DNA from: an uncultured virus (IMG/VR IMGVR_UViG_3300028903_000005)
Taxonomy: Duplodnaviria; Heunggongvirae; Uroviricota; Caudoviricetes
Strand: one strand, 5' to 3'
Length of the DNA stretch: 64,000 nucleotides
Virus record (IMG/VR): IMGVR_UViG_3300028903_000005
This document shows positions 1 through 64,000 of the stretch, one piece after another. The notes beneath the pieces are model-generated. The model was not told the origin of the DNA. It was given only the letters and a program-made list of their open reading frames with translations, and did no database searches. The translations under genes were made by a program, and so were the position numbers. Each line of letters opens with the position of its first letter. Position 1 is the first letter of the stretch.

Positions 1-1
1 A

Positions 2-139
2 AGAATAGAAGATATTGTTAATATTTATAAGAATCAAAAGTTCTTCAATGGGTTGCAATGTTATAGATGTTATTACAAAAATTATAACGATATATTGGGC
101 CAGATGGTTGGCGAGATGGAACACTTGGAGTTTGTATGA
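2..139 (+). CDS. 3' end of a partial CDS running off the left edge (contains CxxC)
   Basis: Frame 2 is open from the edge (RIEDIV...CYRCYY...LEFV*). Its TGA overlaps the ATG at 136 (ATGA coupling). Confidence 0.45.
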   Translation, partial: RIEDIVNIYKNQKFFNGLQCYRCYYKNYNDILGQMVGEMEHLEFV

Positions 140-810
140 TAATAAATAGAATTTTTAATTTTATAGGATTTAGATTTATAAACCTTGCATTTCGCTTAGA
201 TAATAGACATAAACAACCAGATGATGAAACGATTCGATATAAAAAAGATGATCCATATGATATGAAACGTATAGAATACCCATTAAATGAAAATTCTATG
301 GTTGTTGATGTCGGGGGATTGACGGGGGATTATGCGGCAAGAATATATTGCAGATATTCGTGTAATATCGATGTTTATGAACCACACCCCGAATTATTAA
401 AAATAGCAAAAATGAATTTTGCAACAAATCCCAAAGTTGTAATTTGCCCGTTTGGGTTAAGTAATAAAGAAGGCGAAATGATATTATATGGCGATTGGTT
501 GAATGCGTCTTTATATAAAAATGATTGGGGTGGGCATAGTATTGTAAATATAAAGAAAGCATCGGATGTGTTTAAAAAATACAAACATATTGATCTTTTA
601 AAATTAAATGTGGAAGGATCTGAATATGATATTTTGCCCGATTTGATCAATAATTATAATATGAAAAAAATTAATTATATAAATATTCAATTCCATAATA
701 CGGTTAAAGATTATGTAAAGAAGAGGGATGATATACAAAAGGGATTGTCGAAAACACATAAGTTAGATTGGAATTATGATTTTATTCATGAAAGTTGGAG
801 TAGGAAATAA
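136..810 (+). CDS. FkbM-family SAM-dependent methyltransferase
   Basis: Motifs VVDVGGLTG, YEPHP and IDLLKLNVEGSEYDIL are characteristic of the FkbM family. Confidence 0.85.
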   Translation: MIINRIFNFIGFRFINLAFRLDNRHKQPDDETIRYKKDDPYDMKRIEYPLNENSMVVDVGGLTGDYAARIYCRYSCNIDVYEPHPELLKIAKMNFATNPKVVICPFGLSNKEGEMILYGDWLNASLYKNDWGGHSIVNIKKASDVFKKYKHIDLLKLNVEGSEYDILPDLINNYNMKKINYINIQFHNTVKDYVKKRDDIQKGLSKTHKLDWNYDFIHESWSRK

Positions 811-815
811 TATCC

Positions 816-840
816 AACTATTCGGAATTCCCGAACAGTT
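816..840. terminator. Imperfect hairpin between convergent genes, putative terminator
   Basis: AACTATTCGG-AATTC-CCGAACAGTT followed by a T-rich run. Confidence 0.4.
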
Positions 841-869
841 CATTCTTTTTCCATATAGCATCATATGGT

Positions 870-1517
870 TTATGCATCGTTATCACCAATATTTTCAATC
901 AACTTAATATCCGGTTTTCCCTTCTCAATCTGTTGCAACGATTGCTGTGCATATAGCATTGAATTTTTATTAGCGCAAATATCATCCAGTCGTGGTGGAA
1001 TATCTACACCATATTTTCTAAAATCCAACGAATAAAACTTTTCATATGCACCGCGTGCTTCTTCAAATGTGCCTGCCATTACAAGCGCGCGGATTGAAGA
1101 TTCACACACATCACGTAGTATTTTGGCAGGAACTTCGAGATCGATATTTTGTTTGATATATTCTACAATTTCATATTCGAATTGTGAAGTTACAGGAATA
1201 CCATAAAAGTTTGCACCTTTACATTCCCCGTATTCATTTGATTTGCCACCGAGTTCCACAGCTTGTTCTACGCGAAGGTTTTCACTATTTAAAATTGTTT
1301 CTATTTCATGAATTCGTTGTCTGATTTCTTTTTGTTTTCTGTCTAGTTGTTCTTTTTCTAGTATGAGTGTATCCCACCCCTTTCGCTTAAGAACATTCTC
1401 GCGCGCGATGCCCCAAAAGTCTTTTATCTGACTGATAAAACGTTGGTTGATTGCTTTTAAGTCTTGTTTTAATATATTTTCAAATCCTTCGCGCTCACGC
1501 TCGGTTAGTTTTGGCAT
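870..1517 (-). CDS. Hypothetical coiled-coil protein
   Basis: 215-aa ORF with a TATA-like element upstream (about 1540-1550) and an E/K/Q-rich helical stretch. Confidence 0.7.
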   Translation of the reverse strand: MPKLTEREREGFENILKQDLKAINQRFISQIKDFWGIARENVLKRKGWDTLILEKEQLDRKQKEIRQRIHEIETILNSENLRVEQAVELGGKSNEYGECKGANFYGIPVTSQFEYEIVEYIKQNIDLEVPAKILRDVCESSIRALVMAGTFEEARGAYEKFYSLDFRKYGVDIPPRLDDICANKNSMLYAQQSLQQIEKGKPDIKLIENIGDNDA

Positions 1518-1562
1518 ATTGTAAATATGTAGAACGTGATTATATAAAAATGTTGTGGTTGG

Positions 1563-4136
1563 TTATTTCCCTTCTTTAACCCGTTGCTCACCGAGTTTTA
1601 CATAATTGGGATTAAGTTCTATCCCTATATAAGTTCTGTTGTGTAATTTACACGCAACTCCTGTTGCTGAAGAACCAGAGAAAGGATCAATTACGGTTGC
1701 TGGAATCGGATCGAGATTGCAGGTGCAGGTTGGTTGCCAATCTACGGTTTCGGGAGTCATCCACATTCCTGTTTTAAATGCACTTGTTTCTGATAATATT
1801 TCACTACCGGGTGCAGATAATCGCTTTCTCCCACCCTTTGATATTTTGTATTCGCCATTTACAAGTCGTTCTCCGGTTTGTTTCTTCACAATAACCCTAA
1901 CCCACGGAGCACCACATTGGGGACACACGCCTTTCTCTGACGTTCCGGCTAAAATAAGGGGTTCTACAAGACGAATGGGAAATGCAGCAAAATGTGCACC
2001 TTTATATCCTTTCGGATTTACAACCAATGCCATAGGTTCACCATCTTCATTATGAAGAAGTCCCTGCCATGTTTTAAAGAAGAAATCAGAATCGCGCATG
2101 TAACGAAGTCCAAAACCGTTTGGTTCATAGCGCGAATTAAATCCCGTGTATGTTTCGTTGCCGGTGCCGTCTTGCTTTTTAAATTGCCCCGCGTCCGGGT
2201 ATTTTGAAGTTTCATTTACACATTGGCGAATAACCCCGTGTGGTCTTTTGTCTTTGTTGTATGATTCCGAAGAGGGTTGCATTGTAGCAATGTGATCATA
2301 GTAGTATTTTGGTGATTTTGAAAACAAAAACACGTGTTCTATTGAAGAACCGGGTCTATCTGTTACCGAGGAGGGCATACTATTGTGTGTAAGTATTCCA
2401 GATGCAAGAGCAAACAAATGTGGCTCATCTTCTACTCCTATGTCATAAAAATGTTGTGTTTTTGCTTTAGATATGGAAATAATTTCGGTGTCTTCAGTGT
2501 GTTTAAAACACGCATTATTTATACTCTGATTTATTTGATCAAATCGTATTTGCCCTCTCCATATTTGATGTAATTTTCCGCCTTTAATAGCAGAACATTG
2601 ACCAATTAAAGGCGGAAAACGTTTTAATCTCAATGATATTCCAAGTCTGGCGCATAATGTTCTTATATCTTTTGCAAGATTGTCATTTTTACAGAATTCG
2701 AGTCTCCATCTATGATTTTTAATATCATTGTGACCATCTCCTTCAAGATAACCTATTAAAAGATTTTTAAGAAATTCGTTGTTTCGTAACCAACATGCAT
2801 TAGATAATCGTTTTTGTTTTGATCCTTTGTTAGATATATAATTCATAATGATTGCCATTGGCAATTTGCCATGTATAACAGACATTAATTTTCCATCGTT
2901 CTCATAGGAATGAGAATGATGAGATCCCCCATATTCTAATGCAAATTTTTTAACTTCTTCATCTAAATGTCTTTCTTCTTTTGAAAAAGTAAAAACGATA
3001 CCATCCATTTCGGTTCTTGTAAGATATGATCCTTCTGCCAAAAACAATCCAACAATTCTACCAATAGAATCCGGAATATATTTTGGCCCATCGTTTTCTG
3101 TATTTGGTAATGTTATTTTTTCAATCACATCCCCTATTTTTAATTCAGACGAATATAATAATCCGCGCTTTGTAGGCCATCTATGTTCTTTCGTGCATGT
3201 TATTTTTTCTCCACTACGGAATTCTATTTCTACTCCATCAGATATAATTTCTGTTCTATGCATATCGACAATGCGCGTCCATTTATTACCATTCCATAAT
3301 TCTACGGTATTCGGATCAAGTCTGATAAGATCGTGAATTGTAGAAGGCATTACACCTTTTTGAGAACGAATATATAATATAGTTCCACTACCTAAACAAT
3401 TTCTTTTAATCCACGGTATATCAGCACGAAGATACCAACCGCCTTTTGATGCCTTTAACCATTCTTCATCCAAATCTTCAATTGTTCTTTTAGTATGTTG
3501 TGGAACATCATTCCAAGTATTATAATCTTGAAGTAACGACGATTTGATTTTTTCTACCGTATACATTGTCTGTGGTGATGCTGCTCCATCCGCGCGCATA
3601 GAAAAGGCCAACATCCACGGAATTCCTATAAGGTCTTTGGGTTTGATATTCCCGGCAGGTTTGTACCGTTTTTGCGGCCATGATGATTCAGTATATGTTG
3701 CTTTCCCAATATCTTTTTGACCAGCCCCAGTCCCCGCATACGAATCCCCAATATTCATCCATAAAATACCATCGTTTCTTAATACCCTCTTCAACTCGTG
3801 GAATATGGTCGTCAGATGTTTCACAAATAATTCCGGAGTCGGTTCTTGTCCAAGTTCACCTTTCCACGCCCCACACTTTGAGCAAATATCACTTTTTAGA
3901 TTCTCGCGGTTTTTGTTTCCTTCGTGTTGCATTGGACCGGGGTGTGTATCACTGCTTCTATATCCGGGTGGGTGAACTTCCCCCCATTCGTGTTCACAAT
4001 TCGGATCTCCATCCCAAACAATTGGTTCTGTCCCATAATTCCGCAGTCCGTAGTAAGGACTACTTGTTACACCCATATGAACAGACTCACTATCCATCCT
4101 CTTCAATACAGTAAGAGCATCGCCTTCGATAATCAT
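1563..4136 (-). CDS. Beta-class N4-cytosine/N6-adenine DNA methyltransferase with an intein and Zn-ribbon insertions
   Basis: N-terminal TSSPYYGLR (SPPY-like), NIGDSY, HFAAFP and C-terminal DPFSGSSATG...YIGIELN. Confidence 0.92.
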   Translation of the reverse strand: MIIEGDALTVLKRMDSESVHMGVTSSPYYGLRNYGTEPIVWDGDPNCEHEWGEVHPPGYRSSDTHPGPMQHEGNKNRENLKSDICSKCGAWKGELGQEPTPELFVKHLTTIFHELKRVLRNDGILWMNIGDSYAGTGAGQKDIGKATYTESSWPQKRYKPAGNIKPKDLIGIPWMLAFSMRADGAASPQTMYTVEKIKSSLLQDYNTWNDVPQHTKRTIEDLDEEWLKASKGGWYLRADIPWIKRNCLGSGTILYIRSQKGVMPSTIHDLIRLDPNTVELWNGNKWTRIVDMHRTEIISDGVEIEFRSGEKITCTKEHRWPTKRGLLYSSELKIGDVIEKITLPNTENDGPKYIPDSIGRIVGLFLAEGSYLTRTEMDGIVFTFSKEERHLDEEVKKFALEYGGSHHSHSYENDGKLMSVIHGKLPMAIIMNYISNKGSKQKRLSNACWLRNNEFLKNLLIGYLEGDGHNDIKNHRWRLEFCKNDNLAKDIRTLCARLGISLRLKRFPPLIGQCSAIKGGKLHQIWRGQIRFDQINQSINNACFKHTEDTEIISISKAKTQHFYDIGVEDEPHLFALASGILTHNSMPSSVTDRPGSSIEHVFLFSKSPKYYYDHIATMQPSSESYNKDKRPHGVIRQCVNETSKYPDAGQFKKQDGTGNETYTGFNSRYEPNGFGLRYMRDSDFFFKTWQGLLHNEDGEPMALVVNPKGYKGAHFAAFPIRLVEPLILAGTSEKGVCPQCGAPWVRVIVKKQTGERLVNGEYKISKGGRKRLSAPGSEILSETSAFKTGMWMTPETVDWQPTCTCNLDPIPATVIDPFSGSSATGVACKLHNRTYIGIELNPNYVKLGEQRVKEGK
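2382..3398 (-). mobile_element. Intein (339 aa) with LAGLIDADG homing endonuclease
   Basis: Starts at Cys (WIKRN|CLGSGT) and ends GILTHN|S. Contains block B TKEHRW and the motifs VGLFLAEGS and LIGYLEGDG. Removal restores WIKRN-SMPSSVTDRP, the conserved MTase motif. Confidence 0.93.
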
Positions 4137-4360
4137 AATTTCTCCATAATAAACGCGTATTAAAATAGGTGGTGTTTGTATTTATAGTTATTGTTGGTTT
4201 GTGAACGTTTTCAAATATTCGCTCATCTTCCACGAACCGCACACCAAGTAATCATCGGTTTCACTGTCGTCTAGGTCGCAAGTTATGTGTGTATGACACG
4301 AACTTTCTTTTACTTTTTTGTGTTCACACGTTGCACAACATGTAAATGCTATAAATTTGA

Positions 4361-4693
4361 TCATCCCTTAACCTCCCCATCAACCATATGCAAAATCGAC
4401 AACCATTCCGGCACGTCTATATTAACACTTCCGGCATATCCTTTTTCAATCGCTTCTTCAATTTCTTTTCTAAACATATCACGCCTGCTCTGTGGCATAT
4501 GATTCCAATTTGCTTTTATGATGTCAGCAATTGCTCCAACCACGTATGTCTGTCTTCCCAATGCATAACGAAACGCGCAGAAAAGAAGAATGTCTTGGTT
4601 GCAGTCGTTGAAGTCGATGTAGATTTCTCCGGTTCTATGCATTGGGAGAGGGGGTGTTAGTTTTTGTTTATTTTTAATCACCATCATGAACAC
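4361..4693 (-). CDS. Hypothetical protein (AFRYALGRQTY motif, seen in viral proteins)
   Basis: ORF coupled to the end of the RNR gene. Confidence 0.6.
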   Translation of the reverse strand: MFMMVIKNKQKLTPPLPMHRTGEIYIDFNDCNQDILLFCAFRYALGRQTYVVGAIADIIKANWNHMPQSRRDMFRKEIEEAIEKGYAGSVNIDVPEWLSILHMVDGEVKG

Positions 4694-6029
4694 CTACTCT
4701 TACCACAATTCGTACAAATTCTACATCCACCTTCCATCACATAATGCGGGTTGTCGCAACACTTTTCTTCCCCAACATCGGGCTTTACCTCTTTCGGTTG
4801 CAACATCATAATTGCATCCTCCATACATTTCCCTGTAATATCTGCGCACGATTTACCACATGATTTTTTGTTATTCATCGCGGTCATACATTTTACTTTA
4901 GAGAATTGCTTTACATAATTTTCTGCCGGAGTACCCCATTCCAACCCTGCTGAAATGGAACGTCCCATAGCTGCCATGTTTGCATTACATCCGCCTACAC
5001 CATCCCCTTCAACGAAAATCATTGTTGGTTCCTCTTTATCATGACCAATGATGACATAGAATTTTCCACATCCGCTATGAACTTTATAAATCACGGCGGG
5101 AGTTTTCGATTCGTAGAAAGCATTTTCGGTTTCGATCCAATCCACGATTTTATCTTCTACAACGGGTTTCTTAAGTGATAATACTTCATTTTCACGGCTA
5201 CCATTTCGATAGATGGTCAAACCTTTGCATCCACTCTTCCACGCGTCAAAGATGATCTGTCGTATTTCTTCTTTGGTGGCCGAGTTCGGAAGGTTGATCG
5301 TCTTGCTAATAGACATATCTACATTCTTCTGGAATGCGGCCTGCATCTTAACGTGCATTGACGATGGAATATCCATTGCATTTTGGTAGAGATTTCGGAA
5401 AGTTTCGGATAACATTAACATATCTCTAATGGTTCCCGTCTCGTGGCAACATTTGATAATGCTATCGTAGGAATCCAAACTATTAATCCTCCCCAATTCT
5501 TCTTTGAGTGCGCCTTCAAACAACGGATGTACAATATAATGTTCTCCTAACGTATCTTTGCGGGTATATACCCAGTTAAACACCGGTTCAATTCCTGAAG
5601 ACGCTCCCGCTATAATACTAATTGTCCCTGTTGGTGCAATCGAAGTTAGTGAAGCGTTCATTCTGTTTTGTTTGATATTGGGGTTTTTACCTAACGATTC
5701 TGATACTTTGTGCGCGCGTTCATTAATGAATTTCATTACTTCTTCTGCTATATCAAGCGCGCGGTTGCTGTTGTAAGGAACCCCCATTTTAATCAGGGCG
5801 TCGTGGAATCCCATGATACCAAGACCAATCTTGCGTGTGCGTTTGGATGCAAAGTCGATTTCTGGTAATGGGTACTTGTTTTTGTCTATAACGTTGTCTA
5901 GGAATATTACTGCCAAATCGATTGTGGTTGTAAGTTTGTTGTAATCAATGGTATTGTCTTTGATGTGGTTGGAAAGGTTTATGCTGCCGAGATTGCAGCT
6001 ACACCACGATTCCAGCAACGCCTCACCGC
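4684..6029 (-). CDS. nrdJ: Class II (B12-dependent) ribonucleotide reductase, exon 2, with C-terminal TSCPD-like and Zn-ribbon parts
   Basis: (C)GEALL, CNLGSINL, RKIGLGIMG, SIAPTGTIS, SISKTINL and KGLTIYR motifs, ending EGGCRICTNCGKSRC. Confidence 0.93.
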
Positions 6030-6296
6030 CAGAGGCACTTTGTTACAACAACGATGTCTCGTTGCAGGTGCGATCATTTCTGTCGCACTCTCATACTTTC
6101 ATATGAGATCGGACTATATCATCGATGTCGCGTCTATAGTCTCTGAACCTTCATCTTTATAAGATGCTTGGCTGCTGATTGCCCAATTATTTCTATTTTT
6201 AAAACATTCACGTTTATCATTTCTGATTGCGTTGTAGTTAGAAATACTTAAGGGTGTTCCAGCAATTTACGCGATTTTAAATCCGCACGGATTCTA
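6030..6296 (-). ncRNA. Group I self-splicing intron (267 nt, no internal ORF)
   Basis: The 5' exon ends in U and the intron ends in G. Core elements are P AAATTGCTGGAA, Q AATCAGCAGCC, R TCAGAGACTA and S GATATAGTCC. Pairings are P1 AAUCCGU/GCGGAUU, P3 UCGCGU/ACGCGA and P7 GACUA/UAGUC. Splicing restores NPNP-C-GEALL in frame (679 aa). Confidence 0.92.
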
Positions 6297-6990
6297 ACGG
6301 ATTGGGATTTAATTCCCCGTATTCCGGTGATGGGTTATGCTTTTCAATTGTATCTTTAAATAAAATACCCGGTTCTCCGTTACGATATACCCCATCAACG
6401 ATTAGATTCATAATTTCGTTGTTTGGAGATTTCATAAATTCGTCAGTGAGTTTTACAGATATGTTGAAGTTGGAAAGATTACCTTCTTTTTGTTTACACG
6501 TGACGAAGTTTTTAATTTCCGGGTGTGCAACATCAAGGCAACCCATCATAGCACCCCTTCTGGCCCCACCTTGTTTTACAACTTCCGTCATTACATTAAA
6601 TACTTCCATGAATGAAACTACACCAGAAGAAACACCATTGCGTTTTCCAACCCTGCTACCAGCGGGACGGAGTTTGGAAAAATTAAAACCCACACCGCCA
6701 CCCTTCGCAAAAATTTTTGCTGCATTCTTATTTGCATCAAAAATACTTTCAATAGTATCTTCCACAGGCAAAAAGAAACAAGCTGATAGCATAGGGTTAG
6801 TTGTTCCGGCGTTCATCAACGTAGGCGAATTTGGGAGAAAGTCTTTATCAAGCATCAATGTCATAAAATTAACAACTTGGTCGGAATCATTTCCTATATA
6901 ATTTGCAACGCGTTTGCAAACATCAGCCCAATCTTTTTCCCCGTCTATGCAGTATCGTTCTTTAATAAGTTTGTCTTCGTAAGTTCCCAT
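6297..6990 (-). CDS. nrdJ: Class II ribonucleotide reductase, exon 1
   Basis: FLPNSPTLMNAG, LSACF, GGGVGFNFSKLRP, QGGARRGAMM, NFNISV and GEPGILF motifs. No ATP-cone is visible. Confidence 0.93.
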
Positions 6991-7141
6991 TGTTTGACTC
7001 CTATAAATAAAATGGTCTTGTGACTATGCGTTTAATATGACGCGTGTTATGTGTTTGTTGCTGTTTGTATTTAATCATTTCGACACAATCATTAAATACT
7101 ATCGAGCACTAACGTATAATCACAAAGAGGTTTTTAGAAAT

Positions 7142-7675
7142 ATGGAAAATGTAATTGAAACTAATGGGGAACCCGTAACGATTAAGATTACTATTGAAAT
7201 TATTCCTTCGAAGAAGAAGGAAGAAACACCTGTTGTTCCCGCGACCCCGGAAGGATGGAAGGAAGTTGAACCATCGCCCAATGTTAAACCCGCACCAGAT
7301 GTTAAACCCAAAGAACCAGAAATGGTGTTTGAACCTATTTCACCGACGGAAAAGAAAAAGCGCGCATACACGAAGAAGGTAAAGATGGGTGAACCTGTTG
7401 TGGAGGAACCCCCCGTGGAAGAGAAGAAACCCGAATCGATCAGTGATGAGAAACCTTCCGAAGCAGTTCCGACAAAAGTTGAAGTAAAACCCGCGCCAAC
7501 TTCCAACAAGGTAGTCGCGCGCATTGCACAAATGATCAGGTTCTATTGTAAGGCATCTGGCATTGAAACGTCTACGATTACAATTGCACAACTTAAGGAG
7601 AAGGCGTTTGATATTGTAGAGAATGTTACCGATGATGTTATTAATGAAGCCATTAAAGAGGCGAGTAAGAAATGA
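7142..7675 (+). CDS. Hypothetical P/E/K-rich protein with a helical C-terminal domain
   Basis: Probable ATG at 7142 after GAGG. Low-complexity middle region. Confidence 0.7.
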   Translation: MENVIETNGEPVTIKITIEIIPSKKKEETPVVPATPEGWKEVEPSPNVKPAPDVKPKEPEMVFEPISPTEKKKRAYTKKVKMGEPVVEEPPVEEKKPESISDEKPSEAVPTKVEVKPAPTSNKVVARIAQMIRFYCKASGIETSTITIAQLKEKAFDIVENVTDDVINEAIKEASKK

Positions 7676-8049
7676 TCAATAAAGAATCTTTAGCCCAAAA
7701 CACCCTTCGTTTTTTTACACTTATGATTTTCGAAGCCGGTGTTTTAGCAGGTATTGGATCTGCAATTTTGCTTTCGGAAAATACAAAGTATTTGGTAGGA
7801 ATCCTTTTAGTTACCGCGATTGGATTATGTTTAATTACAATTTGGCAGAATTATCACAATCCGAAATTAAATTCTACTCCTATAAGGAGTCTTGTTAAAA
7901 CCGTAACAGCGTTGGTTTTGATTGCGGGTCTTGTTACAGGAGTTGGCGTTTTGCTTATTCTTGGAACCAATGGAGCAATTGGAATGATTATTCTGTTGAT
8001 GAGTATTATGCTGATGTATGGGTTGTGGGTGTTTCAGCCGGGGGAATAA
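7672..8049 (+). CDS. Membrane protein (about 4 TM helices)
   Basis: Four hydrophobic segments; ATGA overlap with the previous gene. Confidence 0.7.
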   Translation: MINKESLAQNTLRFFTLMIFEAGVLAGIGSAILLSENTKYLVGILLVTAIGLCLITIWQNYHNPKLNSTPIRSLVKTVTALVLIAGLVTGVGVLLILGTNGAIGMIILLMSIMLMYGLWVFQPGE

Positions 8050-8052
8050 TTA

Positions 8053-8355
8053 ATGACCACACCACCAACCTACACAAAAGAAGAATGGGATTCGCGTAAA
8101 CTCACATATATGGGTTTCGGGACTGCATTAATTGACATTTTCTTAATGGGCATTTACTTGATTGGTAGCATGGGATTTCTGTATGCTTCTTCACATGTTG
8201 ATTCACGGTCTCTCATGTGTGGATATATAGCAATTGGAATATTCCTAATGTTCAATGCAGTTGCAGGAAAATTTTTGCGTCTTGTTAATCCCCGTGATTG
8301 GTATGAGACCGTGATTACTATGAAGAAGGGGGAAAAGAATGATAATACAACATAA
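8053..8355 (+). CDS. Membrane protein (2 TM helices)
   Basis: Two hydrophobic segments; operonic position. Confidence 0.65.
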   Translation: MTTPPTYTKEEWDSRKLTYMGFGTALIDIFLMGIYLIGSMGFLYASSHVDSRSLMCGYIAIGIFLMFNAVAGKFLRLVNPRDWYETVITMKKGEKNDNTT

Positions 8356-8794
8356 TTGGGAAATCAATAAGATCAAAAATAAAATTATGAGTTTTGATTT
8401 AAATCGTTTTACTGTTGAAAAAGTTAATGTTGATTGTATATGTAATAAACATATCTACAACGATGACTTTTCGATATGTGATCAATGTCAATTTATTTCT
8501 AATTCAAAAAGAAGTTGTGAATATAATTGTGTGGAAATAGAAATCGCAACCGGTAGATATAAACACGGTGATGATAGTCACAGTGATTGGAAATATATAC
8601 AATGGTGTTGTCCCAAATGTGGAGAATTATTAAAGATTGATGATTATTGTTCATGGGCTGATACATCATTTAAAGAACACTTACACATATGTAATCATTG
8701 TCAAACTCCGCAAAAATATTTAAGTCGATCTGAAAATAATTTTAATAAAGAAACAAATTATAAATATATATTTGCTATACCAATTGGTGTATAA
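8339..8794 (+). CDS. Cys-rich putative Zn-binding protein
   Basis: Several CxxC pairs (CDQC, CPKC, CNHC). Confidence 0.6.
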   Translation: MIIQHNWEINKIKNKIMSFDLNRFTVEKVNVDCICNKHIYNDDFSICDQCQFISNSKRSCEYNCVEIEIATGRYKHGDDSHSDWKYIQWCCPKCGELLKIDDYCSWADTSFKEHLHICNHCQTPQKYLSRSENNFNKETNYKYIFAIPIGV

Positions 8795-8796
8795 AA

Positions 8797-9291
8797 ATGC
8801 CCCCAAAAATAATCTCCGGCGGTCAGTGCGGCGCGGATCAAGGCGGTTTATTCGGTGCGCGCGATGCGGGTTTTCTCACGGGTGGATATGCACCATCTAA
8901 TTTTTACACCGAAGTTGGCCCACAACCCGAACTTTTAAAGAGTTTTGGTTTGGTTGATTCGGGTTTAGATTATGTTGGGAGAACGAGATTAAACGCCAAA
9001 AATTCAGATTTTACAATATGGTTTGGCAATGTTGATTCTCCCGGTGGAGTTGCAACAAAACGAGAAGTTTTAAAAGCGGGTAAAATATTTTATGACGCTT
9101 CTTATTCATCCACAGAAAGAATAGCAGAAGTGTTGTCACACTCTATAAATGCTGTTAACATCGCGGGGAATAGAGAATCCCACGCAAAGGGAATTTGTAA
9201 ATATGTTAGGGGTGTTATTAAAACTTCGCTTGAACTTTTGAAAACTTATGATAATGATTTAAAATCATTCGACACCATCCGAAATATATAA
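8797..9291 (+). CDS. SLOG-superfamily protein (cpYpsA / putative molybdenum carrier)
   Basis: KIISGGQCGADQGGL, RTRLNAKNSD and VNIAGNRES motifs. Confidence 0.85.
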   Translation: MPPKIISGGQCGADQGGLFGARDAGFLTGGYAPSNFYTEVGPQPELLKSFGLVDSGLDYVGRTRLNAKNSDFTIWFGNVDSPGGVATKREVLKAGKIFYDASYSSTERIAEVLSHSINAVNIAGNRESHAKGICKYVRGVIKTSLELLKTYDNDLKSFDTIRNI

Positions 9292-9399
9292 ATACAAAAC
9301 GCGTATAACAGATTACAACCAATCTTTTGAGGTAATATAATTGACAAAACACGATCATTCAAATTTGTGCAGTTTTCAGACTATCGCTCAAGGTGAATC

Positions 9400-10332
9400 A
9401 TGAGTCACGGAAAAGAAAACCCTCTTACGGTAAAGGCAAGAAATGCAAGACGAAATCGTTCCAAACAACGTTCGGAACAAGGCCACGTTTACCAAACCAA
9501 TCACCCAGACCGTGCTGCTGAATATCGTAGAAGGTATAAGGCAAAGAAAGGATCTTTCGCCCAGCAACTTATAAATGCGCGACAACCCCTTATATTTACC
9601 GCTGGCGATATTTGTTTTGCGTGTGATTTCCATATTCCTTGTCATGACGAAGCACTCATTGATTATATGATTAATGTGTGTAAAGATTTAAATATTAAGA
9701 AACTTGCAATCGACGGAGATTATTTAGATTGTGACAATTTAAGTATTTTCACTAGCACCACAGAATCAAACCGAAGTGACGTTATTACGTGGAAGGCAGA
9801 AAAAGATGAAGGCCGTAAAGTAATGACACGCCTTTTGGAATGGTTTGACGATATTTATATTTGTGCCGGGAACCACGAGAATCGTATTATTGCACTCACT
9901 GGTGGCAAAGAAGGATTTAAGGATATTGTTGCGGCGATGATGCCAAGGAATATTACAATATCCGATTACGAAAAGCGCGTCCACGTAACAATCGATGATT
10001 TTATGATTTTGAATCATACCTACGTTGACGAGAATGGAAACAACCGCGTTCAAGAATGGAGGCTTTGCCACCCGAAGAACTTTAGTATCCTGCCTTTAAG
10101 AGTAGCGCGCGCATTGGCTGCAAAGTTTGAAATGAATATTCATATGGCGCATGGTCATAATTTGTTGGTGGGTAGGAACATCAGTGGGAAATATATTTGT
10201 ATAGAAGGCGGGGGATTGTTTGACCGGGAAGCGTTAGAATATACGTGCAGGACTACCACTCACCCGGTCATGCGGAGTGGGTTCTTTATTCTGAAGAATG
10301 GGGAAGCATTGCAGTTTGATGGGAAGTCTTAA
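9400..10332 (+). CDS. Calcineurin-like metallophosphoesterase
   Basis: DFHIP, GDYLD, GNHE and AHGH motifs. Confidence 0.8.
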   Translation: MSHGKENPLTVKARNARRNRSKQRSEQGHVYQTNHPDRAAEYRRRYKAKKGSFAQQLINARQPLIFTAGDICFACDFHIPCHDEALIDYMINVCKDLNIKKLAIDGDYLDCDNLSIFTSTTESNRSDVITWKAEKDEGRKVMTRLLEWFDDIYICAGNHENRIIALTGGKEGFKDIVAAMMPRNITISDYEKRVHVTIDDFMILNHTYVDENGNNRVQEWRLCHPKNFSILPLRVARALAAKFEMNIHMAHGHNLLVGRNISGKYICIEGGGLFDREALEYTCRTTTHPVMRSGFFILKNGEALQFDGKS

Positions 10333-10335
10333 CCT

Positions 10336-10602
10336 ATGTGGCAAGATATAATTATGTCAATTGTGGGGGTCGTATTTGCTGTAGTGATGATCCCACAATT
10401 GATAGATTGCTATAAGAAAAAGTGTAAGATGAATTCTATATCGTGCTGCATAACCATTGTGGGATTGGTTATAATGGGCGTGTGTATGTTTACTCTTGAT
10501 GCTTTTTATACGGCTGTGGCAGAGATGTTTGCGGCGGGCGTGTGGGGGTTATGTTGGTGGTTTTCGTTGGGTTGGAATTCTAGTCCCTATTTCCACCCTT
10601 AA
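10336..10602 (+). CDS. PQ-loop / SemiSWEET-like membrane protein
   Basis: Three TM helices with IPQL after TM1. Confidence 0.65.
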   Translation: MWQDIIMSIVGVVFAVVMIPQLIDCYKKKCKMNSISCCITIVGLVIMGVCMFTLDAFYTAVAEMFAAGVWGLCWWFSLGWNSSPYFHP

Positions 10603-10769
10603 TATTACGACCCCAAACTTTTATTCCAGAATAGTATTCACCAGATTGCTTTTTTCCAAGCGCGCCGACATCGGGTTCTTTCCTGTTGAATACTCGTTGA
10701 AATTGGTTTTTAATATCGATAGTCATATATAAGTATTGTAGGTTTTAGTATTTAAGGGTTTTGGTTGAT

Positions 10770-11117
10770 TTACTTTTTATTCTTGCACGCAGCAATCATT
10801 TCGCGTTGTTCCTTCTTCGGGAAATGACTTTTCCCACGAATGCCAAATTCATCACACATTTCTTTGAATGCTCTCGAATGATCACTTTTTCCAGTTATCC
10901 AATAATATCGCAAGTGCATCAACTCGTGAGAAATAATTTCTTTAACAAGAACATCGCTTGCTTTATGAACCCATGTTTTATTCAGATGGATTTTCCAATC
11001 CCAACAATAAGCCATTCCATAATACCCTCTCACTTTTCTTAATAAAACCAACGGTTCATCTATTCCAAGTCGCAAAGATTCTTCCGTAACATATTTTTCA
11101 ATTTCCGAATCCTGCAT
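10770..11117 (-). CDS. SprT/YgjP-like zinc metalloprotease
   Basis: IISHELMHL...DHSRAFK motif. Confidence 0.75.
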   Translation of the reverse strand: MQDSEIEKYVTEESLRLGIDEPLVLLRKVRGYYGMAYCWDWKIHLNKTWVHKASDVLVKEIISHELMHLRYYWITGKSDHSRAFKEMCDEFGIRGKSHFPKKEQREMIAACKNKK

Positions 11118-11203
11118 TGTTACACCACTTTACTATACGCATATTAAATATTTATAGTTTTGTTAGATAACTTTTTATCCTTCAAACGCATACATAATAC
11201 ACA

Positions 11204-13585
11204 ATGCCAGAAATCTGTGTAAGTGCCGTAGAATATTCTTTCCGTAATGATATCCCCATCATCAATATTTTCGGTCGTGATAAAGAAGGAAATGTTCATC
11301 GTGTAGATGTTGTAGATTATAAACCATATTTTTATGCGCTTGCTTCTCAATCATCATTGGTTCCGCTAAATCTTACTGTTGATCCCGGTGTTTATAAATC
11401 GATTAAAAATGACAATCTCATAAAAATCGTAACAAAGAAACCCTCTGATATTCGTGACTACCGCGACAGGTTTACGCATTTCGAATCTGATATTTTATAT
11501 ACACAGAAATTTCTAATCGATACGCAAATCAAGTCCGGTATATCATATGATTCTTCCCCCTGTAACACAGAAGATTTAAAACCCATTGATTTCAACACTC
11601 CTGCGCGCGTGTGTATTCTTGATATCGAATGCTCTGACGAACACGGATTTCCGGATTCTTCAAAAGACCCCATCTTCTGTATTTCGTGTTATGATACATT
11701 TACAAAGAAATATATAACATTCGTTGTTGCTACGTTGCCCGTTGACGAAACACCAAAGGAGAATGGTTGTTTCGATCCCGCGCGCCACGATTTGTTAACA
11801 TATGAAGACGAAAAATCCATGTTGCTGGAATTCTGCGAATATATTAAGTCAATGGACTTTGATATTCTGTCTGGCTGGAACAGTTCTGACTTTGATTTAC
11901 CTTATATTCTTGGAAGGATGGGTGTATTGGGTATTCCACGTGATGCATTGGGCCGTTTACATTCGGGGAATACGGATCGCATTGAAATAAAAGGACGACA
12001 ATTATTTGATTTGCTCGCCGGTTATAAAAGAATGCATTTGGGTGAGCAACCGTCTTATAGGCTTGATGCAATTGCCGAAACTGAATTGGGGAAACGAAAG
12101 ATTAGGTTTGCTGGTAAAGTTTATGATTTGTGGAAAGACGATCCAACAAATCTCGTGTTTTATAATTTTACCGATGTAGAACTTTGTGTTGGTATTAATG
12201 AGAAGGACGAGACGGTTGAATTTCATCGACATTTGGCGCAGTATATTGGTTGCCCGATTGAGAAGACAACTAATAGTATGCCTATGATCGATGTGTTGGT
12301 ATTGAGAGAAGCAAAGGAAAATGGGTTTGTTCTCCCATCGAAAGTTGGGATGGTAAACAGTCAAGAATCGTTTGAAGGCGCAACGGTTATCCCACCGGTG
12401 AAAGGAAACCATGAGAATGTTGTTGTGTTGGATTTAAAATCACTTTATCCAATGGCAATGATGACCATTAACGCAAGTCCGGAAACTAAAGATCCAAACG
12501 GGGAACTGCGCGCTCCAAATGGTGTTAGATTTAAAAAAGAACCCGATGGGTTAGTTAGAAAGATTCAAGCGAAGTTTTTACGTGAAAGGGACGAGTTAAA
12601 GAAAGAACGAAATAAACACGAATTTAATTCACGCGAATATAAACTTCTCGATATGAAACAAAACGTCGTAAAAATTTGTATGAATTCGTATTATGGAGTT
12701 AGCGGAAATCAGATGTTTAGATTAAATGATAGGGATGTTGGTTCAGCTATTACATCTGTTGGTCGTGCCATTCTCGAACACAATAAAAAACTTGTTGAAG
12801 CAGAAGGATTTAAAGTTATTTTCGGAGACACAGATTCAAACGGAGTGAAAATTCCAAAAAGCATTGGTGCGGAAGGAACAATGGTTGTTGCAAAAGATCT
12901 TGAAAAAATTCTTAATGACAGTTATCCGGTTTTTGCCAAGGAAGTTTTGAATGCCGATGTTTCATACTTCTCTGTGAAATTTGAAAAATTATATCAACGG
13001 TTTTTCAGCGGTGGAAAAAAGAAACGATATGCAGGACTCCTTGTTTGGAAAGAAGGAAAAGACGTACACGAAATTGATATTGTGGGTTTTGAAGTCAGGC
13101 GTAGTGATTCTCCAACAATAACGCGCGATGCGATGAAAACATTAATTACAATGGTTTTAGAAGGCAAACCATACGAAGAAACCCGTTCTACAATTTCAGA
13201 AATTATACGCAAATACCGCGCAGGTGAATATGATCTAGACACGATTGGAATTCCCGGCGGCATTGGGAAGGCACTGGAAGATTACGATATTCCCGATGCA
13301 CAAGTGCGCGCGGCAAAGTATTCTAATGAATACTTGGGAACAAATTTCGGAAAGGGGAGTAAACCAAAACGTTTGTATATTAAAAGTGTTCCGATGGGAT
13401 ATCCACGGACGGATGTGGTAGCAATAGAGTATGCTGACCAGTTGCCTGCCGGATTCATTATAGACCGGGACACTATGTTGAAGAAGTCTTTAGAAGATCC
13501 GTTGTCTCGGATATTACAGGCATTGGGATGGGAATGGAGCGCGTTTGATCCTTCAATCACAACTCTGGATAAATGGGGTATTTAG
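11204..13585 (+). CDS. polB: Family B DNA polymerase (archaeal type) with proofreading exonuclease
   Basis: Exonuclease motifs LDIE, GWNSSDFD and YNFTDV. Polymerase motifs DLKSLYP, KICMNSYYG, FGDTDS and KKRYAG. Confidence 0.96.
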   Translation: MPEICVSAVEYSFRNDIPIINIFGRDKEGNVHRVDVVDYKPYFYALASQSSLVPLNLTVDPGVYKSIKNDNLIKIVTKKPSDIRDYRDRFTHFESDILYTQKFLIDTQIKSGISYDSSPCNTEDLKPIDFNTPARVCILDIECSDEHGFPDSSKDPIFCISCYDTFTKKYITFVVATLPVDETPKENGCFDPARHDLLTYEDEKSMLLEFCEYIKSMDFDILSGWNSSDFDLPYILGRMGVLGIPRDALGRLHSGNTDRIEIKGRQLFDLLAGYKRMHLGEQPSYRLDAIAETELGKRKIRFAGKVYDLWKDDPTNLVFYNFTDVELCVGINEKDETVEFHRHLAQYIGCPIEKTTNSMPMIDVLVLREAKENGFVLPSKVGMVNSQESFEGATVIPPVKGNHENVVVLDLKSLYPMAMMTINASPETKDPNGELRAPNGVRFKKEPDGLVRKIQAKFLRERDELKKERNKHEFNSREYKLLDMKQNVVKICMNSYYGVSGNQMFRLNDRDVGSAITSVGRAILEHNKKLVEAEGFKVIFGDTDSNGVKIPKSIGAEGTMVVAKDLEKILNDSYPVFAKEVLNADVSYFSVKFEKLYQRFFSGGKKKRYAGLLVWKEGKDVHEIDIVGFEVRRSDSPTITRDAMKTLITMVLEGKPYEETRSTISEIIRKYRAGEYDLDTIGIPGGIGKALEDYDIPDAQVRAAKYSNEYLGTNFGKGSKPKRLYIKSVPMGYPRTDVVAIEYADQLPAGFIIDRDTMLKKSLEDPLSRILQALGWEWSAFDPSITTLDKWGI

Positions 13586-13611
13586 AAAGATTTAAATACT
13601 AAATTTTAAAG

Positions 13612-13720
13612 TAGTATATAAATTAATACTATATCGCAATTTTTAATAGTATATAAAATTAACCTATATATTTCTAAAGTTAAAAATCACAAATTTCCCG
13701 TTTGTTATTAGTATATAAAT
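13612..13720 (+). repeat. Three direct copies of TAGTATATAAA in an AT-rich intergenic region
   Basis: Copies begin at 13612, 13647 and 13709. Confidence 0.6.
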
Positions 13721-13765
13721 CTTTCTACAAATATTATAAATACTTATACCACCTATTACTATTGC

Positions 13766-13847
13766 TGGTGGATACCCGAGTGGTCAAAGGGGTCTGACTC
13801 AAGATCAGATGTTAAGTGCTTCGGGAGTTCAAATCTCCCTCCACCAA
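13766..13847 (+). tRNA. trnL-CAA: tRNA-Leu (anticodon CAA)
   Basis: Acceptor stem TGGTGGA/TCCACCA plus discriminator A. D arm CCCGAGTGGTCAAAGGG, anticodon arm TCTGA-CTCAAGA-TCAGA, long variable region, T arm GGGAG-TTCAAAT-CTCCC. Confidence 0.92.
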
Positions 13848-14148
13848 TTTTGTTATCCCCCGCGACCCCTATTTGTTTGTCTGATATATGTCTGACAACT
13901 GACAGACACTTGGCAGACATAGAACATACATGTCATGATATATGGGAGAAAGGAAAAGGAAAAACGCAAATAAATATAACGATTGAAAACGCAGTTTTGA
14001 TAGATAGATTTGGAAGAATGAATGGATTATGTTAGAATGACCGCCCCCTTCCCTCTTCGGCATCACTTTTTTTATAAAAGGCGTGTGCAAAGTTAACTTA
14101 TTGTTATGCCAAGAATAAATGTATACATACACGCATTAATGCTCTTTT

Positions 14149-15282
14149 TTATACATTACTATGAGAAAAATTAGAATTACTAATTGACCTCCACACTAAA
14201 ACCCCTAATATGACGAAATATAAAACAAAGAACCACACTGTAGAAGAATACATATAATGTTGATTATCATATATCATACCGTATGCAAAAGGATATTCAA
14301 TAAATGATATAACCTGTAAAGCAATATATGATAAAATCCCGATTTTGTCATTACATATAAGTAACGCCGCTATCGGGGCAAACCATACAAGGTATTGTGG
14401 GGATCTGTATGCTGACAAAAATACTACTGCTATCATACAAATGAATATAAGTTGTATCATTAATTGTGGAGACTTCTTACTAATATACATTTTATATAAC
14501 GACGCTGTAATTACACCTACCGTTAATATCTTAAACAACAATGGCAAGAAATCATAAGAACCTATAAATTGTGATATTGTATATTGTAATGTATTACAAT
14601 ATGTGAAATCTGTTACCATGAGGAATTTATCATAACCAATTAACATAAGACCAATAAATATACTTACACCAATACATAGTATAGTGGCAGCATTTGTTTT
14701 GCTTTCTTTTAAATTATACATCCACAGAAAAGGATATGCTATTATAGGGAATATCTTAACAAACATTCCTATAACACTACTAACATATCCTTTTGTTTTA
14801 TCATTATATAAAGTGAATAATATAGATAACATTAATAACATAGTTGGAAACGGATCGAATTTATATAATGTATAATAAACCACTGATATAGACATCGCGC
14901 ATAATAATGCTGCTCGTAATGCTGTTCGTGCAGGATATAATTTTTTTCCAATATAATAAACAGATATACAAATAATTATATCACATATATTCATAAATAT
15001 AACCATAGAATAAAAAAAAGTGTTAAATCCACCACCTATGGTTTGTGATATAAAATACGATAAAAACATTGGTATCAAAGATAATATTGGATAATTAAAA
15101 AGATTGTTCTCATACCACGGGAAATGCCCATTTAAAACATTTTGTGTAGAATTATAATATAAACTCATATCATATGTATCTGATAGAGAACCTACCATAA
15201 GAAGAATAAAAACAATAAGTATAACTTTAGTTACTATAGAAGAAGAAATGATCAAAAATAAGTTTTTGTTATCAGAACGCAT
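14149..15282 (-). CDS. GT-C membrane glycosyltransferase (GT87 / mannosyltransferase-like)
   Basis: Polytopic membrane protein with DMSLYY, FNYP, KFD, KIFP and SPQYLVW motifs. Confidence 0.8.
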   Translation of the reverse strand: MRSDNKNLFLIISSSIVTKVILIVFILLMVGSLSDTYDMSLYYNSTQNVLNGHFPWYENNLFNYPILSLIPMFLSYFISQTIGGGFNTFFYSMVIFMNICDIIICISVYYIGKKLYPARTALRAALLCAMSISVVYYTLYKFDPFPTMLLMLSILFTLYNDKTKGYVSSVIGMFVKIFPIIAYPFLWMYNLKESKTNAATILCIGVSIFIGLMLIGYDKFLMVTDFTYCNTLQYTISQFIGSYDFLPLLFKILTVGVITASLYKMYISKKSPQLMIQLIFICMIAVVFLSAYRSPQYLVWFAPIAALLICNDKIGILSYIALQVISFIEYPFAYGMIYDNQHYMYSSTVWFFVLYFVILGVLVWRSISNSNFSHSNV

Positions 15283-15438
15283 ATAATCATTTCCACCGCT
15301 TATACGCCAACACTCCGCAGAATGCCACTACTTCAAAAATAGTAAATACCACCCCCCCCTTACAAACACAAATGTTATCTTTTATGTTAACGTTTTCGTA
15401 TATAAGGGGGAATTAAAAAGGGATTAAAATTTCCAAAC

Positions 15439-15699
15439 TTAACTAACGTCTTTATCTTCGTCTTTCACGTCTTTCGGTTTCTGCGCGCGCGGGTACAGAC
15501 CCTTGAATTCGTGGGTATCATATGATTCCGGAAGAAGTTTATCTTCAACAATCAGGATAATTAGTTCGTTAAGAACTTCTGCATAAATCGGTGCTTCCGC
15601 TGTGCGCACTGCGCTGTTAAGCGCGCTGATGAGACGTTCTTTCTTCTGTACATACTTCAATACTTTTTCAATTTCGTCCTTTGTATAATTTTCAGTCAT
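15439..15699 (-). CDS. Hypothetical protein
   Basis: ORF overlapping the upstream RHH-like gene. Confidence 0.6.
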   Translation of the reverse strand: MTENYTKDEIEKVLKYVQKKERLISALNSAVRTAEAPIYAEVLNELIILIVEDKLLPESYDTHEFKGLYPRAQKPKDVKDEDKDVS

Positions 15700-15832
15700 A
15701 TTTATCCATTTCCTCTAATCTTTTAGTCTTCTTCTTAATCGCTTCCTCTGCGACAGTCGGCAGATTAAGACCGCGCGCACGTCCCGCTTCGGCGATCTTT
15801 CTATCGATTTTAATAACTGCATCGCGTGTCAT
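15692..15832 (-). CDS. Small ribbon-helix-helix-like DNA-binding protein (46 aa)
   Basis: Translated by hand: MTRDAVIKIDRKIAEAGRARGLNLPTVAEEAIKKK... Resembles CcdA-type RHH proteins. Divergent from the capsid gene. Confidence 0.5.
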   Translation of the reverse strand: MTRDAVIKIDRKIAEAGRARGLNLPTVAEEAIKKKTKRLEEMDKYD

Positions 15833-15935
15833 GATTTACACATATGTTCCATTTGGAAACATATGTATATAATAACAACCAACTACTATATATACCTTTG
15901 TGTTAGACTTAAAAAGCGAGAGAGGTGCATTTTAC

Positions 15936-16274
15936 ATGTTTGAGAAAGTTACGACTTACCTCAAGAGCGCATACACCAAGGGTATGGAGCTGATTCACGA
16001 CTCCGAGGCAATCGGTGAGGCAACCCTCGCCGGTATCGGTATGGTTGTGGGCGGCGCAATCTTCATCGTCATTGGTATCTTCATGGTCGGCACACTTTTC
16101 AACAGTTTGCCAATTTTGACAGGGATCATGAATACTACCATGTCTAACGCACAGAGCAATGTTTCTCTCGCGTTTACCTTCCTTGGTATTGCACTCTTCC
16201 TGTTGGGAGCGATTGTTTTACTTCTGGAGTTCATCCCGGTAATACGCATATTTGTAGGAGGCGAGAGGCAGTAA
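15936..16274 (+). CDS. Putative major capsid protein of spindle-shaped-virus type (SSV1 VP1-like)
   Basis: Hydrophilic pro-region, then G|EATLAGIGMVVGGAIFIVIGIF (compare mature SSV1 VP1 EATNIGVLLGLFIFILIGIV as I recall it). Two hydrophobic helices, a linker with NTT and NVS sequons, a strong GAGAGGTG RBS and its own promoter and terminator. Confidence 0.72.
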   Translation: MFEKVTTYLKSAYTKGMELIHDSEAIGEATLAGIGMVVGGAIFIVIGIFMVGTLFNSLPILTGIMNTTMSNAQSNVSLAFTFLGIALFLLGAIVLLLEFIPVIRIFVGGERQ

Positions 16275-16288
16275 GCCCTTCGTTTTCG

Positions 16289-16313
16289 AAACGGAGACCA
16301 ATTCTCCGTTTTT
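16289..16313 (+). terminator. Hairpin terminator after the capsid gene
   Basis: AAACGGAGA-CCAAT-TCTCCGTTT followed by Ts. Confidence 0.65.
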
Positions 16314-16319
16314 AAAATT

Positions 16320-17186
16320 TTACTTCTTTTTAAAATATTCCTTTGGTAATATTTGTAACCCATATTTTTGGTGATGACTAATATGAGATTCTTTAAACAT
16401 TGTTATACCATTTCCAATGTCCCATAACTCCTTACATTTTAATGCATCTTCTATTGTTTTGATATTATATTCCTGTATTATTATTGATAATGGTTTAATG
16501 TGATGAACTTCTAAATTGTGATTTCCACGAATTCCCGTAAAACAATCTCTAAAGTCATCTCGTTTCATTACATTATATTTCCATATATACATTTCTGGAA
16601 GTTCACGGATTGCTCTTTCCAATTTTGATACTCCCCCTTTCCAGTTATGATTTCGTTCCCCTCTCATATTATTTCGATGTTCCATAGATTTTGGTTTATC
16701 TTTTAATGCTACACTTATTTTATCTCCGGTTCCCTCTGGCATCTTTTGACCTTTGTTCCACGCTTCCTGACCTTTATGAGCAATACTCATTAAATCTCTA
16801 GTATGTTGTGATGCTTTTTTATTTAAATGTGCGAGTCGATTTGCTTCTAATGCTTCTGGACTATGATGTACATTGTTATGTTTTCCTTTATTAGATTCCC
16901 CTATATGTTTCTTATGGTCTTCTGAAAGCGGAATGTTTTTCTTCTTGGCGCTCATCAAATCTTTAGATGATTGTTTATGTGGAATTCCCAAATTCCAAGG
17001 AGTTCTTCCCTTCATAGATTTACTTAAATTTTCACAATGTTCTTTAGTAAAAGGTGCTTTGGGTTTATTCTTTTGCGATGCACTCATTTTGTCGCGTGAT
17101 GCTTGTGAAGGATGCCTATCGGTATGCCATTCACGATTTTTACGCAACCATTCCTCACGCTTTGATGGGTCTTTTGGTGGTGGCAT
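16320..17186 (-). CDS. NUMOD3-repeat HNH homing endonuclease
   Basis: Repeated NUMOD3 motifs, NHNWKGG, and LEVHHIKP...NGITM...H. Probable start MPPPKDP. Confidence 0.85.
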   Translation of the reverse strand: MPPPKDPSKREEWLRKNREWHTDRHPSQASRDKMSASQKNKPKAPFTKEHCENLSKSMKGRTPWNLGIPHKQSSKDLMSAKKKNIPLSEDHKKHIGESNKGKHNNVHHSPEALEANRLAHLNKKASQHTRDLMSIAHKGQEAWNKGQKMPEGTGDKISVALKDKPKSMEHRNNMRGERNHNWKGGVSKLERAIRELPEMYIWKYNVMKRDDFRDCFTGIRGNHNLEVHHIKPLSIIIQEYNIKTIEDALKCKELWDIGNGITMFKESHISHHQKYGLQILPKEYFKKK

Positions 17187-17188
17187 TT

Positions 17189-17623
17189 TTACTCTTTGAA
17201 TTTTGTAATTATAGCCCCATATCCACATTTATTACATTTTGCAGCAGGGGTATATTTTCCATCAACACTCTTTTTTGATCCATTTCTTTTTATATTTTTT
17301 GATCCACACTTTGGGCACTTCATATCTTCCGATATGTGTTCTATATGCTTTCCATACATTGGGTTTTTATCCCCCATTTTAGATTTGCTAATATTCTCAC
17401 AATGTTCTTTCGAACGCGGGGGTTTTGATTTGCCTTTTAAAGAATCGCTCTGTTTTCTTTTTGTTTCTTCCGATGCTGTCATTCCCTTATTCCAAGGTTC
17501 AATGCCTTTGTGCGATTCACTCATTTTGGCTGTGGTTTCTTTTGATGGGTATTTATTGATGTGAGATTGTTTTTGGCGTTCTAACCAAATTGCGTATTTT
17601 TCTGGATCTTTTGGTGCAACCAT
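17189..17623 (-). CDS. NUMOD3-repeat DNA-binding protein with C-terminal Zn ribbon
   Basis: NUMOD3 motifs (SEETKRKQSDSLKG, KNPMYGK) and CPKCG...CNKCG. Confidence 0.75.
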   Translation of the reverse strand: MVAPKDPEKYAIWLERQKQSHINKYPSKETTAKMSESHKGIEPWNKGMTASEETKRKQSDSLKGKSKPPRSKEHCENISKSKMGDKNPMYGKHIEHISEDMKCPKCGSKNIKRNGSKKSVDGKYTPAAKCNKCGYGAIITKFKE

Positions 17624-18250
17624 ATTTAGTCCCCGCGCGGTTTTGTTTTCGTCATATCCAGTCTTTCTAGAAAACAACTTCTTCCCAATGCTTCAATACA
17701 TTCAACTTCACACAATTCTTCAAATGGGCAATCAACATCTTTAAATGCAGGAGAATTGTTTGCAAGATCAAAAATGATAAAGAATGCCTTTTTAAGTTCA
17801 TCTTTAGAAACAGGTTTTATTTTAGACATATTTTTACTCCTTTCAACCAATAATCATATTTTTACACTTTGGACACATGTAACCAATAGGCATCCATGTT
17901 CGTATACCATTCTTTTCTACGCGAATATATAACCGTTTCATTTTGCCATGCGACGGTTCATCGCTGGTCTGTTTTGAATTGCAGATCATATAATATGGTA
18001 TACACTATAAGTATTTAAATGTATCGGTTTATGTGGTAGAAACTTAAAAAGGGTGTTATAGTAATTAGAAAATTTTATTCTCCCTCGTGCCCTCAACCGG
18101 GTCGCGCGTAAACCAATAACAAATAATTTCTCTCATAGAAGTTACCGAGTGAGGTTCATTTCTCTCATGACGGATATTACAATCGTATCCAGTCAATCTA
18201 CACTTTCTGTTATTGTATCGTGTGCATTGGCGGATGAATTTCATATAATA

Positions 18251-18472
18251 TTACACTTCCCTCAAAAACTCCTCATACTCATCTTTAGAAAAACCGTCAC
18301 TAATAACAGATCCATCCCAAGCAATTATTAAACCATATCTTAAGTTCCCCATTTCGTAAATATCTGCTACTTTACCAATAGACCCGAGCGGGATCTGGTA
18401 GAATGGGATTTTGGTAATAACGGTTCCACCGAGTTTGGATTTTGCCTCTTGCAGGGTGAAGTAGGTGGACAA
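18251..18472 (-). CDS. Small hypothetical protein (possible SH3-like barrel)
   Basis: 73 aa, beta-rich, with IPLGSIGKV. Confidence 0.5.
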   Translation of the reverse strand: MSTYFTLQEAKSKLGGTVITKIPFYQIPLGSIGKVADIYEMGNLRYGLIIAWDGSVISDGFSKDEYEEFLREV

Positions 18473-18791
18473 AATTAATACTCCTCCGGTTCGTAATGTG
18501 TGGTGCAGATGGAAAATGTGTTATTAAATTTTCCACTTAATAAACAACGAGCAATCAAACTCGGTTCGGGTTCTCTATCTTTATGCTTACACGCCCCGCA
18601 ACAACGCGCGCGGTAAGATTGGATCATCATGATTGTCATAATATTAGTATGTGTTCTAATAATATAAATATTTCTACAAAACATTTATAACTAAATAATT
18701 ACCATTAATATAGATTTTTAAACAACACAAACATTTATAAACTATAAGTATGTATATATTATATAAATTTAAAATTTTAGGGTGAACAATT

Positions 18792-19184
18792 TTGGCGGTT
18801 GCAGAAACTTTTACATATTCAACAACGAATTCCACCCCAGAAGCTGTGTGGATGTTAATGGCATTGATAGCAGTATCTTTCTTTATAATCGCGTTTTCCC
18901 ACAAACTACGAGATGAAGATGGTTCTATATCAACGGTGCGTGTAGCATTCTCGTTATTCGGCAGTGTTATTTGTGGCATTGTTGCTTATCTGTCGTTAGT
19001 TATAGATGTGAATACGGGATCGCAGACCCACGCGCTGTATCAATCTCCCGTGGTTGCAATAGTGTTTGTAATATTTAGTATAATCTTATTCGCTAATTTT
19101 GTCTATTCTATAATTGCGCCCGAAATGTTAAAACCGAGTAAAGATGATTACCATATGAGACCAGATGGGGTGCAGAAGAAATGA
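18792..19184 (+). CDS. Membrane protein (3 TM helices), putative virion component
   Basis: TTG start after GGGTGA. Homologous to the C-terminus of the next ORF. Confidence 0.75.
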   Translation: MAVAETFTYSTTNSTPEAVWMLMALIAVSFFIIAFSHKLRDEDGSISTVRVAFSLFGSVICGIVAYLSLVIDVNTGSQTHALYQSPVVAIVFVIFSIILFANFVYSIIAPEMLKPSKDDYHMRPDGVQKK

Positions 19185-20179
19185 AGAAGATAATAATAGG
19201 ATTGGTTGTTTTTTGTTTGTTAGTGGGTGGTGTTTCCGCACTTCTTCCACCAGTTGCACCCCCAAATATCCCTATAACCGGGGATGTTAATTTCTTCTTT
19301 TGGAATGACTCTAGCGATTTTGGAACTACATATAATAAGCTTGCTACATATCCCCAGTTGCAGGACGAAGTTATTTATTCTGCAACTGTATCTCAATCAA
19401 CTGGCGAAAAAACAATTGCTTCATTCATAAGCGAACCATTTCCAACAGGAAAAATTCTGGGACCCGGTCTAACACGATATAGAATGTATCTTAATACTTC
19501 AAGCGATGTAGGTATAACAACGTTTAATTTTATACCATATAATGTATCTCCATCTGGTATAGAAACCAGAATGTTTTTTGGAGTTCCACAAACTGTTGAT
19601 ATCAATACACAAGTATCATCTGAATATTTAGTTTCTTACGCGCGAAGAAATTATACATATTTCCTACCGGGTGAAAGGCTTCTCATAAGAGCAAATCTTT
19701 CAACCTCAAGTGTTGTTAGCAGAACTGGTTATATAAGTGTTGCTGGTACAACTGAAGCCAGTATGGTTCAAATCGGGTATTGGATGGATACACCCAACGA
19801 AAGTTACGCCTACTCACCTTCCGGTGCAACGCCATTGACCCAATGGATAGTTGTCGCTCTGACCGCAATAGCATTATTTGTATGCGCGTTTTATTTGCGG
19901 TTGCGAAATGAAGATGGGGAAATCTCGAAGGAACGTATAGTATTTTCAATAGTATCCACCGTCGTGTGTGGAATAGCAGCATATTTATCATTGGAGATTA
20001 TTATACCGAGTGGGGGATTGGCGACAAGTGTTGTATATCAAGAACCTGTAATAGCAATATTATTTATAATGGCAAGTATTATATCCTTTGCAAACTTTAT
20101 ATATTGCATCACACAAAAAGATATGTTGAAACCGGAGAAGAAAGATTATAAAAATGATGGAGAGGGGGAGAGGAGATAA
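19181..20179 (+). CDS. Signal-peptide protein with a beta-rich ectodomain and 3 C-terminal TM helices
   Basis: N-terminal signal MKKIIIGLVVFCLLVGGVSA and several N-glycosylation sequons. Confidence 0.8.
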   Translation: MKKIIIGLVVFCLLVGGVSALLPPVAPPNIPITGDVNFFFWNDSSDFGTTYNKLATYPQLQDEVIYSATVSQSTGEKTIASFISEPFPTGKILGPGLTRYRMYLNTSSDVGITTFNFIPYNVSPSGIETRMFFGVPQTVDINTQVSSEYLVSYARRNYTYFLPGERLLIRANLSTSSVVSRTGYISVAGTTEASMVQIGYWMDTPNESYAYSPSGATPLTQWIVVALTAIALFVCAFYLRLRNEDGEISKERIVFSIVSTVVCGIAAYLSLEIIIPSGGLATSVVYQEPVIAILFIMASIISFANFIYCITQKDMLKPEKKDYKNDGEGERR

Positions 20180-20481
20180 TGCACGTCAGTAGTTTATTTT
20201 TTTTAGTTGTTGTAGTCACGGTATGTTTATTTGGCGGTATAATGGCTGCTGGAACCTATCAGGCAAACGCGCCGACCAGTCAACCAGATAGTTTGGGGAA
20301 TATGCCTTCGCAGTCAACAAATACGACCGCTGGAATGATCGGAAACGTAACTGCTTTCGAGCAGGAAGGATCGGGATGGATGGTGTTACTAATCGCGGTG
20401 ATTATAGTAATATGTGTTATAATCGGAGGAATGGTAATGTTGCGACAAAGCAAGTTGGGTGGGAATAAGTATAGGACTTGA
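20179..20481 (+). CDS. Two-TM membrane protein, possible minor capsid protein
   Basis: Helix-linker-helix layout with NTT and NVT sequons. Confidence 0.6.
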   Translation: MHVSSLFFLVVVVTVCLFGGIMAAGTYQANAPTSQPDSLGNMPSQSTNTTAGMIGNVTAFEQEGSGWMVLLIAVIIVICVIIGGMVMLRQSKLGGNKYRT

Positions 20482-20485
20482 TATT

Positions 20486-20776
20486 ATGAAAAGACTTGTA
20501 ATAGGATTAATGTTGGTCTGTTTGTTAGTGGGAAGCGCAAGCGCGTGGGTGATAGATGATAAAGAAAACAGAGTTGCGGGAACCGTAGACTTTTATATTG
20601 ATGGAACGGGGGTTTTAAATGTAACGAGTGGGCCGGTGATAAACTTCAACTGGTACCAGAGCGGGGATATGATAAAAGCGAATTATCTGTTCTATAGCGT
20701 CGATGTGTATTATAATTCTGATAAGGATGAGTTGTATAGTCCTTCGGTTGGGAATGTGACGTTGAAAAGAAATTAG
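20486..20776 (+). CDS. Secreted small beta-rich protein
   Basis: Signal peptide MKRLVIGLMLVCLLVGSASA. Confidence 0.65.
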   Translation: MKRLVIGLMLVCLLVGSASAWVIDDKENRVAGTVDFYIDGTGVLNVTSGPVINFNWYQSGDMIKANYLFYSVDVYYNSDKDELYSPSVGNVTLKRN

Positions 20777-21047
20777 AATTCCGGATAAACCATCCGAACA
20801 TTATTCATTTTTTCGTGATACTCGCGCATAGTGTCGGAACACTTCTTCGCGTGTTTGTTCAGAGACCCGTACACTTCGTTCATCGATTGGGTTGTTTTCT
20901 TGTACATTTTTGTTTCCTCGTTTTGTTTGGGACTTCGGTTGTCCCTAAACATAATGTGCGATATTAGTATTTATAACTTTGGAATACGCGTTCTAACATA
21001 TATAATCTACACAAACCCTTTTATAGAATGAACCACTATGCTTATTC

Positions 21048-21290
21048 ATGGTCATATCTATTTTTACTAAAGAGGAAGAAACCACAATGCGATTCCAACT
21101 TATTTTTGGTCTAATCGGACTCGCCGTGGCTATGGTTTCATTTTGGGCCGCTTCACAATTTGACACCGTGGATTTGAGATATGGTTTCCTTTTCGCGTGC
21201 GTATTAGTTGCGATTACTTGGTTAAAAGAGTCATTGTTCATGCTAGCAGATGTCGCAATTTCGATTATGAAAAACCGAGAGAATCTATAA
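21048..21290 (+). CDS. Two-TM membrane protein
   Basis: Two hydrophobic segments. Confidence 0.55.
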   Translation: MVISIFTKEEETTMRFQLIFGLIGLAVAMVSFWAASQFDTVDLRYGFLFACVLVAITWLKESLFMLADVAISIMKNRENL

Positions 21291-21333
21291 ACCAAAACAT
21301 TTTTATACAATAACACAACAACATTTATATAAT

Positions 21334-21984
21334 ATGACAATGGTTACGAGCCAAAAGACAAAATCCGGAACAACTGTCTTTGTAGTTGGTGGCGCACGTC
21401 AAGAAAGAAATAAAGCATTGGATTATCTTTTAAAATATTACAATAGAAATTTTACTGTTGCCGAGCAAAAAACTATAGGTAATATATATTATGATTTGTT
21501 AGCTGGAACCAGTAAAGATTCCGCTGGCAAAACCATTGCAGAAACCGGAACATTTGTTGGAAAAATGGCAAAAGAGATGAATCCGACAAAAAAGAAAATG
21601 GTGGATTTATATGTTTCAAAAGATGGTAGAACTAGTGAACATACCATCACCCATGAATTAATTCATGCAAAAAAGTTTATGTCCGGTGTAACAGGAGATA
21701 AACACAATGAGAGAAAAATTGATTTTGAAGCGGTTGGGAGGGTATCAAGAAACGGTCTTAAGCGCGAAAATATGCATGGATATTATTTCTCCCCTTTAGG
21801 AAACAAAACGTTGGCAAAGAAAAAAATGTCTAATTCTGAAAAGGGGGAAATTGCATATAAAGGGGTGTTGGATGACCGTAGGTTATTAACGGGATCATTA
21901 AACACCAATATTGTTGGTATCAACGCAGAAAAAAAAGCAAACAAATTGTTTCCGAAGTCATTCTTTAATAGGGGGAAGTTTTAA
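21334..21984 (+). CDS. Basic zincin-like metalloprotease-motif protein
   Basis: TITHELIHA...HNE motif. Confidence 0.6.
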   Translation: MTMVTSQKTKSGTTVFVVGGARQERNKALDYLLKYYNRNFTVAEQKTIGNIYYDLLAGTSKDSAGKTIAETGTFVGKMAKEMNPTKKKMVDLYVSKDGRTSEHTITHELIHAKKFMSGVTGDKHNERKIDFEAVGRVSRNGLKRENMHGYYFSPLGNKTLAKKKMSNSEKGEIAYKGVLDDRRLLTGSLNTNIVGINAEKKANKLFPKSFFNRGKF

Positions 21985-22390
21985 ATCCACGGTGCTGGTA
22001 ACGCATATCCACCGGGGGAAAGGAAATGAAATGTTTGAATTATGTTCTAGAAATACGTACAAAAGATTTGATATCTGAAGACACAGAACGAGTGGTAAAG
22101 CGACATATTAATTTGGCAGTATGGAAAGTTCTAGACGAAGATCTTCCATCTGATGTCGATTGTTCGGTTTATAGTAGGAAGGAATCATGAGCAACGCATC
22201 CGATGAGATGCGAAGAAACCATTATGGATTAAGTTATAATTCATTTATGAAAATGGTTTGTAAAGGATGCAAATGCCCATGTTATGTTGGGGAAGAACGC
22301 TGTGATAAATTGGATAAAATGCGTAGGAAATTTGGTTTTTGATTAAAACCAAACAATACTTTTTTATACTATCGTGCCCTATAACAATGT

Positions 22391-22693
22391 ATGAAAATTA
22401 TAGGCACATTTTCTGTTACAAACGGGATGATCCGATCACCACCCGGTACAGAAGGACGATTCACACTTGAATTAAATAGCAATGGATCTTTTATCTATCA
22501 TCCACTAAAAAACCCTGTTACTGCCGAATATCCATTTGAAGTTTATGATGGCAAAGAATTGCTTGCATCATTCCCAACAGAAGCAAAAGCCATTGAATAT
22601 AAACTAACGATGGAAAAATCTTGTGGGCATACCTTACGCATGAAGAAAATGTTCCCTTCTGCCGAGAAGAATGGGAAGATTGTAGGTGATTAA
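22391..22693 (+). CDS. Hypothetical protein
   Basis: Upstream TATA element; FPTEAKAIEY motif. Confidence 0.6.
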   Translation: MKIIGTFSVTNGMIRSPPGTEGRFTLELNSNGSFIYHPLKNPVTAEYPFEVYDGKELLASFPTEAKAIEYKLTMEKSCGHTLRMKKMFPSAEKNGKIVGD

Positions 22694-22987
22694 ATGATCC
22701 CAGCAAACATCGGCTATGCAAAAGGAGTCGTTCTTAAAGAACTCGCAGCCGGGCGCCGTTGTGAAATTACCGGCGGTGTTTGTATTCGTATCGATAATCG
22801 TGAAGATTATGACCGCAAGAAAGATAAACTCGTTGGTAAGTTTGCAGAAGTCGTATCGCGCACATCCGAAGGCAGATCTCTTATAGCCACGCGCGCACCC
22901 CCACCGTGGGCAGAAAAGAAAATTGACGAAGTGATATGGGATTGTGATGAAATGATTAGATGGGACGTAGATATTAATGACAGATGA
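22694..22987 (+). CDS. Hypothetical protein
   Basis: Operonic ORF. Confidence 0.6.
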   Translation: MIPANIGYAKGVVLKELAAGRRCEITGGVCIRIDNREDYDRKKDKLVGKFAEVVSRTSEGRSLIATRAPPPWAEKKIDEVIWDCDEMIRWDVDINDR

Positions 22988-23402
22988 AGAATGTCCATTA
23001 ACAGCAAACCCGTGTAGGCATTGTTCTAGTGAACATTCTTATCGTCCTTATATGAAAGTGGAGAAAGATCCACGAACCGGATTGTTTGCGCCAAGGGGAT
23101 TGGGGCAATTGAGGATAGATTTAGGGCATTATTGCAACAACATTGGTTGCTGGTGTCACGAATTGGAATCGTGTCCGATGCCTGATGACCTGATACGACA
23201 GGGGGAGATGATTGAAGAAAACAAATTGGTGAAGGAGAAAGAGCGTGTGAAGGAGGAGAGAAGGAAGGCGAGAGAAAAAGCAAAGCGGGCGGCTGTTAAA
23301 AATGTTGTGATGAAGCCAACCAAACGACTCACAAAGGTAACAAAAGCAAAACCACAGAATAAGAAAGGTGTTACGAAGGGTGTGACGAAACGAAAACTTT
23401 AA
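22977..23402 (+). CDS. Cys-rich protein with Lys-rich C-terminal tail
   Basis: CP..PC..C and C...C.C...CP clusters; basic tail. Confidence 0.6.
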   Translation: MTDEECPLTANPCRHCSSEHSYRPYMKVEKDPRTGLFAPRGLGQLRIDLGHYCNNIGCWCHELESCPMPDDLIRQGEMIEENKLVKEKERVKEERRKAREKAKRAAVKNVVMKPTKRLTKVTKAKPQNKKGVTKGVTKRKL

Positions 23403-24442
23403 ATAAAGCAATTCTTTTTATATTTATACTTGTTGGTGCGTTCCTTCGCATTTTTAATGTTGATTATCAATGTTTGTGGACGGAGGAAATTTATAGTTTC
23501 GAAATATCTTCTCTGCCCATTGTGGATTTGGTATTTAAATCTTTCGCTTCTGATTTTAATCCCCCCGTCTATTATATATTTGCTAATTTATCATTATTAT
23601 TAACAAACGGATTAGATTTCTCAATTAGATATCCATCGGTAATAACGGGGATATTATTGATCCCCGTGATGTATTGGCTCGGTGCTACTTATAAAAACGA
23701 AGTGGCGGGAATTTATTGTGCGGGTCTTACAACAATTATACTCCCATTTATATATTACGCTCAATTCGGACGCGCGTATTCAATGTCTTTATTGTTCTTC
23801 GCGCTCGCGTTGGTTTATTATATTAAAGTGAAAAACGAAAACACACGAACCGATAGAATTTTGTTTTGGGCGTTGGCAGTAATAAACGTGTGGATACATC
23901 TGTTTGCTGCAATACCCATTGGATTAATGTGTGTAGACCTATTACTTGACCGAAAACATTGGTTGTGTGGAATTGGTGCAGGAATATGTAGTTTGCCGCT
24001 TCTAGGTATGCTGGTGAATGTTTTAAGCACACGTACACACCAAGCGTTTAATTATGGTGCTTCAATTATTCAAATGGTTGTGCTGACACCAATGGAATTT
24101 TTCAACACTATATTCTTGAATATCTTTGTATTGGCGGGTGTAGGCGCGTGGTATGATAAAAATCCCATTAAAAAGAATTTAATAGTGATAACGGTAATTA
24201 CGTTGATTGTGGGGGTTGTGGGATCTTGTTATACTCCGTTCTTCCCACGATACTATATGACGGTATCGTTGATTATTCTGTTGATGTGTTCGGCGGGTAT
24301 TGTAGAATTGACGAAAACATGTTCCAAAAAAATAGGTAAAAATTTAGATTATATTATTCTGATAATACTATTTGTGGTATTTATCTGGATGGAATTTCCT
24401 AATTTGGTGAGTCATTATACTATAATGCAGTATGAGTGTTAA
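23390..24442 (+). CDS. GT-C membrane glycosyltransferase (PMT/GT39-like); start inferred at ACG 23390
   Basis: The frame is open upstream of the called start (AILFIFILVGAFLRIFNVDYQCLWTEE). Motifs FNPPVYY, RYPS and YAQFGRAYS. Confidence 0.8.
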   Translation, partial: TKTLNKAILFIFILVGAFLRIFNVDYQCLWTEEIYSFEISSLPIVDLVFKSFASDFNPPVYYIFANLSLLLTNGLDFSIRYPSVITGILLIPVMYWLGATYKNEVAGIYCAGLTTIILPFIYYAQFGRAYSMSLLFFALALVYYIKVKNENTRTDRILFWALAVINVWIHLFAAIPIGLMCVDLLLDRKHWLCGIGAGICSLPLLGMLVNVLSTRTHQAFNYGASIIQMVVLTPMEFFNTIFLNIFVLAGVGAWYDKNPIKKNLIVITVITLIVGVVGSCYTPFFPRYYMTVSLIILLMCSAGIVELTKTCSKKIGKNLDYIILIILFVVFIWMEFPNLVSHYTIMQYEC

Positions 24443-24449
24443 AAAAGAA

Positions 24450-24689
24450 TTAAATCTTATGATCCTTCACGTATTCCAGAAACGCCAAATATGCAAATTT
24501 CTTTCCTTCTTCTCTTGATTTGAATCCTTGAATATCATGGAAAGAAAATGCACTCATTAATTTGTCTGATGTTATCATAGGGCTTTTTACTTTATGCGAC
24601 CAGAAAAATTCAAAAGCATCTTTAGTATTGGTGAAATTCTTTGAAGTAAGAGCACCATTTGCTTTGTTGTAAATGACTTTGTAGATCAT
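24450..24689 (-). CDS. Small hypothetical protein
   Basis: Last ORF of the array; FTNTKDAFEF. Confidence 0.6.
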   Translation of the reverse strand: MIYKVIYNKANGALTSKNFTNTKDAFEFFWSHKVKSPMITSDKLMSAFSFHDIQGFKSREEGKKFAYLAFLEYVKDHKI

Positions 24690-24956
24690 TTATCCATACC
24701 TCTCCTTTTTAAAATCATAATCGTGTGCAATATATGACATTGCATCTTCTACAGATACCTTCCCACCAAGAACATCAGATGATAATTTTATTAAATGCTG
24801 TTGAACACGTGTTGGATTAAATTTAAATGTTGATTTCTTTCTTCCCTTTTTAAGATGCTCTATAAGTTGTAGATCATATTGTCGTTTTGCCACTTTCTCT
24901 GCATGTCCTTGAATAATGCGATAATATTTTGAAAGTCTTTCCGGATAATTTGTCAT
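24690..24956 (-). CDS. Small basic protein
   Basis: Coupled ORF in the array. Confidence 0.6.
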   Translation of the reverse strand: MTNYPERLSKYYRIIQGHAEKVAKRQYDLQLIEHLKKGRKKSTFKFNPTRVQQHLIKLSSDVLGGKVSVEDAMSYIAHDYDFKKERYG

Positions 24957-25120
24957 TTCATCCCCCCAATAATGGACCCCGCCAAAGCCATACCCATCCC
25001 GGCGATAGCGACGGTTCCCACCATCTTCGTTGTTGCTTCCATCGTCCTTTCCATACTTCTAATTCCCTCGAATTCGGGGGATTTGCGCTTCCGTTTTGTG
25101 GTTTTTGTTTTGCGTGGCAT
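24953..25120 (-). CDS. 55-aa protein with basic N-terminus and C-terminal hydrophobic helix
   Basis: Translated by hand: MPRKTKTTKRKRK...MVGTVAIAGMGMALAGSIIGGMK. Confidence 0.7.
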   Translation of the reverse strand: MPRKTKTTKRKRKSPEFEGIRSMERTMEATTKMVGTVAIAGMGMALAGSIIGGMK

Positions 25121-25122
25121 TG

Positions 25123-25434
25123 TTAAAACCCCATTTCTTTTCTGTGGCGTCTTACAGATTCTTCATTTTTTAAATTTATCATCTCTTCGAGGTTTTTGCG
25201 TTCTTCTTCTGTCATTGGTTTTGATTTCTTTCGAATATAAACAACCCATGCCGTGCCATTGGAATATTTTACACCCTTTATAATCGTAAGATATCCTCTC
25301 AATTTATAATTTGTTGCAATTATAGAAGCGTCTTTTTTAGACCACGGGTAATCGGATTGTGTTTTTGCACGTATATACCATAACGGGGAACCTCGAATAC
25401 TCATTCGTGGATATGTAATGTCTTCGAGTTTCAT
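25123..25434 (-). CDS. Small basic array-family protein
   Basis: SKKDASIIATNYKLRGY...WVVYIRKK matches the family pattern. Confidence 0.7.
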   Translation of the reverse strand: MKLEDITYPRMSIRGSPLWYIRAKTQSDYPWSKKDASIIATNYKLRGYLTIIKGVKYSNGTAWVVYIRKKSKPMTEEERKNLEEMINLKNEESVRRHRKEMGF

Positions 25435-25462
25435 TTCACTTCACCATTTGTTTTGCGTGGCA

Positions 25463-25777
25463 TTATGATGACCTACCGGGTTTGAATTTAATTTCATGAA
25501 GTTCTGCATACTCTTTCATTTCTTTAAGAGCTGCTATTTTTGTTGCATGATATCGATAATTCATTCTCGCTTGCCCATAATTAAGATACCATCCGTAGCG
25601 TGGTTCTTTAGAAATATAAACCTCCCTTCCACGTTTGGTATCGGGGTTTAAGAAAATCATTGATAATGCTTCTTTAGAAACCCCACGCATGAAATTATCT
25701 CTACCTTTTGCACGGGTGCTATTTGGACGAAGAGATCTCCGTTTTATACCCATTTCCATTCTTTTTGCTGTTGTCAT
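25463..25777 (-). CDS. Small basic protein
   Basis: Follows the repeat-borne RBS; HATKIAALKEM. Confidence 0.65.
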   Translation of the reverse strand: MTTAKRMEMGIKRRSLRPNSTRAKGRDNFMRGVSKEALSMIFLNPDTKRGREVYISKEPRYGWYLNYGQARMNYRYHATKIAALKEMKEYAELHEIKFKPGRSS

Positions 25778-25807
25778 TTCACTTCACCATTTGTTTTGCG
25801 TGGCATT

Positions 25808-26029
25808 TTATTTCACCAATCTTTTTATTAATTTTTCTTTTGCTGTATTTATAGCATTGGTTATATTATTAGATTCTATTTGAAATAGATGATTATATTT
25901 ATCTAAAAGCGGTTTGTCCTTTTCATGAAACGAAACAGCATAGATATTAGATTCGAAACGCGTTGGGTGAAATGCTTTAACTTCATACTGTATATTATTA
26001 ATTTGTATTATCTTTTTTGTAACAGTCAT
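25808..26029 (-). CDS. Small hypothetical protein
   Basis: Coupled ORF in the array. Confidence 0.6.
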   Translation of the reverse strand: MTVTKKIIQINNIQYEVKAFHPTRFESNIYAVSFHEKDKPLLDKYNHLFQIESNNITNAINTAKEKLIKRLVK

Positions 26030-26233
26030 TTATTTCATCCTCCCATAAATTAAATATCCACCGTGATCTTCTCTACCATCAACAGAGCAGATCATAACTC
26101 CTTGTTCTCCAAGACGTTTCTTTTCAATAGAAACTGCTCGCTTATGTGGAACAACTTCTATAAATTCATAACGACGACCACGATATTCATGTGTTGCTGG
26201 ATATGGAATTAGTTTCTTTTTTCTTGTTACCAT
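26030..26233 (-). CDS. Small basic array-family protein
   Basis: YRGRRY...HKRAV..EKKRL..QG...GYLIYGRMK. Confidence 0.7.
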   Translation of the reverse strand: MVTRKKKLIPYPATHEYRGRRYEFIEVVPHKRAVSIEKKRLGEQGVMICSVDGREDHGGYLIYGRMK

Positions 26234-26239
26234 GTTATT

Positions 26240-26422
26240 TCACACCTTCTTCGTATGCGCCCAAACCGTGTAAATGTACCTATCAACATCTTTGTCTTTA
26301 GTTACATGCACGATTTCAGTCTTATACTTCCGAATTCTCTTTGCTTCAGTATCAGCATCTTTTTTAGTGTTGTGATATCCAACAGCATAAAACTTCTTGT
26401 GGTTAAAGATTCTCGATTGCAT
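26240..26422 (-). CDS. Small basic array-family protein
   Basis: RIFNHKKF...TKKDADTEAKRIRK...YTVW. Confidence 0.75.
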   Translation of the reverse strand: MQSRIFNHKKFYAVGYHNTKKDADTEAKRIRKYKTEIVHVTKDKDVDRYIYTVWAHTKKV

Positions 26423-26425
26423 CTT

Positions 26426-26644
26426 TCACTTCCTCCCTCTCACTCCAACACAATAAGGATGCCGCCCAAACAAGCGATTTTCCTTTTTGCGTATGTAAAG
26501 AATTACTTCCTTATACATATTGGTTTCTCGCAACTTACTTATAAACCTTTCGGCTTCGGGTTTGCTGGAATACATCCACTTAATAACATAAAATTTATCA
26601 TCGATCTTTTGACGAAATCCGGGGTGGGCTTCTAGGTAGGACAT
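26426..26644 (-). CDS. Small basic array-family protein
   Basis: KIDDKFY...SKPEAERFISKLRE...YCVGVRGRK. Confidence 0.7.
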   Translation of the reverse strand: MSYLEAHPGFRQKIDDKFYVIKWMYSSKPEAERFISKLRETNMYKEVILYIRKKENRLFGRHPYCVGVRGRK

Positions 26645-26839
26645 TCAAATCCCCAACTTCTTTTCCATCTTTTTCAATTCAACATAATACTGTGAACTTT
26701 CTAAAAGATGATCTTTCGCAATTGCTTTTGCCACACGCTTACTTTTAGTGTGTTCAAGTTCAACTTTGATACCATATTTTAATTGAGTGGGATTGAAAAA
26801 AGAATCTGGATATTTTGAACCTTTACCTCCAACGTTCAT
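26645..26839 (-). CDS. DUF5661-like protein
   Basis: QLKYGIKVELEHT...AKAIAKDHLLE...YY..LKKME motif. Confidence 0.7.
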   Translation of the reverse strand: MNVGGKGSKYPDSFFNPTQLKYGIKVELEHTKSKRVAKAIAKDHLLESSQYYVELKKMEKKLGI

Positions 26840-26842
26840 GGT

Positions 26843-27028
26843 TTAAAACCTCGAAGTAGAAAACCTACGATTATCATCTATAATTTTCCGTTCAATTTCT
26901 TTAAGGGTAGTGCGTTGATAAGTAGCATACGGAGTTTTGAGAATGTATGATTTGCCATCGCGCTCGAAATCAAATCCACACGTCTTTGCGAATTTCTTAA
27001 TGTAGTCGTATGTTATTTTTGTGGACAT
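26843..27028 (-). CDS. Small hypothetical protein
   Basis: Coupled ORF in the array. Confidence 0.6.
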   Translation of the reverse strand: MSTKITYDYIKKFAKTCGFDFERDGKSYILKTPYATYQRTTLKEIERKIIDDNRRFSTSRF

Positions 27029-27030
27029 TT

Positions 27031-27237
27031 TTAAAACACCCTTTCACATTCGCGCTTGAAAAATTTCATAGCATCCTTTTTGTTACTCCGCATTGCAGAA
27101 ACGGTTTCGCCATTCTTTTTTACAACGTATCCAGAATACTTGATCCCATTAATATCTTTTATGGTTTCGTGTTCAAGAGTAACAGTGCCATAACCTTTCT
27201 TTGTTTTTGTTTTAAGAATTGTCATTCCAATCACCAC
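27031..27237 (-). CDS. Small basic protein
   Basis: SNKKDAMKFFK. Confidence 0.6.
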   Translation of the reverse strand: MVIGMTILKTKTKKGYGTVTLEHETIKDINGIKYSGYVVKKNGETVSAMRSNKKDAMKFFKRECERVF

Positions 27238-27416
27238 TCATATGTATCAAATCTGTTTCCACCACGGCTTTTCTTAAATGCATGTTTACCTTTATGCCGC
27301 CTTCCGAAATATAGATCATCAACAGCAAGTTTGGTTGGTTCATAACCACCCATCATAGAACTGCGACGGTGGACTTTTGATTTTGTGCGTGTTCCGTATT
27401 TTCTTGTGGATGTCAT
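27231..27416 (-). CDS. Very basic small protein
   Basis: R/K/G-rich; probable start MTSTRK. Confidence 0.6.
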   Translation of the reverse strand: MTSTRKYGTRTKSKVHRRSSMMGGYEPTKLAVDDLYFGRRHKGKHAFKKSRGGNRFDTYEW

Positions 27417-27417
27417 T

Positions 27418-27672
27418 TTATTTCCCCCCACGTGTTACCATAGCACCGGTGCGACGATATGATCTACCTGCCCGTTTCGATATTGTTGATTTGTGATGTT
27501 TAGGAAGCAATCGTTTATCTTGTTTCCTCCATTCTTTCATAGATCCCGCAATGGAACCACCAACACCGTGTAATTCTTTCAACCATTTCTTTGGTGGTTT
27601 TAAAACTGTATCTCCCCCCTCATTAACAGCATATTTGACACTTCTGCTCCCAACTCTGCGTTTAGTTACCAT
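27418..27672 (-). CDS. Very basic small protein
   Basis: R/K-rich; PPKKWL motif. Confidence 0.65.
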   Translation of the reverse strand: MVTKRRVGSRSVKYAVNEGGDTVLKPPKKWLKELHGVGGSIAGSMKEWRKQDKRLLPKHHKSTISKRAGRSYRRTGAMVTRGGK

Positions 27673-27678
27673 TCCAAT

Positions 27679-27882
27679 CTACCTCAATTTCCCATTATAA
27701 AATTCATGCGCGGTCTTTTCAATAAGATGAAGTCTCCAATTCTTCCCAACCTTTTTGACTTCGTAGCGTTTAATCATACTACCAAGTTTCTGCACGTAAG
27801 TCAGACCAACCGCGCGCTGCCCGGCTTTCTGTGCATCAATTTTGGTTGGGTATTCACCTTCAACGTATCGTTTCCTTGACAT
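27679..27882 (-). CDS. Small basic array-family protein
   Basis: YPTKIDAQKAG...VKKVGKNWRLHL. First ORF after the internal promoter. Confidence 0.65.
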   Translation of the reverse strand: MSRKRYVEGEYPTKIDAQKAGQRAVGLTYVQKLGSMIKRYEVKKVGKNWRLHLIEKTAHEFYNGKLR

Positions 27883-28012
27883 TTCACAACCTCTAGATAT
27901 ACTTTCTACGTTATAGAAAATATTGCTATGTCTAATAGGTTAAATGTCAAAGTATAAATAGTTATCTATTGTGGAAAAAGAGAAAATGTTTGTTTGTTGT
28001 TATAGGTATAAT

Positions 28013-28300
28013 TCATCCATAATATTGATATGGACTATAAACATATAAAACATTAATGGTGGCTATATCTTTACTCAACCCAACTCTTTTATTCATGTTA
28101 TAAGGATCGTGATATCTAATATAATGTTTAAATGTTTTAATCAAATATTTATTTGCTGGCCAATTCTTTTTCTCGCTTTCGGCACGTCGTTCATACATGG
28201 ATTTTGTAGCACCATAAACAAGAAGTTTATATCTATGTCCACGGTGGTTTATAGTTTTTGGAAGATCATCTTCAAGATATCCAAGAATTTTGTTTGCCAT
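28013..28300 (-). CDS. Small basic array-family protein
   Basis: INHRGHRY...ATKSMYERRAES. Confidence 0.6.
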   Translation of the reverse strand: MANKILGYLEDDLPKTINHRGHRYKLLVYGATKSMYERRAESEKKNWPANKYLIKTFKHYIRYHDPYNMNKRVGLSKDIATINVLYVYSPYQYYG

Positions 28301-28310
28301 TTTAACACCT

Positions 28311-28562
28311 CTACTTATTCGCCCTATCCGCATTCAACAACGCATTCGCGCGCTTCTTCATAAGTGCCGTTACACGAACCATCTTATTTCCAGTTTGGGT
28401 TGGGTTGTGTGCAATCATCCCAATTTTGGTATCCACGATTGCTTGGAGGAAAGTCAATGGAATCTTTACATTGGGAGAAATCCCCAATTGCCTGTGGAAA
28501 GTTCCTTTGCCTGCATTTTTGAATGCTTCTGCCATCCAGTTGTTTGTTTTTCTTCCGGCCAT
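28311..28562 (-). CDS. Basic viral hypothetical protein
   Basis: W..EA....KG.FH.QLG.....KIP...KRA pattern, which I recognise from phage hypothetical proteins. Confidence 0.65.
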   Translation of the reverse strand: MAGRKTNNWMAEAFKNAGKGTFHRQLGISPNVKIPLTFLQAIVDTKIGMIAHNPTQTGNKMVRVTALMKKRANALLNADRANK

Positions 28563-28573
28563 TTTATATCACA

Positions 28574-28747
28574 TCAATATATTAAATAATCTTTGTAGTG
28601 TGGATTATCTTTACGTTCTTTTGCTGCACGTCTAGATTTTGATCCACGGCTACGAGTAGTTTCAACTTCTTTTCTGCGCTCCGGGCGAGTACTTTTGCGT
28701 GTTATATTTTTCCGAGCAGTGTGAATGCCATATCGTTCTTTTGCCAT
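28574..28747 (-). CDS. Arg-rich, protamine-like 57-aa protein
   Basis: Translated by hand: MAKERYGIHTARKNITRKSTRPERRKEVETTRSRGSKSRRAAKERK... Confidence 0.6.
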   Translation of the reverse strand: MAKERYGIHTARKNITRKSTRPERRKEVETTRSRGSKSRRAAKERKDNPHYKDYLIY

Positions 28748-28749
28748 TT

Positions 28750-28908
28750 TTACTCCCTATTATGCCCGCGCCCGCCAATAATATGCACGCGGCCAAGTGG
28801 GTTCTTGTTCATCATCGTATTCTCACCATCAGGCTGCAAAGCAACCCTGTCGCTACCGCCACCCGCTTGTTTTGCGCGATTCATAAGGCCAAAGATATCT
28901 ACTTTCAT
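28750..28908 (-). CDS. 52-aa microprotein, paralog B
   Basis: MKVDIFGLMNR...GENTMM...LGRVHIIGGRGHNRE. Confidence 0.65.
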   Translation of the reverse strand: MKVDIFGLMNRAKQAGGGSDRVALQPDGENTMMNKNPLGRVHIIGGRGHNRE

Positions 28909-28909
28909 C

Positions 28910-29068
28910 TCAATCCCTATTTCCACCGCGCCCGGCAATGCTCTTGAAGCGTCCGAGAAGCCCGTTGGGAAGCATACTCTCTCCCTGTGCTCCGGGCACG
29001 CTGTCTTGGCGTTCCTTCGTGTAACCAGCAGTGCGATCCATGATTCCTTTTAAGTCAGGTGTCTTCAT
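28910..29068 (-). CDS. 52-aa microprotein, paralog A
   Basis: MKTPDLKGIMDR...GESML...LGRFKSIAGRGGNRD. Confidence 0.65.
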   Translation of the reverse strand: MKTPDLKGIMDRTAGYTKERQDSVPGAQGESMLPNGLLGRFKSIAGRGGNRD

Positions 29069-29256
29069 AGTGTCTTAACTTTCCCGAGGATTTTGGTTGT
29101 TTCCTCTTTGGTTTTACCCCACGCATTATTGGCGTCAAGCGGTTGTCCGTTGTGCTTATTATGGAGTATTGTTTGATCAGTTGTATGCTCGATGTATTTA
29201 AACCTTTTGGTTAGTTTTTCGTTTTCTTCGTTGGCTACGTTAAAGAGGTGGGTCAT
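29065..29256 (-). CDS. Small hypothetical protein
   Basis: MTHLFNVANEENEKLTKRFKYIEHTT... Confidence 0.6.
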   Translation of the reverse strand: MTHLFNVANEENEKLTKRFKYIEHTTDQTILHNKHNGQPLDANNAWGKTKEETTKILGKVKTL

Positions 29257-29257
29257 T

Positions 29258-29467
29258 TTAGCGCCTCCCAAACCACCCTCGTTTCAGATTGGCCATATCA
29301 TCCATCGGATCGAGTTTCATGTTCTTGATACGTTTCCGATCTTCTCTTTCAAAACGGTTTGCTTCGGACAAAACCGCTCGGCGCAACACGGGATCTTTGT
29401 TTGCTTCATTCGCTGTTACACCAAAAGTTCGAAGGGCTTTGCGAATATATTTAGTCGAATCTGTCAT
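29258..29467 (-). CDS. Small basic helical protein
   Basis: GAGG RBS; lies between the duplicated gene starts. Confidence 0.65.
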   Translation of the reverse strand: MTDSTKYIRKALRTFGVTANEANKDPVLRRAVLSEANRFEREDRKRIKNMKLDPMDDMANLKRGWFGRR

Positions 29468-29519
29468 TCTTTCTACCTCGTTATTCTTATTTTTCTATTG
29501 TGTTCGTCTTTTAGAAAAT

Positions 29520-29600
29520 TCATGTTGTATGCTCCATATACTTAAACCTTTTGGTTAGTTTTTTGTTTTCTTCGTTGGCTGTGTGGAAAATGCATTTCAT
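29520..29600 (-). pseudogene. Truncated duplicate of the 5' end of 29065..29256
   Basis: MKCIFHTANEENKKLTKRFKYMEHTT*. The DNA is near-identical to 29180-29256 at an offset of 344 bp. Confidence 0.75.
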
Positions 29601-29601
29601 T

Positions 29602-29808
29602 TTAATCAACCCCCGGTTTGTTTGATCTTGAATAAATATGATAACATGATTTTCCGCTCATATCTTTACCTTTAATAACTCTTACACGAAATCCCCAATG
29701 TCCTTGGTTCTTCAAATTATTTGCATGATATTTTGTAGAATCTTTAGTATATACTGTCATTTCATAATAATAATTTTTCCCATCTCTAATAATTGGATTT
29801 GTTGGCAT
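29602..29808 (-). CDS. Small basic array-family protein
   Basis: IRDGKNY...TKDSTKYHANNLKNQG...VRVIK...YHIYSR. Confidence 0.75.
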   Translation of the reverse strand: MPTNPIIRDGKNYYYEMTVYTKDSTKYHANNLKNQGHWGFRVRVIKGKDMSGKSCYHIYSRSNKPGVD

Positions 29809-30114
29809 ATTATTTCCTCTCCACCATCTTCTTCGTCTCTTTTTCTGCACGCTCTACAACACCCGGCACAAATTTAATTTTTTCTGCTGGGTTATACTTA
29901 ATTACGTCCATCGGATCGAGTTTTTCTAATCCACCGGTTGGGGTTTTCATGATTACTTCCTCGCCTTCCTAACCACAATGTTGGGATGATACCCATCGTG
30001 TTCAACAAGCGATTTCTTCACATCTTTTGTAGTTTCCTTTGTGTTATTTGAATAAAACACGGTGTCGATAATGCGACCTTTAAAATATACGTTAAATGCT
30101 GTGGTCATTTTTAA

Positions 30115-30459
30115 TCATTTCCTCATCATTTTCTTTTTAATCTCTCTCGCTTCATCAGCAATCTCACTGCTCATTCCAGCAAGAAGTTCCACGGCAATTG
30201 CACGCTTGGTTGATGCAGGAACCGCCCCAACTCTCGTTTCATTATACTCTTCAAATGCTCGTTTGAACTTCTTTATTCCGCTTTCTGCGAGATACATAAC
30301 AAGTTTAATGGCTTTGTCTCGTTCGTAAATTCCTTTTGCTTTCTTCTTTGCAAGGTTTTCAACAATTGGACGATACTGTTGACGGTAGAGAGTCCCATCA
30401 CTTTCTACAGAATCAACAATATACTGCGCCAATCCTCCGATACGTGTTCCAGATCTCAT
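30115..30459 (-). CDS. Helical hypothetical protein
   Basis: LYRQQY.PI..NL.KKKAKG.Y...KA motif. Confidence 0.7.
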   Translation of the reverse strand: MRSGTRIGGLAQYIVDSVESDGTLYRQQYRPIVENLAKKKAKGIYERDKAIKLVMYLAESGIKKFKRAFEEYNETRVGAVPASTKRAIAVELLAGMSSEIADEAREIKKKMMRK

Positions 30460-30460
30460 T

Positions 30461-30697
30461 TTAAATCCTCGCTCCTTTCGCCACAAACACACCATACCGA
30501 AGTCTCCCCGCCTCTGGCCCAAGATCGACAACAATAGCAAGTGTCATATTATTCGGGTGCATTCGTCCCGCATATGTTCCCAAATCGCGTGCAGATGCCT
30601 TTGCAGTCTGTACGTTTTCATACGCATCATAAATTGAATATACATGACCACGAAATGCGTAGCGCGTGGTGTCTGGTGATTTTGCTCTGTGGATCAT
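30461..30697 (-). CDS. Small basic array-family protein
   Basis: FRGHVY...TAKASARDL...RYGVFV. Confidence 0.7.
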   Translation of the reverse strand: MIHRAKSPDTTRYAFRGHVYSIYDAYENVQTAKASARDLGTYAGRMHPNNMTLAIVVDLGPEAGRLRYGVFVAKGARI

Positions 30698-30930
30698 TAT
30701 GATTTCCTCTTCGTTCTAATATAAATTCCATATACCGAATTCGCAAGCCCAAGTTTTGTCGCATGAACTATTGCACCATATCCTTCTTTACGAAGTTTCT
30801 TTGCTTGCCCCTCGGCATGTGAATATGATTGATAATCAGCAGCAAAATAAGTATAAATATGACCACGAGAAGTTACTTTTTCTGGATATTTATATAATTT
30901 GCGTGTTTCCTCCGAACCATGAAATACCAT
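30697..30930 (-). CDS. Small basic array-family protein
   Basis: SRGHIY...HAEGQAKKLRKEGY...YGIYIRTK. Confidence 0.75.
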   Translation of the reverse strand: MVFHGSEETRKLYKYPEKVTSRGHIYTYFAADYQSYSHAEGQAKKLRKEGYGAIVHATKLGLANSVYGIYIRTKRKS

Positions 30931-31112
30931 TACCTCTTCTCCCTCCTCTGAATCAACCTATGTGAATATTCCTTTTCATTATCACGATAATCTTTAAGTC
31001 TTGCACGTGCTTCACGGTAATCTTCGGAAGAAATAAGATCTTCCCATCCATAACCATAATTGCCTTGCACTACAAAAAGATATTCGTATTTGTTTTTGCG
31101 TTTTGTTGGCAT
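30930..31112 (-). CDS. Small hypothetical protein
   Basis: VQGNYGYGWED...EARARLKDYRDNE motif. Confidence 0.65.
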   Translation of the reverse strand: MPTKRKNKYEYLFVVQGNYGYGWEDLISSEDYREARARLKDYRDNEKEYSHRLIQRREKR

Positions 31113-31279
31113 GATTAATTATCTCCTATTAGACTTACGGCTACCTTTTACTTTTCTTACTTTGTGTGTTTTCACAATTATATTTCTTTGTGTTTGTCCA
31201 TAAATTGTTTCGCGTATTGATTCTCTTTTGGGATTTAAATAATCGTGATATTTAACAGTTTTGGTTTTTCCCTTTATTG

Positions 31280-31513
31280 TCATACAACCACAATCCTTCC
31301 CCCTCTCGAAGAGGTGGGAACTAATGTAATTTTGTTGTTCTCCAAGTCTTTACGAATTTCCGATTGTCCTACAGATACAGGTACGGGATCTTCGGGATCT
31401 CCAAGAATCTTGCTCTTGTAAGGATAACTACGACCCCCAACACGCCGTCCCTTTGGAACAGTCATTGTGAGATTGCCTTTTGCGCGCGAGTAGCGGCCTA
31501 TTTCGATACTCAT
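31280..31513 (-). CDS. Small hypothetical protein
   Basis: Coupled ORF in the array. Confidence 0.55.
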   Translation of the reverse strand: MSIEIGRYSRAKGNLTMTVPKGRRVGGRSYPYKSKILGDPEDPVPVSVGQSEIRKDLENNKITLVPTSSRGGRIVVV

Positions 31514-31698
31514 TTCTTAATCCTCCACCCGCGATAAACTACGTATTCTTTACCAACTTTCTTTATGAAACTATACCAACCGTTTTTCTTCAAATATTCT
31601 TTTTCATGCGTTGCATCTGCTTTTTTAGAAACAATTGCACCGCGCTGATATTCAATGTTTCCCTTTATAATTTTTAACGGGCCGTAATTTGTGGTCAT
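31510..31698 (-). CDS. Small basic array-family protein
   Basis: KKADATHEKEYLKKNGWYSFIKK...YVVYR. Confidence 0.7.
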   Translation of the reverse strand: MTTNYGPLKIIKGNIEYQRGAIVSKKADATHEKEYLKKNGWYSFIKKVGKEYVVYRGWRIKK

Positions 31699-31702
31699 AT
31701 TT

Positions 31703-31930
31703 TCACCTGTGTTTCTCCACATAAAGCCTTGCAATTGCTCTCATCGTTGCAGGCCAGAGATTTCCGAAGAAATATGTTCCTACTTCATATTCATCCTTCG
31801 GACTCATACCGAGTCTTTTTAAATCGGATTTATATGATTGTTTTGTTGCATATGATAATGAATTCCACCAACCGCTGATGTCGCGCTTGGGAATTCCATA
31901 AAGTTTCTCTGCTGCGTGTGGGCCGGGCAT
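31703..31930 (-). CDS. Small helical hypothetical protein
   Basis: WWNSLS motif; TAATG coupling. Confidence 0.6.
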   Translation of the reverse strand: MPGPHAAEKLYGIPKRDISGWWNSLSYATKQSYKSDLKRLGMSPKDEYEVGTYFFGNLWPATMRAIARLYVEKHR

Positions 31931-32112
31931 TATTTTTTCTCCGCAAAATATGTTGACCAATATCCATTATCATTTTTGATTGCACGAGCAAGAAAACCCC
32001 TTTCACGTAGTTCGTCTGCCTGTTTTGTTGCAATCGTTTTAGAAGTTGTGTGAATTCCAGTTCGGTGATACTTTCGATGATTGATAATTCGTTCCCAAGG
32101 TGGTGATGACAT
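31930..32112 (-). CDS. Small basic array-family protein
   Basis: RIINHRKY...SKTIATKQADELRERGFLARAIK...WSTYF. Confidence 0.75.
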   Translation of the reverse strand: MSSPPWERIINHRKYHRTGIHTTSKTIATKQADELRERGFLARAIKNDNGYWSTYFAEKK

Positions 32113-32300
32113 TACTTCCGCCTCACATAAACATTATAAAACCCAACGCGCTCTTTCTCAATACGCGTGTAGTAACCTTCCGCTTCATACTTCTTCTGCC
32201 AGTTGCGCGCGCTTTTCAAACTGCGAACGGTGTGCTTCTTTCGGAAAAGCATACCGCCAAAGCGTTCTGTTTTTTCATTGAGTCCTGTGTGGTGTTCCAT
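32112..32300 (-). CDS. Small basic array-family protein
   Basis: RFGGMLF...SLKSARNWQKKYEAEGYYTRIEK...YNVYVRRK. Confidence 0.75.
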   Translation of the reverse strand: MEHHTGLNEKTERFGGMLFRKKHTVRSLKSARNWQKKYEAEGYYTRIEKERVGFYNVYVRRK

Positions 32301-32301
32301 G

Positions 32302-32541
32302 TTATTTTACCTCCCTTTCATAAATAGCATATCTTTTCTGTGGGAAACTACGTTTATTTTTATATACTTGTAATACAAATGGGATTTTAATGTAACTAAA
32401 ATTCGAATGAATCTTTTCTAATTTATGAATCATATCATTACAATTGGATAAATTGTCGTAATTATAATGAGTAAAATACCATCTCTTTCCATATCGATTA
32501 ATTTGACCCGGAATTTCTCCAATATCCATATAGTGTTCCAT
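32302..32541 (-). CDS. Small array-family protein (divergent)
   Basis: RYGKRWY...YAIYER. Confidence 0.6.
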   Translation of the reverse strand: MEHYMDIGEIPGQINRYGKRWYFTHYNYDNLSNCNDMIHKLEKIHSNFSYIKIPFVLQVYKNKRSFPQKRYAIYEREVK

Positions 32542-32542
32542 G

Positions 32543-32746
32543 TTATTTCCTCTTATGATATAATATTTCTTTAATTCTTTCCCATTTGATTTCATCAACA
32601 GTGGGTTTTATTCTAACTACTAGCATTCCCCTCTGTTTATCTTTTCGAATGAGATCGTCAACAGTTTCTTTATCAACAGTGTTTCCAATTTTAATCCACT
32701 GTTCATAAATTTTACCATTGATTTTTCTTTTATGTGAAGATTTCAT
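32543..32746 (-). CDS. Small basic array-family protein
   Basis: RKINGKIY...DKETVDDLIRKDKQRGMLVVRIK. Confidence 0.7.
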   Translation of the reverse strand: MKSSHKRKINGKIYEQWIKIGNTVDKETVDDLIRKDKQRGMLVVRIKPTVDEIKWERIKEILYHKRK

Positions 32747-32751
32747 TTTTA

Positions 32752-32949
32752 TCACTTGTTGATCCATATAATATAAAAATGCCCGCCACCGTGACGCTTT
32801 GCAATATTATATTTGGATATTCTTGCAGAATGCCCATGCGCGCGAATAAGTTTTGCTGTACGTTCTGCACCCTCCTTTGTCGGTTCTGTTCCATAACGTT
32901 TATAGTATTTACCATCAAACTTTTTAACTTCCCATGCTCGTTCAGTCAT
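32752..32949 (-). CDS. Small basic array-family protein
   Basis: KKFDGKYY...TKEGAERTAKLIRAHGHSARISK...YIIW. Confidence 0.8.
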   Translation of the reverse strand: MTERAWEVKKFDGKYYKRYGTEPTKEGAERTAKLIRAHGHSARISKYNIAKRHGGGHFYIIWINK

Positions 32950-32951
32950 GA

Positions 32952-33179
32952 TTATTTCCTCCAATAAATCCTATATCCAATAGTAGTCTCTCCGTTCTTT
33001 ACACGAACAATACGAACTTCCTCCCCTCGCGCTCTACGATTCTTTGCAATGTTATCTGCTTCATATTTATTCCCTACGGTGTAGGGATCGATAAATCCAC
33101 GGTGCATTTTGTCGCTTGGTTGAACACGAAGTTCAAACTTCTTTCCGTCAAATACTCGTGATGTTTTAATTGTGGGCAT
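32952..33179 (-). CDS. Small basic array-family protein
   Basis: RVFDGKKF...NKYEADNIAKNRRARGEEVRIVR...GYRIYWRK. Confidence 0.8.
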   Translation of the reverse strand: MPTIKTSRVFDGKKFELRVQPSDKMHRGFIDPYTVGNKYEADNIAKNRRARGEEVRIVRVKNGETTIGYRIYWRK

Positions 33180-33185
33180 TCTTAA

Positions 33186-33386
33186 TCACCTCATCCAAAT
33201 TCTATAAAATACAACCTTTCTTCGTTCTGTTGGGTGGATTTCTTTTGCCTTTGTAATTCTTACTTGCCCACCAGTGCTCATTATTTTACGCTTTACTCTT
33301 TCGGCGACATCTTTTGAAAGAGATCCGCCGTAATACCCGAAGGACTTCCCATCGAATTTCCTTGTGCTGTATTGATTAATTACCAT
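33186..33386 (-). CDS. Small basic array-family protein
   Basis: RKFDGKSF...SKDVAERVKRKIMSTGGQVRITK...YRIWMR. Confidence 0.8.
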   Translation of the reverse strand: MVINQYSTRKFDGKSFGYYGGSLSKDVAERVKRKIMSTGGQVRITKAKEIHPTERRKVVFYRIWMR

Positions 33387-33444
33387 CTTTCCACATCCCT
33401 CAATTTGTCTCATAAAAGAAACAATTTGATAATAAATCTTAAAC

Positions 33445-33470
33445 GCTAATACTATATAAAACTTTCTACA
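33445..33470 (-). promoter_or_regulatory. Archaeal BRE-TATA promoter for the small-gene array
   Basis: Minus strand reads GAAAGTTTTATATAGTA upstream of the first array ORF. Confidence 0.6.
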
Positions 33471-33852
33471 AAAAAGAATAATTAATCATCAAGAATTTCG
33501 ATTGATAATTTACAACGCGATTTATCACTTGGAAGCAATGGAATTCCGGTATGAATATTTCCATGCCAATCTTTTGATTGAAACCCAATTGTTATAATCC
33601 TGCCATCTAGCAATTTAAAATAATAGTAATCTCCGGTTGGATCATCCGGTCCATTGTAATCAATATTGCCTTCAACTTCCAATTTCATATAATAGTATAG
33701 GAGTTGTGAGTATTTAAGGGTTGCTTATTAAAAAAGATATTTTATTTTATATTTTAATTGAGAGTGTGGTGAAAAACATGCCAAAGAACATACCTTGTTT
33801 CTACGGAAACCCTCACCATCAGGATTTTGATGGATCATCGCCGATGTGGATA

Positions 33853-34515
33853 TTAAGTTTTCATTCTCACTTTAAACCCATCAAAGATTTCACTCATTCT
33901 TATATCATACAAGAAATCTTCAAACGGTTTAATATTAACCTCATCGGGAAGCATTGATTTTTCCTTTGCGACATCAAGAAGTCTAAACCACTTTCCGATA
34001 TTCTCATTTGTCACTTCATCTTCGGGAGGTTTGAATTCAATTTTGTGGTTCATCAACATTGTAACACCAAATTGAAGTGTTCGCATGGTTGTTGCTTTGC
34101 TTTTCATTGGATCTTTCACAGTTGCGCGTTTTATAGCATCATTAAGTTGTGAATGTGCCATTCCGTTGATTGATGCATATGATGATTTTGAGATATTGTT
34201 AATAGTGATTTCCCGGAGTTTTACAAGCCACTCGCTGTCCATATGAACAATTGGCGAACAAACATTCCATATTGCATTGACATTGCCTTTCTTAAGCAGA
34301 TTAACAAGATGTCCGATTTCCATATACTGCGCATCAATTTCTTTACCTTCGTAAATATAAGACTTTGCTGCACGTGTCTTTTCAAATGTGCTGCTACGCA
34401 GGTATTCGGAGGATGGTTGTTGGAATACATGGAACAGATCATAATCACTGGAAAGGGTTTCCATCCCCCACATGCGTGAGCCTACTTCGGTGATGAAAAG
34501 GTAGTCGGTGGTCAT
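33853..34515 (-). CDS. Pol-beta-superfamily nucleotidyltransferase (RlaP/YcgL-like)
   Basis: GSRMWGMETLSSDYDL (GS...DxD) and EIGHLVNLLKKGNVN motifs. Confidence 0.8.
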   Translation of the reverse strand: MTTDYLFITEVGSRMWGMETLSSDYDLFHVFQQPSSEYLRSSTFEKTRAAKSYIYEGKEIDAQYMEIGHLVNLLKKGNVNAIWNVCSPIVHMDSEWLVKLREITINNISKSSYASINGMAHSQLNDAIKRATVKDPMKSKATTMRTLQFGVTMLMNHKIEFKPPEDEVTNENIGKWFRLLDVAKEKSMLPDEVNIKPFEDFLYDIRMSEIFDGFKVRMKT

Positions 34516-34517
34516 GA

Positions 34518-34757
34518 TTAATCCATGTTATACGGACTTTTATAAATTTTGTGTTTAACTCCACTACCGTTACAGCATGGACACACAACTTTCAATCCCA
34601 TTTTGAAATTACGTTGAACACCAGATCCTCCACAACATTTACAAGTGTTGTTCTTTGGAATGGGATCTCCGATGTGTCCGATATTGATTTTATTAAATTC
34701 AATCATCCAACCACCAATTTGGCCTCTCGCGCGAATATCCATACCTATACGCTTCAT
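34518..34757 (-). CDS. DnaJ-type CxxCxGxG zinc-finger protein
   Basis: CKCCGGSG and CPCCNGSG. Confidence 0.6.
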   Translation of the reverse strand: MKRIGMDIRARGQIGGWMIEFNKINIGHIGDPIPKNNTCKCCGGSGVQRNFKMGLKVVCPCCNGSGVKHKIYKSPYNMD

Positions 34758-35229
34758 CCCGTGTCACTTCAATCATCACACGGTCGTCATCGCGCCAATA
34801 CTTGTGGTTGTAGTAGTAATAATGTGTGTTGCTGTAGTGGTGTGAGACGATGTTTACGTAGTCAACTTTATAGACAACATTACCATAGGGGTTGTAGGTT
34901 GAAACCACGTGGAACTGCACACGGTCTTCCGGTGAAAGTTCGTCGTAATATGAATACGGGACATCAAAGATCCTGTTATCCTGATAAATATTGACCTGTG
35001 CGAAGCCCGCTGCGCATGTCATACTCGAAATTGTAACTACATTCGTAAGATACGAAGCATCAGGTGTGGATGTAGGTGTTGGAACCGGTGTGACCGTTAC
35101 AACCGTGGTTGTTGGCGTGGTTGCGTTCACATGTCCGTAATTGTATCCTGCATACGCGACAGATGCCGCGAGAAGCAGGATTACAATAATCAAAATTGGG
35201 TTTTCGGTGTTGATGGTCATGTTAATCAC
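34699..35229 (-). CDS. Membrane-anchored protein with T/P linker and beta domain
   Basis: N-terminal TM helix followed by TPVPTPTSTP. Confidence 0.7.
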   Translation of the reverse strand: MINMTINTENPILIIVILLLAASVAYAGYNYGHVNATTPTTTVVTVTPVPTPTSTPDASYLTNVVTISSMTCAAGFAQVNIYQDNRIFDVPYSYYDELSPEDRVQFHVVSTYNPYGNVVYKVDYVNIVSHHYSNTHYYYYNHKYWRDDDRVMIEVTRDEAYRYGYSRERPNWWLDD

Positions 35230-35669
35230 CTGTAATATTCTTCAACCACTGTTTCAATTTCATCTTTAGAAAGTTCTTTTGACGGAATCAATTTCGCTTC
35301 AACCACTGAAAATTTTTCATCCGGTGCATCTTGATATCGGTTTTTACACCACGCGTGCGCGATTTCAGATTTGCCTCCATATTGAATCGTCCTTCCGTCT
35401 TTCATCAGAACGTATATTGTTTGTTCCTTCATCTCTTTTACCACCCCATCTTCTCTTCCTGCTCCGGGTCGTTGGTGTCAATCAGTTCAACCGTAAAATC
35501 AACGGGAACTTCCATATCCGCCATTTTAGCGGCTTCCTCGAAGGAGGTTGCTTTTACTGTCCTTACGCCAATGTAATCAAAGGTGTATTCGTGTAAAACT
35601 TCTTTCTTCACCATTTCTTCTCACCACTTTTACTATACTCCTATACGCGTTATTAGTATATAAACCTTC

Positions 35670-36095
35670 TCACACATCCACATACTTCCCACGTCCCTCA
35701 CCCGTAGGAATATACATTTCTTCCAATTCCGGATAACCACGAATTACGTAAGAATATCCGTTACCACTCTCCACACTCGCGGTATATGTACATCGTTTCA
35801 CCTGTTGACTCCACGCGCCACGGCTTTTGAAATAGAGAATGTCGCCATTGGTCGTAACCACTTTAAGATTTGTTGGATCTACGGATCTTACTGTGTACGT
35901 AATAAATGATGGGGTAATATATTCTTGTACAAACGGCGTGGTCGTAGGTTGAATCGTTGGCGTTTCTACAACTTGAACCACCGATTGTCTTGGAGTTGTA
36001 TAATCAATCGCCGTTCCAACCACACACGCGAGAATAAACCCTGCAATCAAGGTTATTGTGATTAGGTAGGCTGCTCCTATAAGTTCTTGTTTCAT
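35670..36095 (-). CDS. Membrane-anchored protein with T/P linker, same architecture as 34699..35229
   Basis: TM helix, TPTIQPTTTP linker and beta domain. Confidence 0.7.
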   Translation of the reverse strand: MKQELIGAAYLITITLIAGFILACVVGTAIDYTTPRQSVVQVVETPTIQPTTTPFVQEYITPSFITYTVRSVDPTNLKVVTTNGDILYFKSRGAWSQQVKRCTYTASVESGNGYSYVIRGYPELEEMYIPTGEGRGKYVDV

Positions 36096-37049
36096 AAACT
36101 AGAATGGGTTGTTATTGTATTTATTACTTTTCTTCGTAACCGCAAAAACTACACCAATACTTTTCCACAATCCCATTATTCCCCGGGATAAGTATCTTAT
36201 ACATATTCCACCCGCATTCGGGGCAGTATTTTAATTGATCTTCATAATACGCTTTCATTTCTAGCAAGTTTAATAAGTTCCCTATCTAAATCATCCGCCT
36301 CTTCTGCATTTATCCCATCCATTGCATATAGCGCATCTATTTCTTCTACCATACACGAAATAAATTTCGCACATTCCGACCCACCACATTTATAACGTGG
36401 TTGGTGTGGGCATAGTTTGTTAATGTATAAATCTTCGAGTTTCATTCTTCTTCTCCCATAACAATCCTATAATCATTAGCATAAACCCGTCGTGGTTTTT
36501 CATCACCGAATTGCACGATAACTTTTTGGTGATGATTTCCCCTCTGGTTTATTATTCCTTTAACTGTGCCTATTGGGTGAATAATATCGGGGTTACCGGA
36601 ACGATATTGAATACGGTCACCGGGTTTTAGGGTTTGTTCTTCCATTACTGCGTTCTCCGCAAAGATTGTAGAAATCCTATTAATCCAACAAACAGGAGAA
36701 TCAATGTAAGATAACAACAAATATTAAGCCCATATGCAACAAATGTTGAATTACAATCTTCATTAATTTTTATAAATGAAAATGTTACAAATAACTGTAT
36801 TAACATTATTGCATATGAAAAAATCAACCATCCCATAGAATCCCAAATAGAATTTGGTTTCTTAAATGCGTCAATTACCTTCTCATGTGGATACAACGTC
36901 TCACTCATTTTTCTTCCTCCTAGTAACCAACAAATAATTCAACAAATCATCCTGCGCTTCTTCAGAAAGTATCATGCGTTGCCATTGTTCTTTCTTCGAT
37001 TCGATCATAATATCGCCATTATCGTATTTCTGTATATTAAAATATTGGG

Positions 37050-37325
37050 TCATTCAAACACCCCCTCGTTATCCTTCAAAACCTGAAACAACTGCGTTGC
37101 CAAAGTCTGAATTACACGGTGTTTGAGTTTCAATTCATTCTCTTCATTGATAACTTCAATCACTTCATGCAAAAGAGTAGCCAATGCCATGTCGTGTTGG
37201 AGCGTTTCATCCAAGTGAATAACGGCAGATCCGAAAATGATTTTTCCGGAAGCATCAATAACTTTAGAATCGGCGGGAATTATTTTATATCTAACCCCAC
37301 CAATTTTAATATCATCGGGCATCAT
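37050..37325 (-). CDS. Small zincin-like protein
   Basis: TLLHEVIEVI (HExxE variant) with IKIGG.RYKI N-terminus. Confidence 0.6.
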   Translation of the reverse strand: MMPDDIKIGGVRYKIIPADSKVIDASGKIIFGSAVIHLDETLQHDMALATLLHEVIEVINEENELKLKHRVIQTLATQLFQVLKDNEGVFE

Positions 37326-37672
37326 AAAAGTTTTAACCCCTTTGTTATATTATCTATTTTTTCATCTTCGTCCGGTCCAATCGCAATGCAAGTAAGAGTA
37401 TTTGGGGCGATTTGTGTAAGGCCGAAATCCCGAACGGGATTGACTTGCAGCTGATTGAATAACGCCATTTCTCCAATCCGTTTAAGTTCGCGTTCATCAA
37501 CAACTTTTAACACAATTTTCTTTTGTCCTTCGGAAAACCATTGTTCTCCTTCATGTGTTCCATTTGCCATACGATAAGCAATAACAGAAGCGTGGCCAAC
37601 TTGCCCTGCTATTTTACCACAGGACATATCTAAATCTTTACGAACAACGATTGCTAATTTCATAAAAAGCAT
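37322..37672 (-). CDS. pth2: Peptidyl-tRNA hydrolase 2 (archaeal/eukaryotic type)
   Basis: VVRKDLDMSCGKIAGQVGHA, GQKKIVLKV, VRDFGLTQI...T.IAIGP and IDNITKGLKLL motifs. Confidence 0.93.
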   Translation of the reverse strand: MLFMKLAIVVRKDLDMSCGKIAGQVGHASVIAYRMANGTHEGEQWFSEGQKKIVLKVVDERELKRIGEMALFNQLQVNPVRDFGLTQIAPNTLTCIAIGPDEDEKIDNITKGLKLL

Positions 37673-38090
37673 TATAGTATATGCGTTTAAAGTATTTATA
37701 GGTTTGGGATGATTGGTATTACTTTGGGATTATTCTCAAAAAGTTCTTAATAAAGTTTCGATTTGGGAATTTTCACATCAATTCCGGCTTCTCCTTCTTC
37801 ATCCAATCGATGAAATATTTTTGGTCTTCTTCTGTCAAAATAGTAACAAACCCCGGAAGTGTTATTGCAACACAATCTGGGTTTTTTACACATTTATCTA
37901 GGCGGATCATCTCCTCTTCTCCCACTCCGGTGGTGTATAGATCTTTTCAATCCACACACTACAACGGGTTGTTCCAACATTTTTGTAGTTTGGGGAATTA
38001 CAGTTGTTACAAAGTCCATTCCTAGCACGTGCGCCACAGTTGTGGCAGCCGTCTCGTTCATTCATTGTTGTTGTCATTTTAATTCTTCTC

Positions 38091-38330
38091 CTAAAGTTTC
38101 TTTTCTTTAAGCATATCACTCAATTCAATCAACGACACAATATCATTACGAACAAATCCTTCTTTGGTAATGCCACCAATATCATTTGCTTTAATCTCCT
38201 TTCCATCCATCGCAAGAACACGCTTATTATCGGAATCAATTACGTATCCTTCGTCATCAATGCTTTTGTCAAAGCAATAAAGAATTTCCTTTATTGCCTT
38301 TTTATCAAATGTCGATGTAAGGTCGATCAT
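38091..38330 (-). CDS. Hypothetical protein
   Basis: Operonic ORF. Confidence 0.55.
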   Translation of the reverse strand: MIDLTSTFDKKAIKEILYCFDKSIDDEGYVIDSDNKRVLAMDGKEIKANDIGGITKEGFVRNDIVSLIELSDMLKEKKL

Positions 38331-38581
38331 TTCAGCAAATCCTCTTTATGTTTCTTATACCTTGCTTCAAACACTTTCAAATCGTCTTTATGGATTTTGA
38401 TATCATGATAATCACCGGTATCAATATATTTAAATCTCAAACCGATACCGAGATTCGGATCTCCGTGTTTTCCGGTAACATATCTCGAAGCATACTGGCA
38501 TTGCTGACCAAGAACATTTCGTGCAAAATCTCCGAAATTAATATACTCATCATCCATTTCACTTTGTTTTTTCTTTGTCAT
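38327..38581 (-). CDS. Hypothetical protein
   Basis: Operonic ORF with GAGG RBS. Confidence 0.6.
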   Translation of the reverse strand: MTKKKQSEMDDEYINFGDFARNVLGQQCQYASRYVTGKHGDPNLGIGLRFKYIDTGDYHDIKIHKDDLKVFEARYKKHKEDLLK

Positions 38582-39687
38582 TTCATTTCCTCACATCTCT
38601 ATATGTTTTCATTCTATAAATAAGTATAGCATTAACGATACTCCCAAACACATCGCTGCACTAATTAATGGGATTCCACTAATTAAAAATACCACGAGTC
38701 CCACTACCTGACCAACTATTAAGCATTTTATAATAGTTGAAATAGTGTCTTTTTCAGGTTTGATACAAACATCATCGATGCTTCCAACATATCCGGTAAG
38801 AAGTTTGTAGGAGCCTCCCTTTCTACAAGTATATCGGATTATTTGTGGATTGCGCGCGCATTCGGTGCAGGTTCCACAATTTTCTTGGATGGGGGTTGTG
38901 CGTGGCATGATAATCACGGGATGATGGTGATGCATGGTAAATATTGTAGATACGGAACTATACCATAAATACCCATTATCAATCCTATGTCTAATACACT
39001 TACTGCAAGAAGACCCAATGCAGTCACATCAAATGGACTATCTTCCATGTCTATTTTTAATTTAATAGCACCAATAATTATTAATATAATACCTACAACC
39101 GCCAACATCCACGAAGCGATGATGATACGGGTTATTCTAATACCTCCTGCTGTTGTAATGCTCAATCTTCCGCAATTCCTTCCTTTCGTTTGTGTTTGAC
39201 ATACAAGAGTATACGCGGTAATAGTATTTATAACTTTGTAGAACGCGTGTAAAAAAGAAAATTAATATTCTCTGCGATAAATGTCGCCTTGCCAATCTAT
39301 ACTTTCCCATTCGTGATAATATTTCTTCGCATCTTTCAATGTTTGAAAAAATGCATTTTTGATCGCACCGTTTCTTGTCATGATTACTTCCCAAACAAGT
39401 TCTGACATATGATATTATAAGATACTGTTACTATTTAAATGTTTTTAAAAAAGAGAGTTAAATTAATTCAAGTCCCTTCCAAAGAACATCGATTGTGATT
39501 TCCGGAAATTTGACTTTGACAAATCGATCATTATATCCACTATTAAAAAATGCTTGTGTTGCTTCGCCAATAGTAATACCACGAGATCCTTTAATTAAAG
39601 ATTTGTGGTATCTTGTTAAGTCATCTGTTAATACAACTCCTGTGTTTTTTAAGTATTTTGCATTCGGATTCATTGTTTTATTCCTCC

Positions 39688-40287
39688 TTATATTCCATTA
39701 CTTTTCTGCATCAAAGTCGTCAATTCTCCCATTGAAGGGGTAGCATAGTGTTCTTGAACCGTACTTACTTTATCTCCTATCAGTGCGGCAACTTGTTCTA
39801 TTGTCCATCCTTCTTCTTGTTTAAGCTTAATACACGTTGATCTCATTGCATGAATTGGTATTGGTGTTGGAATACCAGCCTTCTTACACAAATCATTGAA
39901 GATATTATACGCGGTCTTGCTACTCATTGATCCCCCTTCGCGCACGTTCTGTCTAGCAGGGAACAAATATTTTTGTCCTTTATCAGTGTGTTCTTTGATA
40001 TATAACGACAATTCGTGTGCAAGTTCGTTGGTGATAGGAACAGTTTTAACTCTATTACCCTTTTTCTTTTCATGATATGACAGCATGGGGGCACTTGGAT
40101 TCAGATCAATATTGGATATTTCAACGCGCACGAGATCATCCCTTCGCAATCCGAGTGTAAACCCTATCATAATAAGCATTTTATCTTCATACGAGTTTGC
40201 AGCCATCAATACGGCATTTGCTTGTTTACGATTAAGCGCCTTTTCCCCAGTGGTATAATGTTTCTGAAATTCAAAAGCCATGATCAT
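39688..40287 (-). CDS. Tyrosine recombinase/integrase, catalytic domain only
   Basis: GLRRDDL (R), EKKKG (K), HAMR (HxxR) and IGDK...EHY (Y) motifs. Confidence 0.88.
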   Translation of the reverse strand: MIMAFEFQKHYTTGEKALNRKQANAVLMAANSYEDKMLIMIGFTLGLRRDDLVRVEISNIDLNPSAPMLSYHEKKKGNRVKTVPITNELAHELSLYIKEHTDKGQKYLFPARQNVREGGSMSSKTAYNIFNDLCKKAGIPTPIPIHAMRSTCIKLKQEEGWTIEQVAALIGDKVSTVQEHYATPSMGELTTLMQKSNGI

Positions 40288-40948
40288 ATCTAGTAACTCA
40301 AAATATTTAAACTTTCCGATTTCTCAAAATCTATGTAAAGTTTTACCAACAAAATTTTAAAACTAAAAAACGAACCATTTTACTTGTTTCTTTTTTGGTC
40401 ATTATACCTTTATTGCCGGAATGGGAAAATAAAACAAAAACGAGTCTAAAAAATAGTTACTACTTTGCCCAAGCACCTTTCTTTTTAAAATGCTTACATT
40501 TCAGATCTTTGTTCAATTCGTGGGTGAATAAGTTTAAACATTCTCCACTACATTGTTTTACATCTAAACTCTTCATACCACAATATCCAAGTTGCTTTTT
40601 AAGAGATATTTTATCATGTGTTGGAACTATCATTTTTCCACCATAATAAAATATGCATAAGTAGTATATATAATTTTCCTTTAACACGCGTATTAGAAAA
40701 CTATATATACTTTCGAGTTCCATATTGTATTGTAACAAAAATTAAGGAGTGAAAAGAAACATGGTGAAGAAAACAAACAAATACACAATGGCAGAAACGC
40801 TTGATGATATTGAATCATGGATCAACGACTCAATGTATTACACTGGATATAGTGAAGAGTCCGGTGTTGTAAAGGTTAATGATCTGATACTCTACCTGAA
40901 CGAACTTCGTGAAAGAAGTGGAATTAAAGTAGAAGGAGACGAGTAACC

Positions 40949-41179
40949 ATGCCTGCAAAGAAACTCACAATCCACTCGGAAATCAGTCTTGACGATCTCG
41001 CTGAAGAAATCAAATCTCTCGATGACGAATCGATCTTTGAACTTATCAAGTCAATCGATCTACAGGTTGCAGATTACGATTTCACAAAGAACTTGCGAGA
41101 TTACTTTGTGAAAGAGATGAAGAAAGAGGATGGGGCAAAAGAACCGATTGCACCTGTTGTTATTGCAAGGGAGTATTAA
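40949..41179 (+). CDS. Acidic hypothetical protein
   Basis: Operonic ORF. Confidence 0.55.
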   Translation: MPAKKLTIHSEISLDDLAEEIKSLDDESIFELIKSIDLQVADYDFTKNLRDYFVKEMKKEDGAKEPIAPVVIAREY

Positions 41180-41537
41180 CATGAACTACATCGATAAAGT
41201 AGAAGCAGCGTGTGCATATGACCGCGCGTTTGAAGCGCGAAAGTGGTGCGATTTAATTCCCCCACTAGAATTTCCATCAACTTGGAAAATTAAAATGGTG
41301 CCTCCATTTGGTGGTGCACTTGCTCGATTTTGTGTGGTTACAGAATTCGGGAAGGTTTCTGTATATTTAGACGCATATGACCAACTTGGGTGTATGGATA
41401 ATAAACCATATTGGGAAATATATCCCGGATCCAATGAATATGGAGATCCAGATCGCTTCCAAATGAATGAAACAACAGAATTAATCGATGGTATTAAAAA
41501 ATCCATTGATAAAATGAAACCGAATGATGTGATTTAA
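41130..41537 (+). CDS. Hypothetical protein (probable start MNYID)
   Basis: PPFGGALARF, VSVYLD.Y..LG and PYWEIYP motifs. Confidence 0.65.
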   Translation: MGQKNRLHLLLLQGSINMNYIDKVEAACAYDRAFEARKWCDLIPPLEFPSTWKIKMVPPFGGALARFCVVTEFGKVSVYLDAYDQLGCMDNKPYWEIYPGSNEYGDPDRFQMNETTELIDGIKKSIDKMKPNDVI

Positions 41538-41961
41538 ATGAACTACGGCGAACTTTCAACCAAAGAATTTAATGATGACGAAGAGATGACTACCAATTGC
41601 GGTGTGTATGTAGAAGATGAACGCAACGAATCGTCGGAAATTAGCGCGCTGTTGGATTATTATGAGGGGTATTAACCTATGACCAACAAACCAAAAACAA
41701 TTGAAATCGTTATCACAAAACACGACAAAGACTACTACCACGCGCGTATTAAGGATACCAAGCGTTCTGCCGATGATTGTGATATTTATACAACTATCGG
41801 GCGGCTGGTATTTGAGAATCAAGATTTTTTCAACGTGAAGATTGGTATTGAATCGAAGGATACACCTAAAAAGAAGAAGGGTGGGTTGTTGTTTAATACG
41901 AATCCGGGATCGTCATTATATTAACGATACCTATTTAATCTTTAAAAACAAACATTGTATC

Positions 41962-42651
41962 ATGTCTAAAAATTTCGTTCTGGGCGATCTCCACGGTCGC
42001 GCTCCCGCGCTTATAGAAGTATTGGATAAGTGCAACTTCTCTAGTAATGACAATCTTATTGTTCTCGGCGACATCGTAGATGGATACCCGTGGGTAAAAG
42101 AATGTTTTGATATACTGGATGGGATTAAGAATAAGGTAATCTGCCGTGGAAATCACGACTACCCTTGGTTCTACAACTGGGTAACAACCGGCCAAGAATT
42201 ACCAGTGTGGGTTCACCAAGGGGGATATGCCACTCTGCGTTCTTACGACTTTGATAACAGGAATGTTCCCGAATCCCACGTCAAGATGATAGAGACTTCG
42301 AAAATCTACCATATCGATTCATCAAAGAATCTCTACTGCCACGGCGGATTCAACGCGCGCGTTCCTATTGAAAATCAAGAAGACGAATTTATCCTGTGGG
42401 ACAGGACATTGTGTAAATACGCATATAACAGGTGGATTCAAAAGAATCCCGTGAATATTGAACCGTATAAGAAGATCTTTGTAGGGCATACAAGCACCAT
42501 GCTTTTTTATTCTTCGAGACCGTTGATTATGGGAAATGTGGTTATGCTCGATACCGGAGGTGGTGATATTGGGAAGTTGACAATTATGAATGTCGATACG
42601 TTGGAATGGTGGCAGAGCAATAAGAAGAATATGAACACGGATGTAGTATGA
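41962..42651 (+). CDS. Ser/Thr phosphatase-like metallophosphoesterase
   Basis: GDLHG, LGDIVD, RGNHD, HGG, VGHT and LDTGG motifs. Confidence 0.88.
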   Translation: MSKNFVLGDLHGRAPALIEVLDKCNFSSNDNLIVLGDIVDGYPWVKECFDILDGIKNKVICRGNHDYPWFYNWVTTGQELPVWVHQGGYATLRSYDFDNRNVPESHVKMIETSKIYHIDSSKNLYCHGGFNARVPIENQEDEFILWDRTLCKYAYNRWIQKNPVNIEPYKKIFVGHTSTMLFYSSRPLIMGNVVMLDTGGGDIGKLTIMNVDTLEWWQSNKKNMNTDVV

Positions 42652-42689
42652 TTAAATCCGGAAGTTAATATGGTTATGGTGTTGTTTAA

Positions 42690-42995
42690 ATGAAAGTCTA
42701 TGGAGAAATCGAATTGAGCGGTATCACAAAGATTGTGGTTAATCGCATGGTTGTATGGGAACGAGAAGGCGAGATATGGGTAAAGAAAGCAGGTGGCGCG
42801 AAGTTTGTCTATAATGAAGACTATCGTGTAATCAAATATCCACATCAGATGATGTATCATGTCAACAGGCTTCTTGCACGAAACGTTAAAGATCCAGTAT
42901 TGGAGATGCTTGATATTAAAGAAAATGCGTATAAGGCGTGGCCTGCTGGAAATACTTTAAACGTATGTAGGAAGGATTTGATTAAAACAGACTAA
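42690..42995 (+). CDS. Hypothetical protein
   Basis: 101-aa ORF. Confidence 0.55.
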   Translation: MKVYGEIELSGITKIVVNRMVVWEREGEIWVKKAGGAKFVYNEDYRVIKYPHQMMYHVNRLLARNVKDPVLEMLDIKENAYKAWPAGNTLNVCRKDLIKTD

Positions 42996-43049
42996 TTTTT
43001 AATGCTTATATTAATGCTCACGCTCATATTTTGAGCATTTTTAAAAGAG

Positions 43050-44387
43050 TTATGATAATTTATTATTCCCTTTTATAATCCCTTTCATTCGCGCTTCTGC
43101 AATCTCACAAAAATGTGAATCGCTATCAATCATAATGCATTGAAATCCTTCCAGATATGCGGCAAGACCCGTGGAACCCGAACCACAGAAAGGATCTAGA
43201 ACAACACCGTTTGGTGGTGTAATTAATTTACACAAATACCGCATTAATGATATTGATTTGACTGTAGGATGATCATTTTTAGATCCGTTTGTTCTTCCTG
43301 CACCAGCGCGTGGGGAATTTAAACCAGCAGAACCTTCTACGCGATCTGTACATTCCCCTGCTGTTTTATGTGGAAGATTTTCGCAACCGATGTTTCGTTC
43401 TGATGGTGACGGTTTTGCACAATAGAAGAAGCGAGCGGCGGAGCCGGAATCACAACGTATCCATTCTTCGCGAACCAATTTACGATTGAATGGTTGAATT
43501 GCCCAAGTATCTTTTTTAATTTTATCCTTCGCGCCTCCGCCACTCATGCCCATTGCTTGTGGAAACAACGCCAACACTTCATCACTACCATCGTGAATAA
43601 GATTGGCGGGGAATCGGCCCGATGATACTACACCAGCACCCGTGTCACCTTGCACCAATCCATTACTTCTAAAACCTTGTGCATTTCTTACAAGGGGATT
43701 GCTTGTAACCAACCCTTCAACCCTACACCCATCGATATTAATCCCACCAACACCATACTCTAAAACATTCTGCGCAATCGTTCCTTCCACGGGTTTCCTT
43801 AACAGTATCCAATCTTCGTGCGCGGGTTTGAGTGCGGTTCCCCAACCGTTCCATTGGATAGCGGCATCCGAAACGGGTTTGTTATCAGTAGTAGTATGTT
43901 CCCCGATCATAGATCGTTCAATAGATCCTTGGTGTTCTCTCAGCCCATTTTTAACATGCCACTCTGCTAACATGTCTTTATCTGAAGAAACCATCTCTCG
44001 TAAAGATACCCCTCTTCTATTTGGAGCGGCAGGCATTACCAAATCCAAGTCTTTACTAATATTGCGGGATTTCGGAAACCCCGTTCCAAAAATATGTACA
44101 ATACTATCTCTCACCTCAAACCCACCATCCTCCCACGCTGTGGCAGTCCAATGGCTTGTTCTGGGTAAAGACCACACGAGAGCATGCCCACCGGGTTTTA
44201 TTACGCGTAAACATTCTGTAGCAATGCCTGTCATCCATTCTATCCATTGATCGCGTCCACCTTTATCGTGATCCCAAGACTTCCCCATAAATTTTATTCC
44301 CGCTGGAGGATCGGTAACGATAGAGTCTACACTATTTTCATCCATTCTTTTTATTACTTCTTTACAATCTCCACAGATAACGGGCAA
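43050..44387 (-). CDS. Beta-class N6-adenine/N4-cytosine DNA methyltransferase
   Basis: VTDPPAGIKFMGKSWD, GWGTALKPAHE, RFFYCAK, HPTVK and LDPFCGSGSTG motifs. Confidence 0.92.
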   Translation of the reverse strand: MPVICGDCKEVIKRMDENSVDSIVTDPPAGIKFMGKSWDHDKGGRDQWIEWMTGIATECLRVIKPGGHALVWSLPRTSHWTATAWEDGGFEVRDSIVHIFGTGFPKSRNISKDLDLVMPAAPNRRGVSLREMVSSDKDMLAEWHVKNGLREHQGSIERSMIGEHTTTDNKPVSDAAIQWNGWGTALKPAHEDWILLRKPVEGTIAQNVLEYGVGGINIDGCRVEGLVTSNPLVRNAQGFRSNGLVQGDTGAGVVSSGRFPANLIHDGSDEVLALFPQAMGMSGGGAKDKIKKDTWAIQPFNRKLVREEWIRCDSGSAARFFYCAKPSPSERNIGCENLPHKTAGECTDRVEGSAGLNSPRAGAGRTNGSKNDHPTVKSISLMRYLCKLITPPNGVVLDPFCGSGSTGLAAYLEGFQCIMIDSDSHFCEIAEARMKGIIKGNNKLS

Positions 44388-44537
44388 AACATCACCTCAA
44401 TTTCCGACCCTTACGAGCAGCATTCGCACACTTCACACAATGATAAATCGCACCATCCCTATTCTGTGCTTTCCGTCTTTTCGCATCGCTTGCCTGTATT
44501 TTAAATCGTTTCTTGCAATAACTACAGAATACCCAAA

Positions 44538-44801
44538 TCATAAAATATCACCTACAATTACAGCATAAACCCCAGACACCGTAAACGCCACATACATAAT
44601 AATCAACGCTGCATAGCTCAGTCCACCTTCCCACCACTTCTTATGACCACCAATTGCCCATATTAACAATATGGGGTTCGAGATCATCCAAACAAGAATG
44701 GCGAGATTGTGATTGAGCCATAGTGAATTTACAAGTGCTCCAACAGTACCTATCGTTGAACCAACAATAGATATTGTGGAACCAATTTGTGTTTTATTCA
44801 T
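44538..44801 (-). CDS. Small membrane protein (3 TM helices)
   Basis: Hydrophobic; W.ISN motif. Confidence 0.6.
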   Translation of the reverse strand: MNKTQIGSTISIVGSTIGTVGALVNSLWLNHNLAILVWMISNPILLIWAIGGHKKWWEGGLSYAALIIMYVAFTVSGVYAVIVGDIL

Positions 44802-45090
44802 TCAACCCCAACATCTTCTTAATACGTTGTTCTTTTATATCCATTTCACACTTAACACGTTTAGTGTAATCGGGGTCGTGTTTAAGCATCATAATATCAA
44901 TCTGTTCCAACATAATACGCACGTCTGCTTCTTCTTCCGCTATCGATTTAATACGCGATGGATCTTCTGGCTCTCGTTTATATTTTGAGATCGCCTTAAT
45001 CAATTCAGAACACTCTTCAATGGCTATATCCAGTTGCTTTGATTCACCATACTTTTGAATCATTTGTTCTAGGAGTTTTTGAGAGATCAT
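44794..45090 (-). CDS. MazG-like nucleotide pyrophosphohydrolase
   Basis: EECSELIKAISK...EEEADV motif. Confidence 0.8.
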   Translation of the reverse strand: MISQKLLEQMIQKYGESKQLDIAIEECSELIKAISKYKREPEDPSRIKSIAEEEADVRIMLEQIDIMMLKHDPDYTKRVKCEMDIKEQRIKKMLGLNE

Positions 45091-45303
45091 TCTTTCCCTT
45101 CCAATATCTTAATCGCCTTCTCCAATTCCACAACGCGTTTGTCCTGACATTCATTCATAAATTCAAACAACTCATCACTATCTTCAACTTTAAACCTGAC
45201 GCGCGCGCGTTCTAAATAACATTTCAGAATGCGAATAGCGTATTTTCCGTCTGGTGTTGCATCTGGGCGAACTTTATTTATTGGTCTATCTACTTGTGGT
45301 AAT

Positions 45304-45678
45304 TTAAACATGCAAGATCTCCTGTTGTTCTAGTTTCTTCTTTAAATAATCACAATGACATCTAGCTGGTTTACACCAGCAAAAAAGCCGTTTTGCTCCT
45401 TTTAACTCATTAATATCAAGATATCCACCCGTTTTATTCATCCAAAGATCTACTTGAACGGGTGTTAAACCTCCCATTTTAAGCATACTTCTTACCATTG
45501 TTTCGTTTCCCGGTTCGGTTATAGCATCTAAATAATCTTCATATAAATCACATACGCGATTACGCATATGTTGCTCATACATTATAAAGGGATTACCCCA
45601 TTTAGTTTCTCGGTCGCACCTAAAATCTCCGGGTTTCCCGAAATCTCGTATATGAAGCATGTTGACTACTTCGATCAT
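45304..45678 (-). CDS. DUF4326-domain protein
   Basis: R.TKWGNPF...L.CWCKP.RCHCD.L motif. Confidence 0.8.
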   Translation of the reverse strand: MIEVVNMLHIRDFGKPGDFRCDRETKWGNPFIMYEQHMRNRVCDLYEDYLDAITEPGNETMVRSMLKMGGLTPVQVDLWMNKTGGYLDINELKGAKRLFCWCKPARCHCDYLKKKLEQQEILHV

Positions 45679-46141
45679 AGTCTATCCGTATTTAAAAACA
45701 TACTCTTTCTTTTGTCTAATCAAAGAAGGATTACTTCTTTCGAGTTCCCTTTTCTTATCGACAAAATACAACCGCGCGGGGAACAAAATAATCCTCCCGA
45801 CCAATAGATAAATCGGAATATCGATACTTATCATTCCCAATCCACATATTACAAATCCCACAATCGTGGATATTGTTAGTCCGATTTCCGGGAACTTCAA
45901 TCCCCACAGCACATAGTTTATAATATCATATTGTTTTTTTGTTGTTGTCATTCTTTATCATCCTTCAATTTTAATTCTTTCAACCTTTCAGCATCCAAAA
46001 CCCCAGCATCTATTGCCATCATCCAATGCATTACTTTTCTCAATCCAACAGAAGAATCCTTTTTTAATAAGAAATCATACCAATGTAATTCCGAGTAGAT
46101 CAATCGGAAAAGAATCTTCCAACGCGTTTCATAATCACAGG

Positions 46142-46723
46142 TCATTCTTTCTCTTCCCCCTCCACGATCTTCTCAATTACATTAATCCCAGCATCCAATT
46201 CTTCCGCTTCATGCAACGCCGATTCCTTTTTCTTTTCGCGTATTGCGTCTTGGACATATTTTGATTCATACAACGCGTCTCCCAAGATTCCACCTGCTAC
46301 AAATGTCTTTTCCCATTCGCTATCATGAATCTTTTCCATTTCCTCCCCAAACTTCCACAGCAATTCGCTTACATCTTTCACAGATTCCGGAGCATCATTC
46401 TTGAACAACACCGTCCAATATTGCTCTTGTACATCATATCCAAACTTGACCGCCAAATCCTGTTCATTAATATCAAACAAATGATACCATTTTCCATCTT
46501 CTTTCGCAACAAATAAGAAGTCGGTAATTTCAAACCACTTGCTAGATCCGCCCATGCCGTCTATCATTTCGCGGTCTACAATAAGAGTGATCAAATCCCG
46601 AATGTTGTCAGATACTAATATAACAGTATATTCATCCTTTTCTCCGGGTTTATATCTAATAGTGTATTTATAGAGTTTCAAAATCTCTGTTTCCATATCA
46701 ATAACCTCGCGCGCGGATAGCAT
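46142..46723 (-). CDS. Acidic hypothetical protein
   Basis: 193-aa ORF in the minus-strand operon. Confidence 0.6.
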   Translation of the reverse strand: MLSAREVIDMETEILKLYKYTIRYKPGEKDEYTVILVSDNIRDLITLIVDREMIDGMGGSSKWFEITDFLFVAKEDGKWYHLFDINEQDLAVKFGYDVQEQYWTVLFKNDAPESVKDVSELLWKFGEEMEKIHDSEWEKTFVAGGILGDALYESKYVQDAIREKKKESALHEAEELDAGINVIEKIVEGEEKE

Positions 46724-47071
46724 TTAACGGAACCATATAACATTCTTCCTTTCTCGCTTCGTTTAAAACAGTAATCACAGCAAAATCTCCATCGATGTCT
46801 TTTATTTCGGCAGCTTGTTCAAGCCTTTGCTTGGGAATCCACGTGGGTTTATTAGTTGGTGAGACCCGCCACCAAACTGCTTGGCGCTTATGAAAATCGG
46901 GCATACGTATATTGATAGGTGTTGTTTGTATTTATAATGTTCGGTTTCATCCCAAGTTCCCACCCTTTTGCCGCGCGCTGGCATAATGCGCATGTCATAT
47001 ATTATGGTGGAAAAGAAATAAAAACACACAAACACAAAACTTTATATATAATGCGATAAAAACATTTATAT

Positions 47072-47404
47072 ATGAGTTTTTCTGATACTAATAAAAGTAA
47101 CTCATCTCCCATGTCAGTAGGCACCCCAAAGGATAAATACGTTGATTTTTTCTTTAATCAATTCGGGTGTTACACTAGCATATTGAGGTCGGATGTTAAT
47201 GAGAAAGAATTGGATCGGGCAACAGCAGCACTTATTGCTATCTGCCCCGACAATAAGATACGAGAAGAACTGTTCAAAAAATACACGGATAAGAAAAAAG
47301 AGTCTGGTATAGTAACCGCATCCGCTGGACTAGCTGGTAACTTCATGTCATATATATCTGACACGCTGGAGTTTACCGAAAAAAGTTATGCATCGGTGTT
47401 CTAA
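47072..47404 (+). CDS. Hypothetical protein upstream of the ATPase
   Basis: TATA element upstream; TAATG coupling to the ATPase. Confidence 0.7.
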   Translation: MSFSDTNKSNSSPMSVGTPKDKYVDFFFNQFGCYTSILRSDVNEKELDRATAALIAICPDNKIREELFKKYTDKKKESGIVTASAGLAGNFMSYISDTLEFTEKSYASVF

Positions 47405-48381
47405 TGGATCTCACCAAACCAATTGTATTGGAAAGCGGGATTGTGGATCTGGGATGTTCTAACAGGTCTGCCATAATCAGACTTGCTAATTGGGCACAAG
47501 ATCTTATTGACAATAAAAAACCAATCCCTAGAAGTCCATTCTGCAAATGGGCGGCAGAGCGTGTTGCTTCTAAAGATAAACAAGATTTGACTATCTTTAT
47601 ATCAGCACGCAAGGGCAAAGGCAAATCTTATACAGCACTCTATCTTGCTTCGCGCATTGCTGATGAGATTGCGTTGTTACTTGGTGGGAAACAATCCGAT
47701 TACTTTACAATAGAGAACTGTGCACTTCTCATGGATTCATCAAAGATTACCAATCTATTGTCAACTAAAGGCAAATATCAAGTTTTGATTATTGACGATG
47801 CCGGTGTTGGAGCAAACAATAGGGAGTTTTTATCTCGTGGTAATATTAACTTTAATAAGATTATGATGACATGCAGAACCAAACGGTGGGTTGTAATATT
47901 CACATCGGTTCTTAAAAGTCACGTTGATTTAAATATTCGCGAAATGAGCGATGTGTTAATTAATATTTATAAATCGTTTCATGTGGGTGGATTTAACATT
48001 TGTAAGGCAAAAAATTCGGACGTTGTAGAATTACCAAATAACAAAAACGTGACAATTTCTAAAAGATTATCGTTTGATAAAGATAATAAAAAAATTGATT
48101 TCTGGGTCTCGTTTGCACCAGATAGAGAACTTGCTGAAGAATACGACCGTCAAAGAGATGTAGCAGCAGATAAGATTTTGCAAGAATCCAACGAACAATT
48201 AAATGAAAAACAATCAGGGAAAACAGAAACAAAACAACAGGAATTATTCACAAAATATTATGACACTGTAAAGAAACTCTTCGAAACCGAACCTGATATA
48301 AAATCCAGAGAAGTGCTTCGGAGATGCCCGGGGTTAACATTAACATATTTGGATAAAATGAGAGCACAAGGAGGATTCTGA
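47404..48381 (+). CDS. P-loop ATPase (Zot/packaging-type, as in spindle-shaped viruses)
   Basis: Walker A ARKGKGKS, Walker B LIIDDAG, CRTKR and VDLNIRE motifs. Confidence 0.8.
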   Translation: MDLTKPIVLESGIVDLGCSNRSAIIRLANWAQDLIDNKKPIPRSPFCKWAAERVASKDKQDLTIFISARKGKGKSYTALYLASRIADEIALLLGGKQSDYFTIENCALLMDSSKITNLLSTKGKYQVLIIDDAGVGANNREFLSRGNINFNKIMMTCRTKRWVVIFTSVLKSHVDLNIREMSDVLINIYKSFHVGGFNICKAKNSDVVELPNNKNVTISKRLSFDKDNKKIDFWVSFAPDRELAEEYDRQRDVAADKILQESNEQLNEKQSGKTETKQQELFTKYYDTVKKLFETEPDIKSREVLRRCPGLTLTYLDKMRAQGGF

Positions 48382-48875
48382 TGACAGATAAAGAAGCAGA
48401 ATTATTAAAAATAAGTGAAGAACTTGTTGAAATACAAAAAGATGGGAAAGATCATTCGACAACAGAATTTTTTAAAATTCTGGAAAAAATTAAAATGCTA
48501 ATCGATCCGAATTTCATGGCTATACCGGAAGATTTGAAAAGAAGTATAGGTATAGCCACTGTAAGTGCGGTTGCTGCACCGGATCCCGAACAAAGAGTCG
48601 ATATAGTGAGGGCTGGATTGGCCCTTTTAAGAACTGCTGTTTTGATGGCGGGGGGGCCACAAACGCGTTTTTATTTAGAAAAAATCAAAGCACATGAAAA
48701 CGCAATATCTACTGAATTAAAAAGAATTGCACCAGCAGAAGGAGAAGCGGAACGTGTTACACTATTTGATACGGTGTGGCGCGCAACCTCGTTTCTTGTG
48801 TTTATGAGTTTTAATGGATATGGAGAAATTAATTCAACGGGTTTTTCGTGGCCCGGGAGTGGTGATTCTAAATGA
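48381..48875 (+). CDS. Helical hypothetical protein
   Basis: Coupled to the ATPase gene. Confidence 0.7.
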   Translation: MTDKEAELLKISEELVEIQKDGKDHSTTEFFKILEKIKMLIDPNFMAIPEDLKRSIGIATVSAVAAPDPEQRVDIVRAGLALLRTAVLMAGGPQTRFYLEKIKAHENAISTELKRIAPAEGEAERVTLFDTVWRATSFLVFMSFNGYGEINSTGFSWPGSGDSK

Positions 48876-49453
48876 CGATGCGGGATTTGTTCAAAAATAC
48901 CGATGATTATGAAGGCGAATACAATAACCAAGAACAAGAGCAACCACAATTGACAGATGGTGGTGAGGGGGAACAAGCGCAAGATGGGGATACTTACGAT
49001 GATGGGATGGGTGGTGTATCAAATGTTGCACCGGGTAATGAAATGGCTACCATGCCACACGATTTTCGCTATGTAGATAGGTTCATTAAAGTAAAGGGAA
49101 TCCCAAAAGATAACGGAGATGGAACACGCGCGGGGTATCTACTCAACCCCGATTTCGCTGAAAACTTTGTCATAAATTTTTTAAGCTCCCAAGACCAAAA
49201 ACACATCTGGAGAAGGTTCGCCGACGTTCAAGACGAGGCGAGTGGAGAGGGGAATGAACAATTAACAAAATCTAGCAGTGATTTGTTAGCATTGCGGGTT
49301 TTAATGAAAAGAAGTTCAACAGAAAACGATTTGAATTTGAATGAAAGAACCGCTCATATTGAGTCTAGAAGTAGAAGTTCAATTAAAACCACTTCTAATG
49401 TATCTAGGGCACAAAATTCTGGAAGTTGGCTTTCGCGCCTTTTTGGAAAATAA
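48872..49453 (+). CDS. Hypothetical protein with acidic N-terminus and amphipathic C-terminus (WLSRLFGK)
   Basis: Coupled ORF. Confidence 0.7.
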   Translation: MTMRDLFKNTDDYEGEYNNQEQEQPQLTDGGEGEQAQDGDTYDDGMGGVSNVAPGNEMATMPHDFRYVDRFIKVKGIPKDNGDGTRAGYLLNPDFAENFVINFLSSQDQKHIWRRFADVQDEASGEGNEQLTKSSSDLLALRVLMKRSSTENDLNLNERTAHIESRSRSSIKTTSNVSRAQNSGSWLSRLFGK

Positions 49454-49524
49454 AATTTTTTATAAGTTTTTACAAACTTTTATAAACTATAAAAATTAAT
49501 ACATATATAGGATGGTGTATTAAA

Positions 49525-50370
49525 ATACCAAAAGTAGTAGAACACATTATAAAAATATGCCCGACGTGTGGTAAAGAATTCAATACTACTTTAAATGAAA
49601 TGTCACGTGGGAAAGGTAAATATTGCTCAAGAACATGTAAAGATAAGTCTAAAAGACAAAGAATAAAAAGAAAATGTCTAACATGTGGGAAAGAATTTGA
49701 AATAACGAAATTTGAACTTTTAAACGGTAAAGGCAAATATTGTTCTTTAGAATGTTATAATAACACACCTACAAGAAAAGTTAATAAAATTTGTGTGGTT
49801 TGCGGGAAAGAATTTTTGGTATATCCGTATCGTGCAGAATCGGCTTTATATTGTTCATATGATTGTTATCATAAAGATGCATCAATTCGGTTTTGTGGAG
49901 AAAATAACCCCAATTGGAATGGTGGGGGAAGAGAATATTGCGAAAAATTTAATAATCCATTCAAACGAAGAGTTGCAGCATTTTGGTATGAAAATAACGA
50001 AAATATATGTCCAGTATGTGAAAACCCAATAGAAAGCGAAACGCCACATTGTCACCATGCATATTATGATAAAAAATCGTGTTGTCTAACAAGTTTGGAT
50101 GGAAAATATTTTTCTGGATTGGGCATAAAAAATAATGAAAAATTGTTTGAAATAATAGGAAATCCAAATAAATTTGTACCTTTGCATGGAAAATGTCATG
50201 GTAAAACAAATAGCAAATTTAAACGGGTGTTTTATGCACGAAAATTTGAAGCGCTTATAAATGAAAAATTTAATGGACAATCATATTATACTGAAGAAGA
50301 ATATACAGAATTTTTAATTCGCCACCCAGAGTGGGAAATACCATATAAATCACACAAACGAAAAAAATAA
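49525..50370 (+). CDS. Zn-finger-repeat HNH-like endonuclease; start inferred at ATA 49525
   Basis: Three CxxCGKEF...YCSxxC repeats, NPNWNGG, and CPVC...HH...CH motifs. Confidence 0.75.
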   Translation: MPKVVEHIIKICPTCGKEFNTTLNEMSRGKGKYCSRTCKDKSKRQRIKRKCLTCGKEFEITKFELLNGKGKYCSLECYNNTPTRKVNKICVVCGKEFLVYPYRAESALYCSYDCYHKDASIRFCGENNPNWNGGGREYCEKFNNPFKRRVAAFWYENNENICPVCENPIESETPHCHHAYYDKKSCCLTSLDGKYFSGLGIKNNEKLFEIIGNPNKFVPLHGKCHGKTNSKFKRVFYARKFEALINEKFNGQSYYTEEEYTEFLIRHPEWEIPYKSHKRKK

Positions 50371-50380
50371 AATTCGTTTT

Positions 50381-51334
50381 TTATTTTACTGGTGCGTGCG
50401 TCACGAATTTCATAACAAACATCATCGCCGATATTACTATAGCAACCAAAAACACGGCTCCCCCCGCCCACGTCATCGACAACCCAGACTTATAATTACC
50501 GTTTTGAATGTTCTCTGCTATTTGTCGGATAAAACCTCCCCAACTTGCCGAATTGCGACTTTTGGGGTATGCGTTGTCCACACGAACCCACGGAATCGTC
50601 ACATACAAATCAATTCCATTCGGAGTCATAATTTTCCCCTCATTCATATATTGCCATGCTTTTTTCAGTTCGTGAACTTGATCTAATTCATTCATCTCAT
50701 TCCAAATATCGCATTCTTTAGCAATTGCTTTACATTCTTGAGAATCTTCTTTTGTCCAACCATTCGCGTCCAAAAGGATCGACGCCGGAACCGATCCGAT
50801 GTTCACGATTGGTGTTGAATCCCATCCCCCTTGAAGAAGTTTTGCTATTGAAACCGATGGATCTCCGGGTCTAAATCTCTTTCTAATACGACTTCTTAAT
50901 GAATTGTCAATAGCAATTGAGATATATCTTTCACGGTCAAATATAACTCTGGCACCATATTCAGACTTTAAAACGAAATTTAAATTTAGGTCTGTCTTAA
51001 ACACCACATCGCTTTGTCCATTCATGGCTACCCAAAGGCCATGAAATGGTGTCATTAACCCCCACTTCATTTTTACCCATACAACATACGATATGATAAA
51101 TAATATTATAGATATTGGGAAAAATAAAAGATATAATGGAAATCCAAATATCGGAGTATTAAACCACCCTCCCAAAAATGGTTGATCTACTACAGACCAG
51201 CGTGTAAGTGATATAACAGCCAATATAATTATTCCAACAATTACTCCTATAACAGCAAATAAATTATCATCTACAAAAGATATTATGCTGTTTTTTGTAG
51301 TTTTTGTTTCTATAACTGTTTCTTCGTCAGTCAT
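50381..51334 (-). CDS. Membrane protein, paralog of 51340..52305
   Basis: N-terminal TM helices, soluble domain and C-terminal TM helix. Confidence 0.8.
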   Translation of the reverse strand: MTDEETVIETKTTKNSIISFVDDNLFAVIGVIVGIIILAVISLTRWSVVDQPFLGGWFNTPIFGFPLYLLFFPISIILFIISYVVWVKMKWGLMTPFHGLWVAMNGQSDVVFKTDLNLNFVLKSEYGARVIFDRERYISIAIDNSLRSRIRKRFRPGDPSVSIAKLLQGGWDSTPIVNIGSVPASILLDANGWTKEDSQECKAIAKECDIWNEMNELDQVHELKKAWQYMNEGKIMTPNGIDLYVTIPWVRVDNAYPKSRNSASWGGFIRQIAENIQNGNYKSGLSMTWAGGAVFLVAIVISAMMFVMKFVTHAPVK

Positions 51335-51339
51335 TTATA

Positions 51340-52305
51340 TCACCTAGTAGCGAGATATGATGCCCCGAGGATAATCAGCGCCCCAAGCACGAGAATCATA
51401 GCAAAACCATTTCGATCCCAGAAAGAAGGCTCTGTCATGTTTTCAGCAGCAAAATCCCTTGCTTTTTGTAAATTAATGCCACCAAATAAAGCAGCAGAGC
51501 GATTCTTTGGAGTAAACTTATCTGATGCATATGGATCGTAGAAACAATAACATGGTATCTTTATACCATCGGGCCAAATTATTTCTAATATAGGGCGCAA
51601 TTTAACAAAGTCTGCAAAATTACTTATCGAATCGGGGATCATACCTTCTTTAGCAGCAGTCACAAAATCACATTCGGTTCCATCAAAACGAGTAAATGTG
51701 AGACTTTTTGATTCTTGCGCCGCGCGCTTCATGTTTTGTTGACCACCAAATCTACCATGATTAAAATCGTCACAAACTTGACATAATGCTATGTCAGCGA
51801 CCGGGTCTATTACTTCATCATAATTGTCTTTTGTAATCGCTGCTGATAGTCCTCCCAACGTGCCAACCGCTGAAGTTGCTCCAACACGCCACATATCTGT
51901 ACGAAGTAAATCTTGGAAATACAATATACCTTCTGAATGATAAGTAAGTAAACGAATAAACCATTTCCGTGATTTTGTGAATACAATGGTTTGTTGTGCG
52001 TTGATAGAACCAGCCATCAATGCATCCTTATAACCATAACAAGGAGCAAGCGCGCTGCATTTTTTCATCCACGTCCAGTTGAAATAGAAAATGTATATCA
52101 CTATACAAAATATAATAATTACCCATAGTGGAATTAAATCTAACCACAACAATTTTGTAAAATGAAACGGAGCAATATCAAGCACTGGATTCAATACCGG
52201 AGCAATCGTGGGTATTGGTGTTGCAGTTGCAACCGGAGTAACAACCACAACTTGTGGTGCCTGTGTAATATTAGTAACAATTACAGTAGAAATTTCACCG
52301 GCCAT
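51340..52305 (-). CDS. Membrane protein with T/P-rich N-terminus, paralog of 50381..51334
   Basis: Shared P..G...A and R.AA/S.GG...A..(I/F) motifs. Confidence 0.8.
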   Translation of the reverse strand: MAGEISTVIVTNITQAPQVVVVTPVATATPIPTIAPVLNPVLDIAPFHFTKLLWLDLIPLWVIIIFCIVIYIFYFNWTWMKKCSALAPCYGYKDALMAGSINAQQTIVFTKSRKWFIRLLTYHSEGILYFQDLLRTDMWRVGATSAVGTLGGLSAAITKDNYDEVIDPVADIALCQVCDDFNHGRFGGQQNMKRAAQESKSLTFTRFDGTECDFVTAAKEGMIPDSISNFADFVKLRPILEIIWPDGIKIPCYCFYDPYASDKFTPKNRSAALFGGINLQKARDFAAENMTEPSFWDRNGFAMILVLGALIILGASYLATR

Positions 52306-52472
52306 TAGTCACCCCGTGGTATAATATATATTATCTTATTATCATCAAGCAAAACTTTTGCTTCTTGCTGTGATTTAATATTTAATCTTTTAACAATTCT
52401 ATGAGGAATACTGACCATAAAACTAGAATCTTTCTGGTGCTGAATCGACACCGTACTTATAAATTCATCCAT
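52305..52472 (-). CDS. AbrB/MazE-like DNA-binding protein (55 aa)
   Basis: Translated by hand: ...SSFMVSIPHRIVKRLNIKSQQEAKVLLDDNKIIYIIP. Confidence 0.7.
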   Translation of the reverse strand: MDEFISTVSIQHQKDSSFMVSIPHRIVKRLNIKSQQEAKVLLDDNKIIYIIPRGD

Positions 52473-52843
52473 CTAAAGATTTATAGATATTTAATAGTAT
52501 TTATAACTTTGCGTTGGTTATAAATAATGTGCGTAAAGTTTATATACAATAAAAGAATATGTTTAAATATAAAGAGGTACAGAAAATGAAAAAGTATCAG
52601 GAATCATTGAAGTTGCAGCACAACGAACTTAACAAGCGCGCAAATTCAAAGGGCGCGTATGTAATGGACGGAGAAAAACTTCTTAAAGAAGATCCTAAAG
52701 TTGTCCGTATTGATGGGATTAAAGCAAAGGATACGGATACTTTTATGGGTCAGAAAATTTAATTTTTTAACACTTCTCTTTTAATAGAAACATTTATTAA
52801 CAATGACTTATTACTCATATATATAGTATATGGTGATTAAATC

Positions 52844-54189
<1,346 letters not shown>

Positions 54190-54193
<4 letters not shown>

Positions 54194-54753
54194 ACCTCTT
54201 CCAATTTTGGCATCGTTGGAATCACTAACGAATCATACATTTTATTTTTTATAAGTATTTTAATAATGGTAGAATACCATATTGTTTCCTTTTTAATAAG
54301 TTTTTCTGCTAACACTTCTATTTGTTCTCTATTATTATTTACAATTTCTTTTGCTACTTCCAATGTAGAAATATATAATCTTCTCTTACACGGTTTATAT
54401 GATTGTGGATAACTTTTATATTTAGTTGTTTTTAATGTATTATATATCCAATCCAATTCAACACATGCGTTATTAAAATCCGCTTTTCCACCACAATTAA
54501 AATAATATTCTTCTGTTCCACACAACAACATATCCTGATTAAATATTATAGATTGGGCGAGTGGGCCAGTGAGAAAGACAATAGCGCGCGCAAGTGGGGG
54601 GCCATCTGTATAACCTTCTAATTTACCCCAAGAATTTTTGCTTTGTTTAATAGTTACCCCGTTGAATTTTTGATTTAAAACAATAGCAGCAATAGCATGT
54701 CCGGATTCATGATATGCAGCACAACGGGTTTCGTAGAGTGGGCGTTTTAACAT
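54190..54753 (-). CDS. Peptidase M41-like (stand-alone FtsH protease domain) protein
   Basis: AYHESGHAIAA, LTGPLAQ, G.AD and LAEKLIKKETI motifs. Confidence 0.75.
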
Positions 54754-54817
54754 TGTAAGTAGTATATGTTTTGATTGTATTAATAAGTTGTTGAAAAATA
54801 GGAAATTGTAATAATTT

Positions 54818-55231
54818 TTACTTACACTTCCCAACAATCTCTTCAAGTTCCTTTTCTTTATTGATCTTGTAAAGAATCTCTCTTTCAAATTTTTGTATAG
54901 CACGATCTATAATAATATTATCTTGTTCCAGAGTTGTTTTGCGAATTATTTTACCACCAACATCGTGCATTGTGGTATCAATATAATATGCAGAATCACC
55001 ATCAAGATTATCTAATAACAATTTTAACGAATGTAACATAAAACATGAAGCCGCAATCGCTGTTGTTAAAAATAATGTTATATTTGACTTTAACTGAAAT
55101 GTGATGATTGCTATTCCCACCCCTATTATAAAATAAAATAACCAATACAACGAAATATCTTCTTCTTTATCAATAGTTATTTCCCTAATATATATTATAT
55201 AATTTCCAACATTCTTTAATGGAGTAGACAT
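54818..55231 (-). CDS. Two-TM membrane protein
   Basis: Two hydrophobic segments. Confidence 0.6.
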   Translation of the reverse strand: MSTPLKNVGNYIIYIREITIDKEEDISLYWLFYFIIGVGIAIITFQLKSNITLFLTTAIAASCFMLHSLKLLLDNLDGDSAYYIDTTMHDVGGKIIRKTTLEQDNIIIDRAIQKFEREILYKINKEKELEEIVGKCK

Positions 55232-55307
55232 AATTACACATATGCGTTACTTCTATTTAATCATTACACCCAAACCTTTAAATACATCTTTCCTACTATT
55301 ATATATT

Positions 55308-55727
55308 ATGGGATTAATTGATCGTTTATCATACACTCTCGACACTGTAAAGAAACAACGTGAAGAACAAGAACTAAAGCGCGCGCTCGCATTAAAAGAA
55401 CTACGCGATAAAGTTATTCCTATGTTCCAGAAATTAATTGATAAATACCACGCGGAAGTTAAATATCTTGATACTGATGCTTATGTATTCGTGGTAGAAA
55501 ACGGACGAGAACGCGGAATATATATTCCTTATACCACAGATGAAATCCATTTGGATCTTAAACTCGATACCTTTGTTCACGACTATACTTCGTCATCTAA
55601 ACATAAGATGCGCGCTCGGTTGGAACAGGGGTTAAATAATATTGATAGCAATGCAAAGAAAGATGGGTTTTGGGAAAGGGATATTGATCTTAAGAGTTTT
55701 AATACGAGTTTGAGCAGGAGACGTTAA
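55308..55727 (+). CDS. Hypothetical protein
   Basis: Probable start MGLIDR after a TATA element; ends FNTSLSRRR. Confidence 0.7.
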   Translation: MGLIDRLSYTLDTVKKQREEQELKRALALKELRDKVIPMFQKLIDKYHAEVKYLDTDAYVFVVENGRERGIYIPYTTDEIHLDLKLDTFVHDYTSSSKHKMRARLEQGLNNIDSNAKKDGFWERDIDLKSFNTSLSRRR

Positions 55728-55728
55728 T

Positions 55729-56052
55729 ATGGTCGATTATAATATGATAGATCCAGAAATCAGAGATCTTATAAAAATAATGTATAAACATAAATATTAT
55801 ACACAATTTAGTTGTGCTGGTCACAAAAACGATCCTAGGACATTTCCCGATGGGGGTTATTTGTGGTTTAGGAAATCATATCCAATAGCAGATCTTAGAA
55901 AAATAATAACGATATTAGAAAAATATGGTTTAAAAAATATTAAAGTTTATTTTAAAAATCCAGCAAATTTAACTCGATCTTCGTTAGTAATGTTTAAACC
56001 AATCGGCAAACCGTATATTAAAGTGAATGGAAGATGGAAAATGAGTAAATAG
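55729..56052 (+). CDS. Hypothetical protein with a Tyw3-like ID..I..L...T..SC.GH motif
   Basis: IDPEIRDLI...YTQFSCAGH. Confidence 0.6.
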   Translation: MVDYNMIDPEIRDLIKIMYKHKYYTQFSCAGHKNDPRTFPDGGYLWFRKSYPIADLRKIITILEKYGLKNIKVYFKNPANLTRSSLVMFKPIGKPYIKVNGRWKMSK

Positions 56053-56063
56053 GAGTAAAAATT

Positions 56064-56330
56064 ATGACCAACTACGGACAAACTGCAAAAGAACTGGAAG
56101 AGGAATTTGAACGGGAAGAAGAACCTATCGAACAAGAATACATAAGGACATTCCCGAAGAAACACAGTAGTTTAATTCCACGTGTAAAAACCGGTGTTAA
56201 ACTTCCAAATACTATGGAATATATGGGTAGAATGGATTCGTTGAAAGTTAATATTCCACACTCTGATATTTATAACAAAGAATGGAGAAATTTTAATACT
56301 TCGTTGTTGGTAGGGAAGAAGAGGAAATAA
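56064..56330 (+). CDS. Hypothetical protein
   Basis: GGAG RBS; ends FNTSLLVGKKRK. Confidence 0.65.
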   Translation: MTNYGQTAKELEEEFEREEEPIEQEYIRTFPKKHSSLIPRVKTGVKLPNTMEYMGRMDSLKVNIPHSDIYNKEWRNFNTSLLVGKKRK

Positions 56331-56621
56331 TAAAAAATATATTTTTAGATATCAATTGAATATTTCATCTTTGCAAGTTCAAGCGGAATCCTACCAAGTT
56401 TCGGGCTGTATTCTCTCGATCTATGATTATTTCCACAAGAGATATCTTTAATTTCAATCATCGTTGATGGTTTTAACTTTTTTACTTCTAAAGATTCCAT
56501 TCCGCACCAAGTTTTAGAACCCGGAAAACGCACCATGAAGCGACTGCTGTTCACCAAACTTTCACCTCTATAAACAAAAACATATTATATATGTTGTCTT
56601 TCATATTTATAAACCTTTCGG

Positions 56622-59600
56622 TTACTTTCTCTTTTTCTTCTGTGGCAACGACGAAGGCAATGATATTGATCTAATGCCCGTGGTTGAAGATGACTTTTTA
56701 GTAATACCAATGTTGGGCATACTAAATGATGGCATTTGTATAGATGCTACTTTCTGTTGTACTGCACGCTGTGCAGGAACCACTTTAACGGGCTTTTGTT
56801 GCACTTTAGTTGGTTTCTGTAATGAGAATGATGGTAATGATGAACCCGGGCCGCGTGTTACGTTGGAACCCCTTCTCAAAGCCTTTGTTACTGCTACTGC
56901 TGCCAAGACTGGGGTAAAGGGATATTCGAATTTTTCAACGTGTTTTTTGTATCTCTTTTTCTTATCCCTTATTCCGCCACTCCCGTACAAATTACCACCT
57001 GTGGGGAGAATCGGAATTGGCGATCCGGGACTCGGGGGTTTTGGTGTTGATGGTGGCAAACTGGTTGGAATGGAGGGAATAGATGGGGGAGAAATCTTTG
57101 TGCTTGAAGGTGTAGATGGTATATTAGGCATCGATGGGCTTCCCTCTTTCGGTGGAGATGGTGGTGAAAATATAGAAATTGATGGAACTATTGGAGAAAC
57201 TATTTTTGATACGGACGGTAGACTTATTTCTGAAACCGATGGTATAGAAGCAACAGATTTTAAAGAACCCAATGATGAAGAAAACCCCTTTGGTATTTCA
57301 GAAGATTCTTTTGAAACTGATTTGCTAATAGATTTTTCAATCGGTGATATATAACCACTCATATCTTTAGATAAACTCATCTCTTTGGATGGAGCAGATA
57401 ACATTTCTGATGTAGCAATAACACTTTTTAATTTAGAATCGCTCGGTTTCAAACTACCAACACCCATTAATGGAGAATATTTTGGAATGGCGGTTGTAGA
57501 TAAAGAACCAATGATTGATGCGCCAGACATCACGGGTATTCTTACAGATTTTACACCGGTTGATGAAGGCACAGACAAATCGATGTTAAATTTTCCACCA
57601 ACATAGTTTTGTCTTACTTTTGTAGATGCATCCTTCCCCCATAAATCTAACCATTGTTCTAAATACACATCTGCTTTTGCTGCCTTTGCTCTAGTTAATG
57701 GATTGGAAGATTTGCTCATTAATTCTATATTGCCCTTTTCTCCAATATAATAATCTCCTATATCTTTCATACGTCCTTCAAATCTAGGAGCAATTTTTCC
57801 AGTAACAGAAAATACTTCTGGCCCACCTTCATATCCTTTGCCAGTAACGGTTCTCGGTTCTGGAGTAATTTCCATTGCACCAGATGCCTTTCTCCCAATT
57901 TGTTCAGCATATGGCATTACTTCTAATCCTTCAGTAGTACTTACATATTTCTGTGGTTTCATACCAAGACCGAAATAACCCGAAGATGATCTAAATGGAC
58001 TTGTTTCTTGCTTTAGTAATTTGTTGACGGTTGGATTTTCATTGTGTATATCAAATAATTTTCCACTTCCGTCTGACATTTCTACTGTGCCATCTTTAAC
58101 ATAAACCACCTTTTTACCAGCGGCTTTATTTATAGCAGATGTAACATCTTGTGCATATGAATCCCCCATTGATTGTAAAGACGATGTTTTGGATGTTGTT
58201 AGTTTGCTCTTTATTCCTTCTATCAACGACAATTTTCCCGGTTGCCCTGCTTCAGAAGGTATCATAACATCAAGATCATTTGGATTGCGAAGCAATGTTG
58301 TAACTCCACGTTCTATTCCAACCGCCTTCTGCCCAGCGGAACCATATAATTTTGCGCCATAATCAAGAGAAGTTTGTAAAATTGCTTCGGTAACTTCTGC
58401 CGAATTCGGGAATTTTCTTGCTTTTACAACTTCTCCTATCGCTGTAGATGCTTGATCATACTTTGCTCCGGAACCAGAAGTGATTTCATGGGTTTTATAC
58501 ATCAAATCTAATTTTGGAGATTCTTCGGGTGCTATATATTTTTTACCAATGGCAACTTCCAATGGAGATTCCATCGCATACGTGGAACCCTCGGTTTTAA
58601 ATTTAAACATCTCTGCTGTTGGTTTTGGAATCCCAATATACACATTTTTTAGTGTGGATACGGCTTTAACAGCACCATATTTTAAATTCGGTAATAATTG
58701 TGGAGAAGTCGAAACATCTAATATAGCCCACTTCTCACCAGATGGTGAAACAACATTTTCTACATTTTTTAAATATAGTTTCGTTTCTGGTGCAACCACA
58801 TATTCTTCTTCTAATCCCAATCCTTTCCACGGCTTACCAGCAGCGGCACGAAGACCCGGATATAATTTACCCGGCGGTAATGTTGCTGCAACATCAGCAA
58901 AATTCCTTCCATATGCTCCACTGCTCTTTATTTTACCCACGGCGCTAGCAAATTCCGGCGTGATTTCCGGAGTTGTTCTTAATCGCAATGCTACTTTTGT
59001 TCCGGTTTCACCAGCATACTGTTTAAGTATTGTACCCGGATCCCCAAAGAATAATGCACCTTCTTTTCCACCCTTTCCAACAACAACCTCTCCTGTGGTC
59101 AAGAGTTGATTTACAAATGCGTTTTCAGGAGTAACATGATAGAAATCCGATACTCCACCTTTAGCAAGAGTTGTATATCTTTGGGCTGCTTGACTAGCAT
59201 CCGCAAAAGTATTCATCTTCGTAGTAAATGATATATCTTTTGCACTACCTTTTAAAAGGTTTGAACCAATAATAACATCGGTGGGAGAAGTTGTTTTTCC
59301 GCCTACACCAACCAAAGAAGATGTTAATTGTTCAATCTGTTTATCAGCACCAGATAATTTCGAAACGACAAGTGAAGTATATTTAGCAGTTGGTGTTTCC
59401 ATTCCTTTTGACGAAATTATTTCCGCGCGTTGCAATCCGATTCTATAAGGCTGTGCTTCATATAATTTTCCCCCACCCTTAAACAATAAATATTGACCAA
59501 CCAATGAACCCGCAAACTTTGCTGGATTTGTTGTTGCTGATTGATACATCCCACCTGCTTGCATTGCAAGACCTGCTGTTGCCAATCCAGCAAATGTTGA

Positions 59601-61568
59601 TGGATTACGCAATATTGTTTCTCCACCGACCAAAGCAGATTGCCCAAGTTGTGCTACCATTTCCGGGGTTGATGTTAAACCTGATATTACACCCCCGGGA
59701 ATACCCCACCCAGATACAGCAGTTTCTATAGGTGCTTGAATATTAGCAGAATACCATTTTCCAACATCTCCAATATTAGAACCAAGTCCATACGTTAACA
59801 ATTTTGTTTGATCTACATTTCCCGTTAATGGAGATGCAGATTTGACATAATGGGATTCTGCTGTATCTATTTGCCCCTGCAATGTAGAAATTTTTCCATA
59901 TTGCGTATCCAAATCTGTTTTCTGCGAGGTGAGGTTTTCATATTCTTTTTGCGTCGGTATAGCACTTTGTTTATTAAAAATATCCACGTTTTTACTATAA
60001 GTATCAATTGAAGATTGTAAATTTTTTTGTTGTGATATTAAACTATCATATCCCTCTTGTGTTGGATTTGCTTTATAAGATTCGAGATTTTTATTATATA
60101 TTTCCGATTTTAATTCTATATCTTTTTGTTGTGTCAACAAATTATCATAACCTTCTTGCATCTTATTTGCATTTATATTATATGAATTCATATTTTTATT
60201 ATATGCAACCAAAGATTTTTCATAATCTGGCATAAGAGCATTAATTTTTTCTGTGTTTATAGAAGAAACCTTTTGATAATCATAATAAGATTCTGTTGCT
60301 GCACCACCCTGTGATATTCCAGACAAAACATCACTAGCAACAGGCAATTTTGTTTCTGTTCCCAATTTGTACACAGATGATAAAACAGGAACTTCTCCCG
60401 ATGGAACTTTTGAACCAATATCATAAATATTACTTAATATTGGAGTGGCTTTTATAACATTTGAAACATCAGTGAATGTGGATGGGATATTTGTGCTTCC
60501 AATAGTAGCATTTTGTGTTCCGGTCGGTCCCCCCTTATTAAAAACAACCGCGCTGCCCGGAACCACATATAATCCACCCGCCATCGGTTGACTTTTCATC
60601 GTAACATCGGGGCCAGTACCAGAAAATTGTGCAGGCATTGTAGTAACAACCGACCGTGGAACATTAGTTTCCCACGACGCCATTACGTTACCAACACTTT
60701 CCGGCGTAATACTCTTCACACCCGTCCCACCATACAAAGCACCATACGGCCCTTCGATACCTTCCGCCGCTTGCAAAGCCGCCAATCCCGGCATAAAATT
60801 AACATTTTCGTTTTTACCTAATGCGGTATTCCATTGATGCTGTTGAACACCCATCGTTCCACCGGGTAAATATCTGGACATCTCCCCGCTAACAGGAGGA
60901 AACACATCGGATCTGGTTATAGGAGCACCTTTCAACAACTCCACGGCAAGATCCGCTTGGTATTCATAAGGATTCGCCGCCACTGGTCTTCCCGTTTCTT
61001 TGGCCATATAATGATACTGGCTAGCTGCTTCTATCGGTTCTTGAATTGATTTAGTTAACTCATTTTCATAAAAACTTTTTGCCCTACTATCGGTTGCTGC
61101 TTGTCGTTGTTCTTCTAATGTATACCTCACAGCATCGTCATATGAACCGAATGGTTTGTTTGGTTGATTCATTAATTCTTTTGCGCGCGTTTGTGTTGCA
61201 GCATCTCCCAATTCGGTTGAAGCATAATAACCGGGGCGCGTTTCCACAGCCCTATACATTGCTGGAGGCAACGCGGGGTGAACGTTAGTATCATAATCAT
61301 ATTCTTGTGCTGCCGAAGGAGGAGTTGCCGTTTGAGCAGCAGCGATTCGTGCTACACTCGGATCTACAACACCTCCTGTTTTTCCAACCAATTGTGCAAT
61401 TTCGGCAGCCGTGTTACCGGACATTGCGGGTTGTGGCGTGTCAACAGTGTGCGCGTTTGCTGGTGGACTACCACCACCCTCGTAAGTAATTTGACCGGTA
61501 TATGCAGATTGATAACCTATGATATTCCCACCAGAATCCCTAACAGCATATGAAGCATAAGATCCCAT
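56622..61568 (-). CDS. Giant multidomain protein: coiled coil, hydrophobic helices, putative ADP-ribosyltransferase, putative nucleotidyltransferase, S/P-rich tail
   Basis: 1648-aa ORF. ART-like FYHVT...ALFFG...EEEYVV; Pol-beta NTase-like LYGS...NDLDV...LFDIH. Confidence 0.85.
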   Translation of the reverse strand: MGSYASYAVRDSGGNIIGYQSAYTGQITYEGGGSPPANAHTVDTPQPAMSGNTAAEIAQLVGKTGGVVDPSVARIAAAQTATPPSAAQEYDYDTNVHPALPPAMYRAVETRPGYYASTELGDAATQTRAKELMNQPNKPFGSYDDAVRYTLEEQRQAATDSRAKSFYENELTKSIQEPIEAASQYHYMAKETGRPVAANPYEYQADLAVELLKGAPITRSDVFPPVSGEMSRYLPGGTMGVQQHQWNTALGKNENVNFMPGLAALQAAEGIEGPYGALYGGTGVKSITPESVGNVMASWETNVPRSVVTTMPAQFSGTGPDVTMKSQPMAGGLYVVPGSAVVFNKGGPTGTQNATIGSTNIPSTFTDVSNVIKATPILSNIYDIGSKVPSGEVPVLSSVYKLGTETKLPVASDVLSGISQGGAATESYYDYQKVSSINTEKINALMPDYEKSLVAYNKNMNSYNINANKMQEGYDNLLTQQKDIELKSEIYNKNLESYKANPTQEGYDSLISQQKNLQSSIDTYSKNVDIFNKQSAIPTQKEYENLTSQKTDLDTQYGKISTLQGQIDTAESHYVKSASPLTGNVDQTKLLTYGLGSNIGDVGKWYSANIQAPIETAVSGWGIPGGVISGLTSTPEMVAQLGQSALVGGETILRNPSTFAGLATAGLAMQAGGMYQSATTNPAKFAGSLVGQYLLFKGGGKLYEAQPYRIGLQRAEIISSKGMETPTAKYTSLVVSKLSGADKQIEQLTSSLVGVGGKTTSPTDVIIGSNLLKGSAKDISFTTKMNTFADASQAAQRYTTLAKGGVSDFYHVTPENAFVNQLLTTGEVVVGKGGKEGALFFGDPGTILKQYAGETGTKVALRLRTTPEITPEFASAVGKIKSSGAYGRNFADVAATLPPGKLYPGLRAAAGKPWKGLGLEEEYVVAPETKLYLKNVENVVSPSGEKWAILDVSTSPQLLPNLKYGAVKAVSTLKNVYIGIPKPTAEMFKFKTEGSTYAMESPLEVAIGKKYIAPEESPKLDLMYKTHEITSGSGAKYDQASTAIGEVVKARKFPNSAEVTEAILQTSLDYGAKLYGSAGQKAVGIERGVTTLLRNPNDLDVMIPSEAGQPGKLSLIEGIKSKLTTSKTSSLQSMGDSYAQDVTSAINKAAGKKVVYVKDGTVEMSDGSGKLFDIHNENPTVNKLLKQETSPFRSSSGYFGLGMKPQKYVSTTEGLEVMPYAEQIGRKASGAMEITPEPRTVTGKGYEGGPEVFSVTGKIAPRFEGRMKDIGDYYIGEKGNIELMSKSSNPLTRAKAAKADVYLEQWLDLWGKDASTKVRQNYVGGKFNIDLSVPSSTGVKSVRIPVMSGASIIGSLSTTAIPKYSPLMGVGSLKPSDSKLKSVIATSEMLSAPSKEMSLSKDMSGYISPIEKSISKSVSKESSEIPKGFSSSLGSLKSVASIPSVSEISLPSVSKIVSPIVPSISIFSPPSPPKEGSPSMPNIPSTPSSTKISPPSIPSIPTSLPPSTPKPPSPGSPIPILPTGGNLYGSGGIRDKKKRYKKHVEKFEYPFTPVLAAVAVTKALRRGSNVTRGPGSSLPSFSLQKPTKVQQKPVKVVPAQRAVQQKVASIQMPSFSMPNIGITKKSSSTTGIRSISLPSSLPQKKKRK

Positions 61569-61804
61569 GTTTCACCTCTTCTTATTATTGTTATTTATTT
61601 TCGGTGCTGCTACTGCTTGCACAAGATATGCACCACCGCGCGCAGACTCACCGGGAATAATAACATTATTATATGTAGGAACATTCATATGCGATTCGAC
61701 TATCCTTGGGGCTACAACTGGAGGTAACATAAAACAACACCTTTATATAACAGTTGTAGTTATACTTTATAAATCTTTCTATTAAAAAATAGTGGGAATT
61801 AATA

Positions 61805-63058
61805 TTAACTATATGGTTTCACTAACACGGGGGAGGGAGAACTATACCCCGTCTTATTTGCCCACACATAATAAAAGTGATCTGAAGTCAATCCTGTAAG
61901 TACTGCAAGACCGCGTGTATTACTTGTTGCAGTAGATATAACCGATGTGGTTGTGTCTTGCGCGTAATACGTTGCACTTGAAATAGGGTTTCCATATAAA
62001 CTATCACGCACAATGCCAACAATACGAGTATTACTATATTGTGCCGTTGGGATTAATGGTATTGTTAAATTGATTGGGCCACTTGCTAACGGAGTAAATG
62101 TATTAACATCTGATGCATATCCGCTTTTATTAGTCATAATTGTTAGTGGGACACCATAAGTTAAAGATGCACTATCCATATTAAAGGAGCCGTCTGCTGC
62201 CGATGTTGCAGAATACACAATTCCGGATTGTGTAGCATTTATAACAGCACCCGATATTGCAGAAGACGTATATGCATCAACAACATATCCCATAGGTATA
62301 ACCGATGTTGAAGAAGAATCATATGTGATTTCTACGTAACCATATGCACCGTTCCCCCCGGGGCCGCCAAGAGCGAAGTGACCAGCAACCGGGCTACCAG
62401 CGCCCCCGCCTCCTCCTCCAGCACCATTACCAATTCCACCGGGTGAACCATATGATGTACGTAAATTATCCGATGTTGTTCCAGTAATACTATTCAATCC
62501 ACTATATGCAATTTGATAATTACCATAACCATTTGCACCTCTAGAAGAACTCCCCGAACTTAATGTTACAACATACCATCCGCCATCACCGGATGGGTAA
62601 CTATGCCAAGATATATATGGGGCAGCCCCGCCTTCAGCAATATAACCAAATGCAGAAGAATTTCCTCCGGGTTCCCCATAATAATAATATTGAATGCCAT
62701 CTGTTCCCACTAAATATTTACCATCAACCCCTATACCCGGTTTTCCAACTATTATAGAATAAGATTGCCCCGGAGTAACAGGAATATTGCTTTGTGTTAC
62801 GTATGTACCAGCATTGCCACCAGCCCCATTCCCAGATCCAATAAAACCACCAACTTGATTATAAACCCAATAATATCCACCAACCCCCCCGGATCCACCA
62901 CCAATCATTTTTATTGATACAGTGGTCACATCAGAAGGGCATGTCCATATACCATCTTGCGTAAACGAAACTGTTTGTGAAACAGCTAAAGAGGGGGTTA
63001 CTAATAATATTGTTGCTAATAGTAAAACAATATATTTGAAATTCATAATCCAAACCAC
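61805..63058 (-). CDS. Secreted glycine-rich-domain protein with Ig-like (carboxypeptidase-regulatory-like) domains; putative adhesin or tail protein
   Basis: Signal peptide, F...G.WTCP..VT.V....IGGGSGG, VTPGQSY.I.VG, and two G.V.D....I..A...NK.GY repeats. Confidence 0.8.
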   Translation of the reverse strand: MVWIMNFKYIVLLLATILLVTPSLAVSQTVSFTQDGIWTCPSDVTTVSIKMIGGGSGGVGGYYWVYNQVGGFIGSGNGAGGNAGTYVTQSNIPVTPGQSYSIIVGKPGIGVDGKYLVGTDGIQYYYYGEPGGNSSAFGYIAEGGAAPYISWHSYPSGDGGWYVVTLSSGSSSRGANGYGNYQIAYSGLNSITGTTSDNLRTSYGSPGGIGNGAGGGGGGAGSPVAGHFALGGPGGNGAYGYVEITYDSSSTSVIPMGYVVDAYTSSAISGAVINATQSGIVYSATSAADGSFNMDSASLTYGVPLTIMTNKSGYASDVNTFTPLASGPINLTIPLIPTAQYSNTRIVGIVRDSLYGNPISSATYYAQDTTTSVISTATSNTRGLAVLTGLTSDHFYYVWANKTGYSSPSPVLVKPYS

Positions 63059-63351
63059 CCAAGTATAGTTTCTATAATGCCTTTGTTATTTTTACTCACG
63101 GTGATCATTTCGACATAATTTTCATATCTCACCATATATGTATCATTGTCTGGAAAAGATAATAATAAATTCCCGTTTTGTGGAATATCTGATGTATATA
63201 AATATGTTACATTGAAAGTAGAGGGCACGGATATGTATTGTTCTCCACCGTAAGTAATACTCACCAATTTATAATCTTCTGCTAACACGGGGGATATAAC
63301 TAAACATGTTAGAAACATTAATATTAATATTTTTTCTTTCATTTCAAACAC
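63043..63351 (-). CDS. Small secreted protein
   Basis: N-terminal signal peptide. Confidence 0.6.
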   Translation of the reverse strand: MFEMKEKILILMFLTCLVISPVLAEDYKLVSITYGGEQYISVPSTFNVTYLYTSDIPQNGNLLLSFPDNDTYMVRYENYVEMITVSKNNKGIIETILGWFGL

Positions 63352-63399
63352 CTTTATATATGATAATAGTTTTAAGTATTAAAAGGTTTTGGTTGTTTA

Positions 63400-63858
63400 T
63401 TATACATTCTTAAACATTGACATTACTATACCAGTGATTGAAGCTAGCAAAGCCCCGAATGCAAGGGGCTGAATAACAACCGGCATTGTAATTCCAATCC
63501 CATCGGAAAATAAGAATGCACCCGCGAGTAGGAGACCTGTGATAGATGCAAGTCTCAAGTTAGCATGTGATAGCCACATCCCGATGTAGATGAAGAAAAA
63601 AATTAAAAATGAGGGAACAGATAAGCTGCCCATTGTTGTCCACGCATAGGGGGAAAGAGCGTTTTGTGGGAATGTTATAATAGAGAAGTTGGAGGAGGTA
63701 AGATTATCAAAGGCTTTACCATACGTTGTAACTTCTAAAGGTGTAATCGTGGGTGTGGGAGTAATAGTTATATACGGAGGCGAATCTGCTTTCACCAACC
63801 CGACAATACTACCAAGCGCGCATAATGTTGGAATTATTTTAGAGATAATAGTATCCAT
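63400..63858 (-). CDS. Membrane protein (signal peptide, TPTP linker, 3 TM helices), putative virion protein
   Basis: Hydrophobic segments and N-glycosylation sequons. Confidence 0.75.
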   Translation of the reverse strand: MDTIISKIIPTLCALGSIVGLVKADSPPYITITPTPTITPLEVTTYGKAFDNLTSSNFSIITFPQNALSPYAWTTMGSLSVPSFLIFFFIYIGMWLSHANLRLASITGLLLAGAFLFSDGIGITMPVVIQPLAFGALLASITGIVMSMFKNV

Positions 63859-64000
63859 TATTTCACCACCCGCTGTCTGTATCGTATGAAGTTACTCGGC
63901 TGGCCTCGTGCCACAAGCGTACGATAATAAATATTTCACATAATATAATTAAAACCCATACTAAACTCATCATCCAGATTATAGAATCACCCGATAGTGC

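Follow-up and report, generated by a model that had tools for sequence, protein, structure and literature searches.

A hairpin protein as candidate precursor of the major virion protein in a very large archaeal virus

A candidate coat protein precursor

Analysis of a 64,000-nucleotide stretch of DNA from an uncultured virus (the window) suggests that a small hydrophobic hairpin protein, the product of one of its genes, is the precursor from which a very large archaeal virus within the broad spindle-shaped assemblage makes its major virion (coat) protein, a reading to which we give a little better than an even chance. The spindle-type interpretation is based on profile scores that connect the hairpin protein to a family of the virus TPV1 and to provirus proteins; on an ATPase of the SSV1 B251/His1 ORF16 family; and on a probably complete relative, the 138,951-bp contig G002, in which HK97 capsid, portal and terminase genes were not found. 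Spindle-shaped particles are predicted on these grounds.

Gene, expression signals and protein layout

The longest frame over the hairpin-protein gene opens at a GTG (15900); homologues start with MFEK or MFEN, and these starts, together with the Shine-Dalgarno site GAGAGGTG with its GGTG before the ATG at 15936, identify 15936-16274 on the + strand (112 aa; Table 1) as the likely gene, where an earlier note made from the sequence alone had also placed it. That note had further described a strong ribosome-binding site, a bias towards C-ending codons and a terminator, and all three are borne out. GC3 of the gene (0.595; median 0.336) and its share of C at two-fold NNY codons (0.655; median 0.28) are the highest among the window's 87 ORFs of 80 aa or more, and in third-position C the gene ranks third in the same set. 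The downstream 10-bp hairpin, which runs into a T tract, has a z score of -3.75 and was equalled in stability by 0 of 200 shuffles; it was absent from the list of a simple terminator scanner. Upstream of the gene, the TATA-box-like TATATATA may act as a promoter element.

Table 1. Features of the window discussed in the text
Feature	Position	Strand	Basis and remarks
Hairpin-protein gene, candidate major virion protein precursor	15936..16274	+	112 aa
Shine-Dalgarno-like GAGAGGTG	15920..15927	+	GGTG 8 nt 5' of ATG 15936; read from sequence
TATA-box-like TATATATA, predicted promoter element	15887..15894	+	42-49 nt 5' of ATG; by sequence
Second A/T-rich element	15865-15875		Upstream of hairpin-protein ATG; by sequence
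Terminator-like hairpin into T tract	16288..16312	+	RNA folding: 10 bp, -12.2 kcal/mol
N-terminal amphipathic pro-region, residues 1-27	15936..16016	+	Alignments; model helix 2-19
Hydrophobic helix 1, about residues 28-55	16017..16100	+	Invariant Gly40, Gly47; alignment, model, hydropathy
Connecting segment, about residues 56-79	16101..16172	+	N[SA]IP-type motif (NSLP here); alignment, hydropathy
Loop sequons NTT and NVS	16131-16139, 16158-16166	+	Within connecting segment
Hydrophobic helix 2, about residues 80-104	16173..16247	+	Conserved AFT-x-LG motif just before; alignment, model, hydropathy
377-aa polytopic membrane protein, weakly PMT_2/GT-C-like	14149..15282	-	E 0.0015, under Pfam cut-off
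46-aa ORF, ribbon-helix-helix-like by eye	15692..15832	-	Divergent from hairpin-protein gene; sequence only
Palindrome ACATATGT, two copies	15840-15847, 15859-15866		Between 46-aa ORF and hairpin-protein gene
Tyrosine recombinase (integrase)	39688..40287	-	Pfam 3.1e-18; phrog_216 2.8e-26
AAA+ ATPase, SSV1 B251/His1 ORF16 family (phrog_5484)	47404..48381	+	E 1.5e-12, profile positions 23-236 of 239
193-aa protein	48872..49453	+	Weakly related to ~150-aa soluble protein after provirus hairpin genes
1648-aa protein	56622..61568	-	No family match; G002 counterpart 1554 aa
417-aa secreted protein	61805..63058	-	Gly_rich_2 4e-11, CarboxypepD_reg 1.6e-06, phrog_863 E 3.9e-05

Hydropathy resolves two hydrophobic segments in the protein, with the sequons NTT (residue 66) and NVS (residue 75) in the linker, as the earlier note had proposed; this fusellovirus-like layout, in which a short sequon-bearing loop connects two hydrophobic helices, recurs in a second AlphaFold model of low confidence (pLDDT 65, pTM 0.44; helices 2-19, 26-57 and 67-107), the first structure model having been a single long helix. 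The pro-region varies among relatives and ends at a family-wide Ala25 and a clade-specific Gly27/Glu28, and it may be cleaved off before helix 1. Both loop sequons are potential sites of N-glycosylation.

The hairpin protein is the most conserved of the 50 orthologue pairs shared by the window and G002 (97.3% identity; median about 69%). Between the window and contig L003 its gene shows 43 differences in 336 nucleotides, none of which changes an amino acid; replacements are nearly absent while dS is near saturation, and across the family sequence variation is concentrated in residues 1-24. The protein thus behaves as a dominant structural protein, being under the strongest purifying selection, showing the strongest codon bias and carrying promoter-like, Shine-Dalgarno and terminator signals of its own.

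Relationships of the hairpin protein

The family is rare, with eight clusters matching at E<=1e-3 among 1.84 billion representatives; across clusters the shared features are A25, G40, G47, N[SA]IP, the NTT sequon and AFT-LG. The earlier note had likened the protein to SSV1 VP1, partly on account of a G|EAT processing site. G-E-A-T is indeed present at residues 27-30 and coincides with the processing region of SSV1 VP1, whose precursor reads ...KGEATNIG...IFILIGI...; as a family feature, however, it does not hold, as it occurs in the window's own clade and in SSV1, whereas the other members lack the motif and the residue conserved throughout the family is Ala25, two positions before the glycine.

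Membership in the SSV1 VP1 family could not be upheld. Pfam PF06281 (VP1_VP3), which recovered the positive controls SSV1 VP1 (2.4e-19) and SSV1 VP3 (1.8e-38), was not matched at E<=10 by the window protein or any of 10 family members; PF25665 (His1_capsid) had no significant match in 10 family members, and four further relatives matched neither profile significantly. PHROG VP1 families scored no better than E 6-8 against the family, and hhalign gave probabilities of 1-3% (score 16-20) against SSV1 VP1 and 4.5-11.5% (score 18.5-21.9) against the His1 capsid protein, both inside the range of reversed controls. With the SSV1 VP1 and His1 scores within noise and GEAT limited to one clade, capsid-family membership is not established. 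In further searches, tblastn of the 112-aa protein against 50,697 phage records gave no match at E<=10; phmmer and profile searches against PDB sequences returned chance rows, SSV19 VP1 (7xdi) not among them, and 7xdi was likewise not among the listed Foldseek matches to the PDB; and fold searches with the second model reached at best E 0.78 (PDB) and 0.81 (BFVD), a helical hairpin modelled at pLDDT 65 not being discriminating. Three weak leads are Smith-Waterman comparison, which beat segment-preserving shuffles in 956 of 1000 cases for SSV1 VP1 and 984 of 1000 for His1 VP21; the nearest named ESM-Atlas clusters, VP1_VP3 and His1_capsid (both 0.85, under the 0.9 bar); and phrog_16261 'virion structural protein', the best-scoring PHROG of two relatives (E 0.0046 and 0.036).

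A moderate though not conclusive profile link joins the hairpin family to the 112-aa membrane protein family of TPV1 (phrog_12443), against which hhalign gave probabilities of 71-75%, E-values of 2.5e-5 to 3.7e-5 and 97-106 aligned columns (best comparison: 75%, score 34.4); the 133-aa proteins of Methanosarcinales-order proviruses followed (52.5%, score 30.4). Both scores exceed all 20 reversed alignments (maximum 24.5), all 77 unrelated two-helix ORFs (maximum 23.0) and the accepted pair of the His1 family and SSV1 VP1/VP3, run likewise as a benchmark (37.5%, score 26.6). In pairwise Smith-Waterman comparison with the TPV1 protein, 141 of 1000 segment shuffles scored as well, which is not significant. 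PAV1 ORF121 matched none of five profiles, which shows that this method fails to connect even accepted spindle capsid proteins from different families. The TPV1 protein (AFA44827.1) has the same length of 112 aa and the same layout of polar N-terminus, helix, SIP motif with sequon, and helix; support for it as a capsid protein was not found in the literature examined, and PHROGs label it 'membrane protein' only. TPV1 differs from the window's lineage in its 21.6-kb genome, its hyperthermophilic host and its lack of an annotated A24 peptidase.

The Fuselloviridae VP1/VP3 proteins (PF06281; 7xdi) resemble the hairpin protein in layout, a precursor with a pro-region followed by two hydrophobic helices with sequons between them, but Pfam, PDB and hhalign lend the likeness no support and GEAT is clade-specific. 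Similarly, His1 VP21 (Halspiviridae, PF25665) is a hairpin of two helices whose loop carries a sequon, but it has 73 aa, lacks a long pro-region and has no Pfam match to the window protein.

A rather unlikely alternative, though one with some claim to attention, is that the protein is a viral membrane protein outside the capsid, acting in holin-like egress or lysis, superinfection exclusion or membrane remodelling, with the true capsid genes having diverged beyond recognition. Small two-helix proteins are frequent in viruses, the majority of ORFs in the window and G002 lack a family, the profile links to proven spindle capsid proteins lie within noise, and there are sub-threshold matches of holin type (phrog_689, E 0.046-0.19; XhlA, best E 0.0012; Phage_holin_3_6). 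The best PHROG holin rows (E 0.046-0.19) are not significant, however, and the Pfam scan showed no lysin family beside the gene. Moreover, holins and exclusion proteins generally evolve fast, whereas this protein, with almost no replacements at near-saturated dS, is the most conserved of the 50 shared and its gene shows a codon bias unsurpassed in the window. The tandem paralogues beside a dedicated peptidase and the synteny with a TPV1/PAV1 structural block (see below) suit a structural protein better, and capsid, portal and terminase signals were not found in the closed 139-kb relative.

The ATPase and other genes

A B251/ORF16-type ATPase is, by profile assignment, the second spindle-virus hallmark in the window. 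Its family, phrog_5484, includes SSV1 B251 (5e-101) and His1 ORF16 (2.8e-62) and is also matched in G002 (4.8e-06) and in the distant relative L020 (3.1e-09), which carries both a hairpin-protein gene and a B251-type ATPase gene. In tblastn against 50,697 phage records the sole matches of the window ATPase were three TPV1 records (3e-5), making the TPV1 ATPase its single counterpart there.

The window encodes PolB, a split RNR, Pth2 and tRNA-Leu(CAA), in keeping with the earlier note, which had credited the virus with its own PolB, RNR and tRNA. The replication module, with its RNA-primed-type PolB, primase-helicase and RNR, is unlike that of SSV1; it also differs from that of His1, which has a protein-primed PolB and a linear genome of 14.5 kb. 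The gene content is of viral type, comprising homing endonucleases, inteins, PolB, RNR and the B251-type ATPase.

Among the remaining genes, the 377-aa membrane protein adjoining the hairpin-protein gene is possibly a glycosyltransferase; its gene is missing from some relatives (joint 13856>15353). The 1648-aa protein is, by size and neighbourhood, a candidate virion fibre or adhesin, and the 417-aa secreted protein a candidate surface or receptor-binding protein. The similarity of the 193-aa protein to the ~150-aa provirus protein is weak (E 1.9e-4 for the G002 orthologue, 0.86 for the window copy), and HMMs of the ~105-aa and ~240-aa provirus membrane proteins gave no credible match in either the window or G002. 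The largest unannotated soluble protein (449 aa) had no usable Atlas feature match and no PDB match; its structure rows all have TM <=0.21 and are noise, including a 'portal' row of 0.21 on a model with pTM 0.15. A 510-aa ORF of G002 likewise had no PDB match.

Genome size and capsid alternatives

Neither Pfam (74 ORFs) nor PHROGs (66 ORFs) revealed an HK97 capsid, portal or terminase gene in the window, in agreement with the earlier note. The same holds for G002 in scans with Pfam (93 of 149 ORFs of at least 90 aa) and PHROGs (148 of 149, one 460-aa ORF left out), which gave no capsid, portal or terminase match; across four related contigs, the profiles HK97 capsid, Terminase_6N, TerL_ATPase and Phage_portal each matched in 0 of 4. 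General Pfam and PHROG scans found no jelly-roll capsid genes, although divergent genes may escape such profiles, and many ORFs of the window and G002 are without annotation. Neither of the two outcomes against which the earlier note had set its reading, a head-tail module or a cellular chromosome, was seen; the search for a head-tail module was negative for the window and for the related contigs, which span 53-139 kb.

G002 terminates in a 146-bp repeat, and a second contig (G001) is collinear across its ends; because this contig bridges the ends, G002 is probably complete. CheckV completeness of the related contigs is 52-84%. At about 139 kb the genome is about 9 times that of SSV1 (15,465 bp). 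The earlier note had argued that spindle-virus genomes are much smaller than the window, which overlooks published large ones: an ANME-1 tepeuvirus contig, from a spindle-shaped virus with a large genome, has 72.6 kb (PMC9894754). As spindle viruses of 72.6 kb are already known, the lineage of the window would be a new, much larger variant. The large ANME-1 viruses (2023, PMC9894754) are predicted spindles whose capsid proteins are hydrophobic and helical; they have RNA-primed family B polymerases, thymidylate synthase and asparagine synthase, and their genomes are split into a structural and an enzymatic part. G002 likewise encodes PolB, ThyA and asparagine synthase. The largest ANME-1 virus contig reported has 72.6 kb against about 139 kb here, and an A24 peptidase was not found mentioned in the text consulted on those viruses.

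That the protein is instead a membrane matrix protein of a lipid virion of another shape (pleomorphic and vesicle-like, bacilliform or ovoid) we consider decidedly improbable. Particle shape is unreadable from sequence, a ~139-kb genome far exceeds known spindle capsids, hydrophobic alpha-helical hairpin capsid proteins are likewise used by bacilliform Thermococcales viruses, according to a 2026 preprint (PMC12934983), and a putative ATPase is also listed for the pleolipovirus His2, in a 2014 review (PMC4124505). Nevertheless, the sole virus of recorded morphology that either hallmark reaches above noise is the spindle-shaped TPV1, reached by both, and SSV1 and His1 share the ATPase family of the window.

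Gene order and the A24 peptidase

The relatives L020 and G065 each carry two tandem paralogues of the hairpin protein, resembling SSV1 VP1/VP3 in this arrangement, followed by three genes whose products are a membrane protein of ~105 aa, a soluble protein of ~150 aa and another membrane protein of ~240 aa, with an ATPase gene further downstream in L020. TPV1 and PAV1 have a like gene order after their small membrane protein; in the window itself, the hairpin-protein gene and the B251-type ATPase gene lie far apart. On the upstream side of the paralogues, a gene resembling A24 prepilin peptidases adjoins them in both L020 (8.3e-10) and G065 (1.4e-08), and an A24 gene is present in three of four related virus contigs; none was found in the 64-kb window. 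The position of the A24 gene directly upstream of the tandem copies suggests maturation by a virus-encoded enzyme, A24 cutting at the small residue that is conserved ahead of helix 1. A24-type enzymes need a small residue at position -1, and the SSV1 site, K-G|E-A-T, has one. In the hairpin family, however, the pre-helix-1 sites do not conform to the canonical class III signal motif of archaea, most of them having Asn at position -2.

In the favoured reading, the coat protein precursor would insert into the host membrane as a hairpin and be glycosylated on the loop at NTT and NVS; its variable N-terminal ~25-27 residues would be cut off at a small residue (Ala25, or Gly27 in the clade of the window), most likely by the lineage's own prepilin-peptidase-like A24 aspartic protease; and the ~85-residue mature hairpins would pack side by side into a flexible, lemon-shaped shell around the ~139-kb genome. 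The whole of this picture, in which ~139 kb of DNA is held in a shell of ~85-residue hairpins and the capsid precursor is cut by the virus's own truncated A24 protease, in an archaeal lineage from methanogenic or anoxic engineered or subsurface habitats, is offered tentatively, as possible but doubtful in its entirety.

Such a shell bears on how an expandable hairpin-protein capsid is built and how much DNA it can hold. If the interpretation is correct, a closed ~139-kb genome with a hairpin protein, a B251-type ATPase and no icosahedral or head-tail machinery that could be detected, roughly twice the largest spindle-virus genome reported, would about double the known size limit of this architecture, and it offers a concrete target for isolating virions from enrichments of sludge or landfill material. 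We know of no enzyme that matures SSV1 VP1; the A24 gene beside the tandem hairpin genes of relatives provides a testable candidate protease for capsid-protein maturation. Were the whole picture to hold, the long-sought maturation enzyme of VP1-like proteins would be an A24-type peptidase, supplied by the host in the case of small spindle viruses.

Least credible of all, and very unlikely in our view, is a pilin-like subunit, whether an A24-cut filament former or, if the DNA is a large conjugative element, its VirB2/TraA/CedA1-like pilin: the A24 gene adjoins the relatives' hairpin genes and occurs elsewhere in three of four related contigs, the leader and two-helix layout recalls conjugative pilins, which have a long leader and two hydrophobic helices, and one relative has a weak PHROG row for 'core encoded pilin' (E 3.1), but none of 10 members matched a pilin, archaellin or VirB2/TraA family at E<=10 (pilins or archaellins as best matches being a further outcome that the earlier note had named as contrary to its reading), VirB4/TraC, VirD4/TraG and pilus-assembly ATPase families were absent from scans of the window, G002 and L020, type IV pilins have one helix and then a globular domain where the hairpin protein has a second membrane helix, and the gene content is viral, as described above.

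Host and habitats

The evidence supports an element that is viral-like and archaeal. One relative sits on a contig titled Methanoperedenaceae, and the hairpin family was present in five of 284 genomes from that order; the earlier suggestion of a methanogen is thus plausible as far as it goes, a methanotroph-related host being plausible beside a methanogen-related one. A spacer-like search of positions 14001-34000 of the window found matches of 30-119 nt in 14 of 284 genomes; these were rejected as CRISPR spacers, the two loci checked having no repeat arrays.

Two clear RNA runs left positions 14003-18004 uncovered, which carries no weight regarding expression; the four runs aligned with the region consisted of contigs, from which genes cannot be ranked. 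Parts of the region are contained in 24 runs from 17 studies, covering activated sludge, wastewater, landfill, groundwater, sediment and wetland. Related viral contigs also occur in public genome bins, one of which is labelled a bacterium.

Affinities of the hairpin protein

The 112-aa hairpin protein is most likely the major virion protein of a new lineage of very large, spindle-type archaeal viruses, a reading that we hold with moderate confidence. What the earlier note observed is confirmed, and its interpretation is supported in part: a hallmark ATPase, profiles linked to Thermococcus prieurii virus 1 (TPV1) and the lack of head-tail genes speak for it, whereas the VP1-family membership that it assumed is not supported. 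PF06281 (VP1_VP3) and PF25665 (His1_capsid) are absent from 10 family members and four further relatives; the PHROG VP1 families match the family only at E 6-8; and SSV19 VP1 is not matched in a PDB sequence search with the protein. Judged by these customary criteria, its sequence does not place it among the VP1- or His1-type capsid proteins.

Profile comparison with SSV1 VP1 and the His1 capsid protein, to which the earlier note had looked, gives only 1-11.5% in hhalign, and the scores (21.9 for His1, 19.8 for SSV1) are noise because controls reach 24.5 (20 reversed-alignment comparisons) and 23.0 (77 unrelated two-helix ORFs from the same loci). The same setup barely sees the known relation between the His1 family and SSV1 VP1/VP3, which scores 26.6 (37.5%) against controls of up to 24.5. 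Above every control are the comparisons of the family with the family of a 112-aa TPV1 membrane protein, a candidate capsid protein (34.4, probability 75%, full length) and with a 133-aa provirus protein (30.4), and that of the provirus protein with the TPV1 family (28.9). The TPV1 particle is described as spindle-shaped in two papers (PMC12934983, PMC4158269). Weak leads in the same direction, which are not tests, come from the nearest named ESM-Atlas clusters (VP1_VP3 and His1_capsid, both 0.85), from segment-preserving shuffles matching the observed Smith-Waterman score (44/1000 for SSV1 VP1; 16/1000 for His1 VP21) and from phrog_16261 ("virion structural protein"), the top row for two relatives (E 0.0046 and 0.036); fold searches with a model of the protein were uninformative. 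A non-capsid membrane protein, with the capsid elsewhere and undetected, is an unlikely alternative that still carries some weight.

A spindle-virus ATPase and conserved gene neighbourhoods

A window ORF matches phrog_5484 over nearly its full length (E 1.5e-12), the family that also includes SSV1 B251 (5e-101) and His1 ORF16 (2.8e-62); among 50,697 phage records its only tblastn matches are three of TPV1. This B251-type ATPase is a second spindle-virus hallmark of the window. The two hallmark genes have diverged to strikingly different extents: the window and G002, a related virus contig, share only 31.5% identity in the ATPase and 97% in the hairpin protein.

The hairpin-protein family is carried by 5 of 284 species genomes of the order Methanosarcinales, to which a distant relative, L020, on a contig titled as a Methanoperedenaceae MAG, belongs. 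L020 encodes, in order, an MCM helicase; a 127-aa A24 (prepilin-peptidase-like) peptidase (Pfam 8.3e-10); two tandem family paralogues; a 108-aa membrane, a 146-aa soluble, and 246- and 337-aa membrane proteins; a B251-type ATPase; and a 903-aa protein. Another genome of the order, G065, likewise has an A24 peptidase gene together with two paralogues. Its second paralogue (225 aa) has a loop insertion of roughly 100 residues with many N-X-S/T sequons between the helices, and is possibly a decorated capsid subunit or spike-like variant. Three genomes of the order contain a provirus beside an integrase fragment, with successive genes for the hairpin protein, a ~105-aa membrane, a ~160-aa soluble and a ~232-aa membrane protein; TPV1 and PAV1 have the same order 3' of their small membrane protein. 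The soluble protein connects the proviruses with L020 and G065 (E 1e-8 to 3e-11), and its HMM also picks the ORF two genes downstream of the ATPase in G002 (E 1.9e-4), the window orthologue scoring E 0.86.

The A24 gene adjoins the hairpin-protein genes in L020 and G065, lies at a distance in three of four related virus contigs and is absent from the window. In G002 it overlaps the end of a gene for a 539-aa secreted protein with a DUF3821 domain and Thr/Pro-rich linkers, which could be a further substrate or partner of the peptidase.

Genome size, gene content and host

The hairpin protein occurs at 92-100% identity in seven IMG/VR loci, all distinct from the window; the longest contigs with such loci measure 112,520 and 138,951 bp. 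The largest, G002, has a 146-bp direct repeat at its ends, and the 112.5-kb contig is collinear across both, which makes it very probable that G002 represents the complete genome, of some 138.8 kb, although CheckV estimates 84% completeness. Public genome bins also contain two of the related viral contigs (87,830 and 138,951 bp), one under the title of a Patescibacteria bacterium and one under that of an unclassified archaeon, so these have probably been mis-binned.

PolB, RNR and tRNA, as claimed, are all present in the window: it encodes a family B polymerase (793 aa, versus 1123 aa in G002), RNR as two ORFs, Pth2, tRNA-Leu, two N6/N4 methylases (one with an intein), NUMOD3/HNH endonucleases and an integrase. 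G002 encodes replication, recombination, glycosyltransferase and sugar-synthesis genes, thymidylate synthase, asparagine synthase, TnpB, very large PKD/glycine-rich surface proteins and the type IV prepilin-like (A24) peptidase. Scans of the window detected no capsid, portal or terminase family, and those of G002 no head, packaging, portal or terminase match (Pfam, 93, and PHROGs, 148, of 149 ORFs of at least 90 aa); Phage_capsid, Terminase_6N, TerL_ATPase and Phage_portal were each found in 0 of 4 contigs by six-frame searches. The lone "tail" match in the G002 scans is a metallo-beta-lactamase domain. A virion of another lipid-containing morphology is a quite improbable alternative.

Bicaudaviruses with genomes of 60-76 kb are known. 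The view that every spindle virus is small no longer holds: PMC9894754 describes spindle viruses of ANME-1 that encode an RNA-primed PolB, thymidylate synthase and asparagine synthase, on contigs of at most 72.6 kb, and spindle-virus contigs are reported from methanogenic digesters (PMC9796341). If the spindle-type reading is true, the novelties would be the genome size (about 139 kb), a capsid-protein family outside existing profiles and a virus-encoded A24 peptidase. Habitats (24 runs, 17 studies) are activated sludge, wastewater, landfill, groundwater, sediment and wetland; these and the Methanosarcinales relatives fit an anaerobic archaeal host, tentatively also for the window's own clade.

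Conservation and proposed maturation

When 1.84 billion cluster representatives are scanned in full with HMMER, only eight clusters match the family at E<=1e-3, and seven of these are distant (30-38% identity). Conserved are an Ala directly before helix 1 (Ala25 in the window) followed by F, I or Y; Gly40 and Gly47; an N[SA]IP motif that follows helix 1; an NTT sequon; and AFT-x-LG where helix 2 begins. The N-terminal region varies in length and sequence. G-E-A-T does occupy residues 27-30, and the SSV1 VP1 precursor has KGEATNIG...IFILIGI; as a family feature G|EAT is not supported, being confined to the window's own clade. A distant 86-aa representative (P0012) looks circularly permuted, a helix-2-like part preceding a helix-1-like part, and the family profile matched it in two stretches.

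The hairpin protein ranks first in conservation among 50 window-G002 orthologue pairs, with 97.3% identity against a median of about 69%. The gene in a related locus, L003, differs by 43 nucleotides and no amino acids (gene-region DNA 84.6% identical), and rare replacements among relatives concentrate in residues 1-24. Constraint on the protein is extreme.

The precursor would enter the membrane as a hairpin; the viral A24-type aspartic protease would remove its variable pro-region, cutting at the small residue conserved ahead of helix 1; the loop between the helices would be glycosylated, as proposed from two GT-C-like membrane proteins in the window (below the Pfam cut-off) and many G002 glycosyltransferases; and mature hairpins would form the shell. 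Cleavage is the least secure step: predicted sites (mostly N-A|F; E-A|I or I-G|E in the window) are unlike the canonical archaeal class III motif. We know of no identified VP1-processing protease. A pilin-like subunit is the least probable alternative.

Gene structure and surroundings

The longest frame opens at GTG 15900; the start at ATG 15936, where the earlier note had placed it, is preceded by GAGAGGTG, with GGTG 8 nt upstream, and agrees with homologues beginning MFEK or MFEN. Hydropathy bears out two hydrophobic segments, and the linker sequons are NTT at 66 and NVS at 75. The claimed C-ending codon bias is the strongest among 87 window ORFs of at least 80 aa, both in GC3 (0.595; median 0.336) and in C share at NNY codons (0.655; median 0.28). 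Just 3' of the stop, the terminator is a 10-bp RNA hairpin (-12.2 kcal/mol, z -3.75) leading into a T tract, which a generic terminator scanner did not pick up.

Coordinates of features in the window and its relatives
Feature	Sequence	Position	Strand
Hairpin-protein gene	window	15936-16274	+
Terminator hairpin	window	16288-16312	
Palindromic octamers	window	15840-15847, 15859-15866	
46-aa RHH-looking ORF	window	15692-15832	-
Two NUMOD3/HNH homing-endonuclease-like genes	window	16320-17677	-
B251-type ATPase	window	47404-48381	
B251-type ATPase	G002	77300-78358	
Soluble-protein orthologue	window	48872-49453	
RNR large subunit, two ORFs	window	4684-6018, 6277-6990	-
RNR large subunit, two ORFs	G002	23922-25373, 25567-26280	
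DNA methylase with intein and LAGLIDADG signals	window	1563-4136	-
A24 gene and 539-aa secreted protein	G002	104419-106550 (L013:9419-11550)	
225-aa paralogue	G065	L028:1748-2425	
B12-radical SAM enzyme and 1123-aa PolB of G002		L008:13306-15798, L009:13759-17130	

The palindromic octamer ACATATGT occurs twice between the divergent RHH-looking ORF and the TATA-like elements of the hairpin-protein gene, a candidate operator by its sequence and placement. The homing-endonuclease-like block directly downstream is variable, since DNA between window 16274 and 18590 does not align in a related locus (L002). In contigs from one run 13856 is joined directly to 15353, without the 1,496 bases between; thus some relatives lack the gene for a 377-aa GT-C-like membrane protein. 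Inteins and homing elements are frequent in the window and G002, where a B12-radical SAM enzyme contains an intein and HNH. Both split the RNR large subunit into an N-terminal 237-aa and a C-terminal 444-aa part with a TSCPD domain, ~260 bp apart.

What the first reader, a model, noticed from the sequence alone, without database searches (positions are those of the whole stretch)
24450..33413. 9-kb array of tiny basic proteins dominated by one highly diversified paralog family
Seen in the sequence: more than 30 co-oriented, translationally coupled ORFs of about 45-115 aa. About 15 of them share the pattern [RK]x[FI][DN]G[KR]x[YF]...[TS]KxxAxxxAxx[LI]RxxGxxx[RK]IxK...Yx[IV][YW]xRK. Examples are 33186, 32952, 32752, 32543, 32112, 31930, 31510, 30697, 30461, 29602, 26426, 26240, 26030 and 25123. 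Their DNA is not visibly similar, so the family is old and diversified. Inference: a beta-hairpin/alpha/beta-beta mini-fold, loosely SPOR-like, expanded as a repertoire of nucleic-acid or host-protein binders. Possible roles are early host takeover, anti-defence or anti-CRISPR activity, or virion nucleoproteins. I do not recognise this family or this architecture. It is my top candidate for an undescribed system.
Basis: partly seen in the sequence, partly recalled or inferred. Interest (0 to 1): 0.88.

Follow-up and report, generated by a model that had tools for sequence, protein, structure and literature searches.

The report
Viral array of basic SPOR-like mini-proteins
A tailed, probably archaeal, virus carries a 9-kb run of 40 tiny, strongly basic genes, 14 of them old copies of one uncharacterised small protein family that is common in viral metagenomes and whose function is still unknown.

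Summary
Window 24450-33413 (minus strand) holds 40 tightly packed genes of 46-114 aa. 36 of 40 have a Shine-Dalgarno-like motif, and 34 of 39 junctions are 10 nt or less. A profile built only from 90 non-window proteins ranks exactly these 14 above 1000 shuffled decoys and every other window ORF. AlphaFold predicts beta-hairpin/helix/beta-hairpin (pLDDT 83). Several weak, overlapping signals all point to the SPOR domain as the nearest named fold, but homology is not shown (hhalign probability 9.8%).

The family matches no Pfam model above the gathering score, and no PHROG or NCBIfam model. It still has 1202 clusters in metagenomes and often occurs in local multi-copy clusters. Orthologues are under purifying selection (dN/dS about 0.13). 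Related strains differ by deletion or replacement of whole genes.

All 40 array proteins are positively charged (+11.4 per 100 aa), against +0.1 for the virus's other small proteins. My best reading is an accessory operon of polyanion or nucleic-acid binders. That is inferred, not shown. The family is new; viral arrays of small paralogues are a known pattern.

The parts
24450..33413 (-). Array of 40 small, tightly packed, SD-led genes (46-114 aa). All 40 products have a net positive charge.
33186..33386 (-). Family member, 66 aa from the SD-led ATG at 33386. An alternative start at 33413 gives 75 aa.
   Evidence: E 7.5e-14 with the external-only profile
32952..33179 (-). Family member (75 aa).
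   Evidence: 3.5e-13
32752..32949 (-). Family member (65 aa). This is the protein modelled: beta-beta-alpha-beta-beta, pLDDT 83.
   Evidence: 1e-16
32543..32746 (-). Family member (67 aa; alternative start 32767).
   Evidence: 3.5e-6
32112..32300 (-). Family member (62 aa), with many close orthologues in metagenomes.
   Evidence: 1.8e-12
31930..32112 (-). Family member (60 aa). Contigs of related strains skip it as a whole gene.
   Evidence: 5.7e-15
31510..31698 (-). Family member (62 aa; alternative start 31734). It is weakest in the leave-one-out test but clear with the external profile.
   Evidence: 14 of 300 shuffles reach it; 5.2e-9
30697..30930 (-). Family member (77 aa). It is the only window member with a Pfam SPOR match, and that match is below threshold.
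   Evidence: E 0.0028, 18.4 bits, gathering score 21; 1.8e-13
30461..30697 (-). Family member (78 aa), the most divergent.
   Evidence: 4.2e-5
29602..29808 (-). Family member (68 aa; alternative start 29850).
   Evidence: 2e-14
26426..26644 (-). Family member (72 aa).
   Evidence: 1 of 300 shuffles reaches it; 2.9e-12
26240..26422 (-). Family member (60 aa). A contig of a related strain skips exactly this gene.
   Evidence: 2e-10
26030..26233 (-). Family member (67 aa).
   Evidence: 8.9e-10
25123..25434 (-). Family member (103 aa) with a C-terminal helical extension. A model from its own orthologues alone gives the same strand and helix order at low confidence.
   Evidence: pLDDT 60.7; 1.5e-8
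33451..33466 (-). BRE/TATA-like box (GAAAG TTTTATATA) in the 68-nt gap upstream of the array. It is a candidate promoter of the operon.
   Evidence: sequence reading; inference
28750..29068 (-). Two adjacent 52-aa paralogues of a second small family (28750-28908 and 28910-29068).
   Evidence: E 5e-5 both ways
29520..29600 (-). 26-codon remnant of a duplicate of gene 29065-29256. It lies in an 81-nt direct repeat that is 83% identical.
25431..25464 (-). 34-nt gene-junction sequence repeated exactly at 25774-25807. The junction motif has three copies spaced 343 nt apart (25104, 25447, 25790), around gene bodies that show no significant similarity to each other.
26645..26839 (-). Non-family array gene, DUF5661.
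   Evidence: E 1.4e-13
29953..30108 (-). Non-family array gene, phrog_6353 (unknown function).
   Evidence: E 1.6e-11
30930..31112 (-). Non-family array gene, phrog_34889 (unknown function).
   Evidence: E 2.3e-8

Best explanation
Shown:
- The region is the distal part of a long minus-strand block of small genes in a tailed virus. The block starts at the integrase gene.
- The region encodes 40 real, purifying-selected mini-proteins.
- 14 of them are anciently diverged paralogues of a roughly 60-aa domain predicted as beta-hairpin/helix/beta-hairpin. SPOR is the closest named fold.
- The family is widespread in viral metagenome contigs and often sits in local multi-copy clusters.
- Related strains differ by whole-gene indels.

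Inferred:
- The proteins stay in the cytoplasm, because they have no hydrophobic segment.
- Their uniform strong positive charge means they bind polyanions, most likely nucleic acid (viral or host DNA or RNA).
- By the alternation of side chains along strands, the conserved residues F..GK.Y, K..A...A..L...G and Y.VY.R probably build the scaffold, while the variable positions give each paralogue its own target.
- The gene-by-gene turnover marks the block as an accessory repertoire for host interaction (take-over or counter-defence), not as core replication or structural genes.
For: - Real genes: SD-like motif in 36 of 40 starts against 17% of control ATGs. Pooled dN/dS is 0.13 for the 5 family and 0.13 for the 8 other orthologue pairs with locus L001.
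- Family.
- Fold: pLDDT 83, pTM 0.65; same order of elements, pLDDT 60.7.
- Viral and widespread: 1202 clusters at E<=1e-3. The nearest Atlas clusters are 96-100% viral. 37 of 44 pattern-matched metagenome loci hold a member and 20 of those 37 hold two or more, up to 6 in 3.8 kb.
- Absent from cell genomes of the candidate host phylum: 3 of 215 genomes have a match, one of them the MAG (metagenome-assembled genome) that holds the viral contig. In that MAG all 13 matches lie on that one contig.
- Charge: 40 of 40 array proteins are positive, mean +11.4 per 100 aa. The virus's other small proteins are 18 of 41 positive, mean +0.1 (Mann-Whitney p 1.6e-11). The 147 top relatives have a median net charge of +12 at a median 66 aa.
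- No signal peptide or membrane segment: the maximum 15-aa Kyte-Doolittle mean is 0.89 or less in all 14.
- Turnover: each of the 15 listed joints in related-strain contigs skips 1-3 whole genes. 19 of 30 joint ends lie within 12 nt of a gene boundary, against 14% by chance. The relative L001 has 11 members in one array with a different order and partly different paralogues.
Against: - Nothing here shows nucleic-acid binding. No known nucleic-acid-binding family matches.
- The only named look-alike, SPOR, binds peptidoglycan glycans, not nucleic acid (established knowledge).
- Charge alone does not give a ligand.
- Expression timing is unknown. Contigs from RNA libraries cover parts of the array but cannot prove transcription.
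- The scaffold-versus-variable-face argument rests on reasoning from the alignment, not on coordinates.
- Joints come from metagenome contigs laid at 85% likeness, many with only 30-nt sides, so some may come from more distant relatives.
Confidence: 0.45

Rival explanations
1. The paralogues are a protein-binding inhibitor repertoire. Each blocks a different host protein, for example a defence or CRISPR effector, and none binds nucleic acid.
For: Whole-gene turnover between strains and different repertoires in related viruses. The scaffold is conserved while other positions vary. [quoted passage not shown]
Against: Strong uniform positive charge, also in the 26 non-family neighbours. Characterised anti-defence proteins are more often acidic or neutral (recalled, not tested). 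No PADLOC or Acr comparison was run. The genes are operonic and SD-led, whereas the early anti-defence genes described in PMC11065993 are single genes with their own BRE/TATA promoter.
Confidence: 0.2
2. They are virion-packaged internal proteins that are ejected with the DNA, like the small basic internal proteins of T4-type phages, whose locus is also hypervariable (recalled).
For: The proteins are small, basic and numerous, and the locus is plastic. In marine contigs the domain sits at the C-terminus of three consecutive proteins of 262-694 aa, as a targeting or anchoring module might.
Against: There is no shared N-terminal targeting peptide. Only Met1 is invariant and the first residues do not align. 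The array lies in the integrase-proximal small-gene block, far from the tail-like genes at 56-63 kb. No virion data exist.
Confidence: 0.12
3. They are true SPOR domains that bind cell-wall glycan.
For: SPOR is the only recurrent Pfam match and the nearest named fold. One carrier contig, L050, also encodes SLT and M15 peptidoglycan hydrolases.
Against: No signal peptide or membrane anchor in any of the 14. The model has one helix instead of SPOR's two. hhalign probability is 9.8% against an alignment of four E. coli SPOR domains. The likely host is an archaeon without peptidoglycan. Fourteen copies have no precedent among SPOR proteins (recalled).
Confidence: 0.04
4. The ORFs are not functional genes but chance open frames in AT-rich DNA.
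For: They are very short, and most lack database matches.
Against: SD-like motif in 36 of 40. dN/dS about 0.13. Orthologues occur on many independent contigs. Family profile significance. A confident fold prediction.
Confidence: 0.01

Closest known systems
SPOR domain (Pfam PF05036; FtsN, DamX, DedD, RlpA, CwlC)
   Same: About 35 residues of strand/helix/strand with the motif K..A...A..L...G followed by a strand. SPOR is the nearest named fold in four searches.
   Different: The family has one helix and an extra N-terminal hairpin (beta-beta-alpha-beta-beta) instead of beta-alpha-beta-beta-alpha-beta. It has no export signal, is strongly basic, is virus-encoded and occurs in many copies. Homology is not significant (hhalign 9.8%), and the window proteins score below the gathering score.
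AcrID1 paralogue clusters of rudiviruses (PMC11065993, passages read)
   Same: Many diverged small paralogues clustered in an accessory region of an archaeal virus. Low sequence identity between copies.
   Different: No sequence comparison was made. The AcrID1 genes are mostly single genes with their own early BRE/TATA promoter. Here the genes form one SD-coupled operon, and the products are strongly basic.
Hypervariable internal-protein locus of T4-type phages (recalled, no call)
   Same: Small basic proteins in a locus that differs between close relatives.
   Different: No capsid-targeting peptide is shared here. Packaging was not tested.
Designed EHEE mini-proteins (5vli, 5jg9) and ring-building motifs (PrgK, EscJ)
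   Different: They are designed or unrelated proteins. The match shows only that this is a common minimal alpha/beta arrangement.

Membership tests
SPOR (PF05036) | Sequence match at or above Pfam's gathering score (21 bits) | tested here: not met
   0 of 14 window members reach it. The best is g30697 at 18.4 bits, E 0.0028. Among 147 distant relatives, 13 match at E<=0.01 and 4 reach 21 bits.
SPOR (PF05036) | Profile-profile homology to bona fide SPOR domains | tested here: inconclusive
   hhalign of A4 against four E. coli SPOR domains (FtsN, DamX, DedD, RlpA) gives probability 9.8%, E 0.0032, over 36 columns. The SPOR profile had only 4 sequences.
SPOR (PF05036) | RNP-like fold beta-alpha-beta-beta-alpha-beta made of two repeats with two helices | tested here: not met
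   The models have beta-beta-alpha-beta-beta with one core helix. These are predictions only.
SPOR (PF05036) | Structural superposition on solved SPOR domains | tested here: inconclusive
SPOR (PF05036) | Exported or membrane-anchored so that it reaches the cell wall | tested here: not met
   No hydrophobic 15-aa window above a Kyte-Doolittle mean of 0.89 in any of the 14. No dedicated signal-peptide predictor was run.
SPOR (PF05036) | Binds denuded peptidoglycan glycan strands | not testable with these tools
   Needs biochemistry.
T4-type internal proteins | Shared N-terminal capsid-targeting sequence with a protease site | tested here: not met
   Only Met1 is invariant and the N-terminal residues are unaligned. 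The definition is recalled.
T4-type internal proteins | Present inside the virion | not testable with these tools
   Needs particle proteomics.
Early anti-defence genes of archaeal viruses (PMC11065993) | Each gene preceded by the virus's conserved BRE/TATA regulatory sequence | tested here: not met
   34 of 39 junctions are 10 nt or less, with SD motifs. A TATA-like box lies upstream of the array. The virus's recurrent TAAATACT-N9-TATACT box lies before other genes, not before array genes.
Known archaeal or bacterial chromatin proteins (Alba, Cren7/Sul7d, histone, HU) | Match to the family model | tested here: not met
   No such Pfam match for any of the 40 proteins at E<=1. No NCBIfam match for the 14 family members.

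The most novel reading that the evidence does not exclude
The SPOR-like mini-domain is a previously unrecognised nucleic-acid-binding module that is widespread in tailed viruses, with 1202 clusters or more. This virus, possibly of a small-genome (DPANN-type) archaeon, deploys it together with 26 other basic mini-proteins as a fast-turnover operon. The products coat, shield or sequester nucleic acids: its own genome, host RNAs, or nucleic-acid components of host immunity. On this reading a glycan-binding fold has been re-used for nucleic acid.
Probability: 0.25. Interest if true: 0.8.

Novelty: new variant of a known kind. Interest (0 to 1): 0.6.

Why it matters
The family is large (1202 clusters at 50% identity) and appears mostly viral. 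No Pfam model is matched above the gathering score, and no PHROG or NCBIfam model is matched. It is small enough (about 60 aa) for quick biochemistry and structure work. One array offers 14 natural variants on one scaffold, plus natural gain and loss variants in wastewater viromes. That makes 'what do the many tiny early genes of viruses do?' directly testable for one case. If the host link to a 1.1-Mb archaeon holds, it would also be a look at how a virus of 110-140 kb manipulates a very small cell.

Tried and rejected
- Extra members: my candidates 28013-28300 and 32302-32541 were not supported (63 and 132 of 300 shuffles reach them; E 0.2 and 1).
- jackhmmer from single paralogues inside the window did not converge on the family.
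- Homodimer prediction of g32752 returned no verdict. Nothing is drawn from it.
A single distant member, P0169, found nothing in viral contigs. A degenerate motif pattern found 0 stretches in viral contigs.
- tblastn of P0103 against 50,697 phage records found no match at E<=0.01.
- PHROGs: 0 of 100 members of A4 match. NCBIfam: 0 of 14.
- Foldseek found nothing at E<=0.001 in the PDB or BFVD.
- The two Paenibacillus loci from the genome scan (L003, L004) are chance matches inside a larger ORF.
- Sigma-70-type promoter sites (59 found against 58.0 expected) and hairpin terminators (13 against 11.9) are not enriched.
- Pfam on larger proteins that carry the domain, and on 99 neighbours in 13 loci, gave no informative fusion or conserved neighbour, except RlaP in one locus.
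- Atlas feature scores were all under 0.9, so they are leads only.
- Parts of the array without cover in the RNA-library contigs, and the runs with small shares, are not interpreted.
- Literature searches: 'SPOR domain' with 'archaeal virus' found 0 papers. 'SPOR-like' with 'phage' found 3 papers; the 2 listed have unrelated titles and were not opened. 'small basic proteins/paralogs/phage/tandem/early genes' gave nothing relevant among the 8 listed.


Full report
**Observation.**
- The ORF listing and start curation by upstream sequence give 40 co-oriented minus-strand genes between 24450 and 33413. They are 46-114 aa (median 67) and 96% of the span is coding.
- 36 of 40 starts have an SD-like 4-mer at -16..-4, against 34 of 200 other ATGs on the same strand.
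- 34 of 39 junctions are 10 nt or less and 8 overlap.
- The two larger gaps are 130 and 134 nt. The second holds a 26-codon remnant of a duplicate of gene 29065-29256.
- The co-oriented block of small genes continues upstream to the integrase gene at 39688-40287.

**Is the family real?**
- Pairwise phmmer finds only a few significant pairs, and jackhmmer from one member stalls.
- In a leave-one-out test the other members are realigned, a profile is built, and the held-out protein is scored against 300 shuffles of itself. 26426 is reached by 1 of 300 and 31510 by 14 of 300.
- A profile built only from 90 metagenome proteins, with no window sequence, puts exactly these 14 at the top of 1382 sequences. 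That set is all window ORFs plus 1000 shuffles. The 14 score E 1e-16 to 4.2e-5, the best decoy 3.8e-4 and the best other window ORF 0.2. Caveat: the 90 proteins were themselves found with a window-seeded profile.
- Pairwise identity among the 14 is 9-33%, median 20%.
- No further member exists in the window. Two look-alikes that I added failed.

**Fold and the SPOR question.**
- AlphaFold2 on g32752 with alignment A3 gives E8-11, E14-22, H25-37, E41-49, E56-64 (pLDDT 83.1, pTM 0.65).
- A second model, of the most remote paralogue (25123), was built from its own orthologues only. It has the same order of elements plus a C-terminal helix, at low confidence (pLDDT 60.7).
- Foldseek finds nothing at E<=0.001 in the PDB or BFVD.
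- Pfam: one window member matches SPOR below threshold (18.4 bits against 21). Among the 147 best distant relatives, SPOR is the only recurrent family: 13 of 147 at E<=0.01, of which 4 reach the gathering score.
- CwlC is the best natural PDB sequence hit of the family profile, but it is not significant (E 0.17 and 0.051).
- The Atlas's own model of relative P0103 has SPOR-domain clusters as its first named structural neighbours (TM 0.62-0.72).
- Against this, hhalign with four E. coli SPOR domains gives only 9.8% probability, and the model has one helix where SPOR has two.
- Conclusion: SPOR-like in shape; membership not shown.

**Distribution.**
- The exhaustive profile search finds 1202 clusters at E<=1e-3 among 1.84 billion representatives, 6 of them at E<=1e-10. 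Most are 55-80 aa, some hold two domains (111-191 aa), and one has four matched stretches in 697 aa.
- No PHROG (0 of 100 members) or NCBIfam model (0 of 14) matches. tblastn of one member finds nothing in 50,697 phage records.
- The clusters looked up are all from metagenomes and unnamed, apart from MAG labels and generic 'hypothetical protein' names.
- The nearest Atlas clusters are 96-100% viral (scores below 0.9, so leads only).
- A motif pattern pulled 44 metagenome loci. 37 hold a member at E<=1e-3, and 20 of the 37 hold two or more within short contigs, up to 6 in 3.8 kb. GC ranges from 26 to 49%. Local multi-copy clusters are therefore typical of the family.
- One carrier contig (L050) encodes SLT and M15 peptidoglycan hydrolases, as a bacteriophage would. 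The family therefore does not appear confined to archaeal viruses.

**The virus and its host.**
- The window encodes a family B DNA polymerase, a ribonucleotide reductase, DNA methylases, homing endonucleases, an integrase, PTH2 (peptidyl-tRNA hydrolase), an RlaP nucleotidyltransferase, a tail-fibre-like protein and one tRNA.
- The polymerase's best phage-database matches are tailed haloarchaeal viruses (31-34% identity).
- TATA-like boxes peak 26-37 nt upstream of first ATGs. Many are preceded by an A-rich, BRE-like stretch, followed by a start without an SD, or both. Sigma-70-type sites are not enriched.
- A 138,951-bp relative (L001 = L002; CheckV 84% complete) is filed in a 1.1-Mb MAG titled 'archaeon' that encodes archaeal ribosomal protein S8e. 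Proteins from a contig of that same length are also named Candidatus Paceibacterota in NCBI.
- In that MAG all 13 family matches lie on the viral contig, at 51.1-59.4 kb.
- Only 3 of 215 genomes of its phylum (0.6-1.5 Mb each) have any match.
- I rate an archaeal host at about 0.7.

**Selection and turnover.**
- Thirteen orthologue pairs with L001 give pooled dN/dS of 0.13, for family and non-family genes alike.
- L001 has close orthologues (60% identity or more) of 5 of the 14 paralogues, other members that the window lacks, and a different gene order.
- Contigs of four runs were laid on the array, from wastewater and activated-sludge samples. Each of the 15 listed joints skips 1-3 whole genes, for example exactly 26240-26422 and exactly 31930-32112.
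- 19 of 30 joint ends lie within 12 nt of a gene boundary, against 14% expected. Many joints have short sides and were laid at 85% likeness, so some may come from more distant relatives.
- A 34-nt junction sequence is repeated exactly around gene bodies that show no significant similarity to each other, at 343-nt spacing. This fits cassette exchange by recombination at gene junctions.

**Charge.**
- All 40 array proteins are net positive, mean +11.4 per 100 aa (family +12.1, the 26 others +11.0).
- The virus's other small proteins average +0.1, with 18 of 41 positive (p 1.6e-11).
- Distant relatives are just as basic (median +12 in 66 aa).
- No family member has a hydrophobic segment.

**Mechanism.**
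- Shown: real genes, one family, a mini-fold, viral distribution, multi-copy clusters, purifying selection, gene-level turnover and uniform basicity.
- Inferred: cytoplasmic binders of polyanions, most likely nucleic acid, forming an accessory host-interaction repertoire.
- Rivals: protein-binding inhibitors (0.2), packaged internal proteins (0.12), true glycan-binding SPOR domains (0.04).
- Expression timing, ligand and virion presence remain untested. RNA-library contigs cover parts of the array but do not prove transcription.

**Novelty.**
- The protein family is undescribed as far as the libraries and three literature searches show (listings only).
- The architecture, clustered and diverged small paralogues in a viral accessory region, has precedents such as the AcrID1 clusters of rudiviruses (passages of PMC11065993).
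- I therefore rate it a new variant of a known kind, of moderate to high interest.

Noticed in passing
window 6090-6306 (-), between ORFs 6277-6990 and 4684-6018: A group I intron (Rfam RF00028, 75.6 bits, E 2e-17) splits the ribonucleotide reductase large-subunit gene into an N-terminal and a C-terminal ORF.
   Followed up: partly
window 1563-4136 (-): An 857-aa N6/N4 DNA methylase with an inserted stretch that gives below-threshold Intein_splicing and LAGLIDADG_3 matches. It may be an intein.
   Followed up: no
window 16320-17677 (-) and 49600-50370 (+): NUMOD3/HNH-type homing-endonuclease ORFs. Together with the intron and the possible intein, the virus carries several selfish elements.
   Followed up: no
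window 39437-39414, 39230-39208, 37698-37676, 33716-33694, 11154-11132, 10754-10732 (all -): A recurrent box (A-rich, then TTAAATACT or TATAAATACT, N9, TATACT). In five of the six copies it ends a few nt before an ATG without an SD. It looks like a virus-specific archaeal BRE/TATA promoter for leaderless transcripts. TATA-like boxes peak 26-37 nt upstream of first ATGs across the window.
   Followed up: partly
window 25104-25817: Three copies of a gene-junction motif at exact 343-nt spacing, two of them sharing 34 identical nt. They flank two gene bodies of about 103 aa that show no significant similarity to each other. Each junction holds a stub of the 'MPRKT' start of gene 24953-25120.
   Followed up: partly
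L001 = L002 (G001, G002 contig C3): A 138,951-bp relative of the virus is filed in a 1.1-Mb MAG titled 'archaeon', while proteins from a contig of that same length are named Candidatus Paceibacterota in NCBI. The binning of this virus group is therefore inconsistent.
   Followed up: partly
window 33853-34515 (-); L019 3067-3669 (+): An RlaP (RNA-repair-associated) nucleotidyltransferase gene lies within 2 kb of the family cluster, both in the window and in a separate 77.5-kb metagenome contig. The window also has PTH2 at 37322-37672 in the same block.
   Followed up: no
L023 529-5450 (+); L021 861-2405 (-): In marine contigs the domain sits at or near the C-terminus of larger proteins: 694, 667 and 262 aa in three consecutive genes of L023, and 329 and 181 aa in L021. 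The 262- and 329-aa proteins have a Cys-rich N-terminus. No Pfam family is found for the rest of these proteins.
   Followed up: partly
window 24953-25120 (-): The only array protein with a hydrophobic segment (15-aa Kyte-Doolittle mean 2.03). It has a very basic N-terminus and a Gly/Ala-rich hydrophobic C-terminus, and may be a tail-anchored membrane peptide.
   Followed up: no
window 56622-61568 (-): A 1648-aa ORF with no Pfam or PHROG match, next to a glycine-rich, CarboxypepD_reg tail-fibre-like protein (61805-63058).
   Followed up: no

Follow-up and report, generated by a model that had tools for sequence, protein, structure and literature searches.

Polyvalent proteins, which occur in phages and conjugative elements, are large polypeptides that join unrelated enzymes and are encoded beside particle genes; in the accessible sections of PMC5512222, those longer than 1000 aa are almost all bacterial. 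According to the same sections, the ADP-ribosyltransferases (ARTs) of polyvalent proteins carry an H-Y-D triad, and T4 Alt, which carries an R-S-E triad, is packaged in the head and injected. Most of the known effectors carried in particles come from tailed phages (available parts of PMC9503650 and PMC5512222), and how the majority of archaeal viruses deliver their genomes is called obscure (available part of PMC10791045). Among nucleotidyltransferases (NTases), the Arg of motif II and the +DxxD of motif IV are described as specific to DUF1814 (PMC3985639, available text), and MenT3 adds to tRNA 3'-CCA ends (PMC7450476, available text). For spindle-shaped viruses, protein 23 (742 aa) of the pletoitzamnavirus PBV150 is annotated as 'Nucleotidyltransferase, Poly(A) polymerase' (HHsearch 91.4) in Supplementary Table 10 of PMC9894754, and this NTase has no occurrence (0) in the main text. 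A sequence-only reading of the DNA analysed here had known of no such protein from spindle-shaped viruses; this needs correction for the NTase, one of which was already tabulated in a matching slot of PBV150. The term 'nucleotidyl' does not occur in the available portions of PMC12714723, PMC12934983, PMC13612827, PMC10866085 and preprints. Within our incomplete coverage of the literature, we found neither a published description of the modular family reported below nor one of a protein of this kind that carries an ART.

A giant modular protein and its gene slot

The window, the whole stretch of 64 kb that was analysed, is part of a viral contig of 110,670 bases. Its relevant features are listed below.

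15900..16274 (+), two-helix candidate major capsid protein (MCP), matching LSV-48N CDS20 at E 0.003, no PHROG match
47404..48381 (+), spindle-virus-type morphogenesis ATPase, matching the TPV1 ATPase (E 3e-5) and LSV-48N CDS23 (E 8e-6)
56622..61568 (-), gene of the giant modular protein, 1648 aa, no signal peptide or classical transmembrane segment seen
60279..61568 (-), aa1-430, mosaic low-complexity N-terminal region with sub-modules common to different relatives
59799..60278 (-), aa431-590, Q/K/E/N-rich probable coiled coil, from composition and weak coiled-coil-type Pfam matches (E 0.1-1.8)
59475..59753 (-), aa606-698, G/A-rich amphipathic helix module with an NP-x-x-x-AG motif at its end
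59274..59456 (-), aa705-765, beta subdomain of three strands that immediately precedes the ART insertion point, from model strands of low pLDDT (45-61)
58689..59243 (-), aa776-960, ART-fold domain with H811-x-T813, G837-x-x-F-F and E920-x-E922
57594..58637 (-), aa978-1325, Pol-beta-fold NTase with G1076-S1077, R1094-xxx-D1098-x-D1100, D1173, K1227 and K1268-D1269-xx-D1272
56622..57593 (-), aa1326-1648, S/P-rich disordered-type tail with K/R-rich clusters, from composition
61805..63858 (-), upstream genes of the same orientation (a Gly-rich exported-type protein of 417 aa, and products of 102 aa and 152 aa), with a tail-fibre-assembly PHROG match at E 4e-5

The 1648-aa ORF is present as the sequence-only reading had described it, and all the motifs named there sit where it had placed them. 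FYHVT starts at aa809 (59144), GALFFG at aa837 (59060), EEEYVVAPETKL at aa920 (58811), LYGSAG at aa1074 (58349), NDLDV at aa1097 (58280), LFDIH at aa1171 (58058) and KKKRK at aa1644. The S/P-rich tail ending in KKKRK is borne out by its composition (S plus P amount to 37-49% over aa1351-1550). The probable coiled coil is judged from its Q/K/E/N-rich composition. The supposed G/A-rich hydrophobic helices are indeed G/A-rich, but they contain no classical transmembrane segments; the highest 19-residue hydropathy in the whole protein is only 1.34, at aa1448, and the giant protein therefore has no classical membrane anchor. In the N-terminal region, aa1-140 matches the relatives P0043, P0013 and P0002, whereas aa141-300 matches P0072, P0047 and P0060 instead. 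Neither the giant protein nor its domains have a match in Pfam, PHROGs, PADLOC or PDB sequences.

The source is probably a large, lemon-shaped archaeal virus. The window also encodes PolB, ribonucleotide reductase, an integrase and one tRNA, and the spindle-type context, which had been assumed beforehand, is upheld by the two ATPase matches and, more weakly, by the MCP candidate (E 0.003), whose capsid function is our inference; an ATPase of His1/SSV type and a hydrophobic two-helix MCP are marks of spindle-shaped archaeal viruses. The PolB is 53-60% identical to proteins of Methanoculleus and Methanoregula MAGs, the closest cellular-type matches among five genomes tried, and NTase homologues are present in contigs binned to the same two genera; the host is therefore probably a member of the Methanomicrobiales. 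Wetland or digester methanogens are likely hosts. No CRISPR spacer link was found in 401 genomes queried with 20 of the window's 64 kb; the matches were to low-complexity or nuclease sequences only, with two short ones outside repeat arrays.

In the syntenic contig L001 (138,951 bases), the run of co-oriented genes continues upstream through small membrane proteins to an adhesin with PKD-like repeats (the repeat named by eye), and the giant gene closes this run. In L013 and L016, an NTase-bearing giant lies between MCP-like plus membrane genes and an adhesin. NTase-bearing relatives are located in the morphogenesis block of spindle-type viruses. L013 is syntenic with LSV-48N (PP151251), an imaged lemon-shaped virus (PMC12714723, available text). 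Homologues of LSV-48N CDS10-14 and CDS16-23 are all present in L013, and the giant, flanked by those of CDS14 and CDS16, replaces CDS15. CDS15 is the top match of the helix-module profile among 37 proteins (E 0.013; 1 of 500 shuffles scores higher), and has no pairwise BLAST match to the family. Tebi-SV1 VP27 may occupy the same slot; according to the available part of PMC13612827, virus preparations contain six viral proteins, and VP27 exceeds the other five in abundance; the gene numbering in that source is inconsistent, and VP27 is not counted as evidence.

The ART and NTase domains

The ART model (aa700-980) was built from 11 sequences and has a mean pLDDT of 78, with 73-94 across the insert. 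When compared with 48,161 chains, the first 21 rows are all ARTs or proteins with ART-fold domains, counting lymphostatin, lethal factor, RHS2 and SidE, to which we assign the ART fold. The best match is 6drh (Tre1; Z 6.4, rmsd 3.3, 97 aligned), followed by ExoS and Vis (Z 6.0); DarT, diphtheria-like and PARP domains are found further down the list (Z about 3). The Foldseek matches belong to this class too, the strongest of them at E 3e-3, and in its PDB searches neither the ART nor the NTase model reached E 0.001. As a typical best Z by chance is 7-8, both the 6.4 of the ART and the best NTase value of 8.3 are middling. The ART fold proposed from sequence is thus supported by the agreement among matches to the model, with no single score decisive. 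A further lead from the Atlas, DUF4765 (0.86), is sub-threshold, and no ART relatives were found among 2368 candidates of 30-905 aa.

The ART motif is kept in the 11 ART-bearing sequences. H811, T813 and E922 are present in 11/11 and E920 in 10/11, and the second motif takes the form G-[AGM]-x-[FY]-[FS]. The triad fits neither the R-S-E of T4 Alt nor the H-Y-D of the ARTs of polyvalent proteins. By its motifs, the domain appears to be an unusual, non-canonical H-F-ExE type.

The NTase model (aa978-1330, 54 sequences) has a pLDDT of 90.7 and a pTM of 0.89, and its nearest structures are NTases, which agrees with the predicted Pol-beta NTase fold; some helical bundles also appear in the match list. 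The best matches are the poly(A) synthases of Mimivirus and Megavirus (Z 8.3, rmsd 3.8, 152 aligned, 14% identity; and Z 7.7), and not MenT (Z 5.1-5.4). Next are the fungal NTase 5uvd (6.7) and JHP933 (6.1), and then TM1012, LnuA, ANT(2'') and MenT1/3/4 (5.1-5.9). The NTase model also matches a 1125-aa protein of a Nitrosopumilus spindle-shaped virus (A0A514K2U2; E 5.9e-5, TM-score 0.23, rmsd 16) and a further viral protein (E 1.4e-9, TM 0.53). Matches in BFVD include A0A5P9U643 and A0A0N7FZ11.

The GS...DxD...D signature is conserved among the 54 sequences (G1076 in 50, S1077 in 52, D1098 and D1100 in 53 each, D1173 in all 54), as are R1094 (51), K1227 (53), K1268 and D1269 (54 each) and D1272 (52). 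The sequence matches all four DUF1814 motifs as defined in the available text of PMC3985639, although in motif III K1227 is present and the rest of the KLxAaxxR consensus is matched in part. The ten DUF1814-type motif positions are complete in 48 of the 54 aligned rows, and two of the six that miss are fragments. The predicted fold and the motifs support the Pol-beta type that had been claimed. The NTase is not the minimal type of the polyvalent proteins; it carries all four DUF1814/AbiEii motifs.

The window protein has no match to an NTase family profile in Pfam or PADLOC. The divergent relative P0087 matches our NTase profile (E 2.7e-5), PADLOC AbiEii (E 0.003) and DUF2204 (E 0.027). A tblastn search of the GenBank phage collection found no match for the window NTase, the MCP candidate, the L016 giant or P0087.

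Columns of at least 90% identity number 37/281 in the ART alignment and 29/353 in the NTase alignment; a joint alignment of both domains was set aside, its ART-less rows being misaligned. Block shuffling, repeated 5000 times, produced the basic NTase pattern in 12 cases but never the ART pattern or the two combined, which is a weak control because the patterns were written with the sequence already seen.

Exchange of enzymes and possible roles

A family search with aa600-1340 returned 12 proteins and 82 cluster representatives, giving 87 distinct proteins including the L001 product, some of them fragments; the choice of query biases this sample. Among the 87, an NTase alone is found in 52, another ART-like domain alone in 18, ART plus NTase in 9, the window-type ART alone in 2 (one weak, one probably truncated) and no detectable enzyme in 6. 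The domain of the 18 proteins is called ART-like by its motif, seen by eye, because hhalign gave no match between it and the window ART (probability 0.15). Class I methyltransferase (MTase)-like inserts are present in P0040 (Pfam E 0.009) and P0007 (E 0.18). Other inserts, which we label from motifs by eye, are presumably HNH-like (P0010 and P0066), JAB-like (P0019, P0054, P0075 and P0085) and GNAT-like (P0047); P0019 carries two NTase domains. The helix-module profile matches 53 of the 87 proteins, and by these matches the module is a putative scaffold common to the enzyme classes of the family. In 51/87, at least 6 K/R residues occur in a 12-residue window within the last 200 aa.

The ART is nested between the beta subdomain and the NTase. 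In the ART-less close relatives P0009-11 and P0013-15, the beta subdomain is also found and is followed by the NTase within about 30-45 residues, which identifies the ART as an insert. In a quick tree of 50 NTase domains, from which fragments and short or split matches were left out, a branch with SH-aLRT 97 separates the 8 ART-bearing NTases from the rest, within ART-less lineages; this is consistent with one ART insertion. The tandem pairing suggested earlier is thus present in the window protein but is not fixed in the family, the ART being apparently a single later insertion. P0002 is a mosaic, with aa1-554 89% identical to the ART-less P0013 and the part from aa509 on 73% identical to P0001, the window protein. 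A constant scaffold on which enzymes are exchanged among relatives suggests an interchangeable weapon delivered into infected cells.

On balance, we lean towards a particle-associated scaffold that is delivered with the genome and carries a tRNA- or RNA-modifying DUF1814-like NTase together with an unusual, later-inserted H-F-ExE ART. Both folds, their intact catalytic motifs, the modular exchange and the position in the morphogenesis block are supported computationally; packaging, delivery, activity and targets of the giant protein we infer. Spindle-type archaeal viruses would have a large internal particle protein of which this is the version loaded with enzymes, expressed from the structural operon and incorporated into the particle by way of the coiled coil, the amphipathic helix module and the basic tail, the last of which probably binds the genome. 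It would then enter the new host together with the DNA. The DUF1814/AbiEii-like NTase would most likely extend the 3' ends of RNA, with tRNA acceptor stems as the probable substrate, or otherwise attach nucleotides to protein. We would place tRNA or other RNA 3'-end modification first, because MenT3 extends tRNA 3'-CCA ends, followed by tailing and then protein NMPylation. The inserted ART would transfer ADP-ribose from NAD+ to a protein or nucleic acid of the host, or would simply consume NAD+. The two actions could blunt defence or redirect translation early in infection, with the scaffold kept constant and the enzymes swapped under conflict. An NTase that poisons translation and has no evident antitoxin is hard to reconcile with an infection that is chronic and non-lytic. 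The lack of an evident antitoxin argues for a regulated or selective activity and not a lethal one.

It is conceivable, if unlikely, that the giant protein acts in the producing cell only, as a late membrane-associated scaffold of assembly or extrusion whose enzymes modify host or viral molecules during chronic production, for host control or superinfection exclusion. The position in the morphogenesis block suits assembly factors as well as particle proteins. By our own assignment, from its length counted from Met146 (679 aa), its mass and the gene order, LSV-48N CDS15 is P_03685, which in the available text of PMC12714723 is the best-covered viral protein in the supernatant (52 peptides, 81% coverage, 475 spectra; fourth of 13 viral proteins by iBAQ) and so speaks against confinement to the producing cell. 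The supernatant was a crude precipitate of 737 proteins, mostly from the host, that also held the viral ATPase and the integrase, the latter a probable non-particle protein; because of this, the proteomics show release with particles at best, although this enzyme-less counterpart of the same position is the nearest proxy for packaging. From the available part of PMC5512222, fusion of enzymes to a structural scaffold would be best explained by a need for co-delivery.

An improbable reading is that of a competition toxin, in which chronically infected cells release particles or vesicles whose enzymes kill neighbouring cells that are uninfected or differently infected, in the manner of polymorphic toxins. 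Toxin-type domains are interchangeable on the constant scaffold, the nearest structures include the toxins Tre1 and MenT, and chronically SSV-infected cells are reported to kill (PMC8628083, accessible part). Polymorphic toxins, however, have a variable C-terminal toxin, whereas the enzymes here are internal and followed by a tail of 320 aa. No antitoxin candidate was found among the genes neighbouring the giant gene. The only co-oriented downstream ORF, 56345-56557 (70 aa), is 81% identical in L001, the one comparable genome, although the L001 giant lacks the ART and its NTase is 41% identical to that of the window; because it is kept while the enzymes differ, this ORF does not vary like a cognate immunity gene. 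In L013, L016 and LSV-48N, the genes downstream of the giant or CDS15 encode conserved membrane proteins, which also counts against a competition toxin.

We give little credence to self-directed enzymes, with the NTase tailing viral RNA or DNA ends without a template and the ART protecting viral DNA or particle proteins. The Mimivirus and Megavirus synthases are the best structural matches, and PF19244 is indicated both by the PBV150 annotation and by the Atlas features (0.92; 22% of members carry PF19244). Against this, the DUF1814-specific Arg of motif II and +DxxD of motif IV are almost invariant here, and this NTase is absent from at least 26 of the 87 family members, so that it is not a core replication function. 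Neither poly(A) tails nor the exosome are known to be used by Haloarchaea and Methanomicrobiales, which also counts against self-directed tailing. Catalytically dead folds retained for structure are hardly credible: the ART triad is non-canonical and 6 of the 87 members have no detectable enzyme, but conservation in the motif-bearing alignments is concentrated at metal- and NAD-binding positions at an overall identity of 24-40%.

The delivered, particle-associated scaffold preferred here can be extended, tentatively and with more doubt than conviction, to a shared giant pilot or ejection protein of spindle-shaped archaeal viruses that crosses the host membrane with the genome and serves as a plug-in platform for effectors. 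Under this tentative extension, the hosts would range over halophiles, methanogens, thermophiles and possibly thaumarchaea, and the protein would be an independently evolved counterpart of the phage polyvalent proteins. The effectors would possibly include a tRNA-targeting NTase, at least two ART lineages with the hybrid H-F-ExE type among them, and MTase, HNH, JAB and GNAT domains. If true, a pilot or ejection function would give a handle on how spindle-shaped archaeal viruses deliver DNA and subdue the host without lysis. The family singles out one gene slot, which the cultured LSV-48N also has, as the candidate site of a delivery scaffold, and the window protein offers two separate enzyme domains whose models are good and whose residues for mutation are precisely defined. 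Either enzyme could show new chemistry, because the triad of the ART departs from the canonical ones and the NTase is intermediate between the AbiEii/MenT toxins and the giant-virus poly(A) synthases.

Comparison with known systems

By motif, the NTase comes closest to the DUF1814/AbiEii/MenT toxins, which share motifs I-IV including the motif II Arg and the +DxxD, and of which JHP933, MenT1, MenT3 and MenT4 match the model at Z 5.1-6.1. In contrast to these toxins, the NTase here is embedded in a giant viral protein with no antitoxin candidate among the neighbouring genes, and the spacing from GS to DxD is 20 instead of 15. With the polyadenylate synthases of Mimivirus and Megavirus (4wse and 4p37; PF19244), the best structural match, only one NTase domain aligns; the NTase here has no Pfam match and is dispensable in its family.

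For the ART, the nearest structures are R-S-E enzymes (Tre1, ExoS and Vis, in the class of T4 Alt/VIP2), with the ExE common to both. The Arg that R-S-E ARTs carry in strand 1 is a His in the giant protein, and the S-x-S of their strand 2 is replaced by G-x-x-F-F; unlike T4 Alt/VIP2 and the other R-S-E ARTs its ART is fused into a multidomain scaffold. Tox-ART-HYD2 of the polyvalent proteins is H-Y-D; the corresponding residues here, by motif, are H811, F840/F841 and E922.

Two proteins of spindle-shaped viruses come from the same or a matching slot. LSV-48N CDS15 takes the place of the L013 giant and resembles it in the low-complexity head, G/A helices and P-rich basic tail, but lacks an enzyme domain, and its profile match to the family is weak. 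PBV150 protein 23, compared by annotation and position, lies likewise between adhesin or small proteins and the ATPase; it is half the length of the giant protein and has no annotated ART.

The sequence-only reading had called the giant a polyvalent protein. This description fits in that two disparate enzyme domains are predicted near particle genes, the architecture described in the available part of PMC5512222, and the family shares the ART, Pol-beta NTase and MTase of the polyvalent repertoire and, by eye, GNAT and JAB/RadC. It fails in the types of both enzymes: the polyvalent NTase is of the minimal NTox45-like type, whereas here about 320 aa carry DUF1814 motifs, and the ART differs as set out above. 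The giant protein also belongs to an archaeal spindle-type virus and has its own helical scaffold, and no Pfam match to LPD or MuF domains was found in it (33 and 19 window ORFs of a partial genome were scanned; Pfam and PHROG). Because the ART type differs and no shared family domains were detected, we regard it as an independent archaeal variant that works like the polyvalent proteins and not as a member by descent.

Domains on the giant-protein scaffold

The scaffold of the giant-protein family carries a second conserved domain with the pattern W/Y-T-A..S-E..G-x-x-[GA]-A-P..E-Y-E-A, found in family members P0012, P0041, P0047, P0048, P0057, P0060-63, P0065, P0067, P0068, P0070, P0073, P0076, P0077 and P0081. 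Inspected by eye, this domain appears ART-like; it gave no profile match with the ART domain of the window protein. In P0075, P0085 and P0087, the same scaffold bears divergent NTase domains. By eye, P0075 has a JAB-like domain between what are apparently two NTase domains.

Genes around the giant gene

Two putative small ORFs lie downstream of the giant gene, and two HExxH metallopeptidase-like genes are present in the window. All four have counterparts in the syntenic contig L001.

56345-56557 (-), putative small ORF; L001 counterpart 81% identical
56064-56330 (+), putative small ORF; L001 counterpart 68% identical
54190-54903 (-), metallopeptidase-like (Peptidase_M41, E 4e-8)
21334-21984 (+), metallopeptidase-like (M91, E 0.003)

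In L001, both metallopeptidase-like genes (13699-14229 and 15006-15803) are located a short way downstream of the giant gene. By analogy with the processing proposed for polyvalent proteins, the two products are candidates for processing the giant protein. In an archaeal MAG, L016 3838-18442 is a spindle-type structural module, apparently integrated, that includes an NTase-only giant protein and, by eye, a recombinase-like gene.

Accessory genes and genome size

The window also contains the following features.

4684-6018 and 6277-6990 (-), class II ribonucleotide reductase, two ORFs
1563-4136 (-), DNA methyltransferase in which Pfam detects an intein and a LAGLIDADG-like domain (E 1e-4 and 8e-4)
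43050-44387, second methylase
16320-17677 and 49600-50370, multiple homing endonuclease genes of the NUMOD3/HNH type
33853-34515 (-), RlaP-type nucleotidyltransferase, the second NTase in the window (Pfam, E 8e-16)
37322-37672 (-), ORF resembling peptidyl-tRNA hydrolase Pth2 (by eye)
13766-13847 (+), tRNA-Leu(CAA)

The ribonucleotide reductase ORFs are separated by a 259-base gap, which may reflect an intron, a frameshift or a split gene. Another homing endonuclease gene (4386-5432) is located in the structural operon of L001. The last three features listed make up a small set with links to translation and RNA repair.

The contig with the giant gene comprises 110,670 bases and L001 138,951 bases. 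Both lengths far exceed 72.6 kb, the size that PMC9894754 reports for the largest ANME-1 spindle-shaped virus, and the two genomes may rank with the largest of the spindle type.
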